DNA of 64,000 bases, taken from assembly GCA_964561155.1 (NCBI GenBank), contig CAZLOI010000001.1, positions 3,958-67,957 on the forward strand, read 5' to 3'. Position 1 is the first letter of the stretch, and each line of letters begins with the position of its first letter. The notes beneath the pieces are model-generated. The model did no database searches, had not been told where the DNA came from, and saw nothing but the letters and a program-made list of their open reading frames with translations. Shown here one piece after another: positions 1 through 64,000 of the stretch. This stretch comes from an uncultured Candidatus Saccharibacteria bacterium (GTDB lineage: Bacteria; Patescibacteriota; Dojkabacteria; J137). A program made the translations under genes and the position numbers.

Positions 1-819
1 AAATATCTGCATTTCCATCTCTACTTCTTTGATAAACTTCTCTCGATCTTTCTTAGGCATTGCTTTGTATCGTTCTGCTTTCTTGAATAGATCTCTTTCC
101 TTCTCTTCTTCTCTAGATTCTGTCTTAAACTTATCTAGTTGATCCTTAATTTCTTTATGAATACCCTGTGGAGTTATTCCATTGTCTGTATTAAATTTCT
201 CTTGGATACTTCTTCTTCGTCTAGTTTCATCAATTGCCAACTTCATAGAATTTGTAATCTTGTCTGCGTACATTAGTACTCTACCCTGTTCATGTCTCGC
301 AGCTCTACCAATAGTTTGAATTAAACTTGTCTGAGATCTTAGGAATCCTTCCTTGTCTGCATCTAATATTGCAACCAAAGATACTTCTGGTAAATCGAGT
401 CCTTCTCTTAAAAGGTTAATTCCAACCAGTACATCGTATACTCCTTTTCTTAAGTCCTTTAGAATCTCTACTCTTTCTATAGTATCGATATCTGAGTGAA
501 GATATTTACTCTTAACACCTTTCTCTATAAGGTAATCAGATAATTCTTCAGACATTCTTTTTGTTAGTGTTGTAACCAGAACTCTTTGTTTCTTCTTAAT
601 ATTGCTTTCAATCTCTATCATTAAATCCTGTACCTGAGATCTTTCCCAATGGCTTTCGGCAAGGAGAGGCATATCGTTATACCCATTCTCGATTAACGAA
701 CTCTTAAGTGAATTAAATCCTTCAGGACGTGTGGGTCTAACCTCTAGTGTTGGATCTAAAAGTCCAGTAGGACGAATTATCTGATATACAATGCCTTGGT
801 AGTCTTTTGGTAAACTCAT
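1..819 (-). CDS. uvrB: UvrB (excinuclease ABC subunit B) C-terminal region; partial at window edge and N-terminally truncated relative to canonical UvrB
   Basis: Minus-strand translation from ATG at 819..817 gives [30 protein letters not shown]...[18 protein letters not shown]...[69 protein letters not shown]...ITPQGI. This is collinear with E. coli UvrB from about residue 395 onward (helicase domain 3 plus C-terminal region). An in-frame TAA lies 9 codons upstream of the ATG, so domains 1a/1b/2 and the beta-hairpin are not encoded here. The ORF runs off the window at coordinate 1. Confidence 0.7.
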
Positions 820-843
820 ATAAAGATTATACCAAAGCACTGC

Positions 844-872
844 TTGTTACGCATTGATCATTCTTATACAAT
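844..872 (+). promoter_or_regulatory. sigma70-like promoter TTGTTA-N17-TACAAT, 6 nt upstream of the ATG of the VanW-domain gene (candidate leaderless start)
   Basis: TTGTTA at 844-849, 17-nt spacer, TACAAT at 867-872, then AAGAGA, then ATG at 879. No Shine-Dalgarno is visible. Confidence 0.3.
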
Positions 873-878
873 AAGAGA

Positions 879-2384
879 ATGAAGAATCTAGCTTTCTATA
901 GTATTGTTGCAACTCTTGTAATCATATCAGGATGCCTTTCGTACTATATATTCGCAAACACATATAAAACTGATCAACCACTCTTCAACTTCCAAGCAAC
1001 AAACTATATCTACGAAACTATAACAGCAGACCTACTTGGTTCCACCTACGTTACTAGCAGCAGATACGTTCCAGCCGAAGAAATAGCTACGGACTACGGA
1101 AGAGGTACAGATATTGGAAAGGTGCTTTCAGAAGCAGTTGGGATAATAACAGGACCCAACGAAAAAGAATTCTATGTCTTTGATACACAATACTTTATTG
1201 AGAACCTTAAGCTTCCCTTTAAAATATCTGCAGATAATAGCGTATATATAGATAAAGATAACTATCTTCGTAATTGTGAAAGAAATACCTACGATCTTAA
1301 GTTCAACTCAAGAAATATTCAAAACGATATAGATCAAGGAGCTTCTTCAATATCTCTTGATTCATATTTAACAAATCCAGAAAGCCTTGAACTGATATCT
1401 TTGTGTGACGAATACAATGTTACAAAAACAAAAGTTACAGCGATGCTTGGTGCATACTTCGAAGATACTAATTTAACTAAATACTTTAAATACTCTGTCG
1501 ATACAAAAAGATTTGAAGTATCTGATACTATACAGATATCTGAAGCAATATTGGAACTTCGAGATGACTTTGCAAGACCACCGCTTGATCCAGTATACGA
1601 AGAAGTGAATAACGCAATATATCTTCTTTCATACTACGAAAATGGATATGAAATAGATGTCGAGCAAACTTTAAGTAATTTAAGCACATTCCTAGAAAAC
1701 CCAGAGAATGGTTTCAATGTAGAAACATATCTAGTGGAACCCACCATTCTTGCATCAAACAAACCAGTTTTTGATTTTTCTAATCAGATATCTGAAGGAA
1801 AAACTAGAATGGAGTTAATTCGAAATGGCTTTACAAACTGGGTTATTCAGTTCGCAGACTTCGGACTATATGAAATACATAACTACGTAATTAATCCAGG
1901 ACAAGAATTCTCTTTCCTAGGTACAATTAGTCCAAGTAACGGGTTAACTAAATCTGGGTTTCCAATAGATGGTGGAATATGTAACGCTACGACTACAATC
2001 TTTAGAGCAGCTTTAGAAGCAGGGTTACCAATTACAGAGCGATATTATCATTACAAGAATGTTCCATCGTATGATTGGCCATATACTATGAATATCGTTG
2101 ATTCAGCATACTATACCGATCCAAAAGTTGACTTAAAGTTTGTGAATGATACGCCGTATCCAATCCTTATGCGTTTTGAGAAGTATCAGGAAGATGGATA
2201 TCAGTACAATACCGTAAAACTTTATACCAGCAAGAACTTTGATGACAGAAAGGTTGATCTTGTTAACTGGAAGAAATGGAATGAGTTTTCTAATACTCAT
2301 TTCGAAGCTTCGTTTGATCGTGTCGTTTATCAAAATGGAGTTAAGTTAAGAGAGGACAACTTCTACAGCAGGTATTTAGATTAA
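879..2384 (+). CDS. VanW domain-containing protein with N-terminal membrane anchor
   Basis: 501 aa with a hydrophobic N-terminus. C-terminal region PGQEFSFLGTISPSNGL...GGICNATTTIFRAALEAGLPITERYYH...DLKFVNDTPYPILMRF matches the VanW family hallmark (PGExFSF ... GGGvCqvSsTlynAAL.aGL.i.eR.nH ... DLkF.N.T..PI.I). Confidence 0.8.
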   Translation: MKNLAFYSIVATLVIISGCLSYYIFANTYKTDQPLFNFQATNYIYETITADLLGSTYVTSSRYVPAEEIATDYGRGTDIGKVLSEAVGIITGPNEKEFYVFDTQYFIENLKLPFKISADNSVYIDKDNYLRNCERNTYDLKFNSRNIQNDIDQGASSISLDSYLTNPESLELISLCDEYNVTKTKVTAMLGAYFEDTNLTKYFKYSVDTKRFEVSDTIQISEAILELRDDFARPPLDPVYEEVNNAIYLLSYYENGYEIDVEQTLSNLSTFLENPENGFNVETYLVEPTILASNKPVFDFSNQISEGKTRMELIRNGFTNWVIQFADFGLYEIHNYVINPGQEFSFLGTISPSNGLTKSGFPIDGGICNATTTIFRAALEAGLPITERYYHYKNVPSYDWPYTMNIVDSAYYTDPKVDLKFVNDTPYPILMRFEKYQEDGYQYNTVKLYTSKNFDDRKVDLVNWKKWNEFSNTHFEASFDRVVYQNGVKLREDNFYSRYLD

Positions 2385-2473
2385 CACTCTATATCCATTT
2401 ATTGTTACCCGTAATGTCCTTTCGTAATATCTCTTTATTGCACTTTAGTTAATAGATCTATAGAATATACTAA

Positions 2474-3709
2474 ATGTTAAGAATCCTAAGCGTTTTACAC
2501 ATAGTTCTAGCACTTTTTATGCCGATTAGTTCGGTAAATTCTGCGAATTTAGATTCGACAAACTATAGATTGGTTGAACCAAGTATTGGTGAACCTGTTG
2601 GTGGAATAATTGAATCATCTAGTTACAAGATGCTCGTAGACTCAAGTGCTACAGACGACACTATTACAACTAGTTCAAACTATAGATCCGATGCAGGTAC
2701 TGCAAACTTTATAGAAGCTGCTGTTCCAAAGGTTACTTGTTTTGAAACAAGCACTTCTTCTGGAACATGTTCTGCAGGAAGTAATGGTATGCAGGAAGTC
2801 TGCTCTACTCCTGGTTGTTACGACAGAGCAAAGTTTAAGATAGATGCTCAAGGAAACCCAAACGATGTTCGTTATGCTGTACAAATGAGTACGAGTTCTA
2901 CCTTTGCTTCAAACAATTTCTATATTGATAGCGCGACTAGGTTACCTACTCTTTCAATTACAATTGCAGATTTCCTGTACAAGTGTGAATGGGAAGGAAC
3001 TATTCAAGCAGGATATTGTGGAAGTGCAAATACTACATATCAAAAGTTTAATGTATTTGGATTAAGTTCAAACACAACATACTATATACGATTCTCTGCA
3101 TTCCAAGGTGTAACAAGTGATGCTCAGTTTACTCAAAGCGAATGGGGACCATCTGCAAATGCAACCACTGCTGTTCCATCACTAACGCTAGATTTAAATA
3201 TAGCTCCAGATACAGTTACGAATACCAATGTTCCATATATTCTAAACTTTGGTAGCTCCCCTGCAGGTGTTGTTACAACAGCTTCTGACTATATCGTTCT
3301 TAATGTAAGTACGAATGCAGTTAGTGGATTAACTACTTCTGTTAAAGGTTTAAATGGACAATTAGAAAGTGGGTCTAATACCATTCCTGCTGTAAATACA
3401 GATCTAGACACTCTAACCGTTACTAGTGGTTGGGGTATTAGAAATGAATCTACAACAAACTCTCAACAGTATTCAAGCTACTTAGGCTCTGTAACTATTA
3501 GTAATTCTCCTAACGACTTTACAGATGCAGGTGCTGCCAACAAAGTTGGTGCTCCGTCATCTAGTTTTGTTACACTTTTCACTTCAAACCTAATGCCACT
3601 TCATACAGGTATTGCAGGATTTGAATCAAAGATTAAGCCTATAGGTGCTACACCTTCTGGGTTATATGATGAAATAGTTACCTTCATTGTTGTTGGAGAT
3701 TTTGATTAA
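2474..3709 (+). CDS. secreted hypothetical protein (signal peptide, Ser/Thr-rich, several Cys; possible fibronectin-III/Ig-like beta domain)
   Basis: 411 aa. N-terminal MLRILSVLHIVLALFMPISSVNSA looks like a cleavable signal peptide. The composition is typical of extracellular proteins (TTYYIRFSAFQG etc.). No confident family assignment. Confidence 0.45.
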   Translation: MLRILSVLHIVLALFMPISSVNSANLDSTNYRLVEPSIGEPVGGIIESSSYKMLVDSSATDDTITTSSNYRSDAGTANFIEAAVPKVTCFETSTSSGTCSAGSNGMQEVCSTPGCYDRAKFKIDAQGNPNDVRYAVQMSTSSTFASNNFYIDSATRLPTLSITIADFLYKCEWEGTIQAGYCGSANTTYQKFNVFGLSSNTTYYIRFSAFQGVTSDAQFTQSEWGPSANATTAVPSLTLDLNIAPDTVTNTNVPYILNFGSSPAGVVTTASDYIVLNVSTNAVSGLTTSVKGLNGQLESGSNTIPAVNTDLDTLTVTSGWGIRNESTTNSQQYSSYLGSVTISNSPNDFTDAGAANKVGAPSSSFVTLFTSNLMPLHTGIAGFESKIKPIGATPSGLYDEIVTFIVVGDFD

Positions 3710-3739
3710 AGATTCTGATTAATTCTCAATAGATTTCGA

Positions 3740-5107
3740 TTAGAAGATTTCTTCGTAGAACGTTTTTAAGTCTTTCGTTAGATCAAGCTTGTTTAGATTA
3801 AAGTGCATAATACTAAAAGCTGCGGCTAGTACAGAAAGCTTTAAATCATTTACAGATGCATATATAGAAGTTAGCATTAGCATATCAAGGAGAGATTCTT
3901 TCGAGAAAAGCATTCCAGATGTATCAATCTTCTTTTGACCATCATCAAATATTATATTGGTACTAAATCCTTTAACTACTTTTATAGATGAATTGGATTT
4001 AGTAAGCTCCTTTGGACTATCCAATAGTTCTAAATGAATATAATCAAGACTTAGTGTTCTTGATAGATTTATTATTACCCCATCCTTAGCTTCACTTAAT
4101 ATCTTGTTTAATATCAACGAGAATAGTTCCTTCATTTCTTCACTTTGCGCATTTTCAAAAGTATCTATCAATACAATATCACAACTTTGAACTATATCTT
4201 TGTATGTTTTGTTACTTGAACCATTGTAACTATCTGAATGTTTTGCAATACCGGTGCTATTAGAGGAATTAGGAGTACTTGGATTCGAGAGCAAGCTTTG
4301 TATAGACAGCACTTCTATTTCAGTTGGATATGCTATTGCGAATTGCTCTACTCTACGTTGAACTTTGTTTCCGATACCTTTCGTGTCATCGTTAACATCA
4401 TCCAGCGTTACAAACACTATCTTCCCAGCTTTTGACTTATGACTTTTTAGATATGGTTTCTTAATTTCCAATAATTCACCCGGACCAATAACGCTGTGTA
4501 ACGATTCTGGATATATGTTTTCAATAACAAGTGCATTTTTGGTTTTGGGATAGTTAATCGATATAGTTAAACTAGGTGTATATCCAGGAACTGCCTTGTC
4601 TATAGCCAGTATTGGTTTTGAGAAATGAACTATGCGTCTCAAGACATCTGCTGATCTTTTAAGAAGCTTGTCTCCTTCGAAACCAGTTCCAGATAGTGCT
4701 TCGATAATTAAATCACCATTGGGAATATCTTTTGCGTATACATCTTGGAACAAATTTATATTCTTGTTTTTAGATAATTCTAGGAACTTGTTTCTAAATA
4801 GTTCTGAATCAGATTGATTAACTCTTCCTGGAATATATATACGTATCTTTAAATTGCGTTCATTGCTTTCTTTGCCATCATTGCTTTTGAAATCTCTATA
4901 ATATTTTTCTAACTCTTCCGCAATATATAGTGCGTCTAATCCGTTACCTCCCAAACCACAAACGAATATCAAATCTCTGGCGTTTGGGTACTTCTCTAGA
5001 AGAATCTTTAGGAATAGCTTTGCTGATTTCTTGTATATCTCGTCTAGGTCGTATCCAAGATATGAAAGATTGTTGTAAAGGATTCGTGATTTTTGATCAG
5101 AAGTCAT
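3740..5107 (-). CDS. nnr: bifunctional NAD(P)H-hydrate repair enzyme Nnr-like (YjeF_N epimerase plus divergent YjeF_C dehydratase-like domain)
   Basis: N-terminal half FVCGLGGNGLDALYIAEEL...DLIIEALSGTGFEG...PILAIDKAVPG matches the YjeF_N pattern (GxGNNGGDG...DALfGTGl...AiDiPSG). The C-terminal segment VVKGFSTNIIFDDGQKKIDTSG...LSVLAAAFSIMHFNL aligns to the YjeF_C pattern (vlKG..T.I....G......G....G.GD.L.G.I..LLAQ), but the Gly-rich ADP-binding motifs are degenerate. Confidence 0.55.
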   Translation of the reverse strand: MTSDQKSRILYNNLSYLGYDLDEIYKKSAKLFLKILLEKYPNARDLIFVCGLGGNGLDALYIAEELEKYYRDFKSNDGKESNERNLKIRIYIPGRVNQSDSELFRNKFLELSKNKNINLFQDVYAKDIPNGDLIIEALSGTGFEGDKLLKRSADVLRRIVHFSKPILAIDKAVPGYTPSLTISINYPKTKNALVIENIYPESLHSVIGPGELLEIKKPYLKSHKSKAGKIVFVTLDDVNDDTKGIGNKVQRRVEQFAIAYPTEIEVLSIQSLLSNPSTPNSSNSTGIAKHSDSYNGSSNKTYKDIVQSCDIVLIDTFENAQSEEMKELFSLILNKILSEAKDGVIINLSRTLSLDYIHLELLDSPKELTKSNSSIKVVKGFSTNIIFDDGQKKIDTSGMLFSKESLLDMLMLTSIYASVNDLKLSVLAAAFSIMHFNLNKLDLTKDLKTFYEEIF

Positions 5108-5177
5108 ATTGTATTCTATCTGAACAAACTTTTATGAACAAGAAGATTTCGATAACAAGATTTGATATATTAATGTC

Positions 5178-6809
5178 ATGACTGGATTATTTGTAAACTT
5201 AACTCTAATACTTTTCTTGGCTGCGGTATTCTCACTTCTTGCAAAGTGGCTAAGACTACCATCGATTCTTGCCTACATAGCTGCAGGTATTGTCTTTACA
5301 GCTACTGGTTGGGAAGGCCTACATGATCTAGAAGCTTTATCAAAAATTGGAGTAACGCTTCTATTATTTATACTTGGACTTGAATTAAAATTTGGTGAAC
5401 TCAGGAAGGTTGGAAAGATTGCACTGTTAACTGGTATTGGTCAGATTGTATTTACTACAATCTTTGGATACTTCATCTGTATACTTCTCGGGTTTGACCC
5501 AATGACTTCGTTGTTTGTAAGTTTTGCTATAACTTTCTCGAGTACGATTGTGATTGTAAAACTACTTTCAGACAAGAAAGAGTTAACAAGTCTTCATGGA
5601 AGGATTACGGTTGGGTTCCTGTTGGTTCAGGATTTCTCTGCGATTCTTGCTCTAATATTCATGACATCGATTGGAAGTGGGCAAACAGATGTGTTTGCAC
5701 TATTGATTACGTTCCTAAAAGCTATTGGGTTACTTGGTGTTGGCGTTATCTTAAGTCAGGAAGTATTTCCAGCGATAGTTAAAAGAATATCGAATGATAC
5801 TGAAGCGCTTTTCATATTCTCTCTTGCTTGGGCATTTGTATTGGCAGGAATAGTTACATCTCCTTTCTTTGGATTTACGATAGAGATAGGAGGATTTGTT
5901 GCTGGTTTAACTTTGGCCAACTGTTTAGAAAGTACACAGATTGTTTCTAAAGCAAAAGCATTACGGGACTTCTTCATTGTTACATTCTTCGCAGTACTTG
6001 GAGCAAAGCTAGACTTTGCAGGAATTGATACTGTGTTACTTCCATCGTTGGTACTTTCTGTATTTATATTGATAGGTAATCCAGCAATCGTAATGGCAAT
6101 ATTAGGAGCACTTGGATACAAGAGCCGAACAGGGTTTATGTGCGGATTAGCTGTTGCACAGATATCTGAGTTCAGTCTGGTTCTTATCTTCCTAGGGCTT
6201 CAAACGGGTGTTGTTAATGCGTCTGTTGTATCTATGGTTACGTTGGTTGGTATTATCACATTCACTATTTCATCTCTGATGATTCTTCACAGTGAAAGGT
6301 TATATAACTATCTAGCAAAGTATTTAAAGATATTTGAACGAAAGAATATTATTGAGAAGGATTCGTTTAATACAAAAGAGCTGTCTGGTCATACAGTTCT
6401 AATTGGATTAGACAGAATGGGAAAGATTATTGCAAAGAATTTAGGAACAGAGAATACTCTTCTGCTCGATTTTGATCCAGAAGCTGCAAGAGATTTTGTA
6501 GATATGGGATACAACGTTGTGTTTGGAGATGCAACAGATCTTTCTGTTATTGAGAAATGTAGTTTAAAGAATGCCAAGATTATAGTTTCATCTATTCCAA
6601 CTTTCGAAGACAACCTAATACTTTTAAATGCAGTGAAGGAAAAGGCTGGAGAAGGACCTTACGTGATCCTCACAGCGCACAGAATGCATGACAAAGAGGA
6701 GTTGCTTAAGTATGGAGCTGATCATGTAATCATGCCTTACAAGATATCTGGTGAGGTTATTTCAAAGATGATTAAAGATGGGGACTTTGTATCTTCGTTG
6801 AATGTATAG
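5178..6809 (+). CDS. Kef-type monovalent cation:proton antiporter (CPA2) with C-terminal RCK/TrkA-N domain
   Basis: 543 aa. About 12 hydrophobic helices are followed by GHTVLIGLDRMGKIIAKNLGTENTLLLDFDPEAARDFVDMGYNVVFGDATDLSVIEKCSLKNAKIIVS, a Rossmann-type TrkA-N fold (GxGxxG ... D ... GDAT). Confidence 0.7.
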   Translation: MTGLFVNLTLILFLAAVFSLLAKWLRLPSILAYIAAGIVFTATGWEGLHDLEALSKIGVTLLLFILGLELKFGELRKVGKIALLTGIGQIVFTTIFGYFICILLGFDPMTSLFVSFAITFSSTIVIVKLLSDKKELTSLHGRITVGFLLVQDFSAILALIFMTSIGSGQTDVFALLITFLKAIGLLGVGVILSQEVFPAIVKRISNDTEALFIFSLAWAFVLAGIVTSPFFGFTIEIGGFVAGLTLANCLESTQIVSKAKALRDFFIVTFFAVLGAKLDFAGIDTVLLPSLVLSVFILIGNPAIVMAILGALGYKSRTGFMCGLAVAQISEFSLVLIFLGLQTGVVNASVVSMVTLVGIITFTISSLMILHSERLYNYLAKYLKIFERKNIIEKDSFNTKELSGHTVLIGLDRMGKIIAKNLGTENTLLLDFDPEAARDFVDMGYNVVFGDATDLSVIEKCSLKNAKIIVSSIPTFEDNLILLNAVKEKAGEGPYVILTAHRMHDKEELLKYGADHVIMPYKISGEVISKMIKDGDFVSSLNV

Positions 6810-6840
6810 AACAGCAGAATGTTTTAAGTAATTGATACTT

Positions 6841-7392
6841 TTATTTAAACTCCTCCATCTTTTGGAATACAGGAATTAGGTTCGATACATGTTCTTCCAA
6901 TGTTATTCCCATTAGATCTACTCCATATTGAATCTCTTCTCGGTTTATCTTCGCTGCGAACTTAAGCTCCCTAAATCTTTTAAGTACCGATTTTGTTTCC
7001 ATACCGTTAAACCGATCAGCTCCTCGAACCAAAGAGTATGCATAGATTAGTCCAGACATTTCATCTGTAGCAACAAGTACCTTGTCTAGCATCGATTCAG
7101 GTTTAACACCTGTTCTCTCCCACGCATGTGCTGCAACTGCTTGAGTTAGTGCCTCCGGATATCCATTTTCTTTAAAGAACTCAACTGAAACCTTTGGATG
7201 CTCATCTGGATGTTTGTTGTAGTCTAGATCGTGAAGAAGCCCAGTTATATACCAAAGCTCTTTGTCTTCACCATACTTCTCTGCATACATCTCAAGTGCA
7301 TTAGCTACCATCTTTGCGTGCAATATTTGATATGGCTCCGATACCCATTCGTTTAATAGTTTTAATGCTCCATCTCTAGATATTATGCTCAT
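6841..7392 (-). CDS. HD-domain metal-dependent phosphohydrolase
   Basis: 183 aa. ILHAKMVANALEMYAEKYGED...ITGLLHDLDY fits the HD motif (H...HD). Overlaps the upstream ORF by 4 nt (ATGA), i.e. operonic with lysS. Confidence 0.6.
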   Translation of the reverse strand: MSIISRDGALKLLNEWVSEPYQILHAKMVANALEMYAEKYGEDKELWYITGLLHDLDYNKHPDEHPKVSVEFFKENGYPEALTQAVAAHAWERTGVKPESMLDKVLVATDEMSGLIYAYSLVRGADRFNGMETKSVLKRFRELKFAAKINREEIQYGVDLMGITLEEHVSNLIPVFQKMEEFK

Positions 7393-7739
7393 TCTCCAAT
7401 ATATAAATTTGATATACCTCTTAAACTTAGTTCTGAAGTTACCCTCTGGTAATTAAAATGATAAACCTTCAACATATCATTTGGTGTTGGGTTTGCAGGA
7501 TATCTAATCTCACTAAGTTGATAGTAATGATCTTCTGATTTCATTCCTTCTGTATCTTTTCGTTCCACTGTTAGCATATTCCCGTCTACTCTTGGTCTAT
7601 ATACTAAGACTCCATTTTCTTCAGTAAAAGTTAGTACATCCCTCATTACCCAGAATGAAAGAGTTCGTTGAACATTCGTCACTTCTTCATAAGTTGCTTC
7701 CGGTAACTCTGATGTTAGTTGATCTTTCATATTATTCAT
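7389..7739 (-). CDS. hypothetical protein (116 aa), co-transcribed between lysS and the HD hydrolase
   Basis: ORF with consistent codon usage, translationally coupled on both sides. No recognisable motif. Confidence 0.35.
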   Translation of the reverse strand: MNNMKDQLTSELPEATYEEVTNVQRTLSFWVMRDVLTFTEENGVLVYRPRVDGNMLTVERKDTEGMKSEDHYYQLSEIRYPANPTPNDMLKVYHFNYQRVTSELSLRGISNLYIGE

Positions 7740-7758
7740 AAAGTTATTATTTCTTTTC

Positions 7759-9324
7759 TTATTTCTTATCTACCTTAGTTCTATTTGCTTCTAGTTCATC
7801 AAAGTCTAATTCTGTATAAATCTTTCTTGTTAGATCTTCGTAACTAAACTTTAGTTGTGGGAAAGGAACACCTTCTCTTGCTGTTACGTTTTCTAGGAAC
7901 CAGAATACTCTTTCTGAATGTCCATATCCAAAAGTTGGTGGCATTCCATATTCAAGCATCTCTACATAGTCTATATCCAACCATTGAGCTTCGTCATCTC
8001 CATTGTCTCTAAGTTTCTGTTGTTCCAAGAATCTCTCATATTGATCAATCGCATCGTTTACTTCACTCCATCCGTTACCTAGTTCTGAACCTGCAATTAT
8101 TGGTTGAAATCTCTCAACCATATTAGGATTATCTACACTTGCTTTCTGCAGTGGAGACAGGTATTTTGGATGATTAACAAGGAATGCTGGGCCTCCAATA
8201 TTCTTTCTTAATCTCTTCCATAGTGCATCTACTCCTCTTGGAATATTAATTGATCTTTCAAATGATATATTGTGTTTAGTTAATAGCTCCTTAACTTCCT
8301 CGATTGTTATTGTATATATGTCTTTAACTCCGTATGATTCTTTGAAGATCTCATTGAAATCTATTATTTCCCAATCCTTTGAGAAATCTACAGTGAATTC
8401 TCTAATCTGGAATACCATTTGTCCACCGTATACTCTCCCTATTACATACTTGAATAGATCTTGTATTAATTTCATTCCATCTTTCCAGTTTGCATATGCC
8501 CAATAGAATTCCATAGCTACATGCTCAGGAAGATGTTCATCTGAAAGTCCTTCGTTTCTAAATCTTGGTCCAATATCATATACTTTCTCGAATCCTCCAC
8601 CGATTAATCTCTTTAGTGGCAATTCATGGGATATTCTTAAGAAGAAATCTTCATTGATTGCGTTCATGTGAGTCATGAAAGGAACTGCGTCTCCTCCTCC
8701 TGGAATATGTTCCAATACTGGGATACTTATTTCATAGAAGTCAGCTTTATCAAAGAATTCCCTGTGTGCAGTCCAAAATAGCGCTCTTCGTTTTATTCTC
8801 TCTTTTACTTCTGTATTCACATTCATATCAACATATCTTCTTCTGAATCTTTCTTCTTTGTCTTCAAGTGTTGTAGGCATAGGTCGTAGAACCTTTGTTA
8901 GCATGACTATTTCTTTTGCTAGAATTGATTCTTCTCCTCTTTGAGTTTTTGTAACTTCTCCAGATACTTCTATAAAGTCTCCAGCGTCTAGTAAATCAAG
9001 TTCTTCAAAACTTAGGCTTCTTGTTTCTTTAAGCTCTGTAACACTTAGGCCATCGAATCTAATATAGATTTGAATCTTTCCAGTATCATCCATTAGATCC
9101 ATGAATTTAAGCTTTCCGTGAGATCTTATATTCTTTATTCTTCCAGCTACGATTACGTTCTTTCCAGTATAGGAGTCGAAATCTGAAGTTACTTGAGATA
9201 TCTTTGTATCCTTTCTTGTCTCACTTGGGTATGCAGAAACCTTCAACTTTTGTAGTTCATGCAATTTATCTATTCTTTGTTGCCTTTGCCCTAACAAGTC
9301 AGAGGATTCTACTGGATCGTTCAT
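7759..9324 (-). CDS. lysS: lysyl-tRNA synthetase, class II
   Basis: 521 aa. N-terminal OB-fold anticodon-binding region. Core FLRISHELPLKRLIGGGFEKVYDIGPRFRNEGLSDEHLPEHVAMEFYWAYANWKDGMKL aligns with LysRS motif 1/2 region (yLRIapELyLKRLvvGGfErVFEInRnFRNEGis.rHNPEFTmmElY.AYadykD). The C-terminal GMPPTFGYGHSERVFWFL region fits class II motif 3. Confidence 0.85.
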   Translation of the reverse strand: MNDPVESSDLLGQRQQRIDKLHELQKLKVSAYPSETRKDTKISQVTSDFDSYTGKNVIVAGRIKNIRSHGKLKFMDLMDDTGKIQIYIRFDGLSVTELKETRSLSFEELDLLDAGDFIEVSGEVTKTQRGEESILAKEIVMLTKVLRPMPTTLEDKEERFRRRYVDMNVNTEVKERIKRRALFWTAHREFFDKADFYEISIPVLEHIPGGGDAVPFMTHMNAINEDFFLRISHELPLKRLIGGGFEKVYDIGPRFRNEGLSDEHLPEHVAMEFYWAYANWKDGMKLIQDLFKYVIGRVYGGQMVFQIREFTVDFSKDWEIIDFNEIFKESYGVKDIYTITIEEVKELLTKHNISFERSINIPRGVDALWKRLRKNIGGPAFLVNHPKYLSPLQKASVDNPNMVERFQPIIAGSELGNGWSEVNDAIDQYERFLEQQKLRDNGDDEAQWLDIDYVEMLEYGMPPTFGYGHSERVFWFLENVTAREGVPFPQLKFSYEDLTRKIYTELDFDELEANRTKVDKK

Positions 9325-9452
9325 ATATGGTTTATAACTACCGAATTATACCTTGTTCTTCTGCTAATTTGCTATTCTGTCTTTGAAATATTACAAAAGA
9401 CCTATTAATTAATGTTGTTGCCAAATATTGATACCTGCCAGTATAATTCGGC

Positions 9453-9812
9453 GTGATATTTGATAGAGTAAAAAGCCAGGACAATATAATAGGATCAGTG
9501 GATTGCACAGATCTTGAACAGACAGCAGGAACCCTTATGGGCCTTCTTGTAACTATGGGTATGGCTAATCCTGCTACTCCTACCAACAATTCCAATAAAG
9601 CAGTGAGTATAAAGAAGAAGGGAAAAGGATATACAATAACGATTGGCTTATTTAATCCTCCACTTACCTTTACTTGGACAGGACTATTTAAACAAAGTCA
9701 CCTTGTTGAAGTATTGTCGAAGATAATTGAGGATAACAAGAGAATTAGTAGTATCAATACAGTAACAAACCCTTCTGGGCTTAAGTATATTCAGCTTGGG
9801 TTAGCAGTTTAA
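9453..9812 (+). CDS. hypothetical protein (GTG start; first in-frame ATG at residue 29)
   Basis: 119-aa ORF in an otherwise unassigned 720-bp region. TTGCCA-N18-TATAAT (9418-9447) sits 5 nt upstream of the GTG. Coding status is uncertain because overlapping minus-strand short ORFs exist. Confidence 0.2.
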   Translation: MIFDRVKSQDNIIGSVDCTDLEQTAGTLMGLLVTMGMANPATPTNNSNKAVSIKKKGKGYTITIGLFNPPLTFTWTGLFKQSHLVEVLSKIIEDNKRISSINTVTNPSGLKYIQLGLAV

Positions 9813-9988
9813 GGGAAACTAATTGGCTCTGTGAATGATATAGGAGAAAGCACATTTGGACTAGCTATCTGAATATCATTAAACTTCAAAGCAAAGAAAA
9901 GAATCATTAATACATTAATTCCCACTACGATAAGTCCAAAAGTCATTAATCCGTTTTTTCTAGTTGAGTTCATATATTCATTATACAC

Positions 9989-10036
9989 AAACACCGTCCC
10001 TCACGCACTCTTTTAAAAGTCTTTGGGACGGTGTTT
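9989..10036. terminator. 12-bp perfect inverted repeat (AAACACCGTCCC...GGGACGGTGTTT) with 24-nt loop containing a nested CTTTTAAAAG palindrome; probable terminator or structured RNA element downstream of the dsbA-like operon
   Basis: Left arm 9989-10000 and right arm 10025-10036 are exact reverse complements. The element is followed by TTTGGTT on the plus strand and sits 6 nt downstream of the stop of the minus-strand gene ending at 10043. Loop size is atypically large for an intrinsic terminator. Confidence 0.4.
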
Positions 10037-10042
10037 TGGTTA

Positions 10043-10867
10043 TTAGTTCAAGAAACCATCAACAGTACTTTGCATATCTGTATAACTATATGCTCCTGCG
10101 AAATTAATTTCATTAACAAAGAAACCAGGTGTACCAGATACTCCTAAAGAAGTTCCGATAGCTGAGTCATCTGCTATTACGTTGTTATATTTACCCTGTT
10201 CAATACATGATTTAATATATCCTTTATCTACACCATCCGGAACTATAGCTAGCAACTGATCAATTGCTCCATCGTTATTCTTAACAACATCGTTTATTAC
10301 TGCATATCCTTCTGCTGAATAGAATGCATCATGAGCTTCCCAGAATGCACCAACATCATTAGCACAGTAAAGAGCTTTTGTTGAAGTCTCTCCATTTCCG
10401 TGACCGTTAGTATAGAACCACATATAACTTGCTTCTCCAGAATCAACTAACTTCTTGAATTCCTTAACTGGAGCAACATATGTACCTCCATCTTCAACTA
10501 AAGTGAATTGAGCACCTGCTGAAGTATTTAAGTCTCCGTTATTTCCTCCTGCAATATGACAATATGGACAACTAGGATCTGAGAATTCTACAAATGTTAC
10601 TGCTCTACTTGAATCTCCAAATTTAATTCCTTGAGGAGAATCATAAAGTGCTGTAATTGCTTCTCTTGTAACAGTTGCAGCACCACCTGTAGTTGTACCA
10701 GTAGTAGTTGTCGTAGCTGTCGTACCAGTATTAACTCCACCCTTTAGTGAATTGCCGATACTTCCTAAACCAAAATAGATTCCTGTTGTTAGAATAAGCG
10801 CTGAAAGAACTATAGCTATAGGCATAAATAGAGCTTCAAGATTTATTGTTGTTACCTCCTTATCCAT
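10043..10867 (-). CDS. DsbA-like thiol:disulfide oxidoreductase, membrane-anchored, with Thr/Gly-rich linker
   Basis: 274 aa with an N-terminal TM helix and a low-complexity TTATTTTTGTTTGGAAT linker. The thioredoxin fold carries the CPYC active site (FSDPSCPYCHIA) and GVSGTPGFFVN near the C-terminus, typical of DsbA/BdbD-family proteins. Confidence 0.75.
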   Translation of the reverse strand: MDKEVTTINLEALFMPIAIVLSALILTTGIYFGLGSIGNSLKGGVNTGTTATTTTTGTTTGGAATVTREAITALYDSPQGIKFGDSSRAVTFVEFSDPSCPYCHIAGGNNGDLNTSAGAQFTLVEDGGTYVAPVKEFKKLVDSGEASYMWFYTNGHGNGETSTKALYCANDVGAFWEAHDAFYSAEGYAVINDVVKNNDGAIDQLLAIVPDGVDKGYIKSCIEQGKYNNVIADDSAIGTSLGVSGTPGFFVNEINFAGAYSYTDMQSTVDGFLN

Positions 10868-10890
10868 TTAGATTATTTAAAAATTAAATA

Positions 10891-11457
10891 TTATTTACTT
10901 AGTAAAGTATTCCTTAAATATTCAAACTTAGCGTTTAAATCCATACTGAATAATAACCTAGATAAAAAGAATACGCACGGAACGAAAACAATATTACCAA
11001 GAATCTGATTATACAAAAAAGGTAAACCATTTATATAGCTATCCGCTAGTCCTACAAGATCTTTCGTATACATCTTCGATGTAACCACTACTCCAAAATT
11101 CGTCCAGAAGAAAAAGAAAAAAGTAGAAGTTAATCCAGAAAGAACATTTATAGCAACATTGCTTTTAGAATTTGATAATTGATTAACAACTTTTCCTAAG
11201 ATAACTGGGAATAGAAATCCACTCCAAGTAAATAAAGCTATTATTGTATTACCAAGAATAAGATCTGTTAGGAATAAAGAAACTATTGGCACTAGATATG
11301 GACTAAAGCGGTCCCTAAAGAAGAAACCTGCTGAAAAAGAAGTTGCAGTTACGAATTCCACGTTATAGCCTATTCGAAAAACTGTTCTAGTTAATAGTAC
11401 AACTACAACTGCTATAAAGATGAATAGGAATGTGTTTAGCGATTTCTGATGTTTCAT
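10891..11457 (-). CDS. integral membrane protein (5-6 TM), possibly an ECF-transporter S-component-like protein
   Basis: The ORF track gives 10891..11490. The in-frame ATG at 11457 (MKHQKSLNTFLFIFIAVVVVLL) abuts the stop of the upstream gene and is the more likely start. The 188-aa size, hydrophobic profile and adjacency to a DUF4430-like protein are reminiscent of CbrT-type S components (inference only). Confidence 0.4.
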   Translation of the reverse strand: MKHQKSLNTFLFIFIAVVVVLLTRTVFRIGYNVEFVTATSFSAGFFFRDRFSPYLVPIVSLFLTDLILGNTIIALFTWSGFLFPVILGKVVNQLSNSKSNVAINVLSGLTSTFFFFFWTNFGVVVTSKMYTKDLVGLADSYINGLPFLYNQILGNIVFVPCVFFLSRLLFSMDLNAKFEYLRNTLLSK

Positions 11458-12119
11458 TATATCTCTGTCGTGAATGCTACAAGCTTCCAATCTACAACAT
11501 CACCTTCAGCCAATACTAGATCTGATATTCCAACTGCTGCTGGATTTCCGTTTACACTTAATTCCCAGAATTCTGATGTAGAATCTGCAGCTATTCCGTT
11601 TACAGCTGTTACAAATTTACCGAACGATGAATCTGAATATTCAAAGCTAAATTCAGGATCCGCTGCTGCAAGCCTAGTCATGTAATCGAATGCAGTTTCA
11701 TTTTCCTCAGGAACAAGATTAAAAGTAATGGATCCTTCATCGGTGTTCACTACTACAGAAACAAATGATGTTAATTGAGTCCCTTCTGCTGTATCTTTAA
11801 ATTCACAAACCTGAACACACTGTAACGTACATACTTCCTGCTCTGGATTATTCCTACATGCAGATGCACATTCATTGAATACCCCACCTTCGTTTACACA
11901 CATTGCTTCAGAAATACCCTCACACTCCTGGGATTCTTCTAACCAAGTACCATTATTGTCTTCACAGTATGTTTGCAACTCTGATTTTGATTCAACATTA
12001 TCTTCTGTTGCAGGAGTCTTTGAATTATTTGATAGAAGGACAGCAATAAAAGCAATTGCTGCTATTACTACGACAGTTAAAACAGCAGTTAAGATACTTT
12101 TTGATCTAGAAGATTCCAT
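11457..12119 (-). CDS. membrane-anchored Cys-rich extracytoplasmic protein with DUF4430-like C-terminal domain
   Basis: The ORF track start (12221) lies in an implausible leader. The ATG at 12119 gives MESSRSKSILTAVLTVVVIAAIAFIAVLL (signal anchor). A 10-Cys module follows (CEDNNGTWLEESQECEGISEAMCVNEGGVFNECASACRNNPEQEVCTLQCVQVCEF). The C-terminus FGKFVTAVNGIAADSTSEFWELSVNGNPAAVGISDLVLAEGDVVDWKL fits the DUF4430 pattern (G.fv..I.G.......W...vNG.....g.....l..GD.v.w.y). Confidence 0.5.
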   Translation of the reverse strand: MESSRSKSILTAVLTVVVIAAIAFIAVLLSNNSKTPATEDNVESKSELQTYCEDNNGTWLEESQECEGISEAMCVNEGGVFNECASACRNNPEQEVCTLQCVQVCEFKDTAEGTQLTSFVSVVVNTDEGSITFNLVPEENETAFDYMTRLAAADPEFSFEYSDSSFGKFVTAVNGIAADSTSEFWELSVNGNPAAVGISDLVLAEGDVVDWKLVAFTTEI

Positions 12120-12340
12120 GTTTATTTCATAATAAATACCTTGGTATAGAATAAAAAAATCAGAACTAAATGTCAAAGGAAAAATACTATATGTTGGTAC
12201 CGAAGGATCGCCAACACACAACTAGTAGATATCTGTTAACTAATTATTCGATGCATTTTGTATTACAAAACAATGTGAGTTATTTTTGGGAATGATATAA
12301 CTTCATCAACTCTAGAGTTATATTTATTATTTATAAAAAT

Positions 12341-12658
12341 ATGAACATGCAACAGCTTGTTTTGCTCGGAAGAGCGACACGCGACACAGAAGAGCTAACT
12401 TCAAAGGAAGACAAGAAGTACGCTAAATTCAGTGTTGCGGTAAATGAATTTAATGGTAAGACTAAGGAAGAGAAGACTACTTTCTACGATATACTCGTAT
12501 TCGGCCCAACAGCTGAATCAGCAGTCGAGAAAGTTAAGAAAGGAGATGCGGTTATGGTTATGGGTAAACCAGAAGTCGAAGCTTTTATCTCTAAGAAAGA
12601 TAAGGAGCCAAAGGTTTCTATTACAGTAATCTCTGAATCTTGGAGAGTTTTAAAGTAA
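12341..12658 (+). CDS. ssb: single-stranded DNA-binding protein (short form, no acidic tail)
   Basis: 105 aa. LVLLGRATRDTEEL...AKFSVAVNEF...FYDILVFGPTAESAVEKVKKGDAVMVMGK matches the SSB OB-fold pattern (vilvGrLtrDPelR...a.ftlAvnr...f..vv.w...Ae.va.ylkKGs.v.veGrl). Confidence 0.6.
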   Translation: MNMQQLVLLGRATRDTEELTSKEDKKYAKFSVAVNEFNGKTKEEKTTFYDILVFGPTAESAVEKVKKGDAVMVMGKPEVEAFISKKDKEPKVSITVISESWRVLK

Positions 12659-12691
12659 AACTATAGTCACTTCTTTTTGATAAGCACTCTG

Positions 12692-12727
12692 GCCCCCTAG
12701 TTCCTGCAGGATCTAGGGGTGTTGATT
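12692..12727 (+). terminator. near-perfect 26-nt palindrome CCCCTAGTTCCTGCAGGATCTAGGGG followed by TGTTGATTTTACT; intrinsic terminator candidate after ssb
   Basis: 7-bp arms CCCCTAG/CTAGGGG (12694-12700 / 12713-12719) flank an inner palindrome TCCTGCAGGA. A T-rich tract lies immediately 3'. Located 35 nt after the ssb stop. Confidence 0.45.
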
Positions 12728-12747
12728 TTACTAAGCTGGTATATAAT

Positions 12748-13926
12748 ATGCTCATGGAACCCCTAGCATCACTTTACAGACCAGACAACCTAGATGAATT
12801 CATCGGACAAGAGAAACTTACAGATCAAGTTAGGAAACTAATCACTAATAATAGGTTACCTTCTATGATTTTCTGGGGTCCGCCTGGAACTGGAAAGACA
12901 ACACTTGCATACATTATTTCTAAAACTTTCAATTCGGAATTCTTCAAGCTATCTGCTGTAAATAGCGGAAAAGCAAAGCTTAACTTAATTGTTAAGAAAG
13001 CAATGACTTCAAGAAAAGATGGCAAGAATACTATTTTGTTTCTTGATGAAATACATAGATGGAATAAAGCTCAACAAGATGCTCTTCTACCATATGTAGA
13101 AAAAGGAGTTATAACACTAATAGGTGCAACAACTGAAAATCCATCATTCTCATTAATTCCAGCTCTACTCTCTCGAAGCAGAGTCTTTACTTTCTACAAA
13201 CATTCTCAACTAGATGTCGTTAAGTTTGTAAATAGACTGTTATCAAAACTCGCATCTGATATTAAGATTGATTCTAAAGCTATTGAAAAGATTGCAGAAT
13301 CTAGTGATGGAGATCTAAGAACAGCTGGCAATATTGTTGATTACATAATCAACTTAGGAATGAAAAAGATTGGAGTTAAGGATTTAAAAGATGTTATTGA
13401 AAACTTTCTTCAGTATGAACGTGGTGGTGAAGACCATTACAATATAATATCGGCTGTACATAAATCGTTACGTGATTCAGATCCAGACGGTGGAGTCTAT
13501 TGGGTAATGAGAATGATTGCAGCTGGGGAAGATCCAGTTTACATTGCAAGAAGACTTGTTAGATTTGCATCAGAAGATATTGGTAATGCAGATCCAATGG
13601 CATTGATACTAGCTAACTCTGTAATGGATACTTGCAAGAATCTAGGTATGCCTGAAGCAGATGTAGCTCTGGTTCAGCTTGCAATATATCTAGCAAAAGC
13701 TCCAAAGGATAATAGTGCGACAGTTGCTGCAGGCCTTGCAAGAATTGATATAGACAAGTATGGTTCCTTGCCTGTTCCTATGCATATAAGGAATGCTCCT
13801 ACAAAGTTTATGAAGGAAGAAGGTTATGGGAAAGGGTATAAATACTATCATGACCATAAAGATGATCCTAACTTTAGCCAGGAGCATTTACCTGATGAAT
13901 TAAAGGATAGAAAATATGTCCCCTAG
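12748..13926 (+). CDS. rarA: replication-associated recombination protein A (AAA+ ATPase RarA/MgsA)
   Basis: [44 protein letters not shown] (Walker A), [38 protein letters not shown] (Walker B/sensor), plus the C-terminal MgsA helical domain. The likely true start is the second ATG at 12754, which sits 6 nt after TATAAT at 12742-12747. Confidence 0.85.
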
Positions 13927-13928
13927 AC

Positions 13929-13957
13929 TTGGCAACATTTCACATGATTGCTATAAT
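13929..13957 (+). promoter_or_regulatory. near-consensus sigma70 promoter TTGGCA-N17-TATAAT, 5 nt upstream of ATG 13963 (predicts a leaderless mRNA)
   Basis: TTGGCA at 13929-13934, exactly 17-nt spacer, TATAAT at 13952-13957, then CTTGC, then ATG. No SD sequence. Confidence 0.45.
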
Positions 13958-13962
13958 CTTGC

Positions 13963-15021
13963 ATGGATAAGATTAGCCAGGCACCAAAGTTTGTAGCAAG
14001 TTTTGATGAGAGCCCAAAGAACTCTCGAGAATGGCATGCCTTAATCTCTCTAGTTAACACTGCACTATCTACTGGAATATCCCAAGAAACACTACAAGAC
14101 TTAAAGGAATTAAGCTTTAGATTGAGAAATGAACTTCAAGAATTACCACTACTATTCAAAGACAAGATAGCTATTGCAAAGCGACTTGTTCTTATCGATT
14201 GCCTCGTATATTCACAGGATCCTGCATACGAATACCCTATTGAACTGAAATACGACCCATACTTTATTAGAGAAGAGGTTGATAGCGTAATAGATAGATG
14301 CGACCTTAGTTCTCCTAGATTCTTTGGACTTTTTGAACTAGTTAAGATTCATGCTGAATTTGCTAATCATAGTTCTGCTTTCAATGATTATTTAGATGAA
14401 CTTACAAATGATCTTTCAACAATATTACATAGCAACAAAGATGAACTTGCAGAATCTCTAAAGGACGAACTAGAAACAGGAGCTATAGAAGCTGGTGTAT
14501 CAAAGAATGACAAAGATGGTAAAACCTTTGCTCCAAAACGCGCAAGAAGAAAGAGGGGTAATATTTATGATCTTGATGATCTTCATACAAGAGGAATATC
14601 GATTCTAGATGTTGACGTCAAAAGTGTTATCGCTTCTCAGAAAAAGAAAGATCTTGTAGGTGCTACAAAGGTATTTATAGAGATAATGCTTGATTTCTAC
14701 CAAGACGAAGTAGCTATGTTTACTGAATCATCTCCTGAATATTTGTATCATGGATCTAAAACTGAAGAAAGAATGGAGTATGTGAATACCGAAATCAACG
14801 ATGCTGTTGAACTACTTAGTTTTTGGATTGAGGAAGCTTGCAAAGCTATAAAGAATAGAAATGCACAGCATAGACTTATTTCAGAAGCATTTTTGTATTT
14901 GCACTATGCTTTAATCGACATAGCTAATCAATATGTATTAGAAAGTGAAGAGACACCTTTTATTGGTGTCCTACACAATCTTGCACAAAGAAATGAACTT
15001 CTAAAGCCACAAGAGGCTTAA
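13963..15021 (+). CDS. hypothetical cytoplasmic protein (352 aa, predicted alpha-helical, acidic)
   Basis: Long intact ORF with genome-typical codon usage. No recognisable catalytic motif. The internal KRARRKRG basic patch is the only notable feature. Confidence 0.4.
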   Translation: MDKISQAPKFVASFDESPKNSREWHALISLVNTALSTGISQETLQDLKELSFRLRNELQELPLLFKDKIAIAKRLVLIDCLVYSQDPAYEYPIELKYDPYFIREEVDSVIDRCDLSSPRFFGLFELVKIHAEFANHSSAFNDYLDELTNDLSTILHSNKDELAESLKDELETGAIEAGVSKNDKDGKTFAPKRARRKRGNIYDLDDLHTRGISILDVDVKSVIASQKKKDLVGATKVFIEIMLDFYQDEVAMFTESSPEYLYHGSKTEERMEYVNTEINDAVELLSFWIEEACKAIKNRNAQHRLISEAFLYLHYALIDIANQYVLESEETPFIGVLHNLAQRNELLKPQEA

Positions 15022-16266
15022 TTACTTCTTTGGTTTTGCATTTACACTTTGGTTCACTAGCAACGCTACTATCATTCCTGAAAGTACAGCAGAAACTACT
15101 CCAACAATATCGTATATTACCCAATTCTTTGATAGAGGTCCTAGGACAATCACTATTGCAAGTAAAGCTATGAATAGGTTTCTAAGTAGGTTCTTTGTAT
15201 ACCACTTACCTTTATAGAACATGTAAATTAGGAATACTCCCAAAGATATTAATACTATCATTGAAATAAATGTTGCAGTGGATAGAACAGCTGATGAAAG
15301 TTTAAGCAAACTTATTGTTGTTAGTACAAATAATACAGCAATTAACAATTGTCTCTTTCCAAGTATCTTTCTATTAATCCAATACAATACTCCTGTTACT
15401 ATCAACACAACTGCTGCTCCAAAGATAAATTGAGAAGCCAAACTATTTAACGGGAAATTTACAGGTAGCTCAACAACGTTTTCATCTATTGTAAATGCAT
15501 ATTCACTAGCTATACTTTCTGTAAAGTATGCTTTAACAATTGATAATGATCTAATTGTATTAACGTTTTGTGATACTGGTACCAATCTGAATGTTGTTTC
15601 TGGGTCACTTGTGAACTGTGTCTTTGCAACAAAGAATGCTTGTGCTCCATCGATATTCATGTAGAAATATCCTTGAGCAATGTTTCCTGACATTGCTGTT
15701 GTTAATTGAGGAAGTCTTTCAGTTCTAAATGATACAACCAAGTGATTTCCTAATGCAGGTAGGTATGTTTGTGTAACAGCACCAACGATATCGTAATCGA
15801 ACACATCAACTGGTGTTGTTCCATCTTGTCCAAAGAACTCGAACTTTGCTGCAGCTACCAACTGCTTTGTTAGTTCTGGAATCTCTTGATAGTATTTAGG
15901 ATATTCAAAAACAATTGATTCTGAATCTCTATAAATATTTACATCGTATAATCCAGATACCAATGCTCTATTTTGAAATCTAACCAATCCATCTGCAATA
16001 ACTGCTTCCTTTTGTTCCTCTGTTAATTCTTTTTCACCAAAGTCTGGTGTTGTCTTTAGTTGATATGATGGATAAAGACCCTTGCCCTCTCTTATATTTC
16101 CAATTGTAGAACCTGAATACAATAAGTTTCCATCAATTTCTGGATACTTAATTGAGTTCTCTCCAATCTTTACTGTGAATGATGGGATAACAAAAAGTAG
16201 AAGGATTGTATTGATTAATAGAAGAAGGAATACGCTGAATTTAATTTTCTTTATTTTACTAAACAT
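15022..16266 (-). CDS. hypothetical membrane protein (N-terminal signal anchor, about 260-aa extracytoplasmic domain, 4 C-terminal TM helices)
   Basis: 414 aa. N-terminal FSVFLLLLINTILLLFVIPSF and a C-terminal hydrophobic block FIFGAAVVLIVTGVLYW...LIAVLFVLTTISLL...FISMIVLISLGVFLIYMF...LFIALLAIVIVLG. Confidence 0.4.
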   Translation of the reverse strand: MFSKIKKIKFSVFLLLLINTILLLFVIPSFTVKIGENSIKYPEIDGNLLYSGSTIGNIREGKGLYPSYQLKTTPDFGEKELTEEQKEAVIADGLVRFQNRALVSGLYDVNIYRDSESIVFEYPKYYQEIPELTKQLVAAAKFEFFGQDGTTPVDVFDYDIVGAVTQTYLPALGNHLVVSFRTERLPQLTTAMSGNIAQGYFYMNIDGAQAFFVAKTQFTSDPETTFRLVPVSQNVNTIRSLSIVKAYFTESIASEYAFTIDENVVELPVNFPLNSLASQFIFGAAVVLIVTGVLYWINRKILGKRQLLIAVLFVLTTISLLKLSSAVLSTATFISMIVLISLGVFLIYMFYKGKWYTKNLLRNLFIALLAIVIVLGPLSKNWVIYDIVGVVSAVLSGMIVALLVNQSVNAKPKK

Positions 16267-16326
16267 AATAAGATTGATAATATTAATTGAGATTATATAC
16301 TATTTGACTAAAATCTTTAAACAATT

Positions 16327-16593
16327 ATGGACGATGGAACACAAAACACTAATTCAAATTCAGATACTATAACTAGACTTCAAAATTTAGCGAGAGTAAG
16401 TAGATTTCTTGCAACTCAGATAAATGACTCAACTGAAGAATCCGATTACTTTATAGCAAAGCAATCATTAAAGGATTTCTCAGCTGAACTATTAGGTCTT
16501 CCTCTAGAACCGCAACTCAAAGAAGATATGCGATTGTTTGTAGAATTCTTAAACACATCGCTTGAGAATAAGTACAAATTACATAGAGGATAG
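16327..16593 (+). CDS. hypothetical small protein (88 aa)
   Basis: ORF only. Its 3' end overlaps the convergent Fic-like gene by 15 nt. Confidence 0.2.
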   Translation: MDDGTQNTNSNSDTITRLQNLARVSRFLATQINDSTEESDYFIAKQSLKDFSAELLGLPLEPQLKEDMRLFVEFLNTSLENKYKLHRG

Positions 16594-17619
16594 TCGATAT
16601 TTCGTTCCTCTACCCTGTCCTTCTATCTTTAGAAGATTCTTGTCTACTAGGTCGTTTAGATCTCTAAATGCAGTCATTGTTGAAACATCCATCATATGAC
16701 AATAGTCTTCTCTCTTTATCGAAGGTACTGTTTGTAGATACCTTAGAACCTTTAACTGTCTTGGGTTTAGATCCAAGAAAGGTTGTTTTTTAGATTTCTC
16801 ATCTTCCATTAACAATTCAGATACTGATTCTTTGATATCAAGTAAGTCCTTATTTATGGTATCTAGAAACACTTCTACAAAAGGAGCCATATCGTTACTG
16901 TTTCTTGAAACTCGTAAGCCTTCGATGAATCTTGAGAAATTCGAATACAGGTTCTTTGCAAAAGATGTATATGTCCTTAATGAAAGTCCAGATTTGTATA
17001 GAAGATAATCTATCATTGCGATAGTGGTTACCTTGTTGCCGTAATTGTATGGTGAAATATCAAGAAGCTTATAGAACAAAACTGCAGCTCTTATAAGTGG
17101 TGTTACTGTTGTTGTTGAATTATTGTACCAATCAATCAACTTGCTTAACTCTATTTCAGGTTGTGCGATTTCTTTATTCTTTAGTTCATACCAATCATCA
17201 TACTTGTCAGGAGTATTGTCTGAATATACAGATCTGAAGTTAAGATCATCAAGACTATATATTCCGTTATTCAACATCTTGTTAACTTGCAACAAAATTG
17301 GGGTATCTACTTCTGCATATCCATCTACGGAAGTTGAATGAGTAAATTCTTTTACGATCTTAAAGTTCTTAAGTAGCTGTGCTCTCTCGTCTTTAATCTC
17401 TACTTGTGTTGCTGTAACGATTTTTTCTGCATCTTTTAAATCTATTTCTAAACCTAAGAGCAAAGAAAGATAGAATATATCGTTTGATTTTGCACTCAAT
17501 TGAAGCTTTGATTTAACTCCATTTGAAAGCTCAAGTAGCTGTACAGCAGTTTTATTTGCTTCTATCTTAACTAATCTTGTTACGATTCTGTCGTTGTATG
17601 TAAATTTTGGTTCTAGCAT
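16579..17619 (-). CDS. Fic/DOC family protein with degenerate active-site motif and C-terminal winged-helix domain
   Basis: 346 aa. The C-terminal LNPRQLKVLRYLQTVPSIKREDYCHMMDVSTMTAFRDLNDLVDKNLLKIEGQGRGTKYRL is the typical Fic C-terminal wHTH. The Fic core aligns LIRAAVLFYKLLDISPYNYGNKVTTIAM to consensus ikAalaHyqFeaIHPFxDGNGRvgRlL. The canonical HPFx[D/E]GNGR is therefore SPYNYGNKV (residues 189-197, nt 17029-17055), with H, F, D, second G and R all substituted. Confidence 0.65.
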   Translation of the reverse strand: MLEPKFTYNDRIVTRLVKIEANKTAVQLLELSNGVKSKLQLSAKSNDIFYLSLLLGLEIDLKDAEKIVTATQVEIKDERAQLLKNFKIVKEFTHSTSVDGYAEVDTPILLQVNKMLNNGIYSLDDLNFRSVYSDNTPDKYDDWYELKNKEIAQPEIELSKLIDWYNNSTTTVTPLIRAAVLFYKLLDISPYNYGNKVTTIAMIDYLLYKSGLSLRTYTSFAKNLYSNFSRFIEGLRVSRNSNDMAPFVEVFLDTINKDLLDIKESVSELLMEDEKSKKQPFLDLNPRQLKVLRYLQTVPSIKREDYCHMMDVSTMTAFRDLNDLVDKNLLKIEGQGRGTKYRLSSM

Positions 17620-17631
17620 ATCTTAATTGTA

Positions 17632-19098
17632 TCACAGGGATAATGGATGCCGTCTACACAGAGCTTCGACTTGAGCCTTCAGTAAAGAGAATTCAGAAGA
17701 TTTTGATATAGTAATTTCTTCTAATTTTTCTTGGAATTCTTTGAAGCTCTTAAACTCCAAATTCTTCACAATCCCAATCACTTTATCAACAATTTCAAAC
17801 ACTTTTCCTATCGAATCTTCCTTAAATCCTCTGGTAGTTACAAAAGGGGTTCCAAACCTGACACCGGAGGGTGACACTGGTGACCCTTTTTCAAAAGGAA
17901 CTGTGTTTTTGTTTGTAATTATTCCAATTGAAGCCAATGCCTTGGAAACTACTCTTCCAGAAATAATATCTCCTGATTTGTTTCTTTGATTTGAGAAATC
18001 TACTAATACCATGTGCTTGTCTGTTCCTCCACTCACTACTTTGTATCCTTTGTTAATAAATAATTCAGATAGTTTCTTTGCATTACTTACAACATTCTTT
18101 GCGTATGTTCTAAATTCATCTGTGCTTGCTTCGTATAAGCTTTGGAGTATACCTGCGATACTATGGTTAAAAGGACCACCTAATAACCCCGGCATGACTG
18201 ATTTATTGATTAACTCTATATACTCCTTCTTGCACATTACAACAGCTCCTCTAGGACCTCGTAGCGTCTTGTGAGTTGTAAAGGTTACAAAGTCTGCATA
18301 TGGAAAAGGAGAAGGATGAACTCCACCTGCTATCAAACCTGCCTCATGCGCCACATCTGCAAGGAAAAATACTTTCTTTGAAGTTTGTTTCTCGTATTCA
18401 TCTAGTATCTCCCTAATTCTTTTAAAGTCTGTGAATCTTGTATATGCAGTTCCTCCTGTTATTAGCATCTTTGGATTGTATGTTCTTAGGTATTCACCAA
18501 AGCTTTCATAATCTAGAAGCTGTGTTTCTTCATCAACACGATACTGTACTATGTTAAACACCTTCGAATTGAAATTTGATTTAACACTACCTCCTTTATA
18601 TATACCTGAAACTTCAAGGGTTTCAGACTCTTTTTCTGTAGTATTGTTTTGTTTATCCGAAGCTTTTGCTTCATTATTTTTTGTCTCGTTTTTTGTTTCA
18701 TTTTTTGGTGTATAGCTCCAGCCATGACTTAAATGACCTCCATCTGGAAGATACATTGAAAGAATGGTATCTCCAATATTTAGCACAGCATTATATACAA
18801 CAAGATTCGCAGTACTTCCAGAAAGTACCTGTACATTTGCGTCCCATAAATCAATCAAATCCTCAGGTAGCATTACCTGCTTAACCATTCTGATACACGC
18901 TGCTTCTAGAACATCTACATTCTCATTTCCTTCGTAGTATCTTGCTCCTACATTGCCTTCAGAATATTTATGCATGAATACAGAACCAGTTGCTTCCCGT
19001 ACTGCTTTAGATGTGAAGTTTTCAGAAGGAATAAGATTTATCGTATTCTGCTGTCTTTCTTCTTCTTTTTTGATTAGATTTTTGAGGTCATTATTCAT
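17632..19098 (-). CDS. glyA: serine hydroxymethyltransferase with about 47-aa low-complexity insertion
   Basis: 488 aa. INLIPSENFTSKAVREATGSVFMHKYSEG...GARYYEG and VTFTTHKTLRGPRG (PLP-lysine region) are diagnostic. The insertion SYTPKNETKNETKNNEAKASDKQNNTTEKESETLEVSGIYKGGSVKS lies between the HGW and NFS(K) positions (nt 18577-18717). Confidence 0.9.
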   Translation of the reverse strand: MNNDLKNLIKKEEERQQNTINLIPSENFTSKAVREATGSVFMHKYSEGNVGARYYEGNENVDVLEAACIRMVKQVMLPEDLIDLWDANVQVLSGSTANLVVYNAVLNIGDTILSMYLPDGGHLSHGWSYTPKNETKNETKNNEAKASDKQNNTTEKESETLEVSGIYKGGSVKSNFNSKVFNIVQYRVDEETQLLDYESFGEYLRTYNPKMLITGGTAYTRFTDFKRIREILDEYEKQTSKKVFFLADVAHEAGLIAGGVHPSPFPYADFVTFTTHKTLRGPRGAVVMCKKEYIELINKSVMPGLLGGPFNHSIAGILQSLYEASTDEFRTYAKNVVSNAKKLSELFINKGYKVVSGGTDKHMVLVDFSNQRNKSGDIISGRVVSKALASIGIITNKNTVPFEKGSPVSPSGVRFGTPFVTTRGFKEDSIGKVFEIVDKVIGIVKNLEFKSFKEFQEKLEEITISKSSEFSLLKAQVEALCRRHPLSL

Positions 19099-19145
19099 AT
19101 TTGACGAGAAAGATTCTAACAGATATATTGGGTTTTTGATTGCAA

Positions 19146-20381
19146 TTACACACTTCGAAGCCTAGATTTTGGGATCTTTAATTTCTCAGGAGTTACTAGG
19201 ATTAATACAACACCTATAACTATTGCTACCAAACCCCAAATGATGAAAGATTCTTTGAATCCAAATAGCTGTACCAATACACCAGATAATAAAGGTCCTG
19301 CGATATATCCTAGTGAATGAGTTGATTGAAATATTGCTTCAACATGTACCTTAAATTCCTCTGCCCTACTTTCGATATCACTAAATACTGCTCGCATTAG
19401 TATGAAAGATATTGAACTGAATGAACTAAATAATGATACTGCGACTAGAAGCATAAGTGTATCGTGAATAAAAAGCATAGGAATGATTGCCATTCCACTT
19501 ATCACAAGCAAAATGTAGCTTAAGAATTTCTTCCTATGCTTTATTACAATCTTTGAGAATATAAAGCTCAAGATTAATTCAGGTAATGTAAATGCAACCA
19601 ACAATATCCATCCCAATCCATTGTGTCCAAAGAGTGATTCACCGTACAATCCTCCAAACGTCCAGAAAAAAGCATTGATCATCGTTAAAAATATTAAAAC
19701 TATGATCATTGGATACGTCTTTGATTCTAGAATTACCCAATACTTCACTTCCTTTATAAATGAAATTGTATGTACAATCTTTGATTCCTTTTTAAATACA
19801 GTTTCATTTTTAGATGTTGCGAGTACTAGCGAGAACATTAAAGCGATTGCATACAAAACAAATACCACAACCCTTGCAACAATTTGGTCAGCAGCCAAAG
19901 TAACAGATGCAACTATTGGTCCGATAAAGGCGCAGAATGTTAGGAATGTATAAATAATACCCCAGGTTTTTGTAAACTCCTTCTTCTTGTCAACGTCCAA
20001 TACGCATTCCTGCCTTGCGAATCCAAGGAATTCGTAATATATACCCCAAATCATAGAAGCAGCAACGAATAACAGTGGTTGTCCTAAATCATGTCCTAAA
20101 AAAAGCAGTACTGGGAAACAAAGTCCTAATATAACTCCAATAAGGTTTGCGTTCTTCCAGCTTAGTTTAGGAAACAATACCGGGAAAAGTAAGTCACTAA
20201 TTAAACCTGCAATTGACGACATTGCCATTATTATTCCAACTAGTGTAAATGAGTTAACAGTATCTTCAACAACAACTGGGAATAAGTAGGAAAGAATTGC
20301 ATCGCCTAAGAATAGGAATAAAGTTGAGAGCAACAACAAGTTTAACGAACTGCTTTTGGTTAAGTAACTGAATCTCATCAT
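19146..20381 (-). CDS. MFS-type transporter (12 TM)
   Basis: 411 aa, 12 predicted hydrophobic helices in a 6+6 arrangement with a central loop. Generic major-facilitator-like topology. Confidence 0.65.
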   Translation of the reverse strand: MMRFSYLTKSSSLNLLLLSTLFLFLGDAILSYLFPVVVEDTVNSFTLVGIIMAMSSIAGLISDLLFPVLFPKLSWKNANLIGVILGLCFPVLLFLGHDLGQPLLFVAASMIWGIYYEFLGFARQECVLDVDKKKEFTKTWGIIYTFLTFCAFIGPIVASVTLAADQIVARVVVFVLYAIALMFSLVLATSKNETVFKKESKIVHTISFIKEVKYWVILESKTYPMIIVLIFLTMINAFFWTFGGLYGESLFGHNGLGWILLVAFTLPELILSFIFSKIVIKHRKKFLSYILLVISGMAIIPMLFIHDTLMLLVAVSLFSSFSSISFILMRAVFSDIESRAEEFKVHVEAIFQSTHSLGYIAGPLLSGVLVQLFGFKESFIIWGLVAIVIGVVLILVTPEKLKIPKSRLRSV

Positions 20382-20793
20382 AAAAGTATTCTATAGAAGA
20401 TAGATACCAACGACAAGGAGGAAAGGTAGAAAGAAGGAATGAAAGAAAAGATATACGGAAATAATGATCTGAAATTATAATTTCTTCGCAGGAATGAAGA
20501 AACTAGTATGAAATTGATATTGTTTTTTGGTCTCGGCCGAGCTCGACTCTTTCTGGAATGTATAATGTGGTTCGCGTACATACCAACTAAACTTTTTAGG
20601 GTTTAAAGGCAACTTACTTCTTCCAAAAAGAATCAAATAGATGATACCAACCACCATATTTATATTCAATGGAAATCTGACTAGACACAGGTCTCGTGGC
20701 AGTAGAATTAATATATACCTAGAATATAACTTTATATCCCTAATATCTTTTCTGTAGCTTCTCTTTTGATCAAGATCTAAGTATAATCTTTTT

Positions 20794-21870
20794 ATGGATA
20801 CTGAAAGAATAAAGAATTTAAAAAATAGAATTGAGTCTATTGTCAGAAAAAAAGATAAGGACAAGCTTCTTTCTACCCAAGCTGAACTTGAACAAAAACT
20901 TCAGGTAGATGGCTTCTGGAATGACAATGAAAGTGCTCAGAAAGTGATGAAGGAACTAAGTGATACTAAGGCTGAATTAGAAGAACTGCAAAGCCTTTCG
21001 AGCAGCATCGAGAGTATTGAACAATTGTCACAAGATGGCGACGAAGACACTGCTATTGCCATAATAAACGATGAACTAGATAAGCTTGAGAAACAGGTTG
21101 ATCAAATTGAGTTAGATACGTTTCTGTCAGGTAAGTTTGACAAGGCCAACGCTATTTTGAAGATAGTTGCAGGACAAGGAGGCACAGAAGCTAGTGATTG
21201 GGCAGAGATGGTTTTTAGGATGTATTTAAGATTTTGTAATTCCAAGGGTTGGACCATAAACGTTATCGATGAACTACGTGGTGCAGAGGCTGGAATTGAC
21301 TCTATTACTTTCCAAGTTTCAGGTAGCTATGTATACGGATACTTGAAGAGAGAACATGGTACACATAGACTTGTTAGGAATTCTCCATTCAATGCACAGG
21401 GGTTAAGACAAACTTCTTTTGCAGGTGTAGAAGTAATGCCGATTGTTGATGAAGATATCGATATAGATATTAATGAAGCCGATCTAGAATTCTCGGCTGT
21501 ACGAAGTAGCGGCGCTGGAGGACAGAATGTAAATAAGGTCGCTAGTAAGGTGCGTATAGTACATAAACCAACGGGTATTGTAGTTGAATCTTCTGCTCAA
21601 AGATCTCAGTCTCAAAACAGAGAAACTGCTATGAAGATGTTAAAAGCAAAGTTGTATGAAATCGAAGAGGACAAGAAGAAGAGTGAACTTAAAAATATTA
21701 AGGGAGACTATGTTGTAGCAGGTTGGGGTACTCAGATTAGAAACTATGTATTAAGTCCATATAGGCTTGTAAAGGATACAAGGACAGGTGCAGAAACTGG
21801 AAATACAGACGCAGTGTTAAACGGGGATATTCAGATGTTTATAGACGCTGAAATCAGATTGCTTAATTAA
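20794..21870 (+). CDS. prfB: peptide chain release factor 2 (single continuous ORF, no programmed +1 frameshift site)
   Basis: The SPF tripeptide (VRNSPFNAQGLRQTSFAGVEV) and GGQ (RSSGAGGQNVNKVASKVRIVHKPTGIVV) are diagnostic of RF2. The N-terminus aligns to E. coli RF2 across the region where E. coli has the CUU UGA C shift, without interruption. TATAAT at 20782-20787 sits 6 nt before the ATG. Confidence 0.9.
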   Translation: MDTERIKNLKNRIESIVRKKDKDKLLSTQAELEQKLQVDGFWNDNESAQKVMKELSDTKAELEELQSLSSSIESIEQLSQDGDEDTAIAIINDELDKLEKQVDQIELDTFLSGKFDKANAILKIVAGQGGTEASDWAEMVFRMYLRFCNSKGWTINVIDELRGAEAGIDSITFQVSGSYVYGYLKREHGTHRLVRNSPFNAQGLRQTSFAGVEVMPIVDEDIDIDINEADLEFSAVRSSGAGGQNVNKVASKVRIVHKPTGIVVESSAQRSQSQNRETAMKMLKAKLYEIEEDKKKSELKNIKGDYVVAGWGTQIRNYVLSPYRLVKDTRTGAETGNTDAVLNGDIQMFIDAEIRLLN

Positions 21871-22364
21871 GCAAGATATTCTTTAATCTTGTCCATTAAT
21901 TGCTGAGGTTCTACTTCAACCTTCATTAGGTATCCTGTAGCTCCTAGTTTCATTGCAGTTTCGATAGCCATATCTCCACCAAGGTTTGTAAGCATTACAA
22001 TCTTTGGTTTACCATATTTCTCTGGGTCTGCTTTAATCTTACTCAATACATCGATACCATCCATCTTAGGCATAACGATATCTAGTAGAACTAAATCAAA
22101 ATCCCCTTTCTCTGATTCTACCTTCGCTAGTGCATCTACACCATCTGTTGCAGAAGATACTTCGTAGCTTGGTTCTTGAGATAGCATTTGAACAAAAATT
22201 TCTAGAGAATCTGGTTCATCTTCAACGATCAAGATCTTTTTCTTAACAACATCCGCAACACCATCTCCCATGGCTTGAGGTGCAACCGCATATGAATGAT
22301 TTGATCCAGGAGAAGTTACTCTGCCACTTTGCAAGTTATCCTGTTGTGGTAAAGATGTATGCAT
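21867..22364 (-). CDS. single-domain response regulator (CheY-like receiver) with about 40-aa N-terminal extension
   Basis: KKILIVEDEPDSLEIFVQML...DLVLLDIVMPKMDGIDVLSKIK...KIVMLTNLGGDMAIETAMKLGATGYLMKV shows the receiver acidic pocket, phospho-Asp and conserved K. No output domain and no adjacent histidine kinase. Confidence 0.75.
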   Translation of the reverse strand: MHTSLPQQDNLQSGRVTSPGSNHSYAVAPQAMGDGVADVVKKKILIVEDEPDSLEIFVQMLSQEPSYEVSSATDGVDALAKVESEKGDFDLVLLDIVMPKMDGIDVLSKIKADPEKYGKPKIVMLTNLGGDMAIETAMKLGATGYLMKVEVEPQQLMDKIKEYLA

Positions 22365-22447
22365 ATTTGAACTGTAAAAAGATATTATCCATTATTATCT
22401 GTATCAGCCCCTGTGTCAAGATTCTTTGGAAGATGTTAACAAACATT

Positions 22448-23221
22448 CTAGTCTAAAAGCGTTAGAATCTCTGGCTCTGAGTCAGTTATGAGCACCATAT
22501 GTTCAAACATAACACCTTTGCTTCCATCCTTTGTCTTTAGTGTCCAACCATCTTCGTCTATTTTTAAATCAGCTGATCCTAATGTTATCTGATTTTCTAT
22601 ACACAGAATCATTCCCTTTTGTAACTTCGCTCCACTTCCCTTAACACCATAACTTGGTATTTCTGGTGACAAATGCAAACTTCTACCAATTCCATGACCT
22701 ACATATGTTGTTACATAATTAAACCCTGCAAGGTCAGCTACACTTTGTAGTGCATTTGAAATATCTCCAACACTGTTTCCTTTAACTGCCTGTTTAACAG
22801 CAGTATCTATACAAAGCTTTCCTGTTTGCATTAATCTTGTTTCATCCTCATTCAGGGTCCCTAATCCAACAGTTACACAGTGATCGGTATAGAATCCTTT
22901 ATGTACTATTCCGAAGTCTAGCTTTACAATATCTCCTGATTTAAAGATTCTTTCTTCTTTAGGTATTGCGTGAAGTATTTCATCGTTAGTTGAAATACAG
23001 ATATTATGAACGTATGGTCCTTTAACTCCCCTCACTCCATAGAATGAAGGCTTTACGCCATTCTCTACACAAAGCTCTCCTGCTAGTTGATCAAGATATG
23101 AAGCATTAACTCCAATCTTTGTTTCATCTCTAATTTTTTTAAGAATTGATACAGATATCGCAGTTGCCTCTTTTAGTATCTTATATTCAATATCGTTTTT
23201 TATTATGTTATCTCCTATCAT
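22448..23221 (-). CDS. map: methionine aminopeptidase type I
   Basis: 257 aa. Pita-bread fold motifs GDIVKLDFGIVHKGFYTDHCVTVGLG and HGIGRSLHLSPEIPSYG, plus metal ligands (D, D, H, E, E). Confidence 0.85.
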   Translation of the reverse strand: MIGDNIIKNDIEYKILKEATAISVSILKKIRDETKIGVNASYLDQLAGELCVENGVKPSFYGVRGVKGPYVHNICISTNDEILHAIPKEERIFKSGDIVKLDFGIVHKGFYTDHCVTVGLGTLNEDETRLMQTGKLCIDTAVKQAVKGNSVGDISNALQSVADLAGFNYVTTYVGHGIGRSLHLSPEIPSYGVKGSGAKLQKGMILCIENQITLGSADLKIDEDGWTLKTKDGSKGVMFEHMVLITDSEPEILTLLD

Positions 23222-24078
23222 GCTAGTGTAAGTATAACTCCTCCTGCAACAGCTAACAAAGATGTTAATAATTTAAGTTTAATATTCTTCCTTTCCTTTA
23301 AGAAGAAGTAGCTCAGAATTACTGTAAGAAAGATTGATAGCTGTAGAAGTGGTGAGACAATTGATGCCTCAGCTCCCATCTTGTATGCTTGAAAGGCTAG
23401 AATTGTACTTAGTGCGTAGAATAATGCCAATCCTATATTTTTTACGTAATCGTTTGTTTTGAAATCTCTAATTTCAAGATACTTTCTACCAGGTAATATT
23501 AGAGATATTGATAATAGACCAGGTAAAAGAAATGCTAAAGATAAAAATGAAAGCAGATCAACCTTGGTAGAAATGTATACATCGTTTACAAACGCTATTG
23601 CTAAGAGAATAGCAGCAATTAATGGATACAAAAGAGCTCTATCGAATTTCAGTTTTCCAGATTCTAGAGTCAATAGAACTACCGCAATGAAGATTAAAAC
23701 TATTCCTACCACTTTTACAAGTGTAATAGTTTCGCTTAGAACAATTGCGGATACTATTAATACCCATGCTGCACTCGATGAGAACAGTATCGTTACAGTA
23801 CCTGCTTCACTTTGTTTAAAAGCTTTAAAGAGGAAGTAATTCATTGCTGTATAAAGCAGGGCAAGTAGTATTAAGTTAGGAATATAGTTCTCAATTCCAT
23901 CGAGATTAAATCCATTCAATACTGCGAATACGAAGATTATAAATGAACTGAAGAACTGAAAGATAACTGATGCGAATTCGCTAGATATTTTTGAACCCTG
24001 ATATATTTTCTTCTGTAGAACTCTAGCTACAGAAGAAAATAGTATCGAACCGATAATTAAGGGTACCCAAGCTATCAT
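23218..24078 (-). CDS. EamA/DMT-superfamily transporter (10 TM)
   Basis: 286 aa. Two internally repeated 5-TM halves, typical of drug/metabolite transporter proteins. Translationally coupled to map and serS. Confidence 0.55.
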   Translation of the reverse strand: MIAWVPLIIGSILFSSVARVLQKKIYQGSKISSEFASVIFQFFSSFIIFVFAVLNGFNLDGIENYIPNLILLALLYTAMNYFLFKAFKQSEAGTVTILFSSSAAWVLIVSAIVLSETITLVKVVGIVLIFIAVVLLTLESGKLKFDRALLYPLIAAILLAIAFVNDVYISTKVDLLSFLSLAFLLPGLLSISLILPGRKYLEIRDFKTNDYVKNIGLALFYALSTILAFQAYKMGAEASIVSPLLQLSIFLTVILSYFFLKERKNIKLKLLTSLLAVAGGVILTLA

Positions 24079-25415
24079 TTAATAATATCCTTTCCTACAA
24101 AGTCTCTCAGTGCTTCTGGAACAGTTACACTTCCATCTTCATTTTGATAGTGTTCGATTATCGCAATTAATAATCTATGTGTTGCTCCTGTATCGTTTAA
24201 GGTATATGCAAACTTAGTTTCTCCAGTAGCTGTTTTGTATTTAATTCCTAATCTTCTAGACTGATAGTCTGTAGTGATACTGTTAGACATGATCTCCATA
24301 TATTTCTTTTCACTTGGCAACCAAACTTCAATATCGTACTTCTTAGCAGCTGCGTAGTACCCTAGATCTCCATGACACATATTAATTACATGATATGGAA
24401 GCTTTAGTTCCTGTAACATCCACTCGTTTATAGATAGAAGATATTCTTGTACTTCACGAGCCTTGTCTAAATCTGCAGGAATAATCATATTCATCTCTAC
24501 CTTGTCGAATTGATGTGTTCGCTTTATTCCTCGTACATCTTTTCCCCAAGATCCAACTTCAGATCTAAAGCATGGTGTCTGAGCCATCACTTTAACTGGC
24601 ATCTCACTTTCGTTTAATATTGTATCTGCAAAATATCCAAAGTTGCTTGGCTCAGAAGAACCTACAAGATTTAATGTAGTTGCAGTATCTTCGAGATACT
24701 TGTTTTCAATTCTATATACCTGATCCGCATCTCCAGGAAACTGACTTGAACCATACATAGCAAAATCCTTTACTAGCAATGGAACAATCATAGGAGAGAA
24801 ACCTTCTTTCAAAAGTTTTTTAAATAGCAAGTTAAATACTCCTAGTATCAAAAGTGCTCCATCTCCTTTTAGGTAATAGAATCTACTTCCAGATACTTTT
24901 GCTCCTGCTTCTAAATCAATCATCCCTAGCGCTTCTCCAATTTCCCAGTGTGGTTTAACATCCATCTTTGGATTTGGCATATATTCACCTGATGCTTCCG
25001 CCTTACCTAGTTTCTCTTTATCAAAATATCCAGTTTCTGGATGCCATGCTTTAACTTCTATATTGTCATCAGATGTCTTTCCAGCAGGAACTTCTTCCAA
25101 TGGAATATTTGGTATCCAGTCATTCATTTCTTTCCATTCTCTGTTTAATACTCCAAGTTCTTCTTCCTTTCCTTTTAGTTCTGTCTTTAATGCTGTAATT
25201 CTAGCCAACACGTCTCCTTCAGGTTTTCCCTTAAGTTCTTTGTTGATAGAGTTAAGCTCTGCTTGTAAATCGTTAGTCTGCTTAATTAAGTTTCTTCTTT
25301 CAGAATCGACTCTTAACCAGTTTTCTGTGGATACTTTAGAGGAATCAAGTCTACCTATCTCTATTAAGTATGTAAGGATTTCTGGATTCTCACGTATTCG
25401 ATCTACGTCGATCAT
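24075..25415 (-). CDS. serS: seryl-tRNA synthetase
   Basis: N-terminal coiled-coil arm. Class II motifs FRSEVGSWGKDVRGIKRTHQFDKVEMNMI and TLNDTGATHRLLIAIIEHYQNEDGSVTVPEALRDFVG. Confidence 0.9.
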   Translation of the reverse strand: MIDVDRIRENPEILTYLIEIGRLDSSKVSTENWLRVDSERRNLIKQTNDLQAELNSINKELKGKPEGDVLARITALKTELKGKEEELGVLNREWKEMNDWIPNIPLEEVPAGKTSDDNIEVKAWHPETGYFDKEKLGKAEASGEYMPNPKMDVKPHWEIGEALGMIDLEAGAKVSGSRFYYLKGDGALLILGVFNLLFKKLLKEGFSPMIVPLLVKDFAMYGSSQFPGDADQVYRIENKYLEDTATTLNLVGSSEPSNFGYFADTILNESEMPVKVMAQTPCFRSEVGSWGKDVRGIKRTHQFDKVEMNMIIPADLDKAREVQEYLLSINEWMLQELKLPYHVINMCHGDLGYYAAAKKYDIEVWLPSEKKYMEIMSNSITTDYQSRRLGIKYKTATGETKFAYTLNDTGATHRLLIAIIEHYQNEDGSVTVPEALRDFVGKDIIK

Positions 25416-25476
25416 ATGAATAAAATAACGATAATGTATTGATTATATCGCATTCTATGCATACTTTAATAGCGAT

Positions 25477-26802
25477 TTAAATGAGAGAACGACCCTCTGT
25501 TCTTGGAAGAAGTTTTATTGAATTTTGTCCAGCAATGTTTCCACTGCTCCATGCCCAACTTAAATTAAACCCTCCAACATCTCCATCTACGTCTAGTATT
25601 TCACCACAGAAGTATAGACCAGATACTAGCTTCGACTCGAGTGTATCTTCATCGATATCCTTGGTATCAATACCACCTGCTGTAAACTCGGCTTCATTCC
25701 ATCCTCTTGTTCCATCAATCTTAACTACAAAGCTTCCTAGTGCATCTACGAGTTGATTCTTTTCAGCTCCCGTTAGAGACTTCACTTTCTTGCTTTGGTT
25801 CAACCCAATTGCTCTTGGGAATGTTTCTGCAAACTTGTTTGGGAATAATCCATAGAGACTTTTATCTAACTGCAGTTCTGGTCTATGATCCCACCTTATT
25901 TGTAACTCCTCTTTTATGTCTTCTTTGCTCTTTCCTGGAAAGAAATTAATCTCAATCTCTACTCCACTTTTCTCTTCTCGATTAATATGAATTGATATTT
26001 CTCTTGAGATATTTAAGATAGCAGGACCTGATAATCCGTATTGAGTAAACATTACATCATCAGTTCTAGTCTTAATTCTCTTCCCATTTATAATTGATGT
26101 TACCTCTGCTTCTAATTTCATTCCCTGAAGGAAATGAGAAAGCGGATTTTTTGATACTAGCGGAAGTGCCGAAGGAACTGGTGTAATTACCTTGTGCCCA
26201 AAGGATTCTGCTAAATCATATCCTGAACCATTTGACCCTAACGCTGGATATGTCTTACCTCCAGCGGATAGAATTAGCTTCTTGCAAGTAAACATCTCCA
26301 TTCTCATTTCCTTCCCGCTTTGATCAAGAATTGTTGTTTTAAGAATAAATTCGTTTTCAGATCTCTTAACAATGTTCTCTACTTGAGTTAGAAGGTGAAT
26401 CTCAATTCCAAGTAGTTTTAACTCTTCTTCTAGTACTGCTGTAATTGTTTTGGCTTGATCTGTTGTTGGGAATAGTTTCCCGATATCTGTTTTTTGTTCA
26501 ACATAGAGCTTCACACCTAGGTCTCCAAAGAATTTTAGTATTTCAGCGTAACCAAATTTTGAAAGTGTAGTATTCGGGAAGCCAGGGTTATTAGTGTAGT
26601 AGTGATTATCTATACTCTTATCTAAATTGACGTTGGTAACATTACATCTACCAGCACCGCATACTAGTATCTTCCTACCTAATGCAAATGTTCTATCTAC
26701 AATAGCTACTGAACTGTATGGATTAGCTCTCTTTGCGGAAATTGCAGCCATTTGGCCTGCAGCTCCTCCTCCGATTATTATTAGATCAAAGTGATTATTC
26801 AT
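25477..26802 (-). CDS. HI0933/BaiN-family FAD-dependent flavoprotein oxidoreductase
   Basis: N-terminal FDLIIIGGGAAGQMAAISA (Rossmann GxGxxG), ILSAGGKTYPALGSNGSGYDLAESFGH, and the C-terminal ILDVDGDVGGFNLSWAWSSG, which is characteristic of this family. Confidence 0.75.
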   Translation of the reverse strand: MNNHFDLIIIGGGAAGQMAAISAKRANPYSSVAIVDRTFALGRKILVCGAGRCNVTNVNLDKSIDNHYYTNNPGFPNTTLSKFGYAEILKFFGDLGVKLYVEQKTDIGKLFPTTDQAKTITAVLEEELKLLGIEIHLLTQVENIVKRSENEFILKTTILDQSGKEMRMEMFTCKKLILSAGGKTYPALGSNGSGYDLAESFGHKVITPVPSALPLVSKNPLSHFLQGMKLEAEVTSIINGKRIKTRTDDVMFTQYGLSGPAILNISREISIHINREEKSGVEIEINFFPGKSKEDIKEELQIRWDHRPELQLDKSLYGLFPNKFAETFPRAIGLNQSKKVKSLTGAEKNQLVDALGSFVVKIDGTRGWNEAEFTAGGIDTKDIDEDTLESKLVSGLYFCGEILDVDGDVGGFNLSWAWSSGNIAGQNSIKLLPRTEGRSLI

Positions 26803-26848
26803 ACCCTGATTATATGTGGAAGGCTATAGCGAAGCAAGGAGTCTCAGT

Positions 26849-27010
26849 TCAAAGCTCTTTTTGGTCTTTATGTTTCGAATCTCTTTGTGATCTCTTTTTT
26901 AATAGTATTCTAATTACAGAACCTAGAAAGATCACAGTTCCTACTCCAAAAATAATAATTATGTGGAACCCGTAACGCTCTATTAGTTCGAATATTGTAT
27001 TTTCTTCCAT
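26849..27010 (-). CDS. candidate small membrane protein (53 aa; below the ORF-track length cutoff)
   Basis: The minus strand reads ATG GAA GAA AAT...TGA, giving MEENTIFELIERYGFHIIIIFGVGTVIFLGSVIRILLKKRSQRDSKHKDQKEL: one hydrophobic helix followed by a basic tail. It lies in an otherwise empty 365-bp intergenic region. Confidence 0.25.
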   Translation of the reverse strand: MEENTIFELIERYGFHIIIIFGVGTVIFLGSVIRILLKKRSQRDSKHKDQKEL

Positions 27011-27168
27011 ATAAAATTACTGAACAAGTATTGTCTTTCAAAATATTTGAGTTGGTATAGTTGAAAAAGATTGAGATTAGCAGTGAAGTTTTTTATGTAC
27101 TGAAAAAGGATAAGGTATATTGGAGAAAATGTAAAGAATTTTCTTCGGAAGTCTTATCTGTGTTTGTT

Positions 27169-27474
27169 TTATGGCTCTCCTTTTTTATCTTTGTATGTTC
27201 CAAGAAGCTTTATAACTTCTTCGAAGACTTTCTCTAGTTCGTGTTCCTTTAACCCCAGGTTCTTAGCCAGTGTTAAAAGCAGTGTGATTAAGATATTCTG
27301 AACACCATCTTGAAGAGTTGCGTTGGAAGTACCAGTTCTAGTGTTGTTTGTTTGAATCTCTATTGCTCCTTCGAACTTTTGATCTACCTTACCTTGTACT
27401 TCGTTAAAAGAAGAATCTAGAGCCTGCGTTACTGCTTCTCTAATTTGTTCTAATCGTTCCCCTGAATTTTCCAT
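27169..27474 (-). CDS. hypothetical protein (101 aa)
   Basis: ORF only. No motif recognised. Confidence 0.3.
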   Translation of the reverse strand: MENSGERLEQIREAVTQALDSSFNEVQGKVDQKFEGAIEIQTNNTRTGTSNATLQDGVQNILITLLLTLAKNLGLKEHELEKVFEEVIKLLGTYKDKKGEP

Positions 27475-27541
27475 ACGAGATTATATCGCGAAAGCCCTTT
27501 TCTACAAAGAAATCTTGCAAGTTTTTTGGGTTGGCGTAGCC

Positions 27542-28057
27542 CTACACTTGCTTCTCCATCAGGTATACATCTATATATTTCTTTCCGCTTTTCAATTCGT
27601 TTTTTAGAACACCACTTAGTTCAAACCCGAACTTCTTGTACAGCTCTACTGCGTGAGATTGGCTTGAAGCAACCATTAGGGATATTTTTTTGATATGATC
27701 TCTTTTCTTAATCTCATCAAATACCTCGTTCATTAATATCTTTGAATACCCTTTTCCTCTCTTTTCAGGTTTCGTGTATACCCAAACAATTGATGCTATG
27801 TGCTCTTTCTTGCTCTTGTCTTCATACAAGATACCTCCCATACTTACGATTTCTCCATCTTCTAGTCCAAACAGCATTGATTGATTCTCTTCGGTTAGGA
27901 ATGGAAATAGGTATGATTCCCACCAAAACATAGAGTTATGTTCATACTCAGCTATAGTTACACTGAATGCATCTGGATCAGATTCCAAAGCAAGCAACAT
28001 CATTTCTTTTAGGGAGATTAGATCCGAGAGAGTTCCTTTACGTACCTTAAAGCTCAT
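27542..28057 (-). CDS. GNAT-family N-acetyltransferase
   Basis: VWVYTKPEKRGKGYSKILMNEVFDEIKK...HAVELYKKFGFE matches GNAT motif A (Q/RxxGxG/A) and motif B. Confidence 0.7.
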   Translation of the reverse strand: MSFKVRKGTLSDLISLKEMMLLALESDPDAFSVTIAEYEHNSMFWWESYLFPFLTEENQSMLFGLEDGEIVSMGGILYEDKSKKEHIASIVWVYTKPEKRGKGYSKILMNEVFDEIKKRDHIKKISLMVASSQSHAVELYKKFGFELSGVLKNELKSGKKYIDVYLMEKQV

Positions 28058-28608
28058 TATGGTACGCTAACTTGTATTTCTGCAGTAGCGTTCTTGTCTT
28101 CTACAAATACATTTACTTTGATTGTATTAATACCTGAAGGAAGTTTTTTAATCACTCCACCTATATTGTCTCTAGTTAATGCGTTTTCAAGAGCTGTAGT
28201 TGTTGTTCCATCTGCATTGTTGAATGTCCAGTATGCATCGTATGAATATGGTCCCCATTCTAATCCATTTGCAGTTGGTGTTATTCTAAATTGATAGTTT
28301 CTTGATGAAGGGTTTATTACCGAAGCATCTATTGCAACGGATACTTGAATTCCAGCTAGGGCATCGTCAACTGAAGCATTCTGGTTTCCAAGTAATATTG
28401 TAAAGCCCAAACTTCCAGCAAGGACAGCAAATGCAAGAAATGAGTATAGTGGTCGTCCTAGGAATCCAAATCTAGGAGCTATAGCTTCTTGGTATCTACG
28501 ATTCTGGTATATAGCAAGGATTATTAGTCCTATTATTACCAGAACAAGAGCTGCTATTATCAAAGACACTGCAGGATTTTCTTGAACGAACGTTGTTATT
28601 TCTTCCAT
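28057..28608 (-). CDS. membrane-anchored hypothetical protein with extracytoplasmic beta-rich domain
   Basis: 183 aa. TM helices SLIIAALVLVIIGLIILAI and LYSFLAFAVLAGSLGFTILL, then a domain with no recognisable motif. Confidence 0.35.
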   Translation of the reverse strand: MEEITTFVQENPAVSLIIAALVLVIIGLIILAIYQNRRYQEAIAPRFGFLGRPLYSFLAFAVLAGSLGFTILLGNQNASVDDALAGIQVSVAIDASVINPSSRNYQFRITPTANGLEWGPYSYDAYWTFNNADGTTTTALENALTRDNIGGVIKKLPSGINTIKVNVFVEDKNATAEIQVSVP

Positions 28609-28612
28609 ATTG

Positions 28613-29284
28613 TTATACTTTCCAGTTTATCTCTTTTAATCCCTTAGTTGCAAGATATTCGTTTGTTTTGCTAAAAGGTTTGCTTCCAAAGAATCCAGTA
28701 TGAGCACTGAACGGTGATGGATGTGGGGATAATATAACATGATGCTTGGTAGAATCAATGAGTGTTTGTTTCTTTTGAGCATATGCTCCCCAGAGAATGA
28801 ATACTACGTTCTCCTTTTTGTCTGATATTGTCTTTATCACTGAGTCTGTAAATATCTCCCATCCTCTTCCTGCATGACTTCCAGGTTTTCCTTGTTCGAC
28901 AGTTAACACTGCATTCAAAAGAAGAACACCTTGAGAAGCCCACTCAGATAGATCTCCATTTACAGATCTTGGAATATTTAAATCAGTTTCGAGTTCTTTA
29001 TATATATTTTGCAATGAAGGTGGCAATCTATTCCCGTTTTCAACTGCGAACGAAAGTCCAATAGCGGTTTTAGGTGAATGGTATGGATCTTGTCCAAGTA
29101 TCACTACCCTACAATCTTCGAATGAACAAAGGTCGAATGCTCTGAATATATTTGGACCTGCAGGATGTATAGTGTGCTTAGCGTATTCATCTTTAACAAA
29201 GGCAATTAGTGTTTCGAAGTATTGTTTGTTGAATTCATCTTCTAAATGAATCTTCCAGGATTCTGATATGCGTATATTGGACAT
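28613..29284 (-). CDS. ung: uracil-DNA glycosylase, family 1
   Basis: Water-activating loop VVILGQDPYH, and the C-terminal HPSPFSAHTGFFGSKPF (HPSPLS-type leucine-intercalation loop). Confidence 0.85.
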   Translation of the reverse strand: MSNIRISESWKIHLEDEFNKQYFETLIAFVKDEYAKHTIHPAGPNIFRAFDLCSFEDCRVVILGQDPYHSPKTAIGLSFAVENGNRLPPSLQNIYKELETDLNIPRSVNGDLSEWASQGVLLLNAVLTVEQGKPGSHAGRGWEIFTDSVIKTISDKKENVVFILWGAYAQKKQTLIDSTKHHVILSPHPSPFSAHTGFFGSKPFSKTNEYLATKGLKEINWKV

Positions 29285-29306
29285 ATGATGTTTTAGAAGA
29301 ACTAGA

Positions 29307-29963
29307 TTACTTTGATATCGATACTGTAGCTACGAAATCATAGAACTTTTGTATCTCTGCTCTATTCTCTTCTTCATTGATTGAAAGTCTGCCTGAATTA
29401 AAACAGACTGTATCTTCGAAACAACCAACTATCTCTGTTGTTAGACTAGGAAGTGGCTCTGTAGTTTCATCGGATTCTGTTGTTTCTTGTAGTTCTAAAT
29501 CATCTTGAACAAAGTATTCGGTAAAGGATATTTCTCCGAATGCAAAAGTCTTATCAATTGTTATAGTACCTGTAGAAAACTGAGTGTTTGTAAAGGAGCT
29601 TGGAAGAGAAATGTAGTATGTTTCTGTACCGTTAGAAACTAGATGTATATTACACTCTAAAGTATTTTCACAATATATTTCTTCGGATCTAGTTCCATCA
29701 AAAGAAAGTCCTACCTCCCATCCTGTAGAAAGCGTTGCCTTGTAGTTGTTGTAAATTAGTTCGTTTGATACTGTGATTGGTATTTCTGCATAATTATTTG
29801 GGCTATCTTCTATAATTTGTTGAGGCTCAGTAACTAGTGGTGAATTAACTAGTAGGTTAAAAAATACCACTCCTACTACCAATAGGAAAAGGATACCCAA
29901 GGTTAGCTGTATTCTTTTTGCTGTAAATATCGTTTTTAGGCTATTGATTTTCGGTTCGTCCAT
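29307..29963 (-). CDS. membrane-anchored hypothetical protein
   Basis: 218 aa. N-terminal TM LTLGILFLLVVGVVFFNLLV, an extracytoplasmic domain with four Cys, and an acidic tail. Confidence 0.35.
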   Translation of the reverse strand: MDEPKINSLKTIFTAKRIQLTLGILFLLVVGVVFFNLLVNSPLVTEPQQIIEDSPNNYAEIPITVSNELIYNNYKATLSTGWEVGLSFDGTRSEEIYCENTLECNIHLVSNGTETYYISLPSSFTNTQFSTGTITIDKTFAFGEISFTEYFVQDDLELQETTESDETTEPLPSLTTEIVGCFEDTVCFNSGRLSINEEENRAEIQKFYDFVATVSISK

Positions 29964-30012
29964 AATTTTTTGCTATACTTAAAGTATATTTGATTTATAG
30001 ATCTAGGTAAAC

Positions 30013-30267
30013 ATGAAAAAATCGATACTAGAGTTACTTCGAGAAAAGGATTCAAAGCTAATAGCGGTTGATCACGATACTGGTGAGAAGATTACGAATA
30101 TGAGCAAGGAGCTTGAGACAACACCTGCAGACATCATATGCTCTGCTTTAACTCTGCTCGAGCTTTCAGTTGGGAAGGAGATTATTCTTGTTGATAATAA
30201 GAGTAATACACAGACTACGATAAGTGCTTTAACTACTAAAGAGTTAGATAAAAAAAGCGATGAATAA
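30013..30267 (+). CDS. hypothetical small protein (84 aa)
   Basis: ORF overlapping the next gene by 8 nt (co-transcription likely). Confidence 0.3.
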   Translation: MKKSILELLREKDSKLIAVDHDTGEKITNMSKELETTPADIICSALTLLELSVGKEIILVDNKSNTQTTISALTTKELDKKSDE

Positions 30268-30688
30268 GAAAAGCGATACATTTATACAGTTTATAGATCC
30301 ACAGGAGCTTATTGAATTCATACCTGATAAAGACCTAGGTTCTGTTGAAATGGAACCAGGAGATGAAAGTATTGAGGTTCTAGGTACTTCAGATCCTATG
30401 AGAATTACTGAAAGTATCAAGGTTGATGCAGAAAGCTATGCGATTGTTAAGAAGGAGGATACTAGAGGAAGACTTGCAATTATCTATACTGTAGCAACGC
30501 TTTTAATCTTTGTTTTTGTTATACTACTAAGCTTTATTGAATCCATAATAAACAAGACTAGTTTGGTTGCTAATTTGACCCAGATAATCCCATTGATTTC
30601 TGGTGTGCTGTTTGGAACATTAGGTTTTGTTTTAGGATATTATTTTAGAAATGATACTAACGAAGGAAATACAGACAAAAATCGATAA
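30260..30688 (+). CDS. hypothetical membrane protein (2 TM)
   Basis: 142 aa. A soluble N-terminal 75 aa is followed by LAIIYTVATLLIFVFVILLSFI and IIPLISGVLFGTLGFVLGYYF. Confidence 0.35.
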   Translation: MNKKSDTFIQFIDPQELIEFIPDKDLGSVEMEPGDESIEVLGTSDPMRITESIKVDAESYAIVKKEDTRGRLAIIYTVATLLIFVFVILLSFIESIINKTSLVANLTQIIPLISGVLFGTLGFVLGYYFRNDTNEGNTDKNR

Positions 30689-31691
30689 GATAATTAAGAA
30701 GATTGAAGGATCTAATAAGATTCTTGTAGTCTCGGATTCTGCACGTGTGGATGAAGACTGTATCTACTCTGGTTTAACTCTTAGGTGGTTATTCGAGAAG
30801 ATGGGTAAGAGTGTTGATAATGTTATTTTTGCTAAGGTTAACGATGAATTTGGTGCTAAGAAGGATGTAGAAATGGTTAGTTCAATGTTTACAGAAGATG
30901 TTGATTTTCATGAATACGATCTAGTTGTATTGGTTGATTCACCACAGTGGTCTAGGATATTAACTATTAAGTCCGAAGAAATCTTGTTACTTCATGGAAA
31001 GGACAAGTTTGTTTCTTTTGATCACCACTTGCCTGAAGATATAGATGCCGATTTAGGAGACTATTCCATTAACATGGAAGCTTCATCAACTGGATTGATA
31101 ATATACGAGACTTTGTTTAAGACCCTTGGAATAACTCCAGATTTAACTTGTGCTGAATATATCTACAGTACAATTATTTCAGATACCCAGTGCCTTAGAG
31201 TTAACTCTAATGCTGTAACTTTTAACGCATGTGCAGAGTTACAAAATCTTGGCGTTGAACATCAGAAACTTGTAGAAGATATGTCTGAAGTTACAAAAGA
31301 CGCTGTAGATTTCTTCGCATATTGTCTTTCAAAGACAGAGTATTATCCTGAAATCAAAGCTACTGTCCTATTTCAAGATCAAGAGTTCGAGGACTATTGT
31401 AATTCTGTATTTGGAGACTCTTGGAGAAATCAGGAAATGCTGAGTATGTACAAGGAAAACTTTATGAGAAGAGTTCAAGGTTTTGAGCATGGATTAATAT
31501 TCTGGGTACCATACGACAGAACTAGGACAAAAGTTTCTTGGAGATCAAAAGAATATATAACCTTCGATTTGGCAGGAATGCTTAACGGTCTTGGCTTTAA
31601 GTTAGGTGGTCACAAGAACGCAGGAGGAGGATTTGTTTCTATGGATATAGAATCCCTACGAAAGATGCTGTCTGAATACGCATCCAAGTAG
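30651..31691 (+). CDS. DHH/DHHA1-family phosphoesterase (NrnA-like nanoRNase / pAp phosphatase)
   Basis: ILVVSDSARVDEDC (motif I DxD), LVVLVDSP (motif II), FDHH (motif III), and the C-terminal LGGHKNAGGGF (DHHA1 GGGH motif). The start is uncertain because it overlaps the upstream ORF by 38 nt. Confidence 0.7.
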   Translation: MILTKEIQTKIDKIIKKIEGSNKILVVSDSARVDEDCIYSGLTLRWLFEKMGKSVDNVIFAKVNDEFGAKKDVEMVSSMFTEDVDFHEYDLVVLVDSPQWSRILTIKSEEILLLHGKDKFVSFDHHLPEDIDADLGDYSINMEASSTGLIIYETLFKTLGITPDLTCAEYIYSTIISDTQCLRVNSNAVTFNACAELQNLGVEHQKLVEDMSEVTKDAVDFFAYCLSKTEYYPEIKATVLFQDQEFEDYCNSVFGDSWRNQEMLSMYKENFMRRVQGFEHGLIFWVPYDRTRTKVSWRSKEYITFDLAGMLNGLGFKLGGHKNAGGGFVSMDIESLRKMLSEYASK

Positions 31692-31692
31692 T

Positions 31693-33252
31693 TTAAGCTA
31701 CTAGTCTTTTCAAACACTCTTCTTTCCCTAGTACCTGCATTGCTTCAAACATAGGAGGTGAAAATGGACTCCCTACTATTGCCACTCTTAATACCATGAA
31801 GATGTCTCCTGCTTTTGCATTTAATTCTTCAGCTATTTGTCTAACTCCTTTCTCCCATTCTTCATGCCACCATTTAGATGCATCTTCAGGAAGCTTAGAT
31901 ATATGAGAGTTTAGTTTCTGAATAATTGCTGGAATATTCTCTCGAACCTTGTCTAGCTGTTTAATCTCCCAGTTAATATTAACCGGTGCTTTATAGAAGA
32001 ATTCTAACTGCTGTAATACATGCCAGAAATTAACTGCTCTTTCTTGAAGAAGAGATAGTTGTTTCTGAAGCATTGTTTGGTCTGAATTTAATAGAGTCTT
32101 AGCAAACTCAATTAGTTCGTACATTCTCTCCTTGCTCTCTACTTTATATTCACCTTCCTCTACAAGATTCAAAACTAGGTCTTCATCACTTTGTGTTGTT
32201 AGGAACTTCTCTATCCAGTATCTAAACTCTGTTGTTAATTCTTCAAGTGTTAGCTCTCTTAAATATATACCATTAAACCAATCCATCTTCTTGTTATCCC
32301 AAGTAGCATTAGCCTTCTGAAGTCCTTCCATATCAAAAGCTTCAACATATTCTTGTAGACTAAAGATCTCTCTATTATCCTTTGGTGCCCAACCAAGAAG
32401 CATTAGGTAGTTTAATATTGCTGGTTTTAGATATCCTCGAATTGGTAGCCCATTGATTCTGAAACTACCTGTTCTTTTTGAAAACTTCTTTCCTGGAGTA
32501 TTTGGATCCAAGATTACAGTAAAGTGGCCAATGTGTGGCATATCTTCTTTCTTAACACCAAGACCTTCATAGATGAGCATGTGAACTGGTGTTGTAGATA
32601 GCCATTCAGATCCTCTGAAAACATGAGTTATATCCATTGCAATATCGTCATACATAGCAGCCAAATGATATGTTGGAATTCCATTTGATTTAACAATGAT
32701 CATGTCATCGACATCTGCTGAATCCCAAACAACTGTATTCTTGGTTACTGAATCGTAGAATTCAATCTTCCTATTCTCTGGTACTTTAATCCTAACTACA
32801 TACGCTTCTCCGTTAGATACTTTTGTAGCAACTTCTTCCTGTGTTAGGTTCCTGCACTTTCCGTCATATTTTGTTCTTTGTTTTGCAAGTGTTTGCTGTT
32901 CTCTAAGTTCTTCTAATCTCTCTTGTGAACAAAAACATTTGTATGCATATCCATTCTCTATTAACTTTTCAGATGCTTTTTTGTATAGATCTAACCTTTC
33001 TGTTTGTGTATATGGAGCATATGGTCCTCCTTTGTCTGGTCCTTCGTCCCAATCCATTCCGAATTCCCGTATCCACTTCATGTTGTATTCAAGCGCACCT
33101 TCTACAAGTCTAGTCTGGTCTGTATCTTCGTTTCTCCAAATAAACTGGCCACCGTTTTTTCTTGCAAGTGCGTAGTTGATTAGGAATCTTGATAGCATTC
33201 CTAAATGAGCATATCCTGTTGGACTTGGAGCCATTCTTGTTCTAACTTTCAT
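31693..33252 (-). CDS. gltX: glutamyl-tRNA synthetase
   Basis: RMAPSPTGYAHLGMLSRFLINY (HIGH-class motif), KFSKRTGS (KMSKS), and a class I catalytic core plus anticodon-binding helical domain. 519 aa. Confidence 0.9.
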   Translation of the reverse strand: MKVRTRMAPSPTGYAHLGMLSRFLINYALARKNGGQFIWRNEDTDQTRLVEGALEYNMKWIREFGMDWDEGPDKGGPYAPYTQTERLDLYKKASEKLIENGYAYKCFCSQERLEELREQQTLAKQRTKYDGKCRNLTQEEVATKVSNGEAYVVRIKVPENRKIEFYDSVTKNTVVWDSADVDDMIIVKSNGIPTYHLAAMYDDIAMDITHVFRGSEWLSTTPVHMLIYEGLGVKKEDMPHIGHFTVILDPNTPGKKFSKRTGSFRINGLPIRGYLKPAILNYLMLLGWAPKDNREIFSLQEYVEAFDMEGLQKANATWDNKKMDWFNGIYLRELTLEELTTEFRYWIEKFLTTQSDEDLVLNLVEEGEYKVESKERMYELIEFAKTLLNSDQTMLQKQLSLLQERAVNFWHVLQQLEFFYKAPVNINWEIKQLDKVRENIPAIIQKLNSHISKLPEDASKWWHEEWEKGVRQIAEELNAKAGDIFMVLRVAIVGSPFSPPMFEAMQVLGKEECLKRLVA

Positions 33253-33297
33253 ATCTTTGTTTTAAAACTTATGGATATTGGTATTAGTCTGATTATA

Positions 33298-34083
33298 TCA
33301 GAAAAGAATCTTTGATTTTGCAGTATCAATAGCACTTTCTGTCCCTACAAGGTAGAAGTCCATATTTTGGTATCTTACAATCTCAAGCTTTGCTCCAGAT
33401 TCCTCTGCTATTAGAAGACCTGCGAATATATCTGCTTTCTCTTTTGTCTTCCTGATACTCTTAATGAATATTTGGAAATAGTTTCGAGATAGGTAGCAAA
33501 GAGATAGTGCACCACTTCCTAGCATTCTTGTTTTAAGGAATTCTTCTATAGATCTTTGGTAGCAGACATGTAGCCAAGTAGCTTCGGACTTGTCTTTAAT
33601 AACGTGATCGAAGCTTAATATTGTTCTATCAACTGTTACATTTTGTTTGAATTTAAGCTCTACTTCAGTTTTACCATTAATTAATCTGGCACCCATCCCT
33701 TTCTCTGCTACAAAGATTTCTCCTGTCATAATATTGGCCACTATTGCAAATACAGAAGTCTCATCGAGTATTCGAACTATAGATATAGAACTTAATGGCA
33801 CTCCGTGCAAATATTGACCAGTTCCATCTATCGGATCTATAAGCCAGCCACCTTCATCTCCACCTGATTCTTCTCCCCATACTCTTTCCTCTGGAAAACT
33901 TTCCTTAAGAAACTCTTTAAGCTTCTCTTCAATATATGAATCTACTTCGGATACAAGTTCATGGTTATCCTTCTCCGAAAAGGAACTTGGGACATTTTCT
34001 TTGGCGTATGAAGCGAGTTGTTTTACTAGAAGTATTAGTTTCTTGTATTTAGCTTTATTTGACTTCATCGAGGATTCTTTCAT
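33298..34083 (-). CDS. inositol monophosphatase / 3'(2'),5'-bisphosphate nucleotidase family protein
   Basis: WGEESGG...GWLIDPIDGTGQYLHGVP (metal-binding DPIDGT motif) and the C-terminal ADIFAGLLIAEESGAKL (WD..AG-type motif). Confidence 0.75.
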   Translation of the reverse strand: MKESSMKSNKAKYKKLILLVKQLASYAKENVPSSFSEKDNHELVSEVDSYIEEKLKEFLKESFPEERVWGEESGGDEGGWLIDPIDGTGQYLHGVPLSSISIVRILDETSVFAIVANIMTGEIFVAEKGMGARLINGKTEVELKFKQNVTVDRTILSFDHVIKDKSEATWLHVCYQRSIEEFLKTRMLGSGALSLCYLSRNYFQIFIKSIRKTKEKADIFAGLLIAEESGAKLEIVRYQNMDFYLVGTESAIDTAKSKILF

Positions 34084-35629
34084 GATTTATATCCATAGTT
34101 TCAAGGAACTCTCTGTTTCCTTCCAAGAACTTATCAATATTTAAAAGCAAAGATTCAGAAGGTCTTAACTCGTTTACCTTTAGAATTCTTTTGATTTCCT
34201 CTTCCCCTATACCATCTGCATTATCAATCGATGCTCCTACTAGACTTAGAATCAAAGATACTTCATATTCTGAATACTTAAGACCTTTTTGACCTGGTGC
34301 AAACACTGTCCAATTTAAAACTCTATGAATACCAACATCTAATCCTTCCTCCTTTACCTTAGATTCAAGTTCATCAAAATTAACAGGAAGCTTCCTCTGC
34401 TCTTCATACACCGATGCGTAGTATTCAGCATACCCATCAACCCTATCTGGATTAATCTCAGGAATTATTAACTGTATTCTTCCAACTTTTGCTACAACTT
34501 GTTTTATCTGATCTAGAAGTATTGGTTCATTTTCTTGAATAAAGGAGTTTGCAAACATGTAGACAGGCTTCTCACTTGCTCGTATCTTATCTCCGAATTG
34601 ATTTATGATTGGCAACCAGTTGGCTACAGATCCAGGTGGTACTATCCAGTATGCCGTAGTTTCTACAATTGTATCAAAAAGATTTTGAATTTCTTCAACA
34701 TCCGTTACTTCTTCAGTACAATCAGCATTTACAAAGAGCTTGTAGCTTTCTGCAAGAAGCTTGTCGGCTGTTTCCATATTATCTATCACTCCTTCTCCTT
34801 TGATTCTTTCTCCTTTCTCAGTTATAGCTTGAAGGTGGAGACCTCGCTCTCTAAGGATTCTTAACCATAGATTCTTTGGAATTAGATTCAGATTCCTTAG
34901 AAGACCAAAGAAGAGTTCTTGCACCGAAACTTTTTCTTGGTCGAAATCAGATGATGATTCAATACTTGGACCTCTGTTCTTAAATGCCTGAACGCACTCT
35001 ATATAAAGAAAGTGGAGAATTAGATTTCCTACAGAATGCTTCACTTCAATTGAATCCGAAATAGTGTACTTGCTTTCAGCTGCTTGTTTGAATAGCTCCA
35101 GGTATTTCTGGAATCGTCTTTCTAGTACAAAAGCCAAGTCATCTGAATCGTAATCTCGTTGTTCACCATAATATGATCTAAAAAGCATCTCTCCAATTCC
35201 TGCTTTCTCTATCTTGTGCTGCGGATCTGTTATTAAAGATACTAGAAGGGAATAGGATGCTTTCTCGAACTTTCCATCTTCAAGTCTTCGTTTGAAAAGC
35301 TTTCCGTATAGTTCGCTCCATCTAGATATCTGATTACGCAAATCTCCAAGAGGAGGCGCGTCAATTTCTTCAGATGTAAGGAGGGAGTATAGTTCTCGGA
35401 AATTAGGCAAGTTCCACAAATATTGAGTTAGTTCTCTAATGATACCTGTGTGTCCTCCACTGTCTGCTCCAGTTAATATTGACTGCAAAAGCTTGCCTTT
35501 GACTCCAAAATCTCTCGTACATAGCCAGTCAAATACTACTGATGCATCTCCTGAATGGGCTAATATTGTTCCTATGTTCATATGTCTTAATGAATATATG
35601 AATTTAATTGATGGGTAAGGAATTGTCAA
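34055..35629 (-). CDS. hypothetical protein, possibly a highly divergent YvcK/CofD (UPF0052)-like protein with large insertion
   Basis: LQSILTGADSGGHTGIIRELTQY resembles the family motif ltaIvtvaDDGGSSGrLRrE. The far-downstream WIVPPGSVANWLPIINQFG resembles ivigPGSlyTSilPnLlvpgi. The spacing between the motifs is about 250 aa longer than in canonical members. Weak assignment. Confidence 0.3.
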   Translation of the reverse strand: MTIPYPSIKFIYSLRHMNIGTILAHSGDASVVFDWLCTRDFGVKGKLLQSILTGADSGGHTGIIRELTQYLWNLPNFRELYSLLTSEEIDAPPLGDLRNQISRWSELYGKLFKRRLEDGKFEKASYSLLVSLITDPQHKIEKAGIGEMLFRSYYGEQRDYDSDDLAFVLERRFQKYLELFKQAAESKYTISDSIEVKHSVGNLILHFLYIECVQAFKNRGPSIESSSDFDQEKVSVQELFFGLLRNLNLIPKNLWLRILRERGLHLQAITEKGERIKGEGVIDNMETADKLLAESYKLFVNADCTEEVTDVEEIQNLFDTIVETTAYWIVPPGSVANWLPIINQFGDKIRASEKPVYMFANSFIQENEPILLDQIKQVVAKVGRIQLIIPEINPDRVDGYAEYYASVYEEQRKLPVNFDELESKVKEEGLDVGIHRVLNWTVFAPGQKGLKYSEYEVSLILSLVGASIDNADGIGEEEIKRILKVNELRPSESLLLNIDKFLEGNREFLETMDINHERILDEVK

Positions 35630-35680
35630 ATTCAGTTTCAGGAAAGCTTGTCTGTAGTATAATTCAGGAGTTATATAAAA

Positions 35681-36454
35681 ATGCAGAACATGTTAAGAAT
35701 TGAGAATCTAAAAGTAAACTTAAGCGAAGGAGACAAAGAAATTCTTCATGGAATCAACCTAGATATTAACCCTGGTGAAATCGTAATTATCAATGGCAAG
35801 AATGGATCGGGAAAGAGCACGTTAGTTAATGCGATCATGGGGAATCCACAGTTTAAAGTAACTGAAGGAAAGGCAACTATTCTCAACGAATCTTTTGATG
35901 ACCATACTTTGAGTTTGATTGATGAAGAGTTTGAAAAAAGAAATGCTAAAACAAACGAAATAGAAATTGAGATTTCATCAATAGAACCAAACGAAAGATC
36001 ATTGGCAGGATTGTATCTTGCTAACCAATATCCAACAGAAATACCAGGAGTTGGGTTAACTCACTTCTTAAGACTTATCTACAATTCTCGAAGACCAAAG
36101 GATCAGCAACTTAACGTATACAAGTTTAAGCTTCTTCTTAAAGAAAAGTGTGAACTAATAAAATATCCTGAACACTTGCTAACAAGGAACCTTAATGAAG
36201 GTTTTAGTGGTGGTGAAAAGAAGAAGACAGAGATTCTTCAAATGCTAATTTTAGAACCTAGATATGTGATGCTTGATGAAGTAGATTCAGGTCTTGATAG
36301 GCAGTCTGTTAAAGATGTCTTTCAAGGATTGTCTGACTTTAAGAAAGTTCTTCCCAATACTGCTTTCCTAATCATTTCTCATTACGACAAAGTTCAGGAG
36401 TATATGAAACCTGACAGGACTGTGGAAATGAGCGAAGGGTTGATAGTTGGATAA
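35681..36454 (+). CDS. sufC: Fe-S cluster assembly ATPase SufC (with about 25-aa insertion)
   Basis: GKNGSGKSTLVNAIMGNPQFKVTEGKATILNE (SufC-specific GxPxYxVTxG), NQYPTEIPGV, and LLTRNLNEGFSGGEKKKTEILQMLILEPRYVMLDEVDSGLD align closely with E. coli SufC. AGGAG at 35666-35670 is 10 nt upstream of the ATG. No sufB/sufD/sufS is adjacent. Confidence 0.8.
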   Translation: MQNMLRIENLKVNLSEGDKEILHGINLDINPGEIVIINGKNGSGKSTLVNAIMGNPQFKVTEGKATILNESFDDHTLSLIDEEFEKRNAKTNEIEIEISSIEPNERSLAGLYLANQYPTEIPGVGLTHFLRLIYNSRRPKDQQLNVYKFKLLLKEKCELIKYPEHLLTRNLNEGFSGGEKKKTEILQMLILEPRYVMLDEVDSGLDRQSVKDVFQGLSDFKKVLPNTAFLIISHYDKVQEYMKPDRTVEMSEGLIVG

Positions 36455-36514
36455 AGCTTTTTAAATCACTTTCTAATCTCACCCATTCACAATTTCTCTT
36501 TGATTTCTAAAAAG

Positions 36515-36543
36515 TTGATCTTCAGACAATACACCAGTATACT
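36515..36543 (+). promoter_or_regulatory. sigma70-like promoter TTGATC-N17-TATACT upstream of 36589
   Basis: TTGATC at 36515-36520, 17-nt spacer, TATACT at 36538-36543, about 45 nt before the ATG. Confidence 0.3.
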
Positions 36544-36588
36544 ATAGTATTTGCACAAAACTATATTTACTATTTACAACTTAAGCAT

Positions 36589-37845
36589 ATGCCAAGGAAA
36601 AGAAATTTGGAGTCATCTCCACTACTAGCTAGTCGCGTAGGAGCCAATGCGAGCACAGTAAATCCTGAGAGGTTAGACCAAGCAAGATTTACTGAGATCC
36701 AGGAAAGTTCTACGAATGAAAGCAACACTCTTCGAATTATTATTTACATCGCCATAGTTATTGCAGTTGGTGTAGGAGCAGCTATTGTTGTTCGAAACAT
36801 GTCTACAACTACTACTCCTGAAACAAATACAGATACTGTAGATGAAACTCCAGTTGTTGAAGAACAAACATTTGAAGTTGCAACAACAGTTAAAGCAAAC
36901 TCTGCAGCAACTGATGCTCCAGAAGATAGCGACTTTGTAACATCACTAACTTCAAAGATTGGTGATTCTGCAACATTATTAAGCACTGCTACTCTAGAAA
37001 CTGTATTTATAGAAAAGTATCAATCATTTGATAGAGTTGAACTAACATTCTCAACAGTAAAACTACCTTCTATTACACTTAACTTTGCACAGAGCAAGAA
37101 GTCTCTATCAATCCCATTAACTGACATTATGGAAGTTGCTGAGGATATTAAGACAACCGCAGTTGTAAACAATGTAATTGCAGGATATACATACAATTCA
37201 ACAGTTCCTGAAATAGTCCTATCTTTTGATGAAGCATCGGAATATAGAATAGTAGTAAAAGGAAATGTTTTAACTATAGATTTAAAGAAAGAAAGTGTTA
37301 GTCTAGAAGCTCCAGCTACAACTCCAGATCCAGTAGTTGAAGAACCAATGGAAGAAGAGGAAGTGGTGTCTGATGGCTCAAAGCCAGCAGCTCCATTCTA
37401 TGTAAATGAATTCTCAAAGACAAAGCAGTATATTTCAAGTGAAGTATCAACAAATACAATTGCGTACAATAACTACTTTGTTTATGACGCTAATACTTTC
37501 TTTGAATTCAGCATTGGTGCTGAAGGATTAGGAGGAGATGCAAATATTCCAAACGCTACTGCTGAGTATGTATCTGAAGGTGGAAAGGATTACATTCAAA
37601 TTGAAGTAAGTAATCTTTCAAATACACCATTCCAGGTTTCTAGAGGAAAAACTGCTGCACAAATTCAAAGTGAAACAGGTCTTGATGTATCGGGTGCAAA
37701 CTTTGTAGGTATTTCTCTAGTTAGCTTTGCGGATGGGATGGCTACATACAGAATTGAGGTAAAGAATAAGGCAGATTTCAATTTGTCTATTGAAGAATGG
37801 ACAGATGGTGTTACAGATATTTTAAGTATACAGATTAAGGACTAA
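36589..37845 (+). CDS. membrane-anchored extracytoplasmic hypothetical protein (Thr/Pro/Glu-rich linkers; two repeated beta-rich modules)
   Basis: 418 aa. A cytoplasmic 45 aa, then TM LRIIIYIAIVIAVGVGAAIVV, TTTTPETNTDT and PATTPDPVVEEPMEEEE linkers, and repeated segments (RVELTFS...ITLNF; YRIVVKGNVLTIDL; YRIEVKNKADFNLSI). Confidence 0.35.
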   Translation: MPRKRNLESSPLLASRVGANASTVNPERLDQARFTEIQESSTNESNTLRIIIYIAIVIAVGVGAAIVVRNMSTTTTPETNTDTVDETPVVEEQTFEVATTVKANSAATDAPEDSDFVTSLTSKIGDSATLLSTATLETVFIEKYQSFDRVELTFSTVKLPSITLNFAQSKKSLSIPLTDIMEVAEDIKTTAVVNNVIAGYTYNSTVPEIVLSFDEASEYRIVVKGNVLTIDLKKESVSLEAPATTPDPVVEEPMEEEEVVSDGSKPAAPFYVNEFSKTKQYISSEVSTNTIAYNNYFVYDANTFFEFSIGAEGLGGDANIPNATAEYVSEGGKDYIQIEVSNLSNTPFQVSRGKTAAQIQSETGLDVSGANFVGISLVSFADGMATYRIEVKNKADFNLSIEEWTDGVTDILSIQIKD

Positions 37846-38723
37846 TGAGATTTAAAGTTTTAAATAACATTTTACTGATTTGGATATTCCTAATGCTTAT
37901 TGGTGTTGGCTTGGGCATGGTTCTAATAGTACAAAAGACCAATGCCCCTGCCGATTCCCAAGCGGGTGATATTTCTGGTGTATTTCTTGAAATAGATTCT
38001 GTTGATAATAGAAATGTTTTCAATGTAGATGAGATTGCAGAATATAGCCTTACTTTCCGAGATACTACAAGTATAGGACAAAGCTTTGATCAGTTAAATA
38101 TCAAGGTCCAGTATCCTCTTGCTTCTCTAGAACCTATAGATGATCAGTTCTACACTCTGGGAGACAATGTAATGCCTTTGAGCGATGATATTAGTGAATG
38201 TCGATCTATCGATACAGCCACTGGGTGTGTTGAGTTTAGTCTAGCCAAGGTTAGTGGAAGTGTTCTGGAGGATAGCGAAGTTTTAGGAAGTATTTTCTTT
38301 AAAGCTATCAGCAATACAACAGAAGCTTCTGAAATTATCCTAGGTGCTGAATCTAACTTTACTTTCAATGAAGATCTTCATTCATATGTTTCTTTAAGTA
38401 CTTCTGGAACCAAAACTCCAATTGTACAGAGCTCTGCTCTATTCAAGATTCAGAACAAATGTCTTGGAGACTATAACGGAGTAAAAGATGGAGAATCTGA
38501 AGTAGATATTCAAGATTTAGTTAAGTTTGGTAGTAAGTTTGGTACACTTCTTAGTGAGAAGGATATCTTTAATTACGACCTTGTTCCTACAGAACCTAGT
38601 TGTGAAAACTGTACACCTAGACTTGATGAGTTCGATCTAAAGGTAATTATGGCTAACTACGGAGGTAGTTGTAAGTATGATAGAGACAATGTACCTGATC
38701 ATGATGAATTATTAAACCTTTAA
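37845..38723 (+). CDS. secreted/anchored protein with cohesin-like N-terminal domain and dockerin-like C-terminal Ca-binding repeats
   Basis: N-terminal TM. The C-terminus carries GDYNGVKDGESEVDIQDLVKFGSKFG and DLVPTEPSCENCTPRLDEFDLKVIMANYGG, which resemble the dockerin duplicated segment (GDvNgDGkVnsxDltllkryll). The start overlaps the upstream stop (ATGA). Confidence 0.4.
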   Translation: MRFKVLNNILLIWIFLMLIGVGLGMVLIVQKTNAPADSQAGDISGVFLEIDSVDNRNVFNVDEIAEYSLTFRDTTSIGQSFDQLNIKVQYPLASLEPIDDQFYTLGDNVMPLSDDISECRSIDTATGCVEFSLAKVSGSVLEDSEVLGSIFFKAISNTTEASEIILGAESNFTFNEDLHSYVSLSTSGTKTPIVQSSALFKIQNKCLGDYNGVKDGESEVDIQDLVKFGSKFGTLLSEKDIFNYDLVPTEPSCENCTPRLDEFDLKVIMANYGGSCKYDRDNVPDHDELLNL

Positions 38724-38724
38724 T

Positions 38725-39282
38725 ATGAGATATCAAACATTTGCATTAACAATAGTAGCGGTTGCATTAACCTTTGGATTCATTGGAGTCTGGGCAATAT
38801 ATATGCAGAATCCTTCTACGACTACAAATACAAATGTTAATAATCTAGAAAGTGTTGTTGTTAATATGGATAGCCCATATACCTTTAATTTCAACTACTC
38901 AACTTCTAGAGTTGAACTAAACGAAACTCAGGATCTATCGGTATTTCTAAATTCAGACTCTAGCGAGCTTTTTAGAGGTGCTGAAGTATTGCTTTCGTAT
39001 GATCCAACAAAGATTAAAATTGATAGTATAACGGGCTCTCCTGGCTCTTTTGATGCATATGCAGATCCTCTAGACAATTCAGGTATTATTAAAATCGCCG
39101 GTGTTACTACTGAAGACAAGGTATTGAACTTTGGTGTAGAGATTCTACGTATCAAGTTTACAAAGATTGCTTCTGGTTCTTCAGAGATCAAGATACTTGG
39201 TGGAGAGAATAATTCTAAGGTAGTTGATGATACTTTCGAAGCTTTTGCTAGCAATGAAACAATATTAACTGTTTCAGATTAA
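38725..39282 (+). CDS. cohesin domain-like secreted protein
   Basis: Signal anchor FALTIVAVALTFGFIGVWAI, then FRGAEVLLSYDPTKIKIDSITGSPGSFDAYADPLDNSGIIKIAGVT...VEILRIKFTKIASGSSEIKILG, which resembles cohesin consensus (gaeftLsYDpsvLevvsv.aG...........g.i.iag). 2 nt after the upstream stop. Confidence 0.4.
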   Translation: MRYQTFALTIVAVALTFGFIGVWAIYMQNPSTTTNTNVNNLESVVVNMDSPYTFNFNYSTSRVELNETQDLSVFLNSDSSELFRGAEVLLSYDPTKIKIDSITGSPGSFDAYADPLDNSGIIKIAGVTTEDKVLNFGVEILRIKFTKIASGSSEIKILGGENNSKVVDDTFEAFASNETILTVSD

Positions 39283-39328
39283 TCTAATCTTAACTTTAGT
39301 TCTCCTTCCACTTTAAACCTTCGCCTTT

Positions 39329-41275
39329 CTATTCAAACAGTTTTGTATGAACCTGTTTGGCTTCTACATCGGATAGGTTGATGTAACTAATTCTAAAGGT
39401 ATATACAGAACCTGCATCTGATTTGAACTCATCTAATAGGCTCCAGGAATATACGTTGTTTCTAATATCATTAAGCTTTGTTACAATTGTTGAAACTGCT
39501 TCTTCTTGATTAGTAGCTTTAATATTTGTATCTAAATCAAATACTCTCTGTGTAATCTCTAAGCTTCTGGATGCAGTAGACTTTAATGAATTTAGTAAAT
39601 CGATGTTTATTTCTACAAAAGTGAATTCTGTTCCTGTTACAAACTTATTCGAGATACCTATTACTCCAATCTCCTTCCCATCAACAACAAGGTTATATGT
39701 ATTGCTTGGGTGCATAATCGAAGCTACATCTGAAGCCTTGATCATTGTTAGCTTTGAGCTACCAAGAATTGGTGCAGCCATAGATTCTACATCGTTAAAT
39801 ACTTCGTTAAGCTTCACACCACTAGATAGCATACCTAGGGAATAGTGTTCCCTGTATTCGCTATTTATTAATCTAAATACCTTTCCTGTTTCAAAGAACG
39901 ATACATCAGAAAGGTTGTTCTTTATTGATTTAACAAAGTGTCCCCTTAGACTCATTAGAATATTTGATCTTAGGTATGGGACTTCTTCATTTATTGAGTT
40001 TGTTGTTTTAATTGCAACAGATATATCTGCTTCTGTTTGAGTTACATCTTCTTCGGAAACCAATACCCATGATCTAACTTCGTTGTATCCTTTAGATGCA
40101 AGATCCAAAGAAATGCTATCTAGAGTTCTAAGTACACTTGGTGTTATATCATCCGTTGATTCGATATTAATGTTACTTAAGCTAACTTGGTCGTATCCAT
40201 ATATTCGAATTACTTCTTCGATAAGATCTTCTTCCAAAGTTACATCCAATCGATTAGCAGCTGCTTTAAATGTATATACGTCGGCAAGATTGCTAACTGT
40301 TTGAAACCCTAGTCTATTTAGGATTGTTTCTGCTTCATCATTTCCAATCTCTACTCCTACAATCTGTCTCATTCTATTCATATCAAGTGTTATGTTTTCT
40401 ATGACTGTTGGAACTTTGTATATATCAGTTTTATTTGAAACAATATTTCCGTTACAGTTTTCAAGGATTAACGATACCAACCAATCAAATGCTTGAGGAA
40501 GTGTCTCTGGATCCATGAACTTTTCAAGTCTTGTTCCTGCTTCTGTTATGATATTAAGTTTTCTTGAGTTCTGTCTAACAACACCTCCATCATATACTGC
40601 CATTTCAAGGATGATATTTTTTGTATTTGGATTTATCTCTACCTCTTTTCCTCCGATAAAGGTTAGGCTAACTGGCTTGCTTCCATCGGATATTGTAAGT
40701 ATCGAAGAATCAATTTCTAACTTTGTTCCATCAAGTGTAGTAAAGTTTTCATTTTGAACAGAGTACTGCCAGATGAGTCTTCCTGAGTTTAATAGATCTC
40801 GGTCGAATGGGTGGGATGCATGACCTGTTTCTAGCATTACGTAGTTAGTTAGATCTACAAGATTACTTATGCTATTTATCTGATATTGATTAAGGTAGTT
40901 CTTAAGCCATTCTGGTGATTCTCCAACTTCTACATTTTCTATTTCAACAGCAACAACTCTCTTTACTCCTTTCTCTGTTTCTACTGCTATGTTTGCTTCC
41001 CTTTCGTTTGTGTATGTAGGTGTTGCAAATTCTGGTAGTACTAGTGGTATGTTGTAGTATGCCGATATTTCTCTAGCAAGACCTAATACTCCAAAACAAT
41101 CTGCTCTGTTTTGTCTAACTTCAAGATCAAGAAGGTAGTCAGGGTTACCTTGGTACTCTACTTCATAGAACTTGTCCAACATGTATCCAATCTTTGTGAA
41201 TGCAGCAGCAACGTCTTTAGGTCCGTCTGTTAGTTCTGGTAGATATTTTTTTAATTGTGAGAATAGTAAATACAT
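39329..41275 (-). CDS. pheT: phenylalanyl-tRNA synthetase beta subunit (lacking the N-terminal EMAP-like tRNA-binding domain)
   Basis: 648 aa. B3/B4 domain NPDYLLDLEVRQNRADCFGVLGLAREISAYYNIPL (tpNRpDclsvlGiAREvaA), a B5-like segment NITLDMNRMRQIVGVEIGNDEAETILNRLGF, and a C-terminal FDX-ACB-like end. No pheS is adjacent. Confidence 0.75.
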   Translation of the reverse strand: MYLLFSQLKKYLPELTDGPKDVAAAFTKIGYMLDKFYEVEYQGNPDYLLDLEVRQNRADCFGVLGLAREISAYYNIPLVLPEFATPTYTNEREANIAVETEKGVKRVVAVEIENVEVGESPEWLKNYLNQYQINSISNLVDLTNYVMLETGHASHPFDRDLLNSGRLIWQYSVQNENFTTLDGTKLEIDSSILTISDGSKPVSLTFIGGKEVEINPNTKNIILEMAVYDGGVVRQNSRKLNIITEAGTRLEKFMDPETLPQAFDWLVSLILENCNGNIVSNKTDIYKVPTVIENITLDMNRMRQIVGVEIGNDEAETILNRLGFQTVSNLADVYTFKAAANRLDVTLEEDLIEEVIRIYGYDQVSLSNINIESTDDITPSVLRTLDSISLDLASKGYNEVRSWVLVSEEDVTQTEADISVAIKTTNSINEEVPYLRSNILMSLRGHFVKSIKNNLSDVSFFETGKVFRLINSEYREHYSLGMLSSGVKLNEVFNDVESMAAPILGSSKLTMIKASDVASIMHPSNTYNLVVDGKEIGVIGISNKFVTGTEFTFVEINIDLLNSLKSTASRSLEITQRVFDLDTNIKATNQEEAVSTIVTKLNDIRNNVYSWSLLDEFKSDAGSVYTFRISYINLSDVEAKQVHTKLFE

Positions 41276-41321
41276 ACTTATGGATTATATGAAATATTGG
41301 GCAATGGAGCAATCATAAAGG

Positions 41322-42014
41322 CTACTTTATAAAGATTCCTGAGTTAAATCTTTTACCAATGGTACTTGCGTACCAAGATAGACTTAAGGAGTATAGTGTA
41401 TTAATACAACTGTCACTAGGTCTTACCTTGCAGGTAAAGGATATATCTCTTTCTAGAATACATTTCATCACTTTGTATTCTTCTTCGTTTATCGAGTACT
41501 CTCCCACTCCTTCAAATATGCCTGGTGTATCTGAGTTTGCAGATACCATTGGACTATACTCTGGGAGTTCCTGCATGTATCCAGACAAGTGTATGTGTCT
41601 AATGATGAAGGTTGCGGTTTTGAATTTAAAGTTGTTTCCAACTGAGCTATTAAGCAATATTACAAAATCGTTGTAGAGATCCTCATTTTCTACTTCTTCG
41701 TATGCAAAATTATCTACAACTTCACATATTCCTTGAATAAAGAAAAGTGATTGCTGATCGTGTTTTAGATTCTCAAACTCGTTTAAGAGTTTTATATCTG
41801 TAACTATCTCCATTGCATATCCAGTCTTCTTCTTTATCTCTACCATGTTACCCATATCAACAGCGTGAGCCTTTCGGCTCTTTGGAGATTTGATAGATTT
41901 AAGGATATGGGTATGTTTCTTCCCGGTTGTAGAGATAAAGGTGATGAGCTTATCAGATGCAGAATAATTCTTTACCTTTAGAATAACTCCTGTCTCTTTA
42001 TTCTCCCCTTGCAT
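41322..42014 (-). CDS. recO: RecO-like DNA repair protein
   Basis: The N-terminal OB-fold pattern TGVILKVKNYSASDKLITFISTTGKKHTHILKSIKSPKSRKA resembles RecO (GivL...fgEsDli..llT...Gr.......g.rk.KS). 230 aa. No C-terminal zinc finger. Overlaps the secY start by 17 nt. Moderate-low certainty. Confidence 0.45.
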   Translation of the reverse strand: MQGENKETGVILKVKNYSASDKLITFISTTGKKHTHILKSIKSPKSRKAHAVDMGNMVEIKKKTGYAMEIVTDIKLLNEFENLKHDQQSLFFIQGICEVVDNFAYEEVENEDLYNDFVILLNSSVGNNFKFKTATFIIRHIHLSGYMQELPEYSPMVSANSDTPGIFEGVGEYSINEEEYKVMKCILERDISFTCKVRPSDSCINTLYSLSLSWYASTIGKRFNSGIFIK

Positions 42015-43545
42015 ATAGAGAGTAGTTTCTTGCAGCTCTCAGAGAAGCATACTGTCTCCTTGTATCAAGAATAACTCCTACCATAATTAGGATACTTGTA
42101 CCTCCAATACTTGAAAGCAATGCTAGATTACTTCCTGTAGATGTTAGTACCAAACTCCTACCTAGGTTTGGAATTAGGGCGATTAGGCCTAAGAATATTG
42201 ATCCTACGAATGATATTCTAAGCAATACTCCTCCAATATAGTTCTCTGTTGATTTTCCAGGTCTTATTCCAGGAACAAAGCCTCCAGACTTGTTTAGATT
42301 CTCTGCAGTATCTTTTGGATTCATAACAATGAATGAATAGAAGACACCAAAGGCTACAATTAGTACAAAGTATATTGCATCAAATATTAATGTATTGGTT
42401 GTAACTGATGTGCTTTGTTGTGCAAAAAGGAAACTGTTTCTTAGTGATGTTGTGAAATCTGTAGGACCTCCTGCTCCACTTTCAACCAGAGGAACAATTA
42501 GCTGAGGGATTGATAGAAGCGCATATGCAAAGATAACAGGCATAACTCCAGTAACTGTGAATTTGATAGGTAGGAATGATTTCTTTCCAATCTCATCTCC
42601 TCTTAGTCTTCTAGCGTATTGTATCTCCACATTTCTATGAGATTCGCTTACATAGACAACTGCGACAATCATCAGGAATAGCCCTATCAGGACTCCAACA
42701 AAGGCTACGAATATAGGACTCGCCAATACTCCAGTATTTCCATTAAAGAAATCAAAAGCAATTCTTTGGAAGTCTAGTGTTTGTAAGTCTTGAGTAACAA
42801 GTCCTGGTAGACTTGAAATGATACCTAACATGATAACTATTGATGATCCATTTCCAATTCCTTTCTCTGTAATAATTTCAGATAACCACATTAGGAACAC
42901 AGTACCTGCAGCCAACATTAATGCCATGAATACGACCTTGCCCATAGATGGCCAGTCCATACCCGGTGCATGAGGTATTAGATATAGTGGATTTCCAGAT
43001 GTTTCTCCTGGTACTGAACTTGCGAAGTCAGTCTGAGAGATTAATAGGATATATGAAATTGAGTATATGAATGCTAGAGGGAATGTAATGATTCTAGTTA
43101 TCTGGTTCAATACCTGTCTTCCTCTTTCACCTTCTTCTTGTAATGCTTTTAGTCTTCCGAATACATATGGAAGTAGCTGCATGATGATAGACGCATTAAT
43201 GTATGCAGCTAATCCTAGACCGATAATACTTGGTGTTTCTAATCTATTTCCTGTAAATACTGTGAACAAGTAGTTAGCCTCGTTTGCTCCCTTGTTCTCA
43301 AATAGTGTTTGGTAAACTGTCATATCAACTCCAGGTAATGGAATTGCAGATAGTGTTCTGTAGATCACAACTATTAGTAGTGTTACTAATACTTTGTTTC
43401 TAATTTCTTTATTGTTTATTACATCTTTAACAACATTAAAGAATCTGTTGTTTGGTAGTTTGATATTTATCCTTGGGAATCTTCTTGTCTTTGTATTACC
43501 CTTAGGTGATTTTGCTAATGTAGCGTAGTTTTTATCAAGGCTCAT
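41998..43545 (-). CDS. secY: preprotein translocase subunit SecY (with about 35-aa basic N-terminal extension)
   Basis: 10 TM. EIRNKVLVTLLIVVIYRTLSAIPLPGVD matches the SecY N-terminal signature (lrkrilfTl..l.vyRigs.IPiPGid). Synteny: immediately downstream of rplO. Confidence 0.85.
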   Translation of the reverse strand: MSLDKNYATLAKSPKGNTKTRRFPRINIKLPNNRFFNVVKDVINNKEIRNKVLVTLLIVVIYRTLSAIPLPGVDMTVYQTLFENKGANEANYLFTVFTGNRLETPSIIGLGLAAYINASIIMQLLPYVFGRLKALQEEGERGRQVLNQITRIITFPLAFIYSISYILLISQTDFASSVPGETSGNPLYLIPHAPGMDWPSMGKVVFMALMLAAGTVFLMWLSEIITEKGIGNGSSIVIMLGIISSLPGLVTQDLQTLDFQRIAFDFFNGNTGVLASPIFVAFVGVLIGLFLMIVAVVYVSESHRNVEIQYARRLRGDEIGKKSFLPIKFTVTGVMPVIFAYALLSIPQLIVPLVESGAGGPTDFTTSLRNSFLFAQQSTSVTTNTLIFDAIYFVLIVAFGVFYSFIVMNPKDTAENLNKSGGFVPGIRPGKSTENYIGGVLLRISFVGSIFLGLIALIPNLGRSLVLTSTGSNLALLSSIGGTSILIMVGVILDTRRQYASLRAARNYSLYARGE

Positions 43546-43603
43546 ATTTAGTAAACGACAAATAAACGTATAAAATTATAGCACGCAGGATAGTGAGTTG
43601 ACT

Positions 43604-43640
43604 GCTAAGTTTAGAAATTAAAAATAAAAAAACTCTATTT
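43604..43640 (-). terminator. intrinsic terminator between rplO and secY (stem AAACTCTA/TAGAGTTT with GAAA tetraloop, then U-rich tract)
   Basis: Plus-strand 43621-43640 is aaactcta tttc tagagttt. On the minus-strand transcript the hairpin is followed by UUUUUAUUUUUAAUUUC (revcomp of 43604-43620). 32 nt downstream of the rplO stop. A TATAAT (plus attata 43566-43571) follows on the minus strand. Confidence 0.45.
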
Positions 43641-43671
43641 CTAGAGTTTCTTATCCAGATCCATTTATATA

Positions 43672-44136
43672 TTATTCTACAGATCCTCCTGCTTTCTCAA
43701 TACTTTCCTTTGCCTTTGCTGATGTCTGTAAGTTCTTGATATTTATCTTTGTAGATATTTCTTTGTCGAACAATACTTTAATTCCTAAGTCTTTGTTGTA
43801 TCTTGGTGTGATTAATCCATATTCGATTAATACAGCAACATCGATATCTGTAATCTTATTCTCAGTAGCGATAGCTTCTAAGTCAGATAACTGAATAGGT
43901 TGATTGTTAACCTTGCTTGCAAAGTATGCTCTTGTGAATCCCTTTAGTTTAGGTAGTCTTCTTGAAATTGGGTTTTGTCCTCCTTCAAATCCTGGTCTTG
44001 GTTGCTTGTGTCCTCCTCTTGCTGTAGCTCCCTTTCCTCCTCTTCCAACTGTATGTCCTCCAACACCAGAAGCGTATCCTCTTCCTAATTTCTTAGATTT
44101 CTTAATTGTTTTTGGTGATGGTAAGTTATTAATCAT
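43672..44136 (-). CDS. rplO: 50S ribosomal protein L15
   Basis: KKLGRGYASGVGGHTVGRGGKGATARGGHKQPRPGFEGGQNPISRRLPKLKGF is the canonical L15 Gly/Arg-rich N-terminus. Confidence 0.9.
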   Translation of the reverse strand: MINNLPSPKTIKKSKKLGRGYASGVGGHTVGRGGKGATARGGHKQPRPGFEGGQNPISRRLPKLKGFTRAYFASKVNNQPIQLSDLEAIATENKITDIDVAVLIEYGLITPRYNKDLGIKVLFDKEISTKINIKNLQTSAKAKESIEKAGGSVE

Positions 44137-44140
44137 ATTC

Positions 44141-44725
44141 TTATAGTCTACTTGTTCTTAATAATGATAATGCCTGCACTGCTGCGTATGCATTAGTAAT
44201 CTTGTTGTCAGCTCCTAAGATCTTTCCTAAAATATCACTGATTCCAGCTGCTTCTGCAACAAGTCTAACTGAAGATCCTGCAATAATTCCAGTTCCTGGA
44301 TATGCTGGTTTCAATAGAACCTTTGATGCTTTGAATTTAGTTAGAACTTCATGAGGAATTGTATTTCCCTTTAGGTTTACGTGAATCATGTTCTTCTTTG
44401 CATTGTTTACAGCTTTTGTTTGTGCTGATCTAACATCATCTCCTTTTCCTAATCCTAGTCCTACCTTTCCTTTTCTATCTCCAACAACAACGAATACACT
44501 TAGTTTCATTCTTCTTCCTCCCTTATACATCTTTGTAACTCTATTTACATCGATAATCTTAATATCGAATGGATCTTGTTCTCTTGGTGCTCTTTCTCCT
44601 CTCTCTCTCTTCTTGAAAGGTCTTCTACCTCCTCTCTCTTCTTGAACAGGTGCTGGAGCTACTAATGCAGCTGCTGCTTTCTGATCTACTACTTCTTGTG
44701 TTTGTATTTCTTTACTGTTGTCCAT
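44141..44725 (-). CDS. rpsE: 30S ribosomal protein S5 (N-terminal Ala/Arg/Glu-rich extension)
   Basis: IDVNRVTKMYKGGRRMKLSVFVVVGDRKGKVGLGLGKGDDVRSAQTKA...AGSSVRLVAEAAGISDILGKILG. No rpmD (L30) ORF lies between rpsE and rplO (4-nt gap). Confidence 0.9.
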   Translation of the reverse strand: MDNSKEIQTQEVVDQKAAAALVAPAPVQEERGGRRPFKKRERGERAPREQDPFDIKIIDVNRVTKMYKGGRRMKLSVFVVVGDRKGKVGLGLGKGDDVRSAQTKAVNNAKKNMIHVNLKGNTIPHEVLTKFKASKVLLKPAYPGTGIIAGSSVRLVAEAAGISDILGKILGADNKITNAYAAVQALSLLRTSRL

Positions 44726-44731
44726 ATTGTA

Positions 44732-45082
44732 TTAAAGGTTAATTCCAGCTGATCTAATTCCGTCAGCAAGAGCTTTTACATTACCGTGATATTTGTATCC
44801 ACTTCTATCAAAAACTCCTTTATCAATTCCTAAATCTGATAATTTCTTACCGATTGTCTTTCCTACTTCAGTTGATCTTTCAACTCCATTCTTTCCTTTT
44901 ACTTCTGCATCACTCGCACTAGCTAATGTTACTCTTGTAACATCATCAACTGCTTGAACATAGATGTGCTTTGCAGATCTATATACAGTTAATCTAGGCT
45001 TCTCTGGAGATCCAGATACTGTCTTTCGAATGTGCATCTTTCTCTTTGTTTTGTTTATGTTTCTTCTTGCTTGTGTTTTCAT
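44732..45082 (-). CDS. rplR: 50S ribosomal protein L18
   Basis: RKTVSGSPEKPRLTVYRSAKHIYVQAVDDVTRVTLASAS. Confidence 0.9.
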   Translation of the reverse strand: MKTQARRNINKTKRKMHIRKTVSGSPEKPRLTVYRSAKHIYVQAVDDVTRVTLASASDAEVKGKNGVERSTEVGKTIGKKLSDLGIDKGVFDRSGYKYHGNVKALADGIRSAGINL

Positions 45083-45084
45083 AT

Positions 45085-45639
45085 TTATTTAGCTGACTTT
45101 GTTGATTTCTTCTTTACTCTTTCTCCCTTGTATCTAATTCCTTTTCCTTTGTATGGTTCTGGCTCTCTAAAACTTCTTATCTTAGCTGCAGCCTCTCCTA
45201 CCTTCTGTTTGTCATATCCTGATACTTTTATGTTTGTCTGTTCTTCAACTATTACATCTACTCCAACTGGTGGTTCATAGTTAATCTTGTGTGAGTAACC
45301 TAAGGATAAAACTAATTTTCTACCTTGTACTTCTGCTCTGTATCCAATTCCAACTATTTCTAGTGCTTTTGAATATCCTTCAGTTACACCTAATACCATG
45401 TTGTTTATCAATGTTCTGTACAATCCATGAAATGAATTATTCTGTTTGCTCTCGTCTGCAGGAGTCATCTTAACTACTCCATCTTCAACAACTGTGTTTA
45501 CTCCGTGTCTTACAGACTGAGTTAAACTTCCCTTTGGACCAGTTACAAATACTTCCTGGTGACCATAAGATCCTCCATTCTTTACTTCTACTGTTACTCC
45601 TTGTGGTATTGTTATTTCTAGTTTTCCAATTCTCGACAT
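45085..45639 (-). CDS. rplF: 50S ribosomal protein L6
   Basis: MSRIGKLEITIPQGVTVEVKNGG...VTGPKGSL, plus the duplicated L6 alpha/beta domains. 184 aa. Confidence 0.9.
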   Translation of the reverse strand: MSRIGKLEITIPQGVTVEVKNGGSYGHQEVFVTGPKGSLTQSVRHGVNTVVEDGVVKMTPADESKQNNSFHGLYRTLINNMVLGVTEGYSKALEIVGIGYRAEVQGRKLVLSLGYSHKINYEPPVGVDVIVEEQTNIKVSGYDKQKVGEAAAKIRSFREPEPYKGKGIRYKGERVKKKSTKSAK

Positions 45640-45640
45640 C

Positions 45641-46033
45641 TTAGAATATGTAACAAATGTATTCTCCTCCTACTTTAGTCTGTATTGCAGTCTTATCAGT
45701 AATCACTCCGCTTGGTGTTGAGAATATTGCTACTCCCATTCCGCTCATGATTGGTTTGATCTCTTTGTATCCTCTGTATTTTCTAATTCCAGGTTTTGAC
45801 ACTCTTACTAATTCTCTAATTGCAGATTCTCCATTTACGTATCTTAGTGTTAGATTCAAAGTACTTTGTGGCTTTGTTTCCTCTACATCGAAACTTTCAA
45901 TGAATCCTTGTTCCTTTAATATTTCACTAATTCTAACTAGCATTTTGCTAGAAGGCATAGAGACAGTTTCCTGCTTCTTTTGGATCGCATTTCTTATTCT
46001 TGTTAGGTAATCACCTATTGAGTCTCCGACCAT
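45641..46033 (-). CDS. rpsH: 30S ribosomal protein S8
   Basis: DSIGDYLTRIRNAIQKKQETVSMPSSKMLVRISEILKEQGFIESFDV. Confidence 0.9.
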   Translation of the reverse strand: MVGDSIGDYLTRIRNAIQKKQETVSMPSSKMLVRISEILKEQGFIESFDVEETKPQSTLNLTLRYVNGESAIRELVRVSKPGIRKYRGYKEIKPIMSGMGVAIFSTPSGVITDKTAIQTKVGGEYICYIF

Positions 46034-46042
46034 TTTTAAATA

Positions 46043-46255
46043 TTAAAAGCTATATTTCATAACACCTGGTAGTTCCCCAGCAAGTGCTTGTTTTCTAAAA
46101 CAGATCCTACACATCTTGAATTTTCTTACGTAACTTCTTGGTCTTCCACACACTGCACATCTGTGCTTCAATCTCACTTTTTTAAAATGAGTATTTCCAT
46201 TTTGGATCTTTTCCAAGTTCTTATTGTATTTTGCTATCGCTGCTTTGTTTGCCAT
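46043..46255 (-). CDS. rpsN: 30S ribosomal protein S14 type Z (zinc-ribbon form)
   Basis: 70 aa with [38 protein letters not shown] (C-x2-C...C-x2-C Zn ribbon). Confidence 0.85.
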
Positions 46256-46302
46256 AAAAACCTTTGAATTATATCGTTATACGCTATATTAATCAATTAA
46301 TA

Positions 46303-46854
46303 TTACTTTCTCCTTCTTTCGAAAGGCATTCCTAAAAGTTCAAGTAATTTGTAAGCTTGATCCTTGTTTGGTGCAGTTGTATTAACTACTACTTGCAATG
46401 ATCTAATCTTAACAAATGTTGATGTATCAATCTCTGGGAATATAGTATGTTCCTTTATTCCTAGAGTATATCCTCCCTTTGAATCAAATGATCTTCCAGA
46501 AACTCCTCTGAAGTCCTTAATTCTAGGTAGTGTTACATTTACTAATTTGTCAAAAAAGCTCCACATCTTCTCACCTCTTAGGGTTACCTTGATTCCGTTA
46601 GGAGTACCTTCTCTCAATTTAAAGTTTGAAATAGCCTCTGTTGAATGAACAACAATAGGTTTCTGTCCTGTAATCTGTGCAATAGTCTCACTCATCTCAT
46701 CTACAACTGCTGTGTTGTTCTTGAACTCAGATCCGATACCAGCATTCACTACAATCTTTTGAAGTGTAGGAATAGCCATAACGTTCTTAATTCCGAACTC
46801 TTCTTGCATTTTCTTTGCTATCTCTTTTTGGTATTTTGTTTTTAAGTCTGACAT
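46303..46854 (-). CDS. rplE: 50S ribosomal protein L5
   Basis: LKTKYQKEIAKKMQEEFGIKNVMAIPTLQKIVVNAGIG...RGMPFERRRK. Confidence 0.9.
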   Translation of the reverse strand: MSDLKTKYQKEIAKKMQEEFGIKNVMAIPTLQKIVVNAGIGSEFKNNTAVVDEMSETIAQITGQKPIVVHSTEAISNFKLREGTPNGIKVTLRGEKMWSFFDKLVNVTLPRIKDFRGVSGRSFDSKGGYTLGIKEHTIFPEIDTSTFVKIRSLQVVVNTTAPNKDQAYKLLELLGMPFERRRK

Positions 46855-46856
46855 TT

Positions 46857-47189
46857 TTATTTAATTAATTCTCCACTTTTTTTAAAATATCTGAATTTCT
46901 TTCCAGTCTTCTCATCAATCTTCAAACCTACTCTACTTGGAACTTTTGATTTAGGATCAATCAACATCACATTAGATGCATCGATTGGTTTTTCAATCTG
47001 AATGATTCCTCCCTCGATTCCTAAAGATGGGTTTGGCTTCTGAGCTTTCTTCACTATGTTAACACCTTTGATCAATACTTTAACCTGCTTTGTATCTTTA
47101 TCTACAATAACTGCTTCGATCTCTCCCTGCTTTCCAGCATCTTTTCCTCTCATTACTTGTACTTTGTCTCCTTTTATTAGTTTATTCAT
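46857..47189 (-). CDS. rplX: 50S ribosomal protein L24
   Basis: IKGDKVQVMRGKDAGKQGEIEAVIVDKDTKQVKVLIKGVNIVKK (KOW motif). Confidence 0.9.
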   Translation of the reverse strand: MNKLIKGDKVQVMRGKDAGKQGEIEAVIVDKDTKQVKVLIKGVNIVKKAQKPNPSLGIEGGIIQIEKPIDASNVMLIDPKSKVPSRVGLKIDEKTGKKFRYFKKSGELIK

Positions 47190-47190
47190 A

Positions 47191-47574
47191 TTAAAGAACC
47201 TCTGGTGCCATTGAAATAATCTTATTAAATCCTCTATCTTTTAACTCTCTAGCAATTGGTCCGAAGATTCTAGTTCCTTTTGGATCTTTAGTCTCCTTTA
47301 CAATTAAAGCTGCTGAGTTTTCGTCAAATTTAATATGAGAACCATCCTTTCGTCTCATTTCCTTCTTGCATCTAATTACAACTGCATGAACAACATCTCC
47401 TTTCTTGTAGTTTGAGTTTGGCATTACTTTCTTTACAGAAGCACTTACAATATCTCCAACATATCCGAACTTTGAGAATGTTCTTCCTTTCTTTCCTCCC
47501 AATACTTGGATTACCATAATTTCTTTGGCACCTGTATTGTCAGCTACTTTTAATCTAGATAATTTCTGTATCAT
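47191..47574 (-). CDS. rplN: 50S ribosomal protein L14
   Basis: [27 protein letters not shown]...[10 protein letters not shown]. Confidence 0.9.
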
Positions 47575-47827
47575 GTTTTTTAATCTTAACTAAAAATACC
47601 CAAGACTTTCTTGGTGAAAGCTTTCTTCCTTCTCCTATCTCAACAATGTCTCCTACTGCAACTTCCTTAGAATCTGCAATATCTACAACATAACTCTTAT
47701 GCTTTTTAACAGTCTTTCCATACTTAGGGTGAGCATACTTTGTTTCTACCCTTACCTTAATTGTATTAGGAGTAGATATTTTTGCTACCTTTCCAGTCAA
47801 TGTTTTCTTATTCTTATTATTTTCCAT
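47555..47827 (-). CDS. rpsQ: 30S ribosomal protein S17
   Basis: [45 protein letters not shown]. The 3' end overlaps rplN by 20 nt. Confidence 0.9.
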
Positions 47828-47990
47828 TTGCTTTTGTTAATAATCTAGCAATTTCCTTTCTTAGTAATTTAAGCTTTGCTGTATTCTTTTCTGCTCCCGT
47901 AACTACATCTAACTTTAGTCTAGTTAGTTCTTTTCTAAGATCTACCAAAGAATTTGATTCTGTTTTTGTTTCAACTGCTTTCTTTGCCAT
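47817..47990 (-). CDS. rpmC: 50S ribosomal protein L29 (57 aa; below ORF-track cutoff)
   Basis: The minus strand from ATG at 47990 reads [57 protein letters not shown], an L29-like helical hairpin in the conserved position between rplP and rpsQ. Its TAA overlaps the rpsQ start (AAUGGAAAAUAA). Confidence 0.75.
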   Translation of the reverse strand: MAKKAVETKTESNSLVDLRKELTRLKLDVVTGAEKNTAKLKLLRKEIARLLTKANGK

Positions 47991-47993
47991 ATC

Positions 47994-48410
47994 TTAAAAA
48001 GTTACTTGTTTGTCAATTATTCTAGTTTTTACAGAAATCTTTCTTGCTGCTCTCTCTAGCGCTTCTCTACATGTTGCTTCAGGTAAACCTCCTATTTCAA
48101 AAAGAACTAGTGCTGGTCTAACTACTGCTACAAAGTGATCTACAGGTCCCTTACCTCCTCCTCTAACAACTTCGTCACTCTTCTTTGTAACTGGTTTATG
48201 AGGGAAAATCTTAACCCATAGCTTTCCTTTTCTGTCTGTATAGTTTGCAACTGCCTTTCTTGCTGACTCAATTTCTCTTGAATGTACCCATCCTCTTTCA
48301 GTAGCTTGTAGACCGAAGTCTCCGTAAGCAACTTCTGATCCTCTTAATGAGATTCCGTTCATCTTTCCTCTGAATTCTTTGTTGTACTTTCTTTTCTTAG
48401 GTTGCAACAT
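47994..48410 (-). CDS. rplP: 50S ribosomal protein L16
   Basis: MLQPKKRKYNKEFRGKMNGISLRGSEVAYGDFGLQATERGWVHSREIESARKA...VKIFPHKPVTKK. Confidence 0.9.
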   Translation of the reverse strand: MLQPKKRKYNKEFRGKMNGISLRGSEVAYGDFGLQATERGWVHSREIESARKAVANYTDRKGKLWVKIFPHKPVTKKSDEVVRGGGKGPVDHFVAVVRPALVLFEIGGLPEATCREALERAARKISVKTRIIDKQVTF

Positions 48411-48415
48411 ATATT

Positions 48416-49072
48416 TTAGTCAATTGTGTATGTATTTTTCTCTCCTTTATTTATCCAAACCTTGATTCCGTGTTTTCCTGCTCTTGGTACTTGTGCTTCT
48501 ACATTTGCGTAGTCGATATCAGCTCTAATAGTGTGTCTTGGAACAAATCCCCAAGATACCTTTTCCTTTCTAGCCATATCAGCTCCCTTAATTCTTCCTC
48601 CTACCCAAATCGTTATTCCTTTAATCAAACCTGTTGCTTTTGCTGCGTCTGCTGCTTTCTGCATTGCCATCTTTGGTGCTACTCTTTTTTCACACTGTGC
48701 TGCAATGTTTTCTGCTACTAACTTTGCAATTGTATCAGGGTTCTTTACTTCAAATGGTTTAACTTCTACTGGTTGACCAACTAATTTTGTTAGTTCGTCT
48801 TTTAATGCAGTAATACCTGCACCGCTTCTTCCGATTACAACTCCTGGTCTAGCTACGAATAGCTCAACTACAATCTTGTTAATCATTCTCTTAATTACAA
48901 CAGATGCAACACCTGCTGACTTAAGCTTCTCGTTAACTAACTTCTTTATCTTTCGATCCATCAAAAATTTATCTGCATAAGTTTCCTTTGATGCATACCA
49001 TCTTGATGTCCAATTTTTGTTTACTCCAACTCTAAATCCTATTGGATTTACTTTGTGCGAACCTCTAGCCAT
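48416..49072 (-). CDS. rpsC: 30S ribosomal protein S3
   Basis: MARGSHKVNPIGFRVGVNKNWTSRWYASKETYADKFLMD, then KH domain, then VIGRSGAGITALKDEL. Confidence 0.9.
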   Translation of the reverse strand: MARGSHKVNPIGFRVGVNKNWTSRWYASKETYADKFLMDRKIKKLVNEKLKSAGVASVVIKRMINKIVVELFVARPGVVIGRSGAGITALKDELTKLVGQPVEVKPFEVKNPDTIAKLVAENIAAQCEKRVAPKMAMQKAADAAKATGLIKGITIWVGGRIKGADMARKEKVSWGFVPRHTIRADIDYANVEAQVPRAGKHGIKVWINKGEKNTYTID

Positions 49073-49126
49073 AAAAAAATACTTACAAAAGTATGTGTGA
49101 TTATATCATCTAAACACCATTATTTG

Positions 49127-49579
49127 CTACTCTGATTTACCTTTTACAGTAGCTTTTTTAACGCTCTTTTCAGCAGTAACTTTCTTCACTTTTTTAACAG
49201 ATTTTTCAGTAACTTCGTCATTCTTTTTTTCCTTTTTCTCAACTCTTTCGTCTGATACTACAACTAGTAGGTTTGTTACACCTCTATTCATCATAAAGTA
49301 TCCAGCTCCTTTTGCCTTTGGATGTCCCTTTCTTATTCTAATAGCACCTTTATCAACTCTTAATTCTTTAATGTATAAATCATTCAATGATGCACCTTTG
49401 CTTGAAGCATTTGCTGCTGCTGATTTCAACCCCTTGTATACATGTACTGCTGTTCCCTTGTTCATGAACTTAAGAACATTTAAAGCTTCGTAAACACTCA
49501 TACCCTTTACAACTTCTGCTGGTATTCGCATCTTCTTTGCTGATTTTCCTATGTTGTTTATTATTGCTTTAGCTTCCAT
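49127..49579 (-). CDS. rplV: 50S ribosomal protein L22 (Lys-rich C-terminal extension)
   Basis: AKKMRIPAEVVKGMSVYEALNVLKFMNKGTA...IKELRVDKGAIRIRKGHPKAKG, plus a VKKVKKVTAEKSVKKATVKGK tail. Confidence 0.9.
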   Translation of the reverse strand: MEAKAIINNIGKSAKKMRIPAEVVKGMSVYEALNVLKFMNKGTAVHVYKGLKSAAANASSKGASLNDLYIKELRVDKGAIRIRKGHPKAKGAGYFMMNRGVTNLLVVVSDERVEKKEKKNDEVTEKSVKKVKKVTAEKSVKKATVKGKSE

Positions 49580-49592
49580 ATGTTAGTTTTAA

Positions 49593-49883
49593 TTATTTTG
49601 CTCCAGGCGCTGCTGCAGCTATTTTACCTTTCTTACTATGTCCACTGAACTTTCTTGTAAAAGAAAACTCTCCTAACTTATGCCCAACCATTGATTCTGT
49701 AACGAATACTTTGTTGAAGTATTTTCCGTTATGAACTTCAAAGTTTAATCCCACCATTTCTGGAGAAATTGCTGAACTTCTTGACCATGTTTTAATTGTC
49801 TTGTTTCCACCGTTCTTTGCAGCGACTACCTTCTTCATTAAAGATTCTTCTACAAATGGTCCTTTCTTTAAACTTCTAGACAT
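49593..49883 (-). CDS. rpsS: 30S ribosomal protein S19
   Basis: [19 protein letters not shown]...[50 protein letters not shown]. Confidence 0.9.
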
Positions 49884-49888
49884 ATTTA

Positions 49889-50752
49889 TTAAATAATAGT
49901 TTTTGTTTTCTTAAATTTATTAGTTTCAGGTCTTCTTCTAATAATGAACTTACCTGTTGGATTCTTCATACTTCTTGTTCTCTTTCCGATTAGGTTACCC
50001 CATCTGTCTGATTTAGGTCCTCCAGTTCCGTGTCTACCTCCCTTTCCTTGTCCTCCAGCGTGAGGGTGTTTTGTAGACATAGCTACTCCTCTAACTGTTG
50101 GTCTTACTCCCTTAAGTCTCTTTCTTCCTGCCTTTCCTAGTTTTACATTCTTTTGGTCCATATTACTTACGAAACCAATTGATGCATAACAATCTTCTTT
50201 TACTAATCTCAATTCTCCACTTGGCATTTTCAATTGAACATATCCCTGGTCTCCTCCCATCACTTGTATTCTTGTTCCAGCTGATCTTGCAATGACTGCT
50301 CCTTCACTTGGGTACAACTCTACAGAGTGAACAAAAGTTCCCTGAGGTATATTCTTTAGCTTCATTCCATTTCCCAAAGATATTGGTGCAACATCTGAAT
50401 TTATAACCTTGTGACCAACCTTTAATCCGTCTGGTGCCAAGATATATTTTCTATCTCCATCAATGTATTTGATCAATGCAATAAATGCTGTTCTGTTTGG
50501 ATCGTATTCAATTGTTTCAACTGTTCCTGCTACTTCTTTCTTAGTTCTCTTGAAATCAATAATTCTATATGCTCTCTTAACGCCAGCTCCTTGGTGTCTC
50601 ATTGTTACTCTTCCTAGGTTATTTCTACCACCCTGACTTCTTAAATCAGTAGTCAATGGCTTATATGGACCTGTCTTTGTAAGCTCTGATCGATCAATCA
50701 GCACTGCATGTCTCACTCCTGCGCTTGTTGGTTTAAATTTCTTTAGTGCCAT
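49889..50752 (-). CDS. rplB: 50S ribosomal protein L2
   Basis: [15 protein letters not shown]...[28 protein letters not shown]...[20 protein letters not shown]. Confidence 0.9.
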
Positions 50753-50765
50753 ATATTAATATTAA

Positions 50766-51044
50766 TTACTTCTCTAATAAATCAAACTTATCGTTAGCTC
50801 CAAGCTTAAAGTACATGATCTTTCTATCCTTTAATTTGATAGCCTTACCAGATACTCTATCTCTTTTGTACTTTCCCATTCTACTTGTAGTCTTTACATC
50901 TACAATCTTCATTCCGTATGCTGCTTCAAATTCTTTCTTTGCACTAGTCTTGTTTGCATTTACATCTACTTCGAAAGCTACATATTTGTTAGCCTTGTAC
51001 TCGTTAATTGATTTTTCTGTTACAACTGGTTTTCTTAGTATCAT
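50766..51044 (-). CDS. rplW: 50S ribosomal protein L23
   Basis: MILRKPVVTEKSINEYKANKYVAFEVDVNANKTSAKKEFEAAYGMKIVDVKT. Confidence 0.9.
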   Translation of the reverse strand: MILRKPVVTEKSINEYKANKYVAFEVDVNANKTSAKKEFEAAYGMKIVDVKTTSRMGKYKRDRVSGKAIKLKDRKIMYFKLGANDKFDLLEK

Positions 51045-51661
51045 AAACTTCTTTCCTTAAGGTTATTTAATGCAGCCTCTTCAATGATCAAGTGACCAGA
51101 GTTTAAAAGATCGTAAACACTTACTTCTCCAACGAACATAATTCTTACATTCTGAATGTTTGAGAAAGCCTTTAGAGCATTCTGTTCTACATTCTCAGTA
51201 ATGATTGTTACCTTCTTTGGTGAATTAAATGATTCTAAAATCTTGTTAGCATCTTTAATTGAAGCCTCAACTGCTACCTTATCTACTACTGAAACTTTTC
51301 CAGCACTAAATACCTTAGCAAGAGCATTCTTTAAAGCTACTTTCTTAAACTTCTTATTCAAATCTCTACTCCAGTTAACATCACTTGAAGGTCCATGTGC
51401 TCTTCCTCCTCCTCTCCAAATTGGTGATCTTGATGATCCTGATCTTGCTCTACCTGTACCTTTTTGTGCCCATGGCTTCTTTCCTCCTCCTCTTACTTCT
51501 GCCTTAGTCTTTGTATTTGCATTTCCTTCTCTTTGATTTGAAAGATATACATATACATACTGAGACAATATTCTATCGTTTGGTTTAACATCAAATACTG
51601 CTTCGTCTAGTGTTATTTCCTTAAGCTTTTTGTTTTGTACTGTTACTAAATCTACTTTCAT
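51041..51661 (-). CDS. rplD: 50S ribosomal protein L4
   Basis: TKAEVRGGGKKPWAQKGTGRARSGSSRSPIWRGGGRAHGP. Confidence 0.9.
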   Translation of the reverse strand: MKVDLVTVQNKKLKEITLDEAVFDVKPNDRILSQYVYVYLSNQREGNANTKTKAEVRGGGKKPWAQKGTGRARSGSSRSPIWRGGGRAHGPSSDVNWSRDLNKKFKKVALKNALAKVFSAGKVSVVDKVAVEASIKDANKILESFNSPKKVTIITENVEQNALKAFSNIQNVRIMFVGEVSVYDLLNSGHLIIEEAALNNLKERSL

Positions 51662-51662
51662 A

Positions 51663-52268
51663 TTATCGAGACTTAATTATTGCGTAAGTACCTCTAGCAC
51701 CAGGAACTGATCCTCTTATTGCTAGTAGATTATTTACTGTATCTATATATTCAACTTGTAATCCTAAAACTGTCTTTGTTCTGTTTCCCATGTGTCCTCC
51801 CATCTTCTTTCCTTTGAATACTCTTCCAGGGATTGCTCTAGATCCTAAAGATCCAGGTGCTCTTTCTCTGTCAGAAGAACCGTGAGTTCTTGGCATTCCG
51901 TGGAATCCCCATCTCTTAACAACACCTTGAAAACCTTTTCCCTTTGTTACTCCAGTTACTGAAACCTGATCTCCTAATTCAAAAAGATCTGCTCCTAGCT
52001 TCTGTCCTGCTTCTACTGTTACATCTTCTTTAACTGTAAATGTTCCTTTAAATCTTGGAACAATGTTCAAAGCCTTGTATTTTCCTGTCTCTGCCTTTGT
52101 TCCCTTTCTCTTATTATCTTTTACTAATTCGTATTGATTCTTCTCTCCAACCTTAGCAGTCTTGCTTACGTAGTTCTCTGATACATCAAAGATAGTTACA
52201 GAAATAACTTCTCCGTTGTCTTTAAACACTTGTGTCATTCCAATTTTCTTTCCTAGGATTGCTTTCAT
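51663..52268 (-). CDS. rplC: 50S ribosomal protein L3
   Basis: MKAILGKKIGMTQVFKDNGEVISVTIFDV...GKGFQGVVKRWGFHGMPRTHGSSDRERAPGSLGS. Confidence 0.9.
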   Translation of the reverse strand: MKAILGKKIGMTQVFKDNGEVISVTIFDVSENYVSKTAKVGEKNQYELVKDNKRKGTKAETGKYKALNIVPRFKGTFTVKEDVTVEAGQKLGADLFELGDQVSVTGVTKGKGFQGVVKRWGFHGMPRTHGSSDRERAPGSLGSRAIPGRVFKGKKMGGHMGNRTKTVLGLQVEYIDTVNNLLAIRGSVPGARGTYAIIKSR

Positions 52269-52279
52269 AATAATCTTTA

Positions 52280-52582
52280 TTAACTTTTGATTTGAACCTC
52301 AATTCCTGCAGGAAGTTGCATATGAGAAAGTGATTCAATCGTCTTTACATTAAAATCAACTACATCTACTAATCTTGTGTGCTCAAATAACTTGAAATGC
52401 TCTTTAGACTTACCATCGATATGTGGACCTTTATGAATTGCCATACTCCATCTTTTTGTAGGAAGAGGAATAGGACCCTTTATCTTGGCACCTGTATCAA
52501 TTACAGCTTTTGCAATATCCATCGTTGCTTTATCAACAACTTTGAAGTCAAATCCTTTTATTTTAACTCTTATTTTTTGCAT
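52280..52582 (-). CDS. rpsJ: 30S ribosomal protein S10
   Basis: MQKIRVKIKGFDFKVVDKATMDIAKAVIDTGAKIKGPIPLPTKRWSMAIHKGPHIDGKSKEHFKLFEHTRLVDVVDFNVKTIESL. Confidence 0.9.
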   Translation of the reverse strand: MQKIRVKIKGFDFKVVDKATMDIAKAVIDTGAKIKGPIPLPTKRWSMAIHKGPHIDGKSKEHFKLFEHTRLVDVVDFNVKTIESLSHMQLPAGIEVQIKS

Positions 52583-52614
52583 TGTTTTTATTTAAAGATC
52601 TATCTTCTATTCTG

Positions 52615-52650
52615 CGCCTTCGATTATAGCAAACGAAGACCCGGAATAAA
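52615..52650 (-). promoter_or_regulatory. candidate S10-operon promoter immediately downstream of the tuf terminator
   Basis: The minus strand reads ...GGCTTTTATTCCGGGTCTTCGTTTGCTATAATCGAAGG.... TATAAT corresponds to plus 52623-52628, about 40 nt before the rpsJ ATG. The -35 is weak (TTATTC). Confidence 0.3.
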
Positions 52651-52679
52651 AGCCCCCTCTATGTTTTTTACATAGAGGG
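52640..52679 (-). terminator. intrinsic terminator downstream of tuf (9-bp stem CCCTCTATG/CATAGAGGG, 7-nt loop, then GGCUUUUAUU)
   Basis: Arms at 52655-52663 and 52671-52679 are exact complements. The U-rich tract lies on the minus-strand transcript (revcomp of 52640-52654). 17 nt after the tuf stop. Confidence 0.5.
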
Positions 52680-52695
52680 AGACTCTTATAAATCA

Positions 52696-53889
52696 TTAGC
52701 TTGCAATTGCGGTAATTACACCTGCTCCAACTGTTCTTCCTCCTTCTCTAATAGCGAAGGTCATCTTTTCTTCAAGAGCTACTTTAGTTCCCAATCTAAC
52801 TTCTGCTGTGATGTTATCACCTGGCATAACTAGTTGAGTTCCTTCAGACAAGATAACTTCTCCAGTTACGTCTGCAGTTCCAATATAGAACTGTGGTTTG
52901 TATCCAGATCCGAATCCTGTATGTCTTCCTCCTTCATCCTTTGATAGGATATAGATTTCAGCCTTGAATGCAGTGTGTGGTTTAATTGAACCCTTAGCTG
53001 CTAGAACCTGACCTCTTTCAATATCTTCTCTCTTGATACCTCTGATTAATAATCCAACGTTGTCTCCAGCCTGTCCTTCTGTCATCTGCTTCTTGAACAT
53101 CTCAACTCCTGTGATTGTTACCTCTTTAGCAGTTTCCATCAAACCGATCTGTTCTACAATGTCGTTAATCTTAACTTTTCCTCTTCCGATTCTACCTGTT
53201 GCAACTGTTCCTCTTCCTTCGATAGAGAATACATCTTCAACCTGCATTAAGAATGGTTTGTCGATCTCTCTTTCTGGCATTGGAATTGTTTCGTCCATAG
53301 CCTTTAATAGAGCCGCCATAGTCTCGTCTCCGTCCTTCTCTCCAGTTGTACCATACAATGCTGATCCAACTACAAATGGAACTTTGTCTGCTTCGTAACC
53401 ATATGTCTTCATTAGGTCTTTCATTTCTTCCTTAATCAATTCAAGAAGATCTGGGTCTGTATTGTCATCAAATCTATTGATGAATACAACCAAGTGCTTA
53501 ACTCCAACTTGATTAGCAAGAAGTAAATGCTCCTTTGTCTGAGGCATTGGTCCATCTGCTGCTGAAACTACAATAATTGCGCCGTCCATCTGAGCTGCTC
53601 CAGTGATCATATTCTTGATGTAGTCTTTATGTCCTGGACAGTCGATATGTGCGTAGTGTCTTACTTCAGATTCATATTCAACGTGTGAAGATGCAACTGT
53701 AACGATCTTGTTAGATCCTGCTCTTGCAATACCTCCCTTAGCGATATCAGAATAGGACTTGCCTGAATTCTGCCATCCCTTTCTCTGAGAGTATGATACT
53801 AAAGCAGCTGTTAAAGTTGTCTTTCCGTGGTCGATATGACCTAAAGTTCCGACATTTACATGTGGCTTTGATCTTACAAACTCTGCCAT
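52696..53889 (-). CDS. tuf: elongation factor Tu
   Basis: [23 protein letters not shown] (G1), DCPGHKDY (G3), NKFD (G4), full length 397 aa. Confidence 0.95.
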
Positions 53890-54106
53890 AACTGTCTTTT
53901 AAAATATAAAATAAAATTCTTTTGGTTTAGTTTATACCAACTGGTATTAATACTCGCTGACTTATTATCCAGTAAATTTAATTACCAAGATATTCGTGAA
54001 AAACGGGTAAACTAAAGTAGGATTATAATCTATAAATAGTGATAATTCAACAAAATCGGCTTGGAATTTAACTACAGATTATAAATTCAAAATTGAGGTA
54101 ATTTTG

Positions 54107-55129
54107 TTACTGATTTATCAAAAATTTATTCAGAACCATTCCACTTTCTTTGTATTCCTTAGCAAGTTCAAGTCCAATATACCTATAATGCCAAGGCTCG
54201 TATGAATAACCTGTTTCAGAAGTCTTGTCTTTAGGATACGAAAGTACATATCCATAGTTATGAGCATTTTCTTGCAACCAAATACCTGCTGCTGTTGAAT
54301 CAAAGGCTTCAGTAAAGTCAAATCCTGAGTCTGCACTCATAAAGTCGACTGCTGTTCCAAGCTGATGCTCGGAATATCCAGCTCTTGCCGAAATCTTATC
54401 AGCTTCTTCAAGTCCTAACTGTCTTACCCACTCAACGTATTGTCTAAACTGAACTATGTAGGATCTATAGCCTGATGCTACTACTATATCCTTTCCCGTA
54501 TCGGTCTTTAAGTTTCGAAGCATAATAGCTAAGGCGTCTGCTGCTTCAGTTCGCAACTTTATTCCAGGAGCATTTGTATATAAAAGCTTATCTACATTTA
54601 GGTCGACTAAATCTATTGGCTCAAACGTTGTATAAAGCTTTACGCCTTTCTTAACATTGGCTCCAAGATCGTTACCATCTACAAATATGTATGGATCAAA
54701 CTCAGGAACATCCCTCATTCCAAGTGGGAATGAAAAGTTCTCTCTGGTTATACTTGGCTTCACTTTTGAAATATTGCCAGATCCATCCTGAATCTCTATT
54801 TCTGGAGTTGTTAACCCTAAAGCTGCATTGAATACTTCCAATACGTATACATTTCTACCATCTTCTGAGGTGTCTAAATAATGTAGTTGATACTTTTCTG
54901 AATTAACTGCACTCACTTCTTCGTCTGCGTATACAAGAAAACTAGTTCTTGGCTGGAGAGTTGTTATATTTGTAAGGGGCAATTCAAGAGTCGGTGCTTG
55001 AGAATCTGCCTCTGTCTGTGTCTGTAATCCTTCACTACTTTGAAGCTTTATTACCAGGAATACTGCTGCAACAGCAGCGATTACAACAAGAAGAGAGATT
55101 AATAGGTTTCTTTTTAGATTTGTCTTCAT
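54107..55129 (-). CDS. peptidase M15 (VanY-like D-Ala-D-Ala carboxypeptidase) with N-terminal membrane anchor
   Basis: ASGYRSY...YSEHQLGTAVDF (SxHxxGxAxD zinc-binding motif) and YSYEPWHYRYIG (ExxH motif). N-terminal TM LLISLLVVIAAVAAVFLVI. Confidence 0.8.
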   Translation of the reverse strand: MKTNLKRNLLISLLVVIAAVAAVFLVIKLQSSEGLQTQTEADSQAPTLELPLTNITTLQPRTSFLVYADEEVSAVNSEKYQLHYLDTSEDGRNVYVLEVFNAALGLTTPEIEIQDGSGNISKVKPSITRENFSFPLGMRDVPEFDPYIFVDGNDLGANVKKGVKLYTTFEPIDLVDLNVDKLLYTNAPGIKLRTEAADALAIMLRNLKTDTGKDIVVASGYRSYIVQFRQYVEWVRQLGLEEADKISARAGYSEHQLGTAVDFMSADSGFDFTEAFDSTAAGIWLQENAHNYGYVLSYPKDKTSETGYSYEPWHYRYIGLELAKEYKESGMVLNKFLINQ

Positions 55130-55157
55130 ACATTATTATACACGCTAACGATCTGAC

Positions 55158-55793
55158 TCACATTTCTTTTTGAATCTGTTCCTGAGTAAATGTAAATGAC
55201 ATACCATCAGGATCAACAAGGAAATATTTCGCTACTTCTAACAAATCATCCTCATTCACAGTTTTCAATAATAGATCGCGTGCCAAATTATACTCAGACC
55301 ACCTTGGATCATCACTCTTCCAAGCTTTACATACTACCAATAGCCTAAGGTAGTTATCAAAAAGCTCTCTTTTACGCTTATACATATCGTTCGTACATCT
55401 TTTCATCCAGTACATAAGCCCCACTTCTGCACCATCATGATCCATATCTTGAAGGCTTGGTACATCTACAGGGAGACTAAATGTAATTTCACTTGAATTA
55501 GAAATGTATAGACTTCTAATTGTATGAATAACACTAGTTGGAATATGTGCGAGTACAAGGTTCTGAAAGCTCTCAGTCATTTCTTCAAAGCTACCTCTCA
55601 ACGAAACAAATAAGTATCTATCAAATAACTCAGTATTTTCAGAGTATGCTCTTTGACACTCATCTAAATGAAAGCTATCTACATATTGATTTCTTCCTTG
55701 GAACATTTCTAAAGCTTCTACATCGGGAAAACGATCGCAGCTAAAAGGATTAATGGGACTGGCTTGTACTAATTCGTCTTCAGGAATTGACAC
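55158..55793 (-). CDS. hypothetical cytoplasmic protein (start uncertain; track start is GTG)
   Basis: 211-aa ORF with no recognisable motif. The first in-frame ATG is at residue 30. Confidence 0.35.
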   Translation of the reverse strand: MSIPEDELVQASPINPFSCDRFPDVEALEMFQGRNQYVDSFHLDECQRAYSENTELFDRYLFVSLRGSFEEMTESFQNLVLAHIPTSVIHTIRSLYISNSSEITFSLPVDVPSLQDMDHDGAEVGLMYWMKRCTNDMYKRKRELFDNYLRLLVVCKAWKSDDPRWSEYNLARDLLLKTVNEDDLLEVAKYFLVDPDGMSFTFTQEQIQKEM

Positions 55794-55802
55794 TATATTT
55801 GG

Positions 55803-56309
55803 ATGTTAACAATACAATATTATATTCATAAATTCCTTTTTGGCAATGATATACTTATAGCTATGCAAAGCATTGAACTTAAACTTACAAATAGCGATCT
55901 CGATCTACATATCGACGAAGATACAGACATAGTTGCGAAGTATGATGGCAGAAGTAACTCAAACCTGAAAACAAAGATTAACTTTATCCATTCACATAGA
56001 AATATTAAATCTAGAATACTAATCAAGGCAGTATTGAAAGATTCATCGCGTTTTGATTTCGAAGGTGTATTAAAAATATTGAAAGGTGCGTCTGGTACCG
56101 ATACATATTTGAAGGTAGACTGTCTTATTCTTTCTGACAAAGCATATGCAAGAGCTGTACCTAGCCTTGAGATTAATGAGAATGATGTTAAAGGAGGTCA
56201 CGGTGCAACTATTGGACATATTGATTCTGAACAAATGTACTACCTAACTTCCAAGGGTTTAACTCCAAGCCAGGCCGAGAAAGAGATCGTAAAAGCCTTC
56301 CTAAAATAA
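55803..56309 (+). CDS. SufB/SufD-family C-terminal fragment protein (beta-helix end plus C-terminal helical domain only)
   Basis: IHSHRNIKSRILIKAVLKDSSRFDFEGVLKILKGASGTDTYLKVDCLILSDKAYARAVPSLEINENDVKGGHGATIGHIDSEQMYYLTSKGLTPSQAEKEIVKAFL aligns with E. coli SufD/SufB C-terminal about 110 residues (...[46 protein letters not shown]). Total length is only 148-168 aa versus 400+ for canonical SufB/D. A more plausible start is ATG 55863 (MQSIELKL), 7 nt after TATACT. Confidence 0.6.
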   Translation: MLTIQYYIHKFLFGNDILIAMQSIELKLTNSDLDLHIDEDTDIVAKYDGRSNSNLKTKINFIHSHRNIKSRILIKAVLKDSSRFDFEGVLKILKGASGTDTYLKVDCLILSDKAYARAVPSLEINENDVKGGHGATIGHIDSEQMYYLTSKGLTPSQAEKEIVKAFLK

Positions 56310-56493
56310 AATTCTAAAAGAAAAAAATTCCCCGATCTAAACATATATGGGAAGATACGGACACCACCCCAAAATTTTCTATATCAGGCTTCTATTCTCT
56401 TAGGATTTAGTATAGGATATTGTAAGTTGTCCAAAATATATTTTTTTGGCATAACGATTTTGACTTAATTACAATTTTTTATACTAATAATTT

Positions 56494-59400
56494 ATGGACA
56501 GAATATTCTCAAGGATCGGAATAGTATTAATAATCACACTGGTACTCGGAGGTTTATCATTAAACAATTCGGGCTCAGTTGCTGCTGATCCTATAGATCC
56601 GACACAGAGAATGTATTTAACAGATGAAATCCACGTGTCCTCTGGGCAATCTGAATCCTCACTTGCATCAGGATATTTAAGTTTTGCCGATGAGTATGGT
56701 TCACCTGGAGAGGATACAGGATATATCTTTGCACACTTGAATTGGACATATCCTACGAGCGGACCTGTAATAGCAGTTAATTCAGTTCCATCTGGATTCA
56801 CACTTGTTGATCAAACTTCATATAATTTAAATGTAAACGATACTGAGAATACAGACATAGAGTATGCCTTTGTGGCTGCTCTCTATGCGTATAACACTAA
56901 TACGTATGAAGATAATGTAAGTTTTGGATTCGACGGAGTATTTACTACAGCTAGTATGCGTGTCGTTCCAGTCGAAGGAGTAGATACTATGACTCCATAC
57001 GCTCCAGTTACTACTAACGGTACTACTGTTTCGCAACCTGAGACAGAGAATGGTGCGATTAGTACTCCTTTGGCCTTTGCTAGTGTTGCATATAACGATG
57101 GTATTGATTTCGCCCCTTGGTTTGAAACCACTGAAATCCCAACAAGTAATTACGACTGTTACCCATGTCAGTACAATGTAATCTATACGCAAACTGAAAC
57201 TGATGACACTGAAATGCCTCAGGTTTCTATCGAGGACTATTCTTTTCAGAGTGTCGATGCCCCTTATTCACAAATTGCTGTGCAATTAAATTTTGTAGAA
57301 TTCGGTACACCACAATTAACACTTGACTCTGCTACTCTTGAAGATTTCATGCTTGTAGGATCTGGTACGGCAACGACTAGTGGAGGTGCATTTATAGTTG
57401 ATGATCTGTTTTGTGATGTATGGGATCCAAACCTTAGTCAATACGTCAACATGTCAAACTGTGCTACTCCTGATGATGGAACATACGATTCAGCATTTGA
57501 AGTTTATGATATTAGTTTAGATATGACGGGTTCGGCTGCCGGAACATACAGTCTTGAGTTATTGTTTGATGAATATAATACAGCATCAGGAAATAGCAGT
57601 CCAACCCCGCTTGTAGAACTCGAAATTATTATGGATGAGTTTGGAGATGGTACAGTTGAGCTTCTAGGTGGTAGTGGGGTATTCGAAGTAGTTATCGATA
57701 CAGGACCAACAGTGGTTGGCAACGACGTAACAGTAACAGGACACGCTACATCTCAAGGAGGAGCGTACAATATATCTGATTTTGAATTTTACGTAAACGC
57801 TCAGTTTGTTGATATAAACGCTGAAGATGGATCATTTGATGAACCAATAGAAGAATTCACTTGGACTCTTAATGATCTAGCCGTCGGTAGCTATACACTA
57901 GAATTCTATGCATATGAATCTGATGGAGTTACAACAAATTGGACAATAGATTATGGAGGACCTGAAATTAGAACCTTTGACATACTACCTTCTGTCGTAC
58001 AGGTATCGCTAACTTCAGGACCAACTGTTGTTGGAAGAGAAGTTACAGTTGTTGGAGAAGCTACAGCAAGAGATCCTGCATGGCAAGTAACTGATGTTTT
58101 GTATGAAGTAAGAAATGCTTCTGGAGGTGCAGTTTATGCTTCTGGTTCAGTTCCTGCTACAGATGGAAACTATGATGGTGAACAAATAGAAAGTTTTACC
58201 TTTGTTCTTGACGATATACCTAACGGAGACTATTTACTGGATATTTGGGCTACAGAAGATGACTTTGGAGCAGGTACTGGTACTAGTGATGAACTAAATC
58301 TAAACTTTGAAATATTTATCGCCCCAGCTTTAGACTTTACTATAACTGGTCCTACAACGTCTGGAACAAGTAGTTACGTTCACTTCGAAGGTACATTAGA
58401 AGACACAGCTCCGTATAATATTGACAGAATATATTACACAGTAGAAAGTGGACCTGAAATAGATATACTTCCTGTTGATGGAGTATTTGATGAGTCTTTA
58501 GAAGAATTTGAAATTGATGCTGGTCCATTCTTTGATGGAACATTCAATGACATAAGGATCTATGGTGTAAATGAAATCAATTCAAGTATTCAGGAAACAT
58601 TCCTCAATACAACAGTAAACAATTCAAGTACAGCAGCAGACTGCGAACTAAGTAACCACGCAACTCCCACAAACGATACAACACCTACTCATACAGTTAC
58701 TTGTACTAGTCCAGACAACATAATTAAGATGGAATACAGAGTTGCTCAGGAAGTTGGAGTATTCCAAATACCTTGGACAGATATCCCACAGGGTTCCCTT
58801 TCAGCTGGTTCTTACGGATCTACATCTGTAACAGCAAGTATTACAACTTCTGCTATTCCTGATGGAAACACATCATTTGTAATTAATGCATATACAGGTA
58901 CAGGTAAATTCCATACAAATGAACCGGAAAACTTTCAAACAGGTGTAGCACCTGCACCTTACGATGTATTTGTTGTTGAAGCTACAGACAATAGTGCACC
59001 TACTATCAAACTAAACCCAATACTGCCTAATCCAGTGACATCAACAGCACCATTTATAACTGGAAGCTGTCAGGATGTTCACCCATTTGATACAAACTCA
59101 AATATTGCGACATTGCAGTATAGAATTGATGGTGGAAGTTGGACAACTATTCCTCCACTAAATGCACCTTTAGATACACCTATTGAATACTTTAGTTACC
59201 AATTACCAGAATTAGCAATTGATACATATGTATTAGATGTTAGATGTATTGACTCCGCAGGAAGGGATACAAACGCTCTAGGTGGAAATCAAACACTAAA
59301 CTTTGAAATAATAGCCCAGCCGGATGTTGAACCTGAGGAAGTTATTATTGTAGAAAACTTTACAGATGATAGTTTAAATTCTATCAATGAAACAACAGCT

Positions 59401-62400
59401 ATCTGGGGTAATGGATATATTAGACTAAAGGAAGAGATAGACTTTGATAAGACTTTAATCGACTCTGATGGTTTCGTTGATAGATACGGTTCCGTATTCT
59501 CCGATGAATTCCCATTAGCTGGAAGTGGAGATAACGTATGGTATGCAGTGGACTATGGAGTAAATAACTACGGATTAAAAAGATACAACACACTATCTAC
59601 TGCCATTACTGAGTATCAGAACATTTCTACATCCAGGTTAATAGATGTTGAGCCATTCTCACATGGAGGCATAGACTACGTTCTTGTTACACACGGAGGT
59701 GGACTTGCATTATTGCGAGTAGATACTGAAGCTCTGACAAATGTAACTTACGGTGGTTTACCAACAGCATTCTATCAGCCTAGAGGAATATATAGAGATA
59801 CTAGAAATGCAAACCTTGGATTCTATATTGGGAACGCGGTAACACTTGGAGGAACTGCAAATACATACTACTTAGACCTAAACGGTACTCCTACAACACT
59901 TGGTGATGATACATTTACTTGGTATACAACATCTCCAGGATTCGAACTTGATAATGTTGTTAGATCAGTTCTTGATACAACAAACAATGTACTGTACCTT
60001 GCTCAGTTTGGAGATGGATTGATTAGAATTGACGATGGTGGAACTCCTCTAAACTTAGGTGATGACACTAGAACGTTATTTGATTTCAATGACTTTGCTG
60101 ATGCAAGTACTATCTCAGGACTTGTTGTTGACCCTGCAGACGATGGTCTATTCATTACAACTCATTTAAATCAATCTAGACTATTCTACCTTGATGCAAA
60201 TGGGACACCTTTAAACGGTGCTGACGATACAGTTACTCAACTTGCAGATACATTAGACTTACTACAACAAAGAATTGATAACCTAGTATTCGTTGAAGGT
60301 CCTGAATATGTTGGAGGACAACTGTTCATGATGACTAGAACTGGAAAGCTATTCTACTACAATACAAACGGTACATATAGCCAAGCATCTGACGATACAG
60401 AAATACTTTGGGAAACAAATGAAGGATTATTCCCAGAATACATCTCTGATATCTATGTAGCTGACTACAACACAGTGTATGGAAACTTCCAGCATACTGG
60501 TATGTCTAGAATTGATCTAAACAGAAGTTGGGAGGATACAGGAGATGCTGTAACTATCTCAATTCCACCTGAAGTTAGACTTATTGTTAACAACATTAAC
60601 CTAGAAGACGTGCTTGTTGGTCCACTTCTTGAAGACGTAGATGGATTACAGGAACCTAATAGTGAATCAGTTGGAGTTCAGTATTTTGTCTCAATTGACG
60701 ATGGTGTTACATATGACGAATTAACAGTTGGAGAACTTAAGACAGTTCTTGAAGAAGACTATAGATTGAAACTAAAGATCACTCTTACAAAGATTGGTTT
60801 AAATAGTAAGACACCAATTATCGAAGGATTTACTCTTGCCTATGGGGCATACGAAGGCCCTATAGCACCTGAAGATGTTGATAGTTTAGACATTGTAGTC
60901 TCTCCTACTACATTCAATACAGATACCAACTTCAATATAACAGTACGAGCTTTGGATATTCTAGGTTTCCCAGTAGCTAGTGTAGATGATGTAGGTTCTA
61001 TGCAATTAAAAGACTTTGTTACAGATGCGAATGTTGATGCATTAACACCAATAACTCTAGACTTTAATGATGGTGTAGCTACAATTACAACTGCACAAAT
61101 TAGCCAGGCGGGATCTTACAAGATTACTGCTACTCACGGAGCAGAATCAGTAGATTCAGTTCAGCTAACAGTAAATCAAGGACCACTTCCAGACCCAGAT
61201 CCAGAGCCTGGAATAACTCATACATTATCATTCTTTACAGATACTCCTACAATTCAAAAAGGAAACGCAGCAATCCTTACATGGAATACAACAAATACTG
61301 TATCAGCAACCATTCAAGGATATGGTTCAGTTCCTGTAAATGGAAACTTGTCTGTGTCACCTGAAGTAACAACTACATACTACATAACAGCATTTGATGC
61401 AGAGGGAGATACATTAACCGCATCACTTACTATTACTGTTGTAGATGGTGTTGGAAGTCAGACACCTGTTTCAACTCCACTAGATGATGAAGGGAATCCT
61501 ATTCCACTAGAACTAATCGTTCCTGATGATTACATTGAAGTCTTAATAGGTAACCCAGTTACAATCACATGGACTACTGAAGGTAATCCAGACAGTGTTT
61601 ATATCGACTATCTTGGAAGAAACGCAACTAGCTCAGGAAGCTTTGAGTTCTACCCAGATCGAGACATTGTAATTACAATTACTGCTACAAGAGGAGGTGA
61701 AACTATTACCAGAACAATAACTATTAGAGTTATCGATGGATTACCAAATCCATATACACCTGCTCTAGTTGCTGCTACTGGTATCTTATTAACTAGCTTA
61801 ATGACTGGCGGAATTGCACAGTACTTCTCATTGTTCCTAGGATTAGTATTATTCAGAAAAAGAAGATACTGGGGTGTTGTTTACAATGCTTCGAAGTACC
61901 TACCTATTCCATTCGTAACAGTACGTGTGTACAAAGTTACAATGAAAGCAAAGGAATATGTAGCTCAAACTGTTACAGACCTTGAAGGTAAGTATGGAAT
62001 TCCTGTTGGAATTGAAGGTGAATATCAGGTTGAATTCATTCACGATGGATATAGAACTGAAGTTAAGAACCTTTCTATTCAACAGAACTCAGACATCATT
62101 CTAGATGTTGGTATGATCGAACTAGATACTGAAGGTATGCCATTAAGTAGCAAGATTAAGATATTCTTTAAAGAGAATTCCCCTACAATCATGCAGTGGT
62201 TAAGAGTTGCAATCATTGCCTTAATGCTTGTTGGTGCATACATTACTCTACAGGTAATAAGTCTATCACCTCTAGCTATTAACTATATTGTTCTTGTACT
62301 CTACGCTGTTGCAATAGTTACTCAAACTATTGTTCTCTTGAGTCCATACATTAATGTTAAGCGAGGTAAGGTTGTTGAGATTTCTTCTAAGAGACCTGTT

Positions 62401-62637
62401 AAAGGAGCTGTATTTAGAATTCTTGGAGACAATCAAAAAGCTACACAAGGCGTTGAAAGCCTTTCATTCACAAATGACTATGGAGTACTTAAGATTAGAG
62501 TTGCTCCAGGTAAGTATGCATATCAGGTATCAAAACCTGGGTATGAGGCTAACACTGGTGAAATGAGAATAGATGAGTCAGGAAAGATAACTGAAACGAT
62601 CTATATGACTAAAGGATCAGGAGGCTTTGGATCATAA
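56494..62637 (+). CDS. giant (2047 aa) cell-surface protein: signal peptide, N-terminal domain, Ig-like tandem repeats, beta-propeller-like repeat region, Ig-like pair, and C-terminal TM helices interleaved with two PEGA/carboxypeptidase-regulatory-like domains
   Basis: Uninterrupted 6.1-kb ORF. N-terminal MDRIFSRIGIVLIITLVLGGLSLNNSGSVAA. About 100-aa repeats share V(T/V)G.AT...Y.V......DG.FDE..EEF.F.L..L..G.Y.L...A. Four to five repeats spaced about 50 aa apart read LDLNGTPTTLGDDTF / IDDGGTPLNLGDDTR / LDANGTPLNGADDTV / YNTNGTYSQASDDTE. C-terminal segments TLSFFTDTPTIQKGNAAILTWNTTNTVSATIQGYGSVPVNG...TTTYYITAF form a PKD/Ig-like pair. TM segments are ALVAATGILLTSLMTGGIAQYFSLFLGLVLF and IIALMLVGAYITLQVISLSPLAINYIVLVLYAVAIV. 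PEGA-like blocks are VRVYKVTMKAKEYVAQTVTDLEGKYGIPVGIEGEYQVEFIHDGYRTEV and GAVFRILGDNQKATQGVESLSFTNDYGVLKIRVAPGKYAYQVSKPGYEANTGEMRI. Confidence 0.75.
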   Translation: MDRIFSRIGIVLIITLVLGGLSLNNSGSVAADPIDPTQRMYLTDEIHVSSGQSESSLASGYLSFADEYGSPGEDTGYIFAHLNWTYPTSGPVIAVNSVPSGFTLVDQTSYNLNVNDTENTDIEYAFVAALYAYNTNTYEDNVSFGFDGVFTTASMRVVPVEGVDTMTPYAPVTTNGTTVSQPETENGAISTPLAFASVAYNDGIDFAPWFETTEIPTSNYDCYPCQYNVIYTQTETDDTEMPQVSIEDYSFQSVDAPYSQIAVQLNFVEFGTPQLTLDSATLEDFMLVGSGTATTSGGAFIVDDLFCDVWDPNLSQYVNMSNCATPDDGTYDSAFEVYDISLDMTGSAAGTYSLELLFDEYNTASGNSSPTPLVELEIIMDEFGDGTVELLGGSGVFEVVIDTGPTVVGNDVTVTGHATSQGGAYNISDFEFYVNAQFVDINAEDGSFDEPIEEFTWTLNDLAVGSYTLEFYAYESDGVTTNWTIDYGGPEIRTFDILPSVVQVSLTSGPTVVGREVTVVGEATARDPAWQVTDVLYEVRNASGGAVYASGSVPATDGNYDGEQIESFTFVLDDIPNGDYLLDIWATEDDFGAGTGTSDELNLNFEIFIAPALDFTITGPTTSGTSSYVHFEGTLEDTAPYNIDRIYYTVESGPEIDILPVDGVFDESLEEFEIDAGPFFDGTFNDIRIYGVNEINSSIQETFLNTTVNNSSTAADCELSNHATPTNDTTPTHTVTCTSPDNIIKMEYRVAQEVGVFQIPWTDIPQGSLSAGSYGSTSVTASITTSAIPDGNTSFVINAYTGTGKFHTNEPENFQTGVAPAPYDVFVVEATDNSAPTIKLNPILPNPVTSTAPFITGSCQDVHPFDTNSNIATLQYRIDGGSWTTIPPLNAPLDTPIEYFSYQLPELAIDTYVLDVRCIDSAGRDTNALGGNQTLNFEIIAQPDVEPEEVIIVENFTDDSLNSINETTAIWGNGYIRLKEEIDFDKTLIDSDGFVDRYGSVFSDEFPLAGSGDNVWYAVDYGVNNYGLKRYNTLSTAITEYQNISTSRLIDVEPFSHGGIDYVLVTHGGGLALLRVDTEALTNVTYGGLPTAFYQPRGIYRDTRNANLGFYIGNAVTLGGTANTYYLDLNGTPTTLGDDTFTWYTTSPGFELDNVVRSVLDTTNNVLYLAQFGDGLIRIDDGGTPLNLGDDTRTLFDFNDFADASTISGLVVDPADDGLFITTHLNQSRLFYLDANGTPLNGADDTVTQLADTLDLLQQRIDNLVFVEGPEYVGGQLFMMTRTGKLFYYNTNGTYSQASDDTEILWETNEGLFPEYISDIYVADYNTVYGNFQHTGMSRIDLNRSWEDTGDAVTISIPPEVRLIVNNINLEDVLVGPLLEDVDGLQEPNSESVGVQYFVSIDDGVTYDELTVGELKTVLEEDYRLKLKITLTKIGLNSKTPIIEGFTLAYGAYEGPIAPEDVDSLDIVVSPTTFNTDTNFNITVRALDILGFPVASVDDVGSMQLKDFVTDANVDALTPITLDFNDGVATITTAQISQAGSYKITATHGAESVDSVQLTVNQGPLPDPDPEPGITHTLSFFTDTPTIQKGNAAILTWNTTNTVSATIQGYGSVPVNGNLSVSPEVTTTYYITAFDAEGDTLTASLTITVVDGVGSQTPVSTPLDDEGNPIPLELIVPDDYIEVLIGNPVTITWTTEGNPDSVYIDYLGRNATSSGSFEFYPDRDIVITITATRGGETITRTITIRVIDGLPNPYTPALVAATGILLTSLMTGGIAQYFSLFLGLVLFRKRRYWGVVYNASKYLPIPFVTVRVYKVTMKAKEYVAQTVTDLEGKYGIPVGIEGEYQVEFIHDGYRTEVKNLSIQQNSDIILDVGMIELDTEGMPLSSKIKIFFKENSPTIMQWLRVAIIALMLVGAYITLQVISLSPLAINYIVLVLYAVAIVTQTIVLLSPYINVKRGKVVEISSKRPVKGAVFRILGDNQKATQGVESLSFTNDYGVLKIRVAPGKYAYQVSKPGYEANTGEMRIDESGKITETIYMTKGSGGFGS
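57697..58623 (+). repeat. three consecutive about 100-aa Ig-like domain repeats inside the giant ORF (protein-level tandem repeat; additional diverged copies downstream)
   Basis: Repeat units begin TGPTVVGNDVTVTGHATSQGG..., TSGPTVVGREVTVVGEATARDP..., TGPTTSGTSSYVHFEGTLEDTAP.... Each contains a DG.FDE.(I/L)EEF core. Confidence 0.4.
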
Positions 62638-62654
62638 GAGAGATACTAGCTATA

Positions 62655-62684
62655 GAAAAAGGCAGGGTAACCTGCCTTTTCTTA
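62655..62684. terminator. bidirectional intrinsic terminator between convergent giant-protein gene and CHRD gene
   Basis: AAAAA GGCAGG GTAA CCTGCC TTTTTC. 6-bp GC-rich stem (62660-62665 / 62670-62675), GTAA loop, flanked by an A-tract 5' and a T-tract 3'. 18 nt after the stop at 62637 and 13 nt after the minus-strand stop at 62697. Confidence 0.6.
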
Positions 62685-62696
62685 TACATATTAATA

Positions 62697-63179
62697 TTAG
62701 AAATCTAAGTCTCCACAAGAGAAGTAAACACTAGATTCAGCAGCTGATTTATGGACGTTTAAAGCTAATTCACCTTGAGACATTAAAGTTGCTAGTGTTG
62801 TATCTAACAAGGTAACAGAGGATCCATCTACAACATCATTCAATGGATACACTACACCACCAGGTACTGGACATCTTCCTGTGTGAATATGAGCAGGTTC
62901 AGGAGTATCTGTTGAATTAGATAGTGTTATAGCAACCTCTACTTGCTCTCCCATTTCTGTAAATACAACTGTACCATTCTGACCAGACTCATTCTGTTCA
63001 GTAAGAGCGAATACTGTATTTGGAACAGTGTCATCTGCCAATTCAATATCGTCATCGGTATCTACTGTTACTGGAACATTGTTTGCTGCATTGTTCTGCA
63101 ACAAAAGGAATATAGCGACTACAATAAGTACGACTCCTATAACTAGGACCCATACCATACTTCTATTTTCTTCCTCCAT
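62697..63179 (-). CDS. CHRD domain-containing exported protein
   Basis: N-terminal TM MVWVLVIGVVLIVVAIFLLL. TEQNESGQNGTVVFTEMGEQVEVAITLSN...PAHIHTGRCPVPGGVVYPL...LALNVHKS fits the CHRD pattern (E.sg.sGta.f.l.g..l.y.l.v.gl....aaHIH.Ga.Ge.GpVvv.L). Confidence 0.5.
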   Translation of the reverse strand: MEEENRSMVWVLVIGVVLIVVAIFLLLQNNAANNVPVTVDTDDDIELADDTVPNTVFALTEQNESGQNGTVVFTEMGEQVEVAITLSNSTDTPEPAHIHTGRCPVPGGVVYPLNDVVDGSSVTLLDTTLATLMSQGELALNVHKSAAESSVYFSCGDLDF

Positions 63180-63283
63180 AAAGTATTGATAAGAAATAAA
63201 GTAATATAGTCTATTATTATATGGGAAGCCAGTTTATGCAAGCTTAGGGCTTTTAGCCTCGAGTGGGAAACGAAATGAAAAAA

Positions 63284-63365
63284 TGCTGACGGAGGGAGTC
63301 GAACCCTCACACCTTGCGGTACTAGTTCCTAAGACTAGCGCGTATACCAGTTCCGCCACGTCAGC
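63284..63365 (-). tRNA. tRNA-Leu (anticodon UAG), class II tRNA with long variable arm; CCA not encoded
   Basis: The minus strand reads GCTGACG-TG-GCG-GAACTGGTATA-CGC-G-CTAGT-CTTAGGA-ACTAG-TACCGCAAGGTGT-GAGGG-TTCGACT-CCCTC-CGTCAGC-A. 7-bp acceptor, 3-bp D stem with long D loop, 5-bp anticodon stem, anticodon loop CU-UAG-GA, 13-nt variable arm, T-loop TTCGACT, discriminator A, then a T-run. Confidence 0.8.
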
Positions 63366-63431
63366 TGAGTCCTTAAGTTTAACACAAAACTGCCCCAGTT
63401 TCCCAGAGCAGTCTCGTTAAATTCTATTTAT

Positions 63432-63983
63432 TTACTTAATTCTAAACTCAGTTGGAGTATCATCAAACAAACTATCGCTTACCTTAAGTGTTAAGCTTGA
63501 AGGATTATCATCAACCAAGAAAGCAATTCTCCCTGTAAATGTTTCTCCTGCAGCAATTTCTAGATCTAATCTTTCCTCAGATGGGATATCGTAGAAGAAA
63601 TTCTGAGAATAACTCTGTCCATCCTCATTTACTAGATCAATGTATAAGATACTACTAAATGTAGTTGGTGATGTTCCCTGGTTTTTAACATCCATAGTAA
63701 TAACGTAGTTACTTCCATCTGTTACTACATCATCTACTGCAACAGCAAAGTTACCCTCACCCCCGAAAAGATCTCCGAAATTGTAATCTTCATCTGAGTT
63801 ATCTGTATCATCTGTATCTGTAGAAGTATCAGTGTCATCTGTAGATGCATCTGTATCGTTATCTGTTGGAACAAATACTGTATCTAGAGAATCCAATCTT
63901 GCAGCTGTTCCAAAAAGATTATGAACAAAAGAAGCACCAGTAGCCCAAAGAATAACAAAGATTCCAACACAACATAGAATCAA
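63432..63983 (-). CDS. exported hypothetical protein with Asp/Thr-rich acidic linker and DUF4352-like beta-sandwich domain (N-terminus may extend beyond the window)
   Basis: TM MILCCVGIFVILWATGASFV, a linker DNDTDASTDDTDTSTDTDDTDNSDEDYNF, then VAVDDVVTDGSNYVITMDVKNQGTSPTTFSSILYIDLVNEDGQSY...LEIAAGETFTGRIAFLVDDN, which resembles the DUF4352 immunoglobulin-like lipoprotein fold. Confidence 0.4.
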   Translation of the reverse strand: MILCCVGIFVILWATGASFVHNLFGTAARLDSLDTVFVPTDNDTDASTDDTDTSTDTDDTDNSDEDYNFGDLFGGEGNFAVAVDDVVTDGSNYVITMDVKNQGTSPTTFSSILYIDLVNEDGQSYSQNFFYDIPSEERLDLEIAAGETFTGRIAFLVDDNPSSLTLKVSDSLFDDTPTEFRIK

Positions 63984-64000
63984 GAAAGCAATAATTCCTA

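Follow-up and report, generated by a model that had tools for sequence, protein, structure and literature searches.

UvrB is among the most conserved bacterial repair proteins, and its ATP site is formed from two RecA-like domains of one chain. Enzymes encoded by two separate genes are known from other systems. The cyanobacterial dnaE-n and dnaE-c are two distant genes that encode the two halves of one enzyme and carry split inteins. In Nanoarchaeum equitans, a reduced-genome organism of symbiont type, split genes such as that of reverse gyrase, present as separate helicase and topoisomerase halves, are unlinked and their products are thought to reassemble. Here we describe a partial uvrB gene, termed uvrB-C, found at the beginning of a 64-kb stretch of DNA (the window, the whole stretch that was analysed). 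We consider it probable, at roughly 0.85, that uvrB-C is one of two genes produced by a split of uvrB in a large Candidatus Dojkabacteria clade, giving a natural two-piece helicase.

The canonical single-chain UvrB of B. caldotenax (1D9Z) and B. subtilis (2D7D/3V4R) has the same fold, helicase motifs IV-VI and UvrB-specific domain (PF12344) as the product of uvrB-C and probably shares the UVR domain with it, while its motifs I-III, beta-hairpin region and domain 2 are found in a separately encoded N-half. In contrast to the canonical protein, the split Dojkabacteria form consists of two polypeptides, cut between the RecA-like motor domains and encoded by unlinked genes, and it has an expanded linker, a helical insertion of ~33 aa in domain 3 and a change from E to Y before the QIIRPTG motif. 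Full-length UvrB from other Dojkabacteria (WS6 OLB20 P0307, P0325, P0270) is one chain of 676-735 aa that shares this insertion and the long linker, with N-domains 60-68% identical, and it is in that linker that the clade of the window is cut. As in N. equitans, an essential multi-domain nucleic-acid enzyme of a reduced-genome, symbiont-type organism is cut at a domain boundary. Unlike in N. equitans, the SF2 motor core itself is cut, with one of the two RecA-like domains of the ATP site on either side, and the organism is a bacterium with unsplit and adjacent-split relatives as intermediates. Unlike dnaE-n and dnaE-c, the uvrB halves are free of intein sequences, and any reassembly would have to be non-covalent.

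The uvrB-C locus

The uvrB-C coding region occupies positions 1-819 of the minus strand and was recognised as the C-terminal half of a split UvrB from its translation, Pfam matches, orthologue alignment and dN/dS. It starts with an ATG at 819-817 and stays open to base 1 of the window, with 273 codons visible; the 3′ end, ~20-27 codons judging by homologues of 293-300 aa, lies beyond that base. In a tblastn search with E. coli UvrB, residues ~383-640 aligned to window positions 846-19, which places the start of uvrB-C at E. coli residue ~392, in agreement with the residue of about 395 given in a preliminary description of this DNA. An in-frame TAA stop, also listed there, was read at 849-847 (minus strand), separated from the ATG by 9 sense codons. 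A weak tblastn extension upstream through this stop (E. coli residues 383-391 against ‘QAVLWYNLY’) was considered as a vestigial motif III and rejected as insignificant.

The spacer common to uvrB-C and its neighbour spans positions 820-878 and is followed on the plus strand by a gene for a VanW-domain protein (879-2384, 501 aa, Pfam VanW E 3.2e-16), which is not part of uvrB and for which an exact-sequence look-up returned no identical protein on record. The neighbour is divergent, as had been described, but the distance is 59 bp and not 58 bp. The VanW gene begins at 879, so that no room is left upstream of uvrB-C for an N-terminal half, and no UvrB N-terminal similarity was detected anywhere in the 64 kb, in any frame, by tblastn with E. 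coli UvrB (E ≤ 10). The statement of the preliminary description that domains 1a/1b/2 cannot be accommodated upstream is thereby upheld, and a frameshifted N-terminal half immediately next to the gene, a case considered there, was not seen. The divergent VanW/uvrB-C order is also present at four related loci (L001, L002, L005 and L029).

Domains and conservation of UvrB-C

Pfam identified Helicase_C at aa 70-176 (E 2.5e-21) and the full model of PF12344 at aa 183-225 (E 1.5e-21, above the gathering score; window positions 145-273, minus strand), and none of the N-terminal UvrB domains was matched in the ORF, as anticipated for a UvrB that lacks its N-terminus and consists of domain 3 and the C-terminal region. 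Domain 3, the second RecA-like motor domain with helicase motifs IV-VI, covers positions 292-612 (minus strand) according to Pfam, Foldseek and its invariant residues. The top Foldseek matches of the C-half were UvrB crystal structures (rmsd 2.4-3 Å over ~216 columns, 52-58% identity). The equivalents of B. subtilis R506, D510, F527, R540 and R543 are invariant in 120/120 homologues; these domain-3 residues are functionally important and two of the five are essential (PMC3458569).

Two segments at the beginning of the protein are characteristic of the lineage. The ~33-aa insertion that follows the first domain-3 strand (637-735, minus strand) appears as a gap in the phmmer alignment, is missing from E. 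coli and Bacillus UvrB and is present in split and full-length Dojkabacteria UvrB alike; for the isolated C-half, AF2 predicts it as helices 32-44 and 51-54 with pLDDT >90. Ahead of it lies an N-terminal head (752-810, minus strand), conserved in the family and made up of the distal portion of the ancestral linker, the short strand preceding RPTG and the interdomain linker. The head is modelled by AF2 as coil in the isolated C-half, and the equivalent segment of a full-length relative is modelled as a strand (419-422). A family-specific DNA pattern matches the window only at the head and gave 0 matches on viral contigs.

At the other end, a charged linker and the start of the C-terminal UVR domain (domain 4) occupy positions 1-144 (minus strand), as delineated by alignment with the homologues P0001 (300 aa, called from an upstream GTG, 96% identical to uvrB-C) and P0003 (293 aa, 89% identical). 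Since the window edge cuts the 3′ end of the gene, the UVR domain is only partly visible; P0001 and P0003 continue beyond the edge with ‘...QIFADMLEFEKAAELR...’. The UVR domain PF02151 is precomputed for most homologues, including the near-identical P0002-P0009, and ‘ADMLEFEKAAELRD’ is conserved. The remaining parts of a one-chain UvrB, i.e. domains 1a/1b/2 with Walker A/B, the beta-hairpin and the UvrA-binding domain, were found neither in the ORF nor in the window. Because these domains are missing from the ORF and form a separate gene in relatives, the product is a subunit-like UvrB half and not a whole UvrB.

The short form is widespread, with at least 120 protein clusters. The 120 best homologues of uvrB-C are 259-329 aa long, nearly all of them 293-310 aa, are 63-96% identical to it, carry Dojkabacteria or Patescibacteria names and derive from contigs of up to 1.19 Mb. 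Comparison with the orthologues in L001 and L005 gave dN/dS values of 0.027 and 0.029, which are rough owing to saturated dS and are clearly far below 1. Judged from its sequence, uvrB-C is an intact and strongly conserved gene that is not decaying. When the C-half was used as a query against 1.84 billion representative proteins, the resulting list consisted mostly of contig-end fragments and was uninformative for length. The same search yielded full-length outgroups.

The N-half gene in related genomes

Proteins consisting of the N-half only form >100 clusters of 398-441 aa, with ResIII, UvrB_inter and UvrB_3rd and no Helicase_C, in which Walker A, DESH, S/TATP and the YYDYYQPEAY hairpin region are invariant. 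On contig_16963, a chromosome of 1,140,724 bp, the N-half lies at 805,379-806,617 (+) and the C-half at 1,086,116-1,087,015 (-), ~280 kb apart. The closest sequenced relative, CAUJCN01 (GCA_963169855.1), carries a C-half 89% identical to that of the window on contig 2, in the same gene order, and an intact 411-aa N-half on contig 1. Both halves are present in the complete genome AP024679.1, and in five further N/C pairs the longest contig is equally long in both records. Wherever a genome allowed both to be sought, N-half and C-half were retained side by side as a pair of genes.

No main-clade locus contained both halves, either within ±10 kb around the loci or in stretches of ≤8 kb in the genome scan, and in six related contexts the ±10 kb around the C-half contained no N-half. 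The signature of a two-gene UvrB is seen as a C-half of ~295 aa with a start of the type ‘LPK[DN]...’ at the window locus and as an unlinked N-half in relatives. Of the readings put forward in the preliminary description, it is the split gene with its N-terminal half elsewhere that is corroborated, by separate N-half genes of ~410 aa in the C-half-bearing genomes of relatives. Furthermore, the halves co-evolve: in 8 pairs the C-half and N-half distances are correlated (r = 0.75), and the mean identities are 0.705 vs 0.714.

Origin of the split

The linker of full-length Dojkabacteria UvrB has a median length of 32 aa. N-halves end 10-35 aa (median 18) past motif III and C-halves begin 15-23 aa before RPTG. 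In the pairs, the N tail measures 17-19 aa in 7/8 and 30 aa in one, which together with the C head of 15-23 aa amounts to 32-47 aa. The N tail and C head together thus add up to the ancestral linker, and the cut was clean; by this comparison of lengths it lies in the middle of the ~32-aa linker, with no sequence lost. Full-length P0325 already contains, within its linker, the motif ‘LPKNY.G’ of the C-half. In quick NJ trees calculated without support values, 117/117 C-halves and 108/115 N-halves fell into pure clades, and the main clade appears to go back to a single main fission event. Two minor lineages are cut at the same linker, with a 193-bp spacer between the halves in one and two inserted genes in the other. 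We suggest tentatively that the Dojkabacteria linker might be a repeated fission point, with at least three independent cuts of the SF2 core, and that the halves might form a fully functional heterodimer with a donated beta-strand, the assembly of which is perhaps regulated.

Promoter and leaderless start

An extended -10 box, TGGTATAAT, is located at 826-834 (minus strand), separated from the ATG by 6 nt (825-820), with no usable -35 element and no Shine-Dalgarno sequence; the promoter scan found no -35/-10 pair on the uvrB-C strand. The box is placed for a leaderless transcript predicted to start at or near A819. The gene's own promoter of this type had been proposed before, and it is supported by orthologues L001, L005, L008, L009 and L010, in which TGnTAnAAT is conserved 6-8 nt before the start despite differing spacers. 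The arrangement, with a -10 box ending ~5-9 nt before the start and no Shine-Dalgarno sequence, is that of a leaderless gene, and the unlinked N-half genes have the same placement of an extended -10 box before the start. TACAAT is present at 867-872 (+), 6 nt before the ATG of the VanW gene. Throughout the window, -10 boxes 5-6 nt ahead of start codons are common and Shine-Dalgarno motifs almost absent: 17 of the 64 ORFs have a -10 box close before the start like that of uvrB-C, and 3 have SD-like motifs. A promoter special to uvrB-C is ruled out by this window-wide survey, as such starts are the norm here.

A proposed two-piece UvrB and the alternatives

We propose that the ancestor had a single-chain UvrB, in which the linker from motif III (S/TATP) to the ‘QIIRPTG’ strand had lengthened from 16-17 to ~32 residues, and that the gene was then cut in the middle of this linker. 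UvrB-N (~410 aa) would provide the Walker A/B ATPase half, the beta-hairpin that verifies damage, and domains 1b and 2, the latter binding UvrA. UvrB-C (~295 aa) would contribute, besides its head, domain 3 (motifs IV-VI, with the arginine-finger half of the ATP site), the UvrB-specific domain and the UvrC-binding UVR domain. In the main clade, the two genes would later have moved far apart, and each would have an extended -10 promoter of its own that gives a leaderless mRNA, a kind of start signal that is usual in this genome. The two polypeptides are expected to assemble non-covalently into a working UvrB, with no intein involved. The secondary structure of the two AF2 models suggests that the UvrB-C head probably attaches to domain 1a of UvrB-N in the form of a beta-strand, and the ATP site would be rebuilt at the 1a/3 interface. 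Neither uvrA nor uvrC was detected by tblastn in the window or in short flanks from split-clade genomes; over the fetched loci, one match was obtained at an edge, in a genome with full-length uvrB.

The alternative that fares best is that UvrB-C acts alone or with a partner other than UvrB-N, e.g. as a module for regulation or for binding UvrC/UvrA, the role of the N-half being independent. The halves are indeed unlinked and separately transcribed, the UVR domain, a protein-interaction module, is conserved, and the residue before QIIRPTG, E in 81/93 full-length proteins and Y in 108/117 split ones, indicates that constraints changed somewhat after the split. However, the invariant R540/R543 of motif VI and R506/D510 are sensible only beside a Walker A/B domain, both halves are retained wherever both could be sought, and they evolve at an equal rate with correlated distances. 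We therefore regard this reading as unlikely. A retained interaction module acting alone, as contemplated in the preliminary description, need not be invoked and is less likely, since the arginines of the ATP site are kept.

The same description had also considered a decaying repair gene, i.e. a pseudogene fragment left after the loss of nucleotide excision repair. Patescibacteria have reduced genomes and the N-terminal 400 residues are missing at the uvrB-C locus, yet the short form has an equal length and start in at least 120 clusters spanning 63-96% identity, its dN/dS is ~0.03, its motifs, including the DNA- and ATP-site residues of domain 3, are invariant, its promoter is conserved and an intact N-half is kept elsewhere, which makes decay extremely improbable. 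We give equally little credence to an assembly or sequencing artefact, a chimeric join or frameshift masking a contiguous full-length gene: MAG assemblies do contain errors, but the VanW/uvrB-C junction is repeated in independent assemblies from JGI, NCBI and Logan, the window is without N-terminal similarity in any frame, and a closed chromosome carries the halves on opposite strands with 280 kb between them. One database entry, P0121, repeats a UvrB fragment and is obviously a mis-assembly. Finally, protein trans-splicing by a split intein, as in cyanobacterial DnaE, for which two distant loci are the classic setting, can be dismissed almost entirely, as the N tail of 10-35 aa and the C head of 15-23 aa hold neither an IntN (~100 aa) nor an IntC (~35 aa) and Pfam revealed no intein domain.

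Significance

Our literature searches found no relevant paper on split UvrB in Dojkabacteria/CPR. Database names of the halves are inconsistent (‘UvrB/UvrC motif-containing protein’, ‘DEAD/DEAH box helicase family protein’, ‘hypothetical’), and consequently these organisms could be recorded in pathway reconstructions as having no nucleotide excision repair or a broken one. A clade that keeps the motor domains as separate, unlinked and strongly conserved genes implies that their covalent linkage is dispensable in vivo. Moreover, the unsplit, adjacent-split and dispersed-split relatives offer a natural system for studying how SF2 halves pair and how genes undergo fission in reduced genomes. If the tentative reading of a fully functional heterodimer with a donated beta-strand is true, the heterodimeric UvrB would be a natural ‘split helicase’, with its RecA-like domains as separate subunits the assembly of which could be regulated.

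The uvrB-C gene

The minus-strand gene at the window edge, uvrB-C, begins with an ATG at 819-817 and continues without a stop for 273 codons, as far as window base 1. On the same strand it is preceded by an in-frame TAA (849-847) and by a TGGTATAAT box (834-826) with 6 nt between the box end and the ATG, and the adjacent gene, encoding a VanW-domain protein (Pfam), starts at 879 on the plus strand. Pfam places Helicase_C at amino acids 70-176 and the UvrB-specific domain PF12344 at amino acids 183-225 of the product, with no match to the N-terminal domains of UvrB. An E. coli UvrB sequence, serving as a tblastn probe only, aligned to the reading frame with residues ~383-640 and revealed no UvrB N-terminal similarity across the whole 64-kb window. 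Thus the preliminary description, an N-terminally short UvrB with a -10 box near its ATG, was accurate. The 3' end of the gene is also lost to the window edge; close homologues extend 20-27 residues further, completing the UVR domain.

The earlier suggestion that uvrB-C is a decaying gene is contradicted by the uniform short form of its relatives, by the selection acting on it and by its invariant functional residues. The best 120 database homologues (63-96% identity), which carry the names Candidatus Dojkabacteria or Patescibacteria, share the short form without exception; almost all have 293-310 amino acids, and many lie on long contigs of up to 1.19 Mb. Compared with two orthologues, dN/dS was 0.027 and 0.029, ratios still far below 1 with dS saturated. 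In the B. subtilis UvrB structure, R506, D510, F527, R540 and R543 were described as functionally important domain-3 residues, of which R540, D510 and R543 are essential for repair and F527 is non-essential (PMC3458569). Their equivalents are each invariant in 120/120 homologues and are present in the window protein. Furthermore, the close homologue P0003, modelled with AlphaFold2 (mean pLDDT 80.6), has UvrB crystal structures as its top PDB matches (about 216 aligned columns, rmsd 2.4-3 A).

The separate N-terminal half

Up to 10 kb from the C-terminal half (C-half), no N-terminal half (N-half) was found in six related genomic contexts. Metagenome contigs were scanned for a DNA pattern specific to the start of the family's C-halves (the residues preceding RPTG, or C head), Y.G[IV]V.Q[IV]IRPTGLLDP, which matched further short genes and two full-length UvrB genes (loci L014 and L012). 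Both of the latter carry an extra-long linker ahead of 'QIIRPTG' and, as in the C-halves, an unusual ~30-amino-acid insertion behind the first domain-3 strand. Two successive queries, the N-terminal halves of these proteins and then one resulting match, retrieved more than 100 clusters of N-half-only proteins of 398-441 amino acids, which contain ResIII, UvrB_inter and UvrB_3rd without Helicase_C, end 10-35 residues (median 18) past helicase motif III and are annotated as 'DEAD/DEAH box helicase family protein [Candidatus Dojkabacteria bacterium]' or 'excinuclease ABC subunit B'. No variation was seen among them in Walker A, DESH, S/TATP or the YYDYYQPEAY hairpin region.

In relatives, both halves occur within one genome. 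On contig_16963 (1,140,724 bp, ENA and NCBI; chromosome OY969472.1 is equally long) the N-half lies at 805,379-806,617 on the plus strand and the C-half at 1,086,116-1,087,015 on the minus strand, about 280 kb away. The closest relative found, assembly CAUJCN01 (GCA_963169855.1), shares the gene order of the window (VanW, YjeF_N, Na/H exchanger, Asp/Lys-type tRNA synthetase); its C-half, 89% identical to that of the window, is on contig 2 and an intact 411-amino-acid N-half (P0427) is on contig 1. The closed genome AP024679.1 likewise has both halves, and in five further pairs the N and C records have equally long largest contigs. Within the DNA fetched around each locus of the main clade, the Dojkabacteria with unlinked halves, none held both. 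Among eight N/C pairs, pairwise C-half identities correlate with those of the N-halves (r = 0.75), and the means are equal (0.705 for the C-half, 0.714 for the N-half), as is expected for two parts of one constrained protein. Hence the proposal that the gene is split, with its N-terminal half elsewhere, is borne out by relatives, which carry separate N-half genes in the same genomes as the C-half.

Among species-representative genomes, screened with an N-domain pattern of the Dojkabacteria type, 22 species have an N-half-only gene and about 33 a full-length gene. The top-scoring protein of the representative search, P0121 (763 amino acids), carries two copies of one UvrB C-terminal segment on either side of an incomplete N-terminal part and is almost certainly the product of a mis-assembly, circular or at a repeat. 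The signature RDL[YF]IEK...IE[RK]YR, which otherwise marks Dojkabacteria N-domains, is also found in full-length UvrBs with an ordinary short linker from some Planctomycetota (Pirellula MAGs; L033, L042, L060).

Fission point and history

The distance from S/TATP (motif III) to RPTG is 16-17 residues in ordinary UvrBs and has a median of 32 (range 17-47) in full-length Dojkabacteria UvrBs. In split pairs the N-half continues for 17-19 residues after this motif in 7/8 cases and for 30 in the remaining one, the C head comprises 15-23 residues, and together they amount to 32-47. Moreover, the C-half opening motif 'LPKNY.G' is already present within the linker of the full-length homologue P0325 ('...SSELPKNYGGFVEQLIRPTG'). 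Judged from these sequences, uvrB was cut cleanly mid-way through a lineage-specific linker, with nothing lost and nothing added, since tail and head match the ancestral linker in length and the motif lies inside it. A split intein is excluded, because 32-47 residues equal the linker and leave no added sequence. In quick neighbour-joining trees without support values, 117/117 C-halves group together as one clade that sits within the full-length Dojkabacteria, and 108/115 N-halves as one pure clade, which points to a single old fission for the main clade, window included.

The other seven N-half-only proteins group among full-length sequences, and two cases, both less advanced splits, were traced. 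In L095/L096, from two independent assemblies, N-half and C-half (296 amino acids) lie in this order on one strand, with a non-coding spacer of 193 bp (L095:7261-7453) between them. In L097/L098, two paralogous N-terminally membrane-anchored reading frames of 318 and 347 amino acids (L097:7257-9231, and in L098), without convincing Pfam match, separate the halves, all on one strand; just upstream, a 185-amino-acid minus-strand frame (L097:5355-5912) has a weak, sub-threshold IS200-like Y1 transposase match. These C-halves retain the ancestral 'IVEQLIRPTG'. At C-half residue 12 (window 786-784), directly before QIIRPTG, 108/117 split C-halves have Y and 81/93 full-length Dojkabacteria UvrBs have E, a derived change that tracks the main split clade. 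Repeated fission at one and the same linker is suggested, though not proven, by this pattern. Directly upstream of the L095 N-half lies a Fic + HTH gene (343 amino acids, L095:4834-5865); its likeness to the window Fic/DOC + HTH gene (346 amino acids, 16579-17619, minus strand) may be coincidence.

Promoter and neighbourhood

TGnTAnAAT stands 6-8 nt ahead of the start codon in five orthologous C-half loci with differing spacers and 5-6 nt ahead of the ATG in most N-half genes, the promoter of the closest relative's N-half being TGGTATAAT-tcaact-ATG. A -10-like hexamer precedes the start by 4-9 nt, with a peak at 5-6 nt, in 17/64 long window reading frames (for example 13963, 20794, 25477-26802, 27169-27474 and 54107-55129), a Shine-Dalgarno-like motif was seen in only 3/64, and TACAAT stands 6 nt ahead of the ATG of the divergent VanW gene. 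Translation in this genome seems to start mostly in a leaderless or SD-less manner. The proposed placement of the box for a leaderless transcript is supported by its conservation and by this window-wide style, yet as a general style it is rejected as an adaptation special to uvrB-C. The promoter would here mark uvrB-C as an independent transcription unit.

The genes around uvrB-C have been rearranged more than once, in several steps. In other split-clade genomes (L008:9461-9898, L009:9511-9927), ssb, encoding single-stranded DNA-binding protein, replaces the VanW gene as divergent neighbour. A 765-amino-acid DUF8128/DUF87/TrwB-type ATPase is encoded directly downstream in the closest relatives (L001:10960-13257, L005:11234-13531) and presumably also lies just past window base 1. 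Elsewhere in the window, serine hydroxymethyltransferase (488 amino acids, 17632-19098, minus strand) aligns to the Pfam SHMT model as two segments, a sign that this housekeeping enzyme may, like UvrB, carry a lineage-specific insertion. A giant 2047-amino-acid frame (56494-62637, plus strand), with a CarboxypepD_reg-like signal near the C-terminus as its sole Pfam signal, is probably a large surface protein.

A proposed two-subunit UvrB

Two genes, both intact, inherited together and under equal constraint, jointly hold every UvrB domain and motif, and the split uvrB is best described, on sequence grounds, as a naturally occurring UvrB of two subunits, divided between the motor domains. The products would pair as a non-covalent heterodimer in which domain 1a from the N-half and domain 3 from the C-half rebuild the ATP site between them; UvrA would attach to the N-half through domain 2, and UvrC to the C-half through the UVR domain. 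In the P0325 model the split point lies within a coil (406-418) flanked by a helix (394-405) and the short strand 'VEQL' (419-422), whereas the segment matching this strand is coil in the isolated C-half model; hypothetically, the C head could thus dock to the N-half in the form of a strand. A literature search of incomplete coverage found no paper describing a split UvrB in these bacteria. The two-piece UvrB is relevant to work on helicases, DNA repair and genome reduction, and it has a practical bearing on annotation.

Follow-up and report, generated by a model that had tools for sequence, protein, structure and literature searches.

A clade-wide pseudo-Fic protein family with a conserved winged helix domain in Dojkabacteria

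Introduction

A Fic protein whose catalytic motif has been lost raises the question of whether it still modifies anything and, if not, what keeps it in the genome. Such a protein is encoded in the 64,000-nt stretch of DNA analyzed here (hereafter, the window), where the original prediction, made from the letters of the DNA, recognized a Fic family protein with SPYNYGNKV in place of the catalytic motif HPFx[D/E]GNGR. Precedents for altered Fic chemistry are Doc, a kinase, and AnkX, which performs phosphocholination. The family described below belongs to Dojkabacteria (WS6), ultra-small CPR bacteria that encode very few recognizable transcription factors.

Results

Architecture and Fic fold

The whole pseudo-Fic gene lies on the minus strand at 16579..17619 (stop codon, 16579-16581) and, according to the ORF list and its translation, encodes 346 aa. 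It starts 12 nt past the stop codon of glyA, the gene for serine hydroxymethyltransferase (SHMT; 17632..19098, minus strand; Pfam SHMT, E 3e-127), and its start codon is backed by the N-terminus M-[YFL]-E-P-K-F, which is conserved in 52 orthologues. A search of the window with the family profile matched once only, at this gene. [quoted passage not shown] Domain order, Foldseek, and PADLOC all indicate the SoFic-like one-chain architecture, in which helix α1, Fic core, and a C-terminal wHTH of the InterPro IPR048770 type make up about 350-380 aa.

Sequence profiles and predicted structure agree on the convincing Fic core alignment that had been predicted. The profile alignment to PF02661 gave 26.1 bits (gathering score, 24; E 1.6e-5) over aa 109-207, corresponding to profile positions 7-93 of 93; about half of the relatives have a precomputed PF02661 match, and the others fall below the threshold. 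The best PADLOC model was SoFic (PDLC03963, E 3.6e-18), matching aa 158-342 only, and the best PDB sequence match by phmmer was 8cil (CbFic2; 2.7e-6, aa 157-343). PHROG 5978 was also matched. The AF2 model had a pLDDT of 90.8, and Foldseek aligned it with Fic-wHTH crystal structures at E values of 5e-11 to 1e-7 and a probability of 1.0; the top matches (4rgl, 8cil, 7cb8, 3eqx, and 7xux) all have the Fic-wHTH architecture, and the alignments to 8cil, 3eqx, 7xux, and 4rgl extended over the full length (350-370 columns). The probability was also 1.0 for FICD and for 8uqu, the N-terminal domain of a Bordetella Fic protein (target-normalized TM 0.79-0.81, rmsd 2.7-3.4 Å). The protein therefore belongs to the Fic fold, with homology above chance, and its closest canonical relatives are the SoFic/CccR/CbFic2 class II Fic-wHTH proteins.

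Degeneration of the active site

The minus-strand codons TCA CCA TAC AAT TAC GGC AAC AAG GTA at 17029-17055 encode S189-V197, and SPYNYGNKV fits HPFxDGNGR column by column, as predicted. In residue alignments to CbFic2 and FIC-1, the pairs are S/H, P/P, Y/F, N/D, Y/D, G/G, N/N, K/G, and V/R, so that P190 and N195 match the canonical motif, and Y191 stands for Phe. The degenerate loop as a whole, defined by alignment and DSSP, spans aa 189-200 (SPYNYGNKVTTI; 17020..17055, minus strand) and aligns with HPFx(D/E)GNGRxxR, with the substitutions H to S, D/E to Y, second Gly (G2) to K, R to V, and second R to I. The geometry around it is canonical according to DSSP on the AF2 model: helix 174-188, loop 189-194, and helix 195-209. 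The signature of Fic AMP-transferases, HxFx(D/E)GN(G/K)R with its invariant catalytic His, is thus absent, with His, acid, and Arg all missing. No other His-containing segment aligned as the motif; the whole protein has only two His residues, H94, replaced by Arg in 44/52 orthologues, and H308, which lies within the wHTH.

To define which residues distinguish the two states, conservation was compared between 65 degenerate and 39 canonical cluster representatives. Residues conserved in the canonical set are E55, H182, H189, D193, G194, G196, R197, R200, Y231, and Y232 (in window protein numbering), and the degenerate set keeps none of them; common to both are P190, F191, N195, R129, and N85. 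The second motif Arg (1.00 in the canonical set) is I200 here, and the ATP-contacting Tyr positions (0.95 and 0.87) are F231 and I232. The residues E73, H198, R206, and Y241 that SoFic/EcSofic requires (PMC12249575) correspond to L55, S189, V197, and F231. Across the family, all that is left of the motif is the structural skeleton P-F-x-x-(G/A)-N, and the second Gly has become Lys. In the Bep FIC domains of Bartonella, triphosphate cannot bind when residue G2 carries a side chain, and PFxxGN maintains the canonical loop (PMC8401265).

The degeneration is wider than the original prediction saw: the protein has also lost its inhibitory Glu, the flap, the second Arg, and the Tyr that contacts ATP. 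The remnant of the class II inhibitory motif (S/T)xxxE(G/N), located by profile alignment against the canonical S-T-x-I-E-G-N, reads L-S-L-L-L-G (aa 51-56; 17452..17469, minus strand). Its helix is kept (aa 33-54, followed by a loop), but the position of the inhibitory Glu is L55; among the residues listed for this position, Glu does not occur, and L, I, F, M, or V account for 230/236 family members. In the remodeled flap region (aa 118-150; 17170..17268, minus strand; alignment of degenerate versus canonical representatives), R129 is retained, and the canonical beta-hairpin and PP segment are replaced by an acidic loop with the family consensus DxxDxxxDxW and lower pLDDT (66-84).

A different chemistry, the other option that the original prediction had left, would require that N195, K196, and R129 work with a nucleophile or base other than His. 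The loop does recall the Doc motif in its (G/A)-N-K part, residue 196 is Lys in 184/236 family members, and conserved motif variants may signal new functions (Khater and Mohanty; PMC4454073). However, every characterized Fic/Doc activity needs the His (PMC4454073), and residue 189 varies across the family (A, S, Y, M, C, Q, or F), so no chemistry is conserved at this position. Moreover, sister subfamilies have Q, T, F, or D in place of K196, hydrophobic residues occupy the positions of both Arg and of the metal-binding acid, and no new conserved polar constellation appeared in the Fic part in the comparison of 65 degenerate with 39 canonical representatives. The suggestion of another chemistry is left without support by this last result, and we consider an enzyme with another chemistry or substrate improbable. 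Judging from the residues replaced, the protein probably AMPylates nothing any more.

Conservation of the family in Dojkabacteria

We surveyed homologs to distinguish lineage-wide loss from recent decay. Neither the canonical motif nor the catalytic His was found in any of 236 distinct family members, all of which have N195, and the canonical motif was also absent from 138 more distant members; the loss is lineage-wide. Since neither a His-containing segment elsewhere in the protein nor a close homolog with an intact motif turned up, the prediction that the protein cannot AMPylate by the canonical mechanism, being a pseudo-enzyme or scaffold, is supported. The gene is present in at least 52 species-representative genomes of Dojkabacteria (WS6), on the chromosome and in one copy per locus, with all copies of the Dojkabacteria type. 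No family copies were found in the viral contigs of IMG/VR. The G3 subfamily also belongs to Dojkabacteria/WS6 by a single-sequence search. A profile search for degenerate subfamilies as outgroups returned mostly Dojkabacteria members. A neighbor-joining tree from which the motif columns had been left out grouped 59 of the 77 non-canonical representatives in one clade. These results show that the degenerate state is ancestral to a large clade spanning the class Dojkabacteria.

The whole protein is under strong purifying selection: dN was 0.02-0.2 while dS was saturated, and in the close pair L042/L043, dS was 0.15 and dN was 0 in each of the three regions. An intact full-length ORF in the same degenerate state is found in more than 370 distinct relatives. 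That the gene is a decaying pseudogene, a normal Fic copy inactivated recently, is suggested by the degenerate motif itself and by nothing else, and it is ruled out for practical purposes by dN far below dS, by the intact ORFs, and by the high-confidence predicted fold. The loss is common to hundreds of relatives, in which purifying selection is strong, so that the protein is best described as a working non-enzyme.

The winged helix domain

The C-terminal winged helix had been predicted to be typical, and both the HTH_DeoR match and the AF2 model bear this out, the latter with three helices (aa 286-295, 303-310, and 314-326) followed by a beta hairpin (strands 330-333 and 340-343). The HTH_DeoR (PF08220) score of the window protein is borderline, 21.1 bits against a cut-off of 21, and relatives score 26-31 bits. 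Mean conservation was 0.81 in the wHTH versus 0.48-0.52 in the remainder, the Fic part being the least conserved part of the protein (0.48). The invariant residues include R287, K290, R303, R319, D320, G334, R337, and Y341; five basic residues of the domain are invariant and five more nearly so. The pI of aa 276-346 is 9.7, versus 4.6 for the acidic Fic core (aa 101-275). A constraint at the nucleotide level was considered as the cause of this invariance and rejected, because dS was as high in the wHTH as elsewhere; the constraint acts on the protein. An ordinary local repressor would not usually have a wHTH that is nearly invariant throughout a class, and a conserved protein or RNA partner could be the reason instead.

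Related proteins bind DNA. CccR forms an α1-mediated dimer that represses its own promoter via the wHTH, independently of AMPylation (PMC9755527), CbFic2 binds DNA (PMC10628234), and dimeric SoFic binds its own promoter (bioRxiv 10.64898/2026.07.09.737422). Helix α1 is the dimerization helix in SoFic, CccR, and CbFic2 (PMC9755527, PMC10628234, PMC12249575), and in EcSofic its Glu E23 forms a dimer salt bridge (PMC12249575). In the window protein, α1 carries the near-invariant E20, the sole Fic-part residue conserved specifically in the degenerate clade (0.80; Ala at 0.31 in canonical relatives). By analogy, α1 may serve dimerization here as well. [quoted passage not shown]

Gene neighborhood and operator search

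The gene had been placed among hypothetical genes rather than in a toxin-antitoxin pair. The second part holds, but the first needs correction, as its upstream neighbor on the same strand is glyA. The small co-directional antitoxin gene expected of a FicTA or Phd-Doc system is missing, with glyA upstream and a convergent 88-aa ORF downstream, and no conserved small partner gene was found across 51 loci. The missing partner is uninformative in itself, since the inhibitor of class II Fic proteins is encoded in cis. The junction of glyA and the pseudo-Fic gene has the same sequence in loci L001 and L002, glyA is adjacent in 7/51 loci, and it is a probable co-transcription partner in the window's sub-clade only. 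Downstream on the same strand lies a gene for a 414-aa membrane protein with 1+5 TM helices (15022..16266, minus strand), which by jackhmmer over locus ORFs is a conserved neighbor in 17/51 loci, with gaps of 6-42 nt to the pseudo-Fic gene in eight of the 17. This membrane protein had no Pfam, PDB, or PADLOC match, and its single-sequence model had a pLDDT of 41, too low to be of use. Elsewhere, convergent uvrC and then mraY stand beside the gene in about 24 loci, tRNA-Thr(CGT) is near it in about 35/50 loci, the G3 subfamily has gatB-gatC directly downstream or the CCA-adding enzyme as a neighbor, and pth and a TrmA-like gene also occur. A conserved operon partner was sought in these data and none emerged, the neighbors being housekeeping genes that shift between sub-clades.

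Annotation in the style of PADLOC would name the gene a SoFic-type anti-phage defense (abortive infection) gene, following its best model and the PHROG match. The small ORF (16327..16593) that adjoins it might then recall AS1, the small downstream antitoxin of EcSofic (PMC12249575). However, this ORF is convergent, encodes 88 rather than 47 aa, and is conserved only in the closest sub-clade, and the PADLOC match is limited to aa 158-342, as noted above. SoFic toxicity and defense depend on the catalytic His, Arg, and Tyr (PMC12249575), all absent here, and the gene is a syntenic single-copy core gene across the class, absent from viral contigs, rather than an island gene. We regard a defense role as very improbable.

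Rather unlikely, although less so than the defense gene or another chemistry, is that the Fic body is a non-catalytic binder that still docks to the ancestral target, such as EF-Tu, and regulates or sequesters it without modification, with the wHTH as a domain for intramolecular regulation or for binding a partner instead of reading DNA. EF-Tu, a translation GTPase, is a target of Doc. It is a target of SoFic as well (bioRxiv 10.64898/2026.07.09.737422), and the non-canonical FIC protein BepC binds and relocalizes GEF-H1 with no detected enzymatic activity (PMC8401265). The contacts between the C-terminal and enzyme domains of EcSofic fit such a role, as do the neighbors related to tRNA and translation (tRNA-Thr(CGT), gatB-gatC, CCA-adding enzyme, pth, and TrmA-like gene), though this neighborhood may be due to chance, because any reduced CPR genome is rich in translation genes, and the neighbors vary between subfamilies. 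Against a binder, the flap that docks targets in Fic enzymes has become an acidic loop, the Fic part is the least conserved, and no clade-specific conserved surface residue was gained except E20.

Scans for inverted repeats, palindromes, and promoters around the window operon and in neighboring intergenic regions gave hits at chance level and no convincing operator. Since the gene starts so close to glyA, it has no promoter region of its own in the window. Enriched dyads and k-mers were sought in the 120-nt regions that precede 44 orthologues, and the initial signal was the sequence of the tRNA-Thr gene; after masking, TWCGTAW was about 7-fold enriched, a weak signal from 13/47 loci that are related to one another. 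Neither TWCGTAW nor a longer pattern was present in the window.

Discussion

We favor, as on balance the probable explanation, that this protein is a catalytically dead class II Fic protein of the SoFic/CccR/CbFic2 type that survives as a dimeric wHTH DNA-binding regulator. The ancestor would have had an N-terminal dimerization helix with the inhibitory helix, a Fic core, and a C-terminal wHTH. In the window protein, the catalytic and ATP/Mg2+-binding residues have all been replaced (His, acid, the Gly2 anion-hole position, both Arg, and Tyr), along with the cis-inhibitory Glu and the target-docking flap, and of the loop only the P-F-x-x-(G/A)-N skeleton, which holds the fold, is left. To judge from the alignment, the Lys that took the place of Gly2 probably occupies what was once the phosphate-binding anion hole. 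The surviving half of the dual function would be a homodimer held by α1 that places two basic wHTH domains on DNA, as a transcriptional regulator or another DNA-associated factor, and the Fic body would be a rigid scaffold for dimerization and spacing.

A broader reading is possible but distinctly more tentative, namely that the class Dojkabacteria/WS6 turned a SoFic-type toxin or defense AMPylase into a core single-copy, non-enzymatic DNA-binding factor. If this is true, the almost invariant wHTH would suggest a global regulator or a nucleoid-associated role, and the persistent adjacency to tRNA-Thr(CGU), gatCAB, or the CCA-adding enzyme would hint at control of translation genes.

Database names for the family proteins are 'Fic family protein' or 'DeoR family transcriptional regulator'. 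Because the window protein and its family are very probably not AMPylases, listing them as Fic enzymes or SoFic defense genes in CPR genomes would be wrong. In this family, the two roles that the Fic-wHTH proteins CccR and SoFic combine have been separated by nature, so that it could reveal what the wHTH half does alone. The family is also a candidate for a conserved regulator in a lineage where very few transcription factors can be recognized. It also adds to the bacterial pseudoenzyme families a case in which degeneration is ancient, clade-wide, and complete, extending over active site, inhibitor, and flap.

Comparison with known systems

SoFic/EcSofic (Shewanella SO_4266; PDB 3eqx, 3zcn) has the same three-part architecture and a similar length, with a Foldseek E of 4e-8 and about 12-13% identity to the window protein. 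SoFic, however, is an active auto-inhibited AMPylase that targets EF-Tu, is toxic, and acts in phage defense, whereas the window protein lacks the equivalents of E73/H198/R206/Y241 and the flap; SoFic is also an accessory gene, and the window family belongs to the core genes of its class. CccR of Yersinia pseudotuberculosis (PDB 7xux) is likewise a Fic-wHTH protein, and its regulatory and toxic activities are separable (PMC9755527). By this analogy, CccR would be the best guide to the function left to the window protein, but it keeps the catalytic His192, AMPylates FtsZ, is a secreted T6SS effector, and has known operator palindromes. CbFic2 of Coxiella burnetii (PDB 8cil) shares the DUF4172, Fic, and wHTH parts and undergoes DNA-induced dimerization (PMC10628234), whereas its motif is canonical (HPFDDGNGRIGR), its inhibitory E66 is kept, and it AMPylates and deAMPylates histone H3.

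Two further systems resemble the window protein in the motif. Bartonella BepC and Bep8 have degenerate motifs in FIC domains that keep only the PFxxGN skeleton, and BepC, which acts by binding rather than catalysis, is a precedent for the window protein (PMC8401265). The Bep proteins differ in being FIC-OB-BID proteins derived from class I FicTA, host-targeted effectors of recent diversification in which His is mostly kept and the wHTH is absent. Doc of phage P1, with the kinase motif HxFx(D/N)(A/G)NKR, shares the (A/G)-N-K sub-motif with Lys for the second Gly, but it needs His, has Arg, lacks the flap and the wHTH, and pairs with Phd, whereas the window protein has neither His nor Arg.

Degenerate motif in a protein with the Fic-wHTH fold

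Reading the minus-strand codons at 17055..17029 (TCA CCA TAC AAT TAC GGC AAC AAG GTA) within the 346-aa open reading frame (ORF) at 16579..17619 gave S189-P-Y-N-Y-G-N-K-V197, confirming the original prediction that SPYNYGNKV stands in place of the Fic signature HPFx[D/E]GNGR. The Fic core and C-terminal winged helix (wHTH) proposed for this protein were both recovered: Pfam detected a Fic/DOC domain at residues 109-207 (26.1 bits, gathering score 24, E 1.6e-5) and a DeoR-type wHTH at residues 287-330 (21.1 bits, cut-off 21). A phmmer search of PDB sequences matched CbFic2 (8cil, 2.7e-6) and C. elegans FIC-1, and in the alignments S189 falls at the catalytic His, P190 at Pro, Y191 at Phe, Y193 at the acidic residue, G194-N195 at Gly-Asn, K196 at the second Gly, and V197 at Arg. 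The protein contains only two His residues: 44 of 52 orthologues have Arg at the position of H94, and H308 sits within the wHTH. The catalytic His cannot come from any other part of the sequence.

An AlphaFold2 model built from an 80-sequence family alignment (mean pLDDT 90.8) kept the helix(174-188)-loop(189-194)-helix(195-209) of the active-site element and ended in a three-helix bundle with a beta-hairpin wing. Foldseek against PDB gave full-length matches to Fic-wHTH structures (4rgl, 8cil, 7cb8, 3eqx/3zcn/3zec, and 7xux; E 5e-11 to 3e-7), as well as matches to FICD and to 8uqu (Bordetella Fic N-terminal domain; target-normalised TM 0.79-0.81, rmsd 2.7-3.4 Å). The protein has the Fic fold and the SoFic-like Fic-wHTH architecture. 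It lacks the His-containing signature, second Arg, and Tyr that define Fic AMP-transferases, and the (S/T)xxxE(G/N) motif required for class II cis-inhibition.

Loss of catalytic and inhibitory residues across the family

The degeneration of the motif is ancient and complete. An initial homology search gave 246 matches, the best 120 of which were all full length (about 347 aa; identity 38-100%), had no His at motif position 1, and came, where the source was named, from Candidatus Dojkabacteria. When 1.84 billion cluster representatives were searched exhaustively with a profile, 72 clusters were found at E<1e-30. Representatives spanning the motif region and scoring above about 155 bits were all degenerate in the active-site and inhibitory motifs, and canonical class II Fic proteins of equal length, carrying [ST]xxIEGN and HPFxDGNGRTAR, began at about 154 bits and below. 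All distinct proteins collected were binned by score to the family profile: His at position 189 occurred in 0 of 236 proteins at 290 bits or more, 7 of 138 at 155-290 bits, and 56 of 90 below 155 bits, and the full canonical motif in 0, 0, and 45 of them, respectively. Thus, the close homologs show no intact motif from which this copy could have decayed recently. In the top group, P190 was present in 235/236, N195 in 236/236, and K196 in 184/236; the position of the inhibitory Glu (position 55) was L/I/F/M/V in 230/236, and Glu was never among the residues listed for these 236 proteins.

We compared 65 degenerate and 39 canonical representatives column by column. E55, G56, H113, H182, H189, D193, G194, G196, R197, R200, Y231, Y232, and others were conserved only in the canonical set, whereas N85, R129, P190, F191, N195, and E249 were conserved in both. 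Residues conserved only in the degenerate set were E20 in helix α1, the sole such residue in the Fic part, and many in the wHTH (R287, R303, T316, R319, D320, and others). In the flap region, the canonical 'G-x-Y-R...V...PP..VP' segment is swapped for an acidic loop. What is left of the active-site motif is a P-F-x-x-G-N skeleton, and a residual enzyme with a different chemistry is an unlikely alternative. ATP coordination and toxicity of SoFic/EcSofic need E73, H198, R206, and Y241 (PMC12249575), and these positions are L55, S189, V197, and F231 in the window protein.

Distribution and selection

Among GTDB species-representative genomes, a scan detected the gene in 52, all Dojkabacteria/WS6-type Patescibacteria, several of them under generic 'Saccharibacteria' or 'Patescibacteria' record titles and some represented by complete chromosomes of 0.86-1.19 Mb. 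There is one copy per locus, as in the window (GC content 35.9%), and no copy was found in IMG/VR viral contigs. A second degenerate subfamily (DKAP[LF]xxGNQ), also of Dojkabacteria/WS6, lies directly upstream of gatB-gatC or of the CCA-adding enzyme gene; a third retains His alone (HPFxxxN.Y[ST]) and shares the uvrC/mraY synteny. In a rough neighbor-joining tree with motif columns removed and without bootstrap support, 59 of 77 non-canonical representatives fell in one clade, which fits a single main loss in the distant past, with partial degenerations scattered elsewhere.

A decaying pseudogene could also lack the catalytic residues. However, dN was 0.02-0.2 while synonymous sites were saturated (Nei-Gojobori, ten orthologue pairs), and in a close pair of orthologues (L042/L043; dS 0.09-0.18) dN was 0 throughout, in the N-terminal region, the core, and the wHTH. 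Judged from this sequence evolution, the protein is functional and selectively maintained. Together, the missing motif, the kept fold, and purifying dN/dS support the earlier reading of a Fic-fold pseudo-enzyme or scaffold.

A putative DNA-binding regulator

The basic wHTH is the most tightly constrained part of the protein: its mean majority-residue frequency is 0.81, versus 0.52 and 0.48 in the other two regions, its pI is 9.7 versus 4.6 for the core, and ten of its basic residues are invariant (five) or nearly so (five). Since its dS is not lowered, this conservation reflects constraint on the protein, not on DNA or RNA. A 2918-aa protein encoded outside the window (P0240) has four copies matching the family's wHTH (97 bits) alongside Schlafen/AlbA_2 and HATPase_c_4 domains, so the same wHTH type is also found, in repeats, in a protein of quite different architecture.

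In the three studied Fic-wHTH proteins, the wHTH binds DNA and dimerisation is through α1. Repression by CccR is directed at palindromes in its own promoter and does not depend on its AMPylase activity (PMC9755527), DNA induces dimerisation of CbFic2 (PMC10628234), and SoFic binds the 100 bp immediately upstream of its gene as a dimer but not as a monomer (bioRxiv 10.64898/2026.07.09.737422). In EcSofic, α1 residue E23 forms an inter-subunit salt bridge (PMC12249575). From these behaviours, the wHTH constraint, and E20 in α1, we infer that the window protein would retain the dimeric, DNA-binding half of a formerly dual-function protein, with the Fic body as a scaffold. This lineage-wide, selectively maintained protein is most likely a DNA-binding regulator; a non-catalytic protein binder is a less likely alternative. 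Searches of the upstream and neighbouring intergenic regions found no operator for it.

Gene neighbourhood and non-coding elements

The neighbourhood is housekeeping in kind and varies between sub-clades. glyA lies directly upstream in the window (17632-19098, minus strand), L001-L005, L024, and L038, with a 12-nt spacer in the window, L001, L002, and L024; its product carries about 40 aa of inserted low-complexity sequence (KNETKNETKNNEAKASDKQNNTTEKESETLE...), which splits the Pfam SHMT (serine hydroxymethyltransferase) match in two. A tRNA-Thr(CGT) gene is found 18-250 nt upstream of the pseudo-Fic gene, on either strand, in about 35 of 50 Dojkabacteria loci (e.g., L040 5904-5976, L010 5807-5881, among L006-L049); glyA takes that place in the window. 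The gap between the tRNA 3' end and the ATG is as short as 18-45 nt in several loci, suggesting co-transcription. In many orthologues, a TATAAT-like box stands only 6-12 nt ahead of the ATG and a Shine-Dalgarno sequence is absent (e.g., L026 5967-6000, L036 2888-2962, L041), which suggests leaderless transcripts in these Dojkabacteria. One related group of loci has a conserved promoter, TTGACA-N17-TATTAT, followed by TTTCGTATCA.

Downstream, the window encodes a 1+5-TM membrane protein (15022..16266, minus strand), for which a single-sequence AF2 model was unusable (pLDDT 41). Its homologue lies downstream on the same strand in 17/51 loci (gaps 6-42 nt in 8/17), often followed by a second membrane protein gene (about 313 aa, e.g., L013 2441-3379); the window has only the first. 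Both proteins combine a single TM helix at the N-terminus with a large extracytoplasmic domain and a helix bundle at the C-terminus, a topology resembling SecD/SecF, and had no match in Pfam, PDB, or PADLOC. In about half of the loci, uvrC is convergent downstream, then mraY.

As predicted, no Phd-Doc-type pairing was seen, the neighbourhood containing no antitoxin-like partner. A convergent 88-aa ORF (16327-16593, plus strand) overlaps the 3' end of the pseudo-Fic gene by 15 nt. It had no Pfam, PADLOC, or PHROG match. Only the closest relatives conserve it, with L001 (56% identity, E 7e-26) and L003-L005 (31-35%) having it at the same position; because of this positional conservation, it is probably a genuine small gene.

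Upstream of prfB, at a distance of 110-125 nt, a non-coding element of about 140 nt (window 20531-20669; L001 2988-3150; L002 1256-1428) occupies the stretch between this gene and the MFS-glyA-pseudoFic block. Its sequence is nearly unchanged among three genomes with saturated synonymous sites (nhmmer E 1e-21, 6e-29), and 1-2 nt indels ruled out a coding sequence. It contains a 10-bp GC palindrome, CTCGGCCGAG, and, on the minus strand, a long conserved stem, GATTCTTTTTGGAA/TTCCAGAAAGAGTC (RNAalifold -31.7 kcal/mol; almost no covariation in only three sequences). No Rfam match was found even at E<=1. The element may be a small RNA or leader.

Comparison with known Fic proteins

Our finding corrects the annotation of these proteins. 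Searches of open-access papers and bioRxiv preprints found no mention of Fic together with Dojkabacteria, and those on degenerate or non-canonical FIC motifs were mainly Bartonella Bep papers. The family offers a natural separation-of-function model for Fic-wHTH proteins. Its architecture would also suit a SoFic defence gene; however, SoFic defence systems are catalytically competent accessory genes, and the window protein lacks the catalytic residues. Degenerate FIC domains have precedents in Bartonella Beps, AvrB, and the clades noted by Khater and Mohanty (PMC4454073); the regulator function is what we propose here. In Bep FIC domains with degenerate motifs, the same minimal P-F-x-x-G-N element is invariant, and a side chain at G2 reportedly precludes the binding of triphosphate (PMC8401265).

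Follow-up and report, generated by a model that had tools for sequence, protein, structure and literature searches.

In the sca cluster of Ruminococcus flavefaciens, ScaC-type adaptor scaffoldins combine one cohesin with a C-terminal dockerin, and ScaE carries one cohesin and an LPXTG signal. Cohesin- and dockerin-like modules are also carried by non-cellulosomal Bacteria and Archaea, such as Archaeoglobus fulgidus, which has proteins with both, and are detected there by standard HMMs. In Clostridium perfringens, the non-cellulosomal pairs of glycosidases/toxins such as NagH and NagJ (2ozn, 2jh2, 2o4e, 2vo8, and 2w1n) represent cohesin-dockerin assembly unrelated to cellulosomes. Life attached to other cells is presumed for CPR/Patescibacteria, and their surface proteins are little known.

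In the Saccharibacterium Southlakia epibionticum, SEML1_0315 is a dockerin-domain envelope protein that is essential in co-culture and has a proposed role in host interaction (PMC10633639). The Pam pilins of CPR bacteria have a signal peptide that is cleaved; their N-domain is a nine-strand beta-sandwich, followed by a linker strand and by an Ig-like C-domain, which is truncated and takes part in donor-strand exchange. The Pam chaperones have C-terminal transmembrane (TM) helices (bioRxiv 10.64898/2026.03.03.709456).

The locus described here lies in the window, i.e., the whole 64-kb stretch of DNA that was analysed, which comes from a tiny uncultivated member of the Dojkabacteria (candidate phyla radiation, CPR). 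It contains three genes, the last two of which (p2 and p3) encode anchored proteins with cohesin-type domains:

36589..37845, + strand: p1, ORF of 418 aa
37845..38723, + strand: p2, ORF of 292 aa
38725..39282, + strand: p3, ORF of 185 aa

The tight packing of these genes, given as 0-2 nt in the initial annotation, was confirmed, but the overlap is not a 4-nt ATGA: the TAA stop of p1 and the ATG of p2 share one base (TAATG, 37843-37847), and the TAA of p2 is followed by a single base and then the ATG of p3. The N-terminal anchor proposed for each protein was also borne out, as Kyte-Doolittle hydropathy scanning in 19-residue windows gave exactly one strongly hydrophobic window near the N-terminus of p1, p2, and p3. 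In many metagenomes, orthologues of 25-99% identity have retained the protein length, the anchors, and the invariant cysteines. All three ORFs are genuine genes and did not arise by chance.

The p2 and p3 genes belong together as a conserved cassette: at all p2-family loci with an examined neighbourhood, p3 is located directly 3′ of the p2 homologue. This adjacency was observed in the window, L001, L002, L007, L008, L009, L010, L011, L012, L014, and one JGI contig, and the loci fall into five or more distinct neighbourhoods. With 10 representatives among 1.84 billion clusters, the p2 family is very rare, and it is far rarer than p1; a metagenome scan yielded one further locus only. Within the 64-kb window, no second copy of the p2 C-terminal module or p3 was found, nor of p4, a protein that is often encoded next to the cassette in relatives. 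A literature search found no description of the p2-p3 cassette.

The p3 protein begins with an N-terminal signal-anchor (hydrophobic segment at residues 7-25, Kyte-Doolittle 2.28), which is followed by a stalk rich in Thr and Asn and then by a cohesin domain of divergent sequence. The following Pfam match corresponds to this domain:

38929..39162, + strand: stretch of p3 (residues 69-146, with the SYDPTKIKIDSI motif) matching Pfam Cohesin PF00963, E 0.026, 15.2 bits

This was the sole match in Pfam and NCBIfam scans of the three window proteins. A cohesin signature had been proposed for p3 on the basis of GAEVLLSYDPTKIKIDSITG, which is present at residues 85-104. The signature holds in so far as PF00963 is matched and two orthologues (P0011 and L007) rise above the gathering score of 24.1 bits, but p3 of the window itself, at 15.2 bits, stays below it. 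The orthologue scores were 27.0 bits for P0011 (69% identical), 24.6 bits for L007, and 23.6 bits for L014, and the p3-family ORF of the JGI contig is annotated as 'Cohesin (weak)'. When compared by hhalign with the verified CipA cohesin, neither p3 nor p2 gave a significant alignment, with registers that are sensible; the SYDPTKIKIDSI motif of p3 is placed, again not significantly, on the YSYDPNVLEIIEI strand of CipA. In HMM searches of PDB sequences, the profiles of p1, p2, p3, the p2 module, and its repeat unit retrieved no cohesin or dockerin. Taken as profile evidence, the Pfam scores support a cohesin-like domain in p3.

The p2 chain starts with a hydrophobic anchor or long signal peptide, continues with a cohesin-like beta-sandwich, and ends in a loop-helix module that is duplicated. 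The first two parts contain the following features:

37875..37931, + strand: p2 hydrophobic segment, residues 11-29, Kyte-Doolittle 2.85
37941..37967, + strand: p2 juxtamembrane motif NAPADSQAG, residues 33-41, conserved in alignments
37977..38354, + strand: predicted cohesin-like beta-sandwich of p2, residues ~45-170, from the AlphaFold model and Foldseek

The juxtamembrane motif, which reads AP[AE]DS[QKE]A in distant p2 homologues and in a p4-like protein of L012, may be a signal-peptidase site (S-Q-A↓G, with the arrow at the cut). In the AlphaFold model, nine strands are predicted between residues 46 and 169, with a pLDDT of 62-78 there, and the domain holds an invariant pair, Cys119/Cys128. 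Cohesins were 13 of the 14 best matches of this domain in a Foldseek search of the PDB (E 2.2e-4 to 3.6e-3, TM-score (target) up to 0.58), including 2jh2 (E 2.2e-4), 2vn5_A, 3ghp_B, and 1g1k_A, and the C. perfringens NagH/NagJ pairs provide the best structural matches. Pilins, CBM3, and integrin domains were found at lower ranks, with SpaA-type pilins at E 3.6e-3. The cohesin-like beta domain that had been assigned to p2 is supported by this predicted fold and by the PF00963 score of a p2 paralogue in L012 (24.7 bits; P0035 and P0034 reach 19.3 and 16.8 bits), but p2 of the window has no Cohesin match at E <= 10. Cohesin membership is therefore seen in Pfam at the family level only, where two p3 orthologues and the p2 paralogue exceed the gathering score.

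In relatives, p2-p3 is often followed by p4, a cohesin-like protein with an LPxTG sortase-type signal, a TM segment, and a basic tail. The LPxTG-type C-terminal anchor is found in p4 of L007 and L009-L012; the sorting motifs in relatives are LPVTG, LPTTG, and LPSTG, and two of these proteins (L010 and L011) have sub-threshold matches to Pfam Gram_pos_anchor. The beta domains of p2, p3, and p4 align with one another over about 92-94 columns, weakly. The anchoring signals of p4, the SpaA-type pilins among the p2 fold matches, and the nine-strand beta-sandwich of the Pam pilin N-domain (bioRxiv 10.64898/2026.03.03.709456) would all fit a covalent or strand-exchanged pilus-like fibre, either sortase-polymerised as in Gram-positive bacteria or of the Pam type, with p4 as its wall-anchored base. 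Compared by description, the cassette also shares with Pam pili the setting of CPR-specific surface proteins with paired cysteines, encoded in an operon of small membrane-anchored partners. Such a fibre is nevertheless improbable. The window and its close relatives have no p4; neither a sortase TLxTC motif nor an LPxTG substrate occurs across the 64 kb, and p1, p2, and p3 of the window carry no C-terminal LPXTG signal. In addition, pilins rank below cohesins in the p2 fold search, and the Pam architecture is different, with cleaved signal peptides and chaperones that have C-terminal TM helices. Unlike Pam pilins, p2 ends in a helical module, and an Ig-like C-domain that could exchange strands is absent from both p2 and p3.

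The C-terminal module of p2 was delimited by conservation, predicted helices, and an internal repeat:

38457..38684, + strand: p2 C-terminal module, residues 205-280
38466..38531, + strand: repeat segment 1, GDYNGVKDGESEVDIQDLVKFG, p2 residues 208-229, from the hhalign repeat
38577..38666, + strand: repeat segment 2, DLVPTEPSCENCTPRLDEFDLKVIMANYGG, p2 residues 245-274, from the hhalign repeat

Its pattern is C-x-G-D-Y-N-loop-V-D-x-x-D-L-helix, a short helix, and D-L-loop-L-D-x-x-D-L-helix-N-Y-G-x-x-C, and of the 18 columns that are invariant in the p2 family, 12 fall within it. When the module alignment was split, its N-half matched its C-half with a probability of 91.5% (E 8.6e-7, 20 columns, hhalign); the module thus has two tandem homologous loop-helix segments, which is a dockerin feature (in dockerins, such segments are about 22 residues long). 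Helices are predicted at module positions 18-27, 34-39, and 58-66, with a short linker helix between the repeats. A predicted helix follows each [VL]-D-x-x-D-L closely, one residue past the first Asp, and this predicted start corresponds to the register of the EF/F-hand exit helix. The termini of dockerins meet, and the invariant Cys206 and Cys276, which mark the ends of the module, sit at the corresponding two positions; a further pair, Cys253/Cys256, is clade-specific.

Several relatives carry the module in other contexts. In P0039, it is joined via a Ser/Thr linker to an unrelated N-domain, and P0035 and P0036 have an insert of about 200-220 aa between the module halves; these arrangements show a module that acts as an independent unit. 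L012 has three tandem p2 paralogues with a domain of roughly 200-220 aa inside the module. The C-terminus of the full-length AlphaFold model of p2 has a pLDDT below 40 and is unusable, and the module modelled alone with 11 sequences reached a pLDDT of 63, which represents modest confidence.

The previously uncatalogued module looks like a dockerin, and the two dockerin-like segments noted at first sight in p2 are indeed conserved, duplicated loop-helix units, but every sequence test for dockerin membership was negative. The anticipated match to Pfam Dockerin_1 (PF00404) was absent from all 24 module-bearing proteins scanned, including p2 of the window, at E cut-offs from 1 to 10. Profiles of the module and of the repeat unit gave no dockerin at E <= 10 among 177,635 PDB sequences, and hhalign comparison of the module with the verified dockerins of CelD and CelS (the latter checked against 2mte_A) gave probabilities below 1%, with registers that are sensible. 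A canonical EF-hand-type Ca2+ loop has 12 residues, with D/N at positions 1, 3, 5, 9, and 12, and this loop was found in neither segment. Between D-x-N and V-D-x-x-D, the module loops are 4-9 residues longer than the canonical one, and position 5 is not conserved. Segment 1 keeps D1, N3, D9, and D12, with an N3-V8 gap of 7-12 residues versus the canonical four; segment 2 keeps only D1 and D12, has D, N, T, or E at position 9, and has a loop that is 3-10 residues longer. In a fold search, the best match of the module was 2ozn_B, which we take to be the FIVAR-dockerin chain in a cohesin-dockerin complex from C. perfringens; the match falls short of significance (E 1.9, probability 0.28) and may lie on the FIVAR three-helix part.

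These negative tests, the non-significant fold match, the non-canonical loop lengths, and the presence of pilins, CBM3, and integrin domains among the lower fold matches of p2 would also suit an explanation in which the cohesin/Ig-like beta-sandwiches of p2 and p3 (and p4) are stalks or adhesin bodies and the module is a non-dockerin, disulfide-stabilised helical tip with a different ligand, for example host-cell glycan, cell wall, or metal. We regard this as unlikely, if worth serious attention: a dockerin-type partner would be expected to show the internal repeat, the helix register after [VL]-D-x-x-D-L, and the strict linkage to genes of cohesin-family proteins, and the module matches no Pfam family, nor was any alternative family found for it. 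A dockerin-like nature of the p2 C-terminal module is no more than plausible. Its resemblance to a dockerin cannot be turned into proof of identity, and the self-contained surface docking kit envisaged for p2 and p3 is accordingly plausible but unproven.

The reading that we prefer, at about even odds, is that p2 and p3 assemble into a small protein complex on the outside of the cytoplasmic membrane of the Dojkabacteria cell, with the module docking on p3. Briefly, p3 would be a signal-anchored single cohesin on a Thr/Asn-rich stalk, and p2 would combine a related cohesin-type beta-sandwich with a 70-residue module in which a loop-helix segment occurs twice. Held together by a putative Cys206-Cys276 disulfide and possibly binding calcium, this module would serve as a very divergent dockerin-type (paired F-hand) plug for the cohesin-like domain of p3 and, in relatives, for that of the sortase-anchored p4 as well. 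The cohesin-like domain of p2 would remain available to a different partner, which might be a second p2 or one of the other proteins that carry the module (for example P0039). If signal peptidase cuts p2 at the juxtamembrane site, p2 would be freed from its anchor and p3 would become the membrane tether. The p1 protein would be a separate envelope protein that is co-transcribed with p2-p3 here.

A more far-reaching proposal is that the module represents a disulfide-clamped new branch of the dockerin superfamily, present in Dojkabacteria-type CPR only, and that together with the anchored cohesins p3 (and p4 in relatives) it forms a minimal enzyme-free scaffold that organises the cell surface of an ultra-small symbiont and possibly serves host attachment. 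This proposal is tentative, with the balance somewhat against it; if it is true, lineage-specific expansions of the L012 type would diversify what the scaffold displays.

Compared with the R. flavefaciens sca cluster, p2 resembles ScaC in having one cohesin-type domain and a C-terminal duplicated module and in being encoded beside single-cohesin anchoring proteins, and the LPxTG-anchored p4 resembles ScaE. Unlike the sca cluster, no enzymes, CBMs, or multi-cohesin scaffoldin were found near p2-p3, the anchors of p2 and p3 are hydrophobic segments at the N-terminus, and the p2 module fails the Dockerin HMM, with longer loops and a Cys-Cys clamp. The organism is also different, being a CPR bacterium (contig of ~0.8 Mb) and not a cellulolytic Firmicute. 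One of the C. perfringens pairs is the top, non-significant match of the p2 module; the modules of that organism are Pfam-recognised and located on large secreted enzymes, whereas here the modules constitute the whole membrane-anchored protein and the dockerin assignment is unproven. As in A. fulgidus, p2 joins a cohesin and a candidate dockerin-type module in one small protein, in an organism that lacks a cellulosome; the p2 module is missed by standard HMMs. SEML1_0315, compared by description, is like p2 a cell-envelope protein of Patescibacteria and has a dockerin domain where p2 has a candidate one, but it comes from a different phylum-level lineage, and no paired cohesin was reported there (PMC10633639).

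A conserved and self-contained pair of anchored cohesin-type proteins that brings its own docking module would offer a simple candidate for the surface assembly of one lineage. If the module is a dockerin, cohesin-dockerin biology would gain a membrane-anchored form that lacks enzymes and escapes standard HMMs; if it is not, what is left is a pair of cohesin-like surface proteins specific to one lineage, and this would be ordinary. Because the module belongs to no Pfam family and the p2 family has 10 representatives, it is a cheap target for structure and binding work.

The position of p1 relative to the cassette was assessed from the following features and from its neighbourhoods:

36515..36548, + strand: two overlapping sigma-70-like promoter matches from a consensus scan, TTGATC-17-TATACT and TTCAGA-16-TATAGT
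36736..36792, + strand: p1 transmembrane segment, residues 50-68, IIIYIAIVIAVGVGAAIVV, Kyte-Doolittle 3.03

The putative promoter sites fall in the 134-nt gap between sufC and p1 and are a possible start of a p1-p2-p3 transcript; their position alone is suggestive, and the number of such sites in the region is not above shuffle expectation. Of the three-gene operon proposed initially, the packed + strand trio stands, but it is a composite of two units, the p2-p3 cassette and a separate p1. The p1 protein is Dojkabacteria-wide and always encoded 3′ of sufC; it is found without p2/p3 in L003, L005, and L006, and p2-p3 is found without p1, in other neighbourhoods, in L007, L012, and L014. Accordingly, p1 is a separate envelope protein and not an obligate partner of p2/p3.

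It consists of a conserved cytoplasmic N-tail (ESPLL...STVNP..LDQARFTE), one TM helix, and two extracytoplasmic domains split by a Pro/Glu/Thr-rich linker. None of 17 family members scanned with Pfam had any match; p1 has no known family, and the family profile matched the AMIN region of Myxococcus PilQ weakly (E 0.33). This weak match, the translational coupling of p1, p2, and p3, and a conserved place among core genes could be read as signs of one housekeeping envelope complex tied to sufC, pheT, recO, and secY, for example a wall or division scaffold organised by p1 with its possible AMIN-like domain. We consider such a complex very improbable, given that p1 and p2-p3 occur without each other, that the AMIN match is not significant, and that the p2 family is so much rarer than p1.

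The place of p1 is one often taken by sufD. A divergent SufD was rejected on account of the TM helix of p1 and of the lack of a SufBD match in Pfam for all 17 homologues. A 157-aa ORF downstream of p1 in L003, considered as a counterpart of p3, was also rejected, as it is HIT-like (an H-x-H-x-H-type motif, by eye) and unlike p3.

Overall, two of the three consecutive genes under study, p2 and p3, encode cohesin-like proteins, the C-terminal module of p2 is dockerin-like in a way that is plausible but unproven, and the three genes do not constitute one unit. Their open reading frames (ORFs) lie exactly where the initial annotation placed them:

36589-37845, + strand: p1, ORF of 418 aa
37845-38723, + strand: p2, ORF of 292 aa
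38725-39282, + strand: p3, ORF of 185 aa

The ATGA overlap described between these genes is absent. Instead, p1 and p2 overlap by a single base, common to the stop of the former and the start of the latter (TAATG), and, as read directly from the junction, one base lies between the stop codon of p2 and the start codon of p3; with this spacing, the three genes are translationally coupled. Each protein has a single strongly hydrophobic segment, close to its N-terminus (residues 50-68 in p1, preceded by a 49-residue tail, 11-29 in p2, and 7-25 in p3), in agreement with the proposed N-terminal anchors, and the motifs previously quoted were recovered at p2 208-229, p2 245-274, and p3 85-104. A promoter-like pair is present within the 134-nt gap 5′ of p1, although the region shows no enrichment of such sites. 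The G+C content of the window is ~35%, and the genes around the trio include gltX, sufC, pheT, recO, and secY. Contigs that encode p1 homologues bear the label Candidatus Dojkabacteria (WS6 candidate division, within the CPR), the nearest complete-looking relative being an 817-kb contig.

Gene neighbourhoods divide the presumed operon into two independent units, p1 and a p2-p3 cassette. Throughout Dojkabacteria, p1 is located immediately 3′ of sufC, also in genomes devoid of p2 and p3; it stands alone in loci L005 and L006, and an unrelated HIT-like ORF comes after it in L003. Conversely, the cassette is found without p1 in L007, after dnaE-murT-gatD. In all p2-family loci with an inspected neighbourhood, a p3 homologue lies directly 3′ of p2 (p3 orthology by BLAST and HMM, E from 1e-12 to 9e-40); these include L014 (adjoining recA), a JGI contig (adjoining arginase), and L012 (adjoining RuBisCO), in which three tandem p2 paralogues are followed by p3 and a fourth gene, p4. 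The window, L001, L002, and L008 have an identical p1-p2-p3 arrangement. The order in L009, L010, and L011 is sufC-p1-p2-p3-p4-pheT. In relatives, p4 was located after p3 as follows:

L009 5306-5995: p4
L010 7570-8256: p4
L011 5565-6248: p4
L007 7497-8201: p4
L012 7076-7996: p4

In p4, a signal peptide precedes a cohesin-like domain, which a linker connects to an LPVTG, LPTTG, or LPSTG motif (LPATA and LPDTA in L007 and L012), followed by a hydrophobic stretch and a basic tail. The LPxTG-type motif, hydrophobic stretch, and tail make p4 a substrate of the sortase type. Neither the window nor its close relatives have p4, and no sortase motif was found within the 64-kb window. In the light of these neighbourhoods and the lack of p4, the trio of the window represents p1 together with a p2-p3 cassette from which p4 was lost or to which it was never added.

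With regard to p1, the cytoplasmic N-tail (residues 1-49, window 36589-36735) carries the motif E-S-P-L-L ... S-T-I-N-P ... L-D-Q-x-R-F-T-E, which is kept down to 27% overall identity and suggests a cytoplasmic partner. Its first ectodomain gave a weak, non-significant match (E 0.33) to the AMIN region of PilQ. The adjacent sufC (35681-36454, + strand; TIGR01978 231.5 bits, cut-off 212.8) is stand-alone, adjoined by neither sufB nor sufD. A SufD identity for p1, which occupies the position where sufD often sits, was rejected, as p1 has a transmembrane (TM) helix and lacks the SufBD signature.

The cohesin assignment holds for the families of p2 and p3 and fails for the window sequences by their own Pfam scores. 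The single Pfam match of p3 is Cohesin (PF00963; E 0.026, 15.2 bits), under the gathering score of 24.1 bits, and p2 has no match at all. Some relatives of each pass, namely the p3 orthologues P0011 (69% identical, 27.0 bits) and that of L007 (31% identical, 24.6 bits), and one L012 p2 paralogue (24.7 bits); the L014 p3 orthologue falls just short (23.6 bits), and the distant p2-family members P0035 (19.3 bits) and P0034 (16.8 bits) are sub-threshold. The ORF after the p2 homologue in the JGI contig is annotated "Cohesin (weak)". In addition, the p3 strand RGAEVLLSYDPTKIKIDSIT was placed by hhalign on ANCDFVYSYDPNVLEIIEIK of a CipA cohesin (sequence verified against PDB 1aoh_A) with an E of only 0.016, and p3 family profiles found no cohesin among PDB sequences with HMMER. 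The p2, p3, and p4 beta domains can be mutually aligned, weakly, over ~92-94 columns (E 6e-4 to 1.4e-2), and one and the same loop of p2 and p4 carries a conserved Cys pair. These comparisons support divergent cohesin-family domains in p2 and p3 at the family level. For p2, a predicted structure supports this at the fold level as well: the AlphaFold model (6 sequences) is poor overall (pLDDT 49.5), and residues 46-169 form a nine-strand beta domain (pLDDT 62-78). Cohesin modules took 13 of the first 14 places in a Foldseek search of this model against PDB (2jh2, E 2.2e-4, then 2vn5_A, 3ghp_B, 2vo8, 2o4e, 6kgf, 1g1k, and others), pilins and CBM3 appearing only lower.

The C-terminal module of p2 (residues 205-280) is the dockerin-like candidate. 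When 1.84 billion cluster representatives were searched exhaustively by HMMER with a p2 profile, only 10 proteins were retrieved. All of them possess the module, whose pattern is C-x-G-D-Y-N-x(7-12)-V-D-x-x-D-[LF]-x-x-F ... [YFL]-D-[LI]-x(8-16)-L-x-x-x-D-L-x-x-[FI]-x-x-N-Y-x(3-5)-C. It contains 12 of the 18 invariant p2-family columns, including Cys206 and Cys276 at its ends. Its two halves are homologues of one another (hhalign: 91.5% probability, E 8.6e-7), and in a module-only AlphaFold model (pLDDT 63) a predicted helix begins directly past the first Asp in either copy of [VL]-D-x-x-D-L, with another, short helix lying between the two. In our reading of this model, the layout would be loop-helix, linker-helix, loop-helix as in dockerin, with both Asp residues at EF/F-hand loop positions 9 and 12. 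The module is used as a modular unit: in P0039 a Ser/Thr-rich linker joins it to an unrelated domain on its N-terminal side, and its halves are separated by a ~200-220-residue insert in P0035, P0036, and a third L012 paralogue. Such an inserted domain (~200-220 aa) splits the module in all three tandem L012 paralogues (1908-6452; 499, 506, and 483 aa).

On the other hand, every Dockerin sequence test was negative. Pfam Dockerin_1 matched neither the window p2 nor any other module-bearing member (24 proteins scanned), module and repeat-unit profiles run against the full set of PDB sequences retrieved no dockerin at E <= 10, and hhalign against the CelS (verified against 2mte_A) and CelD dockerins gave probabilities < 1%. 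The loops exceed the canonical length of 12 by 3-10 residues, and the ligand at position 5 lacks conservation. Foldseek with the module found nothing significant; the best match (E 1.9, probability 0.28; aligned part of the chain unspecified) was 2ozn_B, the FIVAR-dockerin chain of the C. perfringens complex. These negative searches could also be accommodated by a ligand-binding tip unrelated to dockerins; given the duplicated halves and loop-helix layout, we consider this less likely than the docking model described below, and fibre or housekeeping-complex readings less likely still. The module is dockerin-like "on paper", a plausible but unproven member of the family.

The p3 protein looks like a signal-anchor protein that escapes cleavage, its single cohesin carried on a Thr/Asn-rich stalk. 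In the simplest model, the p2 module would plug into this cohesin and, where p4 exists, into that wall-bound protein too; the cohesin-like domain of p2 would then be on display to another partner. We give this docking model an even chance. Next to the long hydrophobic segment of p2, on its C-terminal side, lies the conserved motif AP[AE]DS[QKE]A, which agrees with the small-x-small rule of signal peptidase sites (S-Q-A↓G) and recurs in the L012 p4-like protein; from this we infer that p2 may be released by signal peptidase. The six p2 cysteines are conserved as three pairs, as would be expected if the protein were extracytoplasmic and had three disulfides. Since its loops are non-canonical, calcium dependence of the module is uncertain.

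Among known systems, the cassette is closest in architecture to small adaptor/anchor proteins of the Ruminococcus flavefaciens cellulosome, where ScaC has one cohesin and a dockerin and ScaE one cohesin and LPXTG, and closest in fold to the non-cellulosomal cohesins of C. perfringens. It differs in the absence of enzymes or carbohydrate-binding modules nearby, in its N-terminal membrane anchors, in a module that is missed by the Dockerin HMM and has a Cys clamp, and in its CPR host. The recently described CPR Pam pili are unlike the cassette in architecture (bioRxiv 10.64898/2026.03.03.709456), and a literature search found no description of the cassette. An envelope protein with a dockerin domain was reported to be essential in one cultivated Saccharibacterium (PMC10633639), and such modules therefore matter in this superphylum.

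Some neighbouring genes were also noted. The 2047-aa ORF at 56494-62637 (+), which lacks the p2 module, is probably a giant surface protein; its only Pfam matches are CarboxypepD_reg-like domains near the C-terminus (residues ~1794-1872). Between an inositol-phosphatase-like gene and sufC lies a 524-aa ORF (34055-35629, -) without a match in Pfam and NCBIfam scans, whose syntenic gene in L005 and L006 (466 aa) is annotated as CofD (PF01933). In the four-gene relatives, a 299-320-aa protein is encoded 5′ of sufC (L009 559-1521, L010 2885-3784, L011 871-1791); it has a hydrophobic segment at its N-terminus, a weak PKD-domain match, and a C-terminal TM segment plus basic tail, and the corresponding position of the window has no such gene. 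L008 (CAZYSE010000061.1) is labelled "uncultured Candidatus Saccharibacteria bacterium"; because its p1-p2-p3-pheT-recO order is that of Dojkabacteria loci and its p2 is 52% identical, this label may be a mis-assignment.
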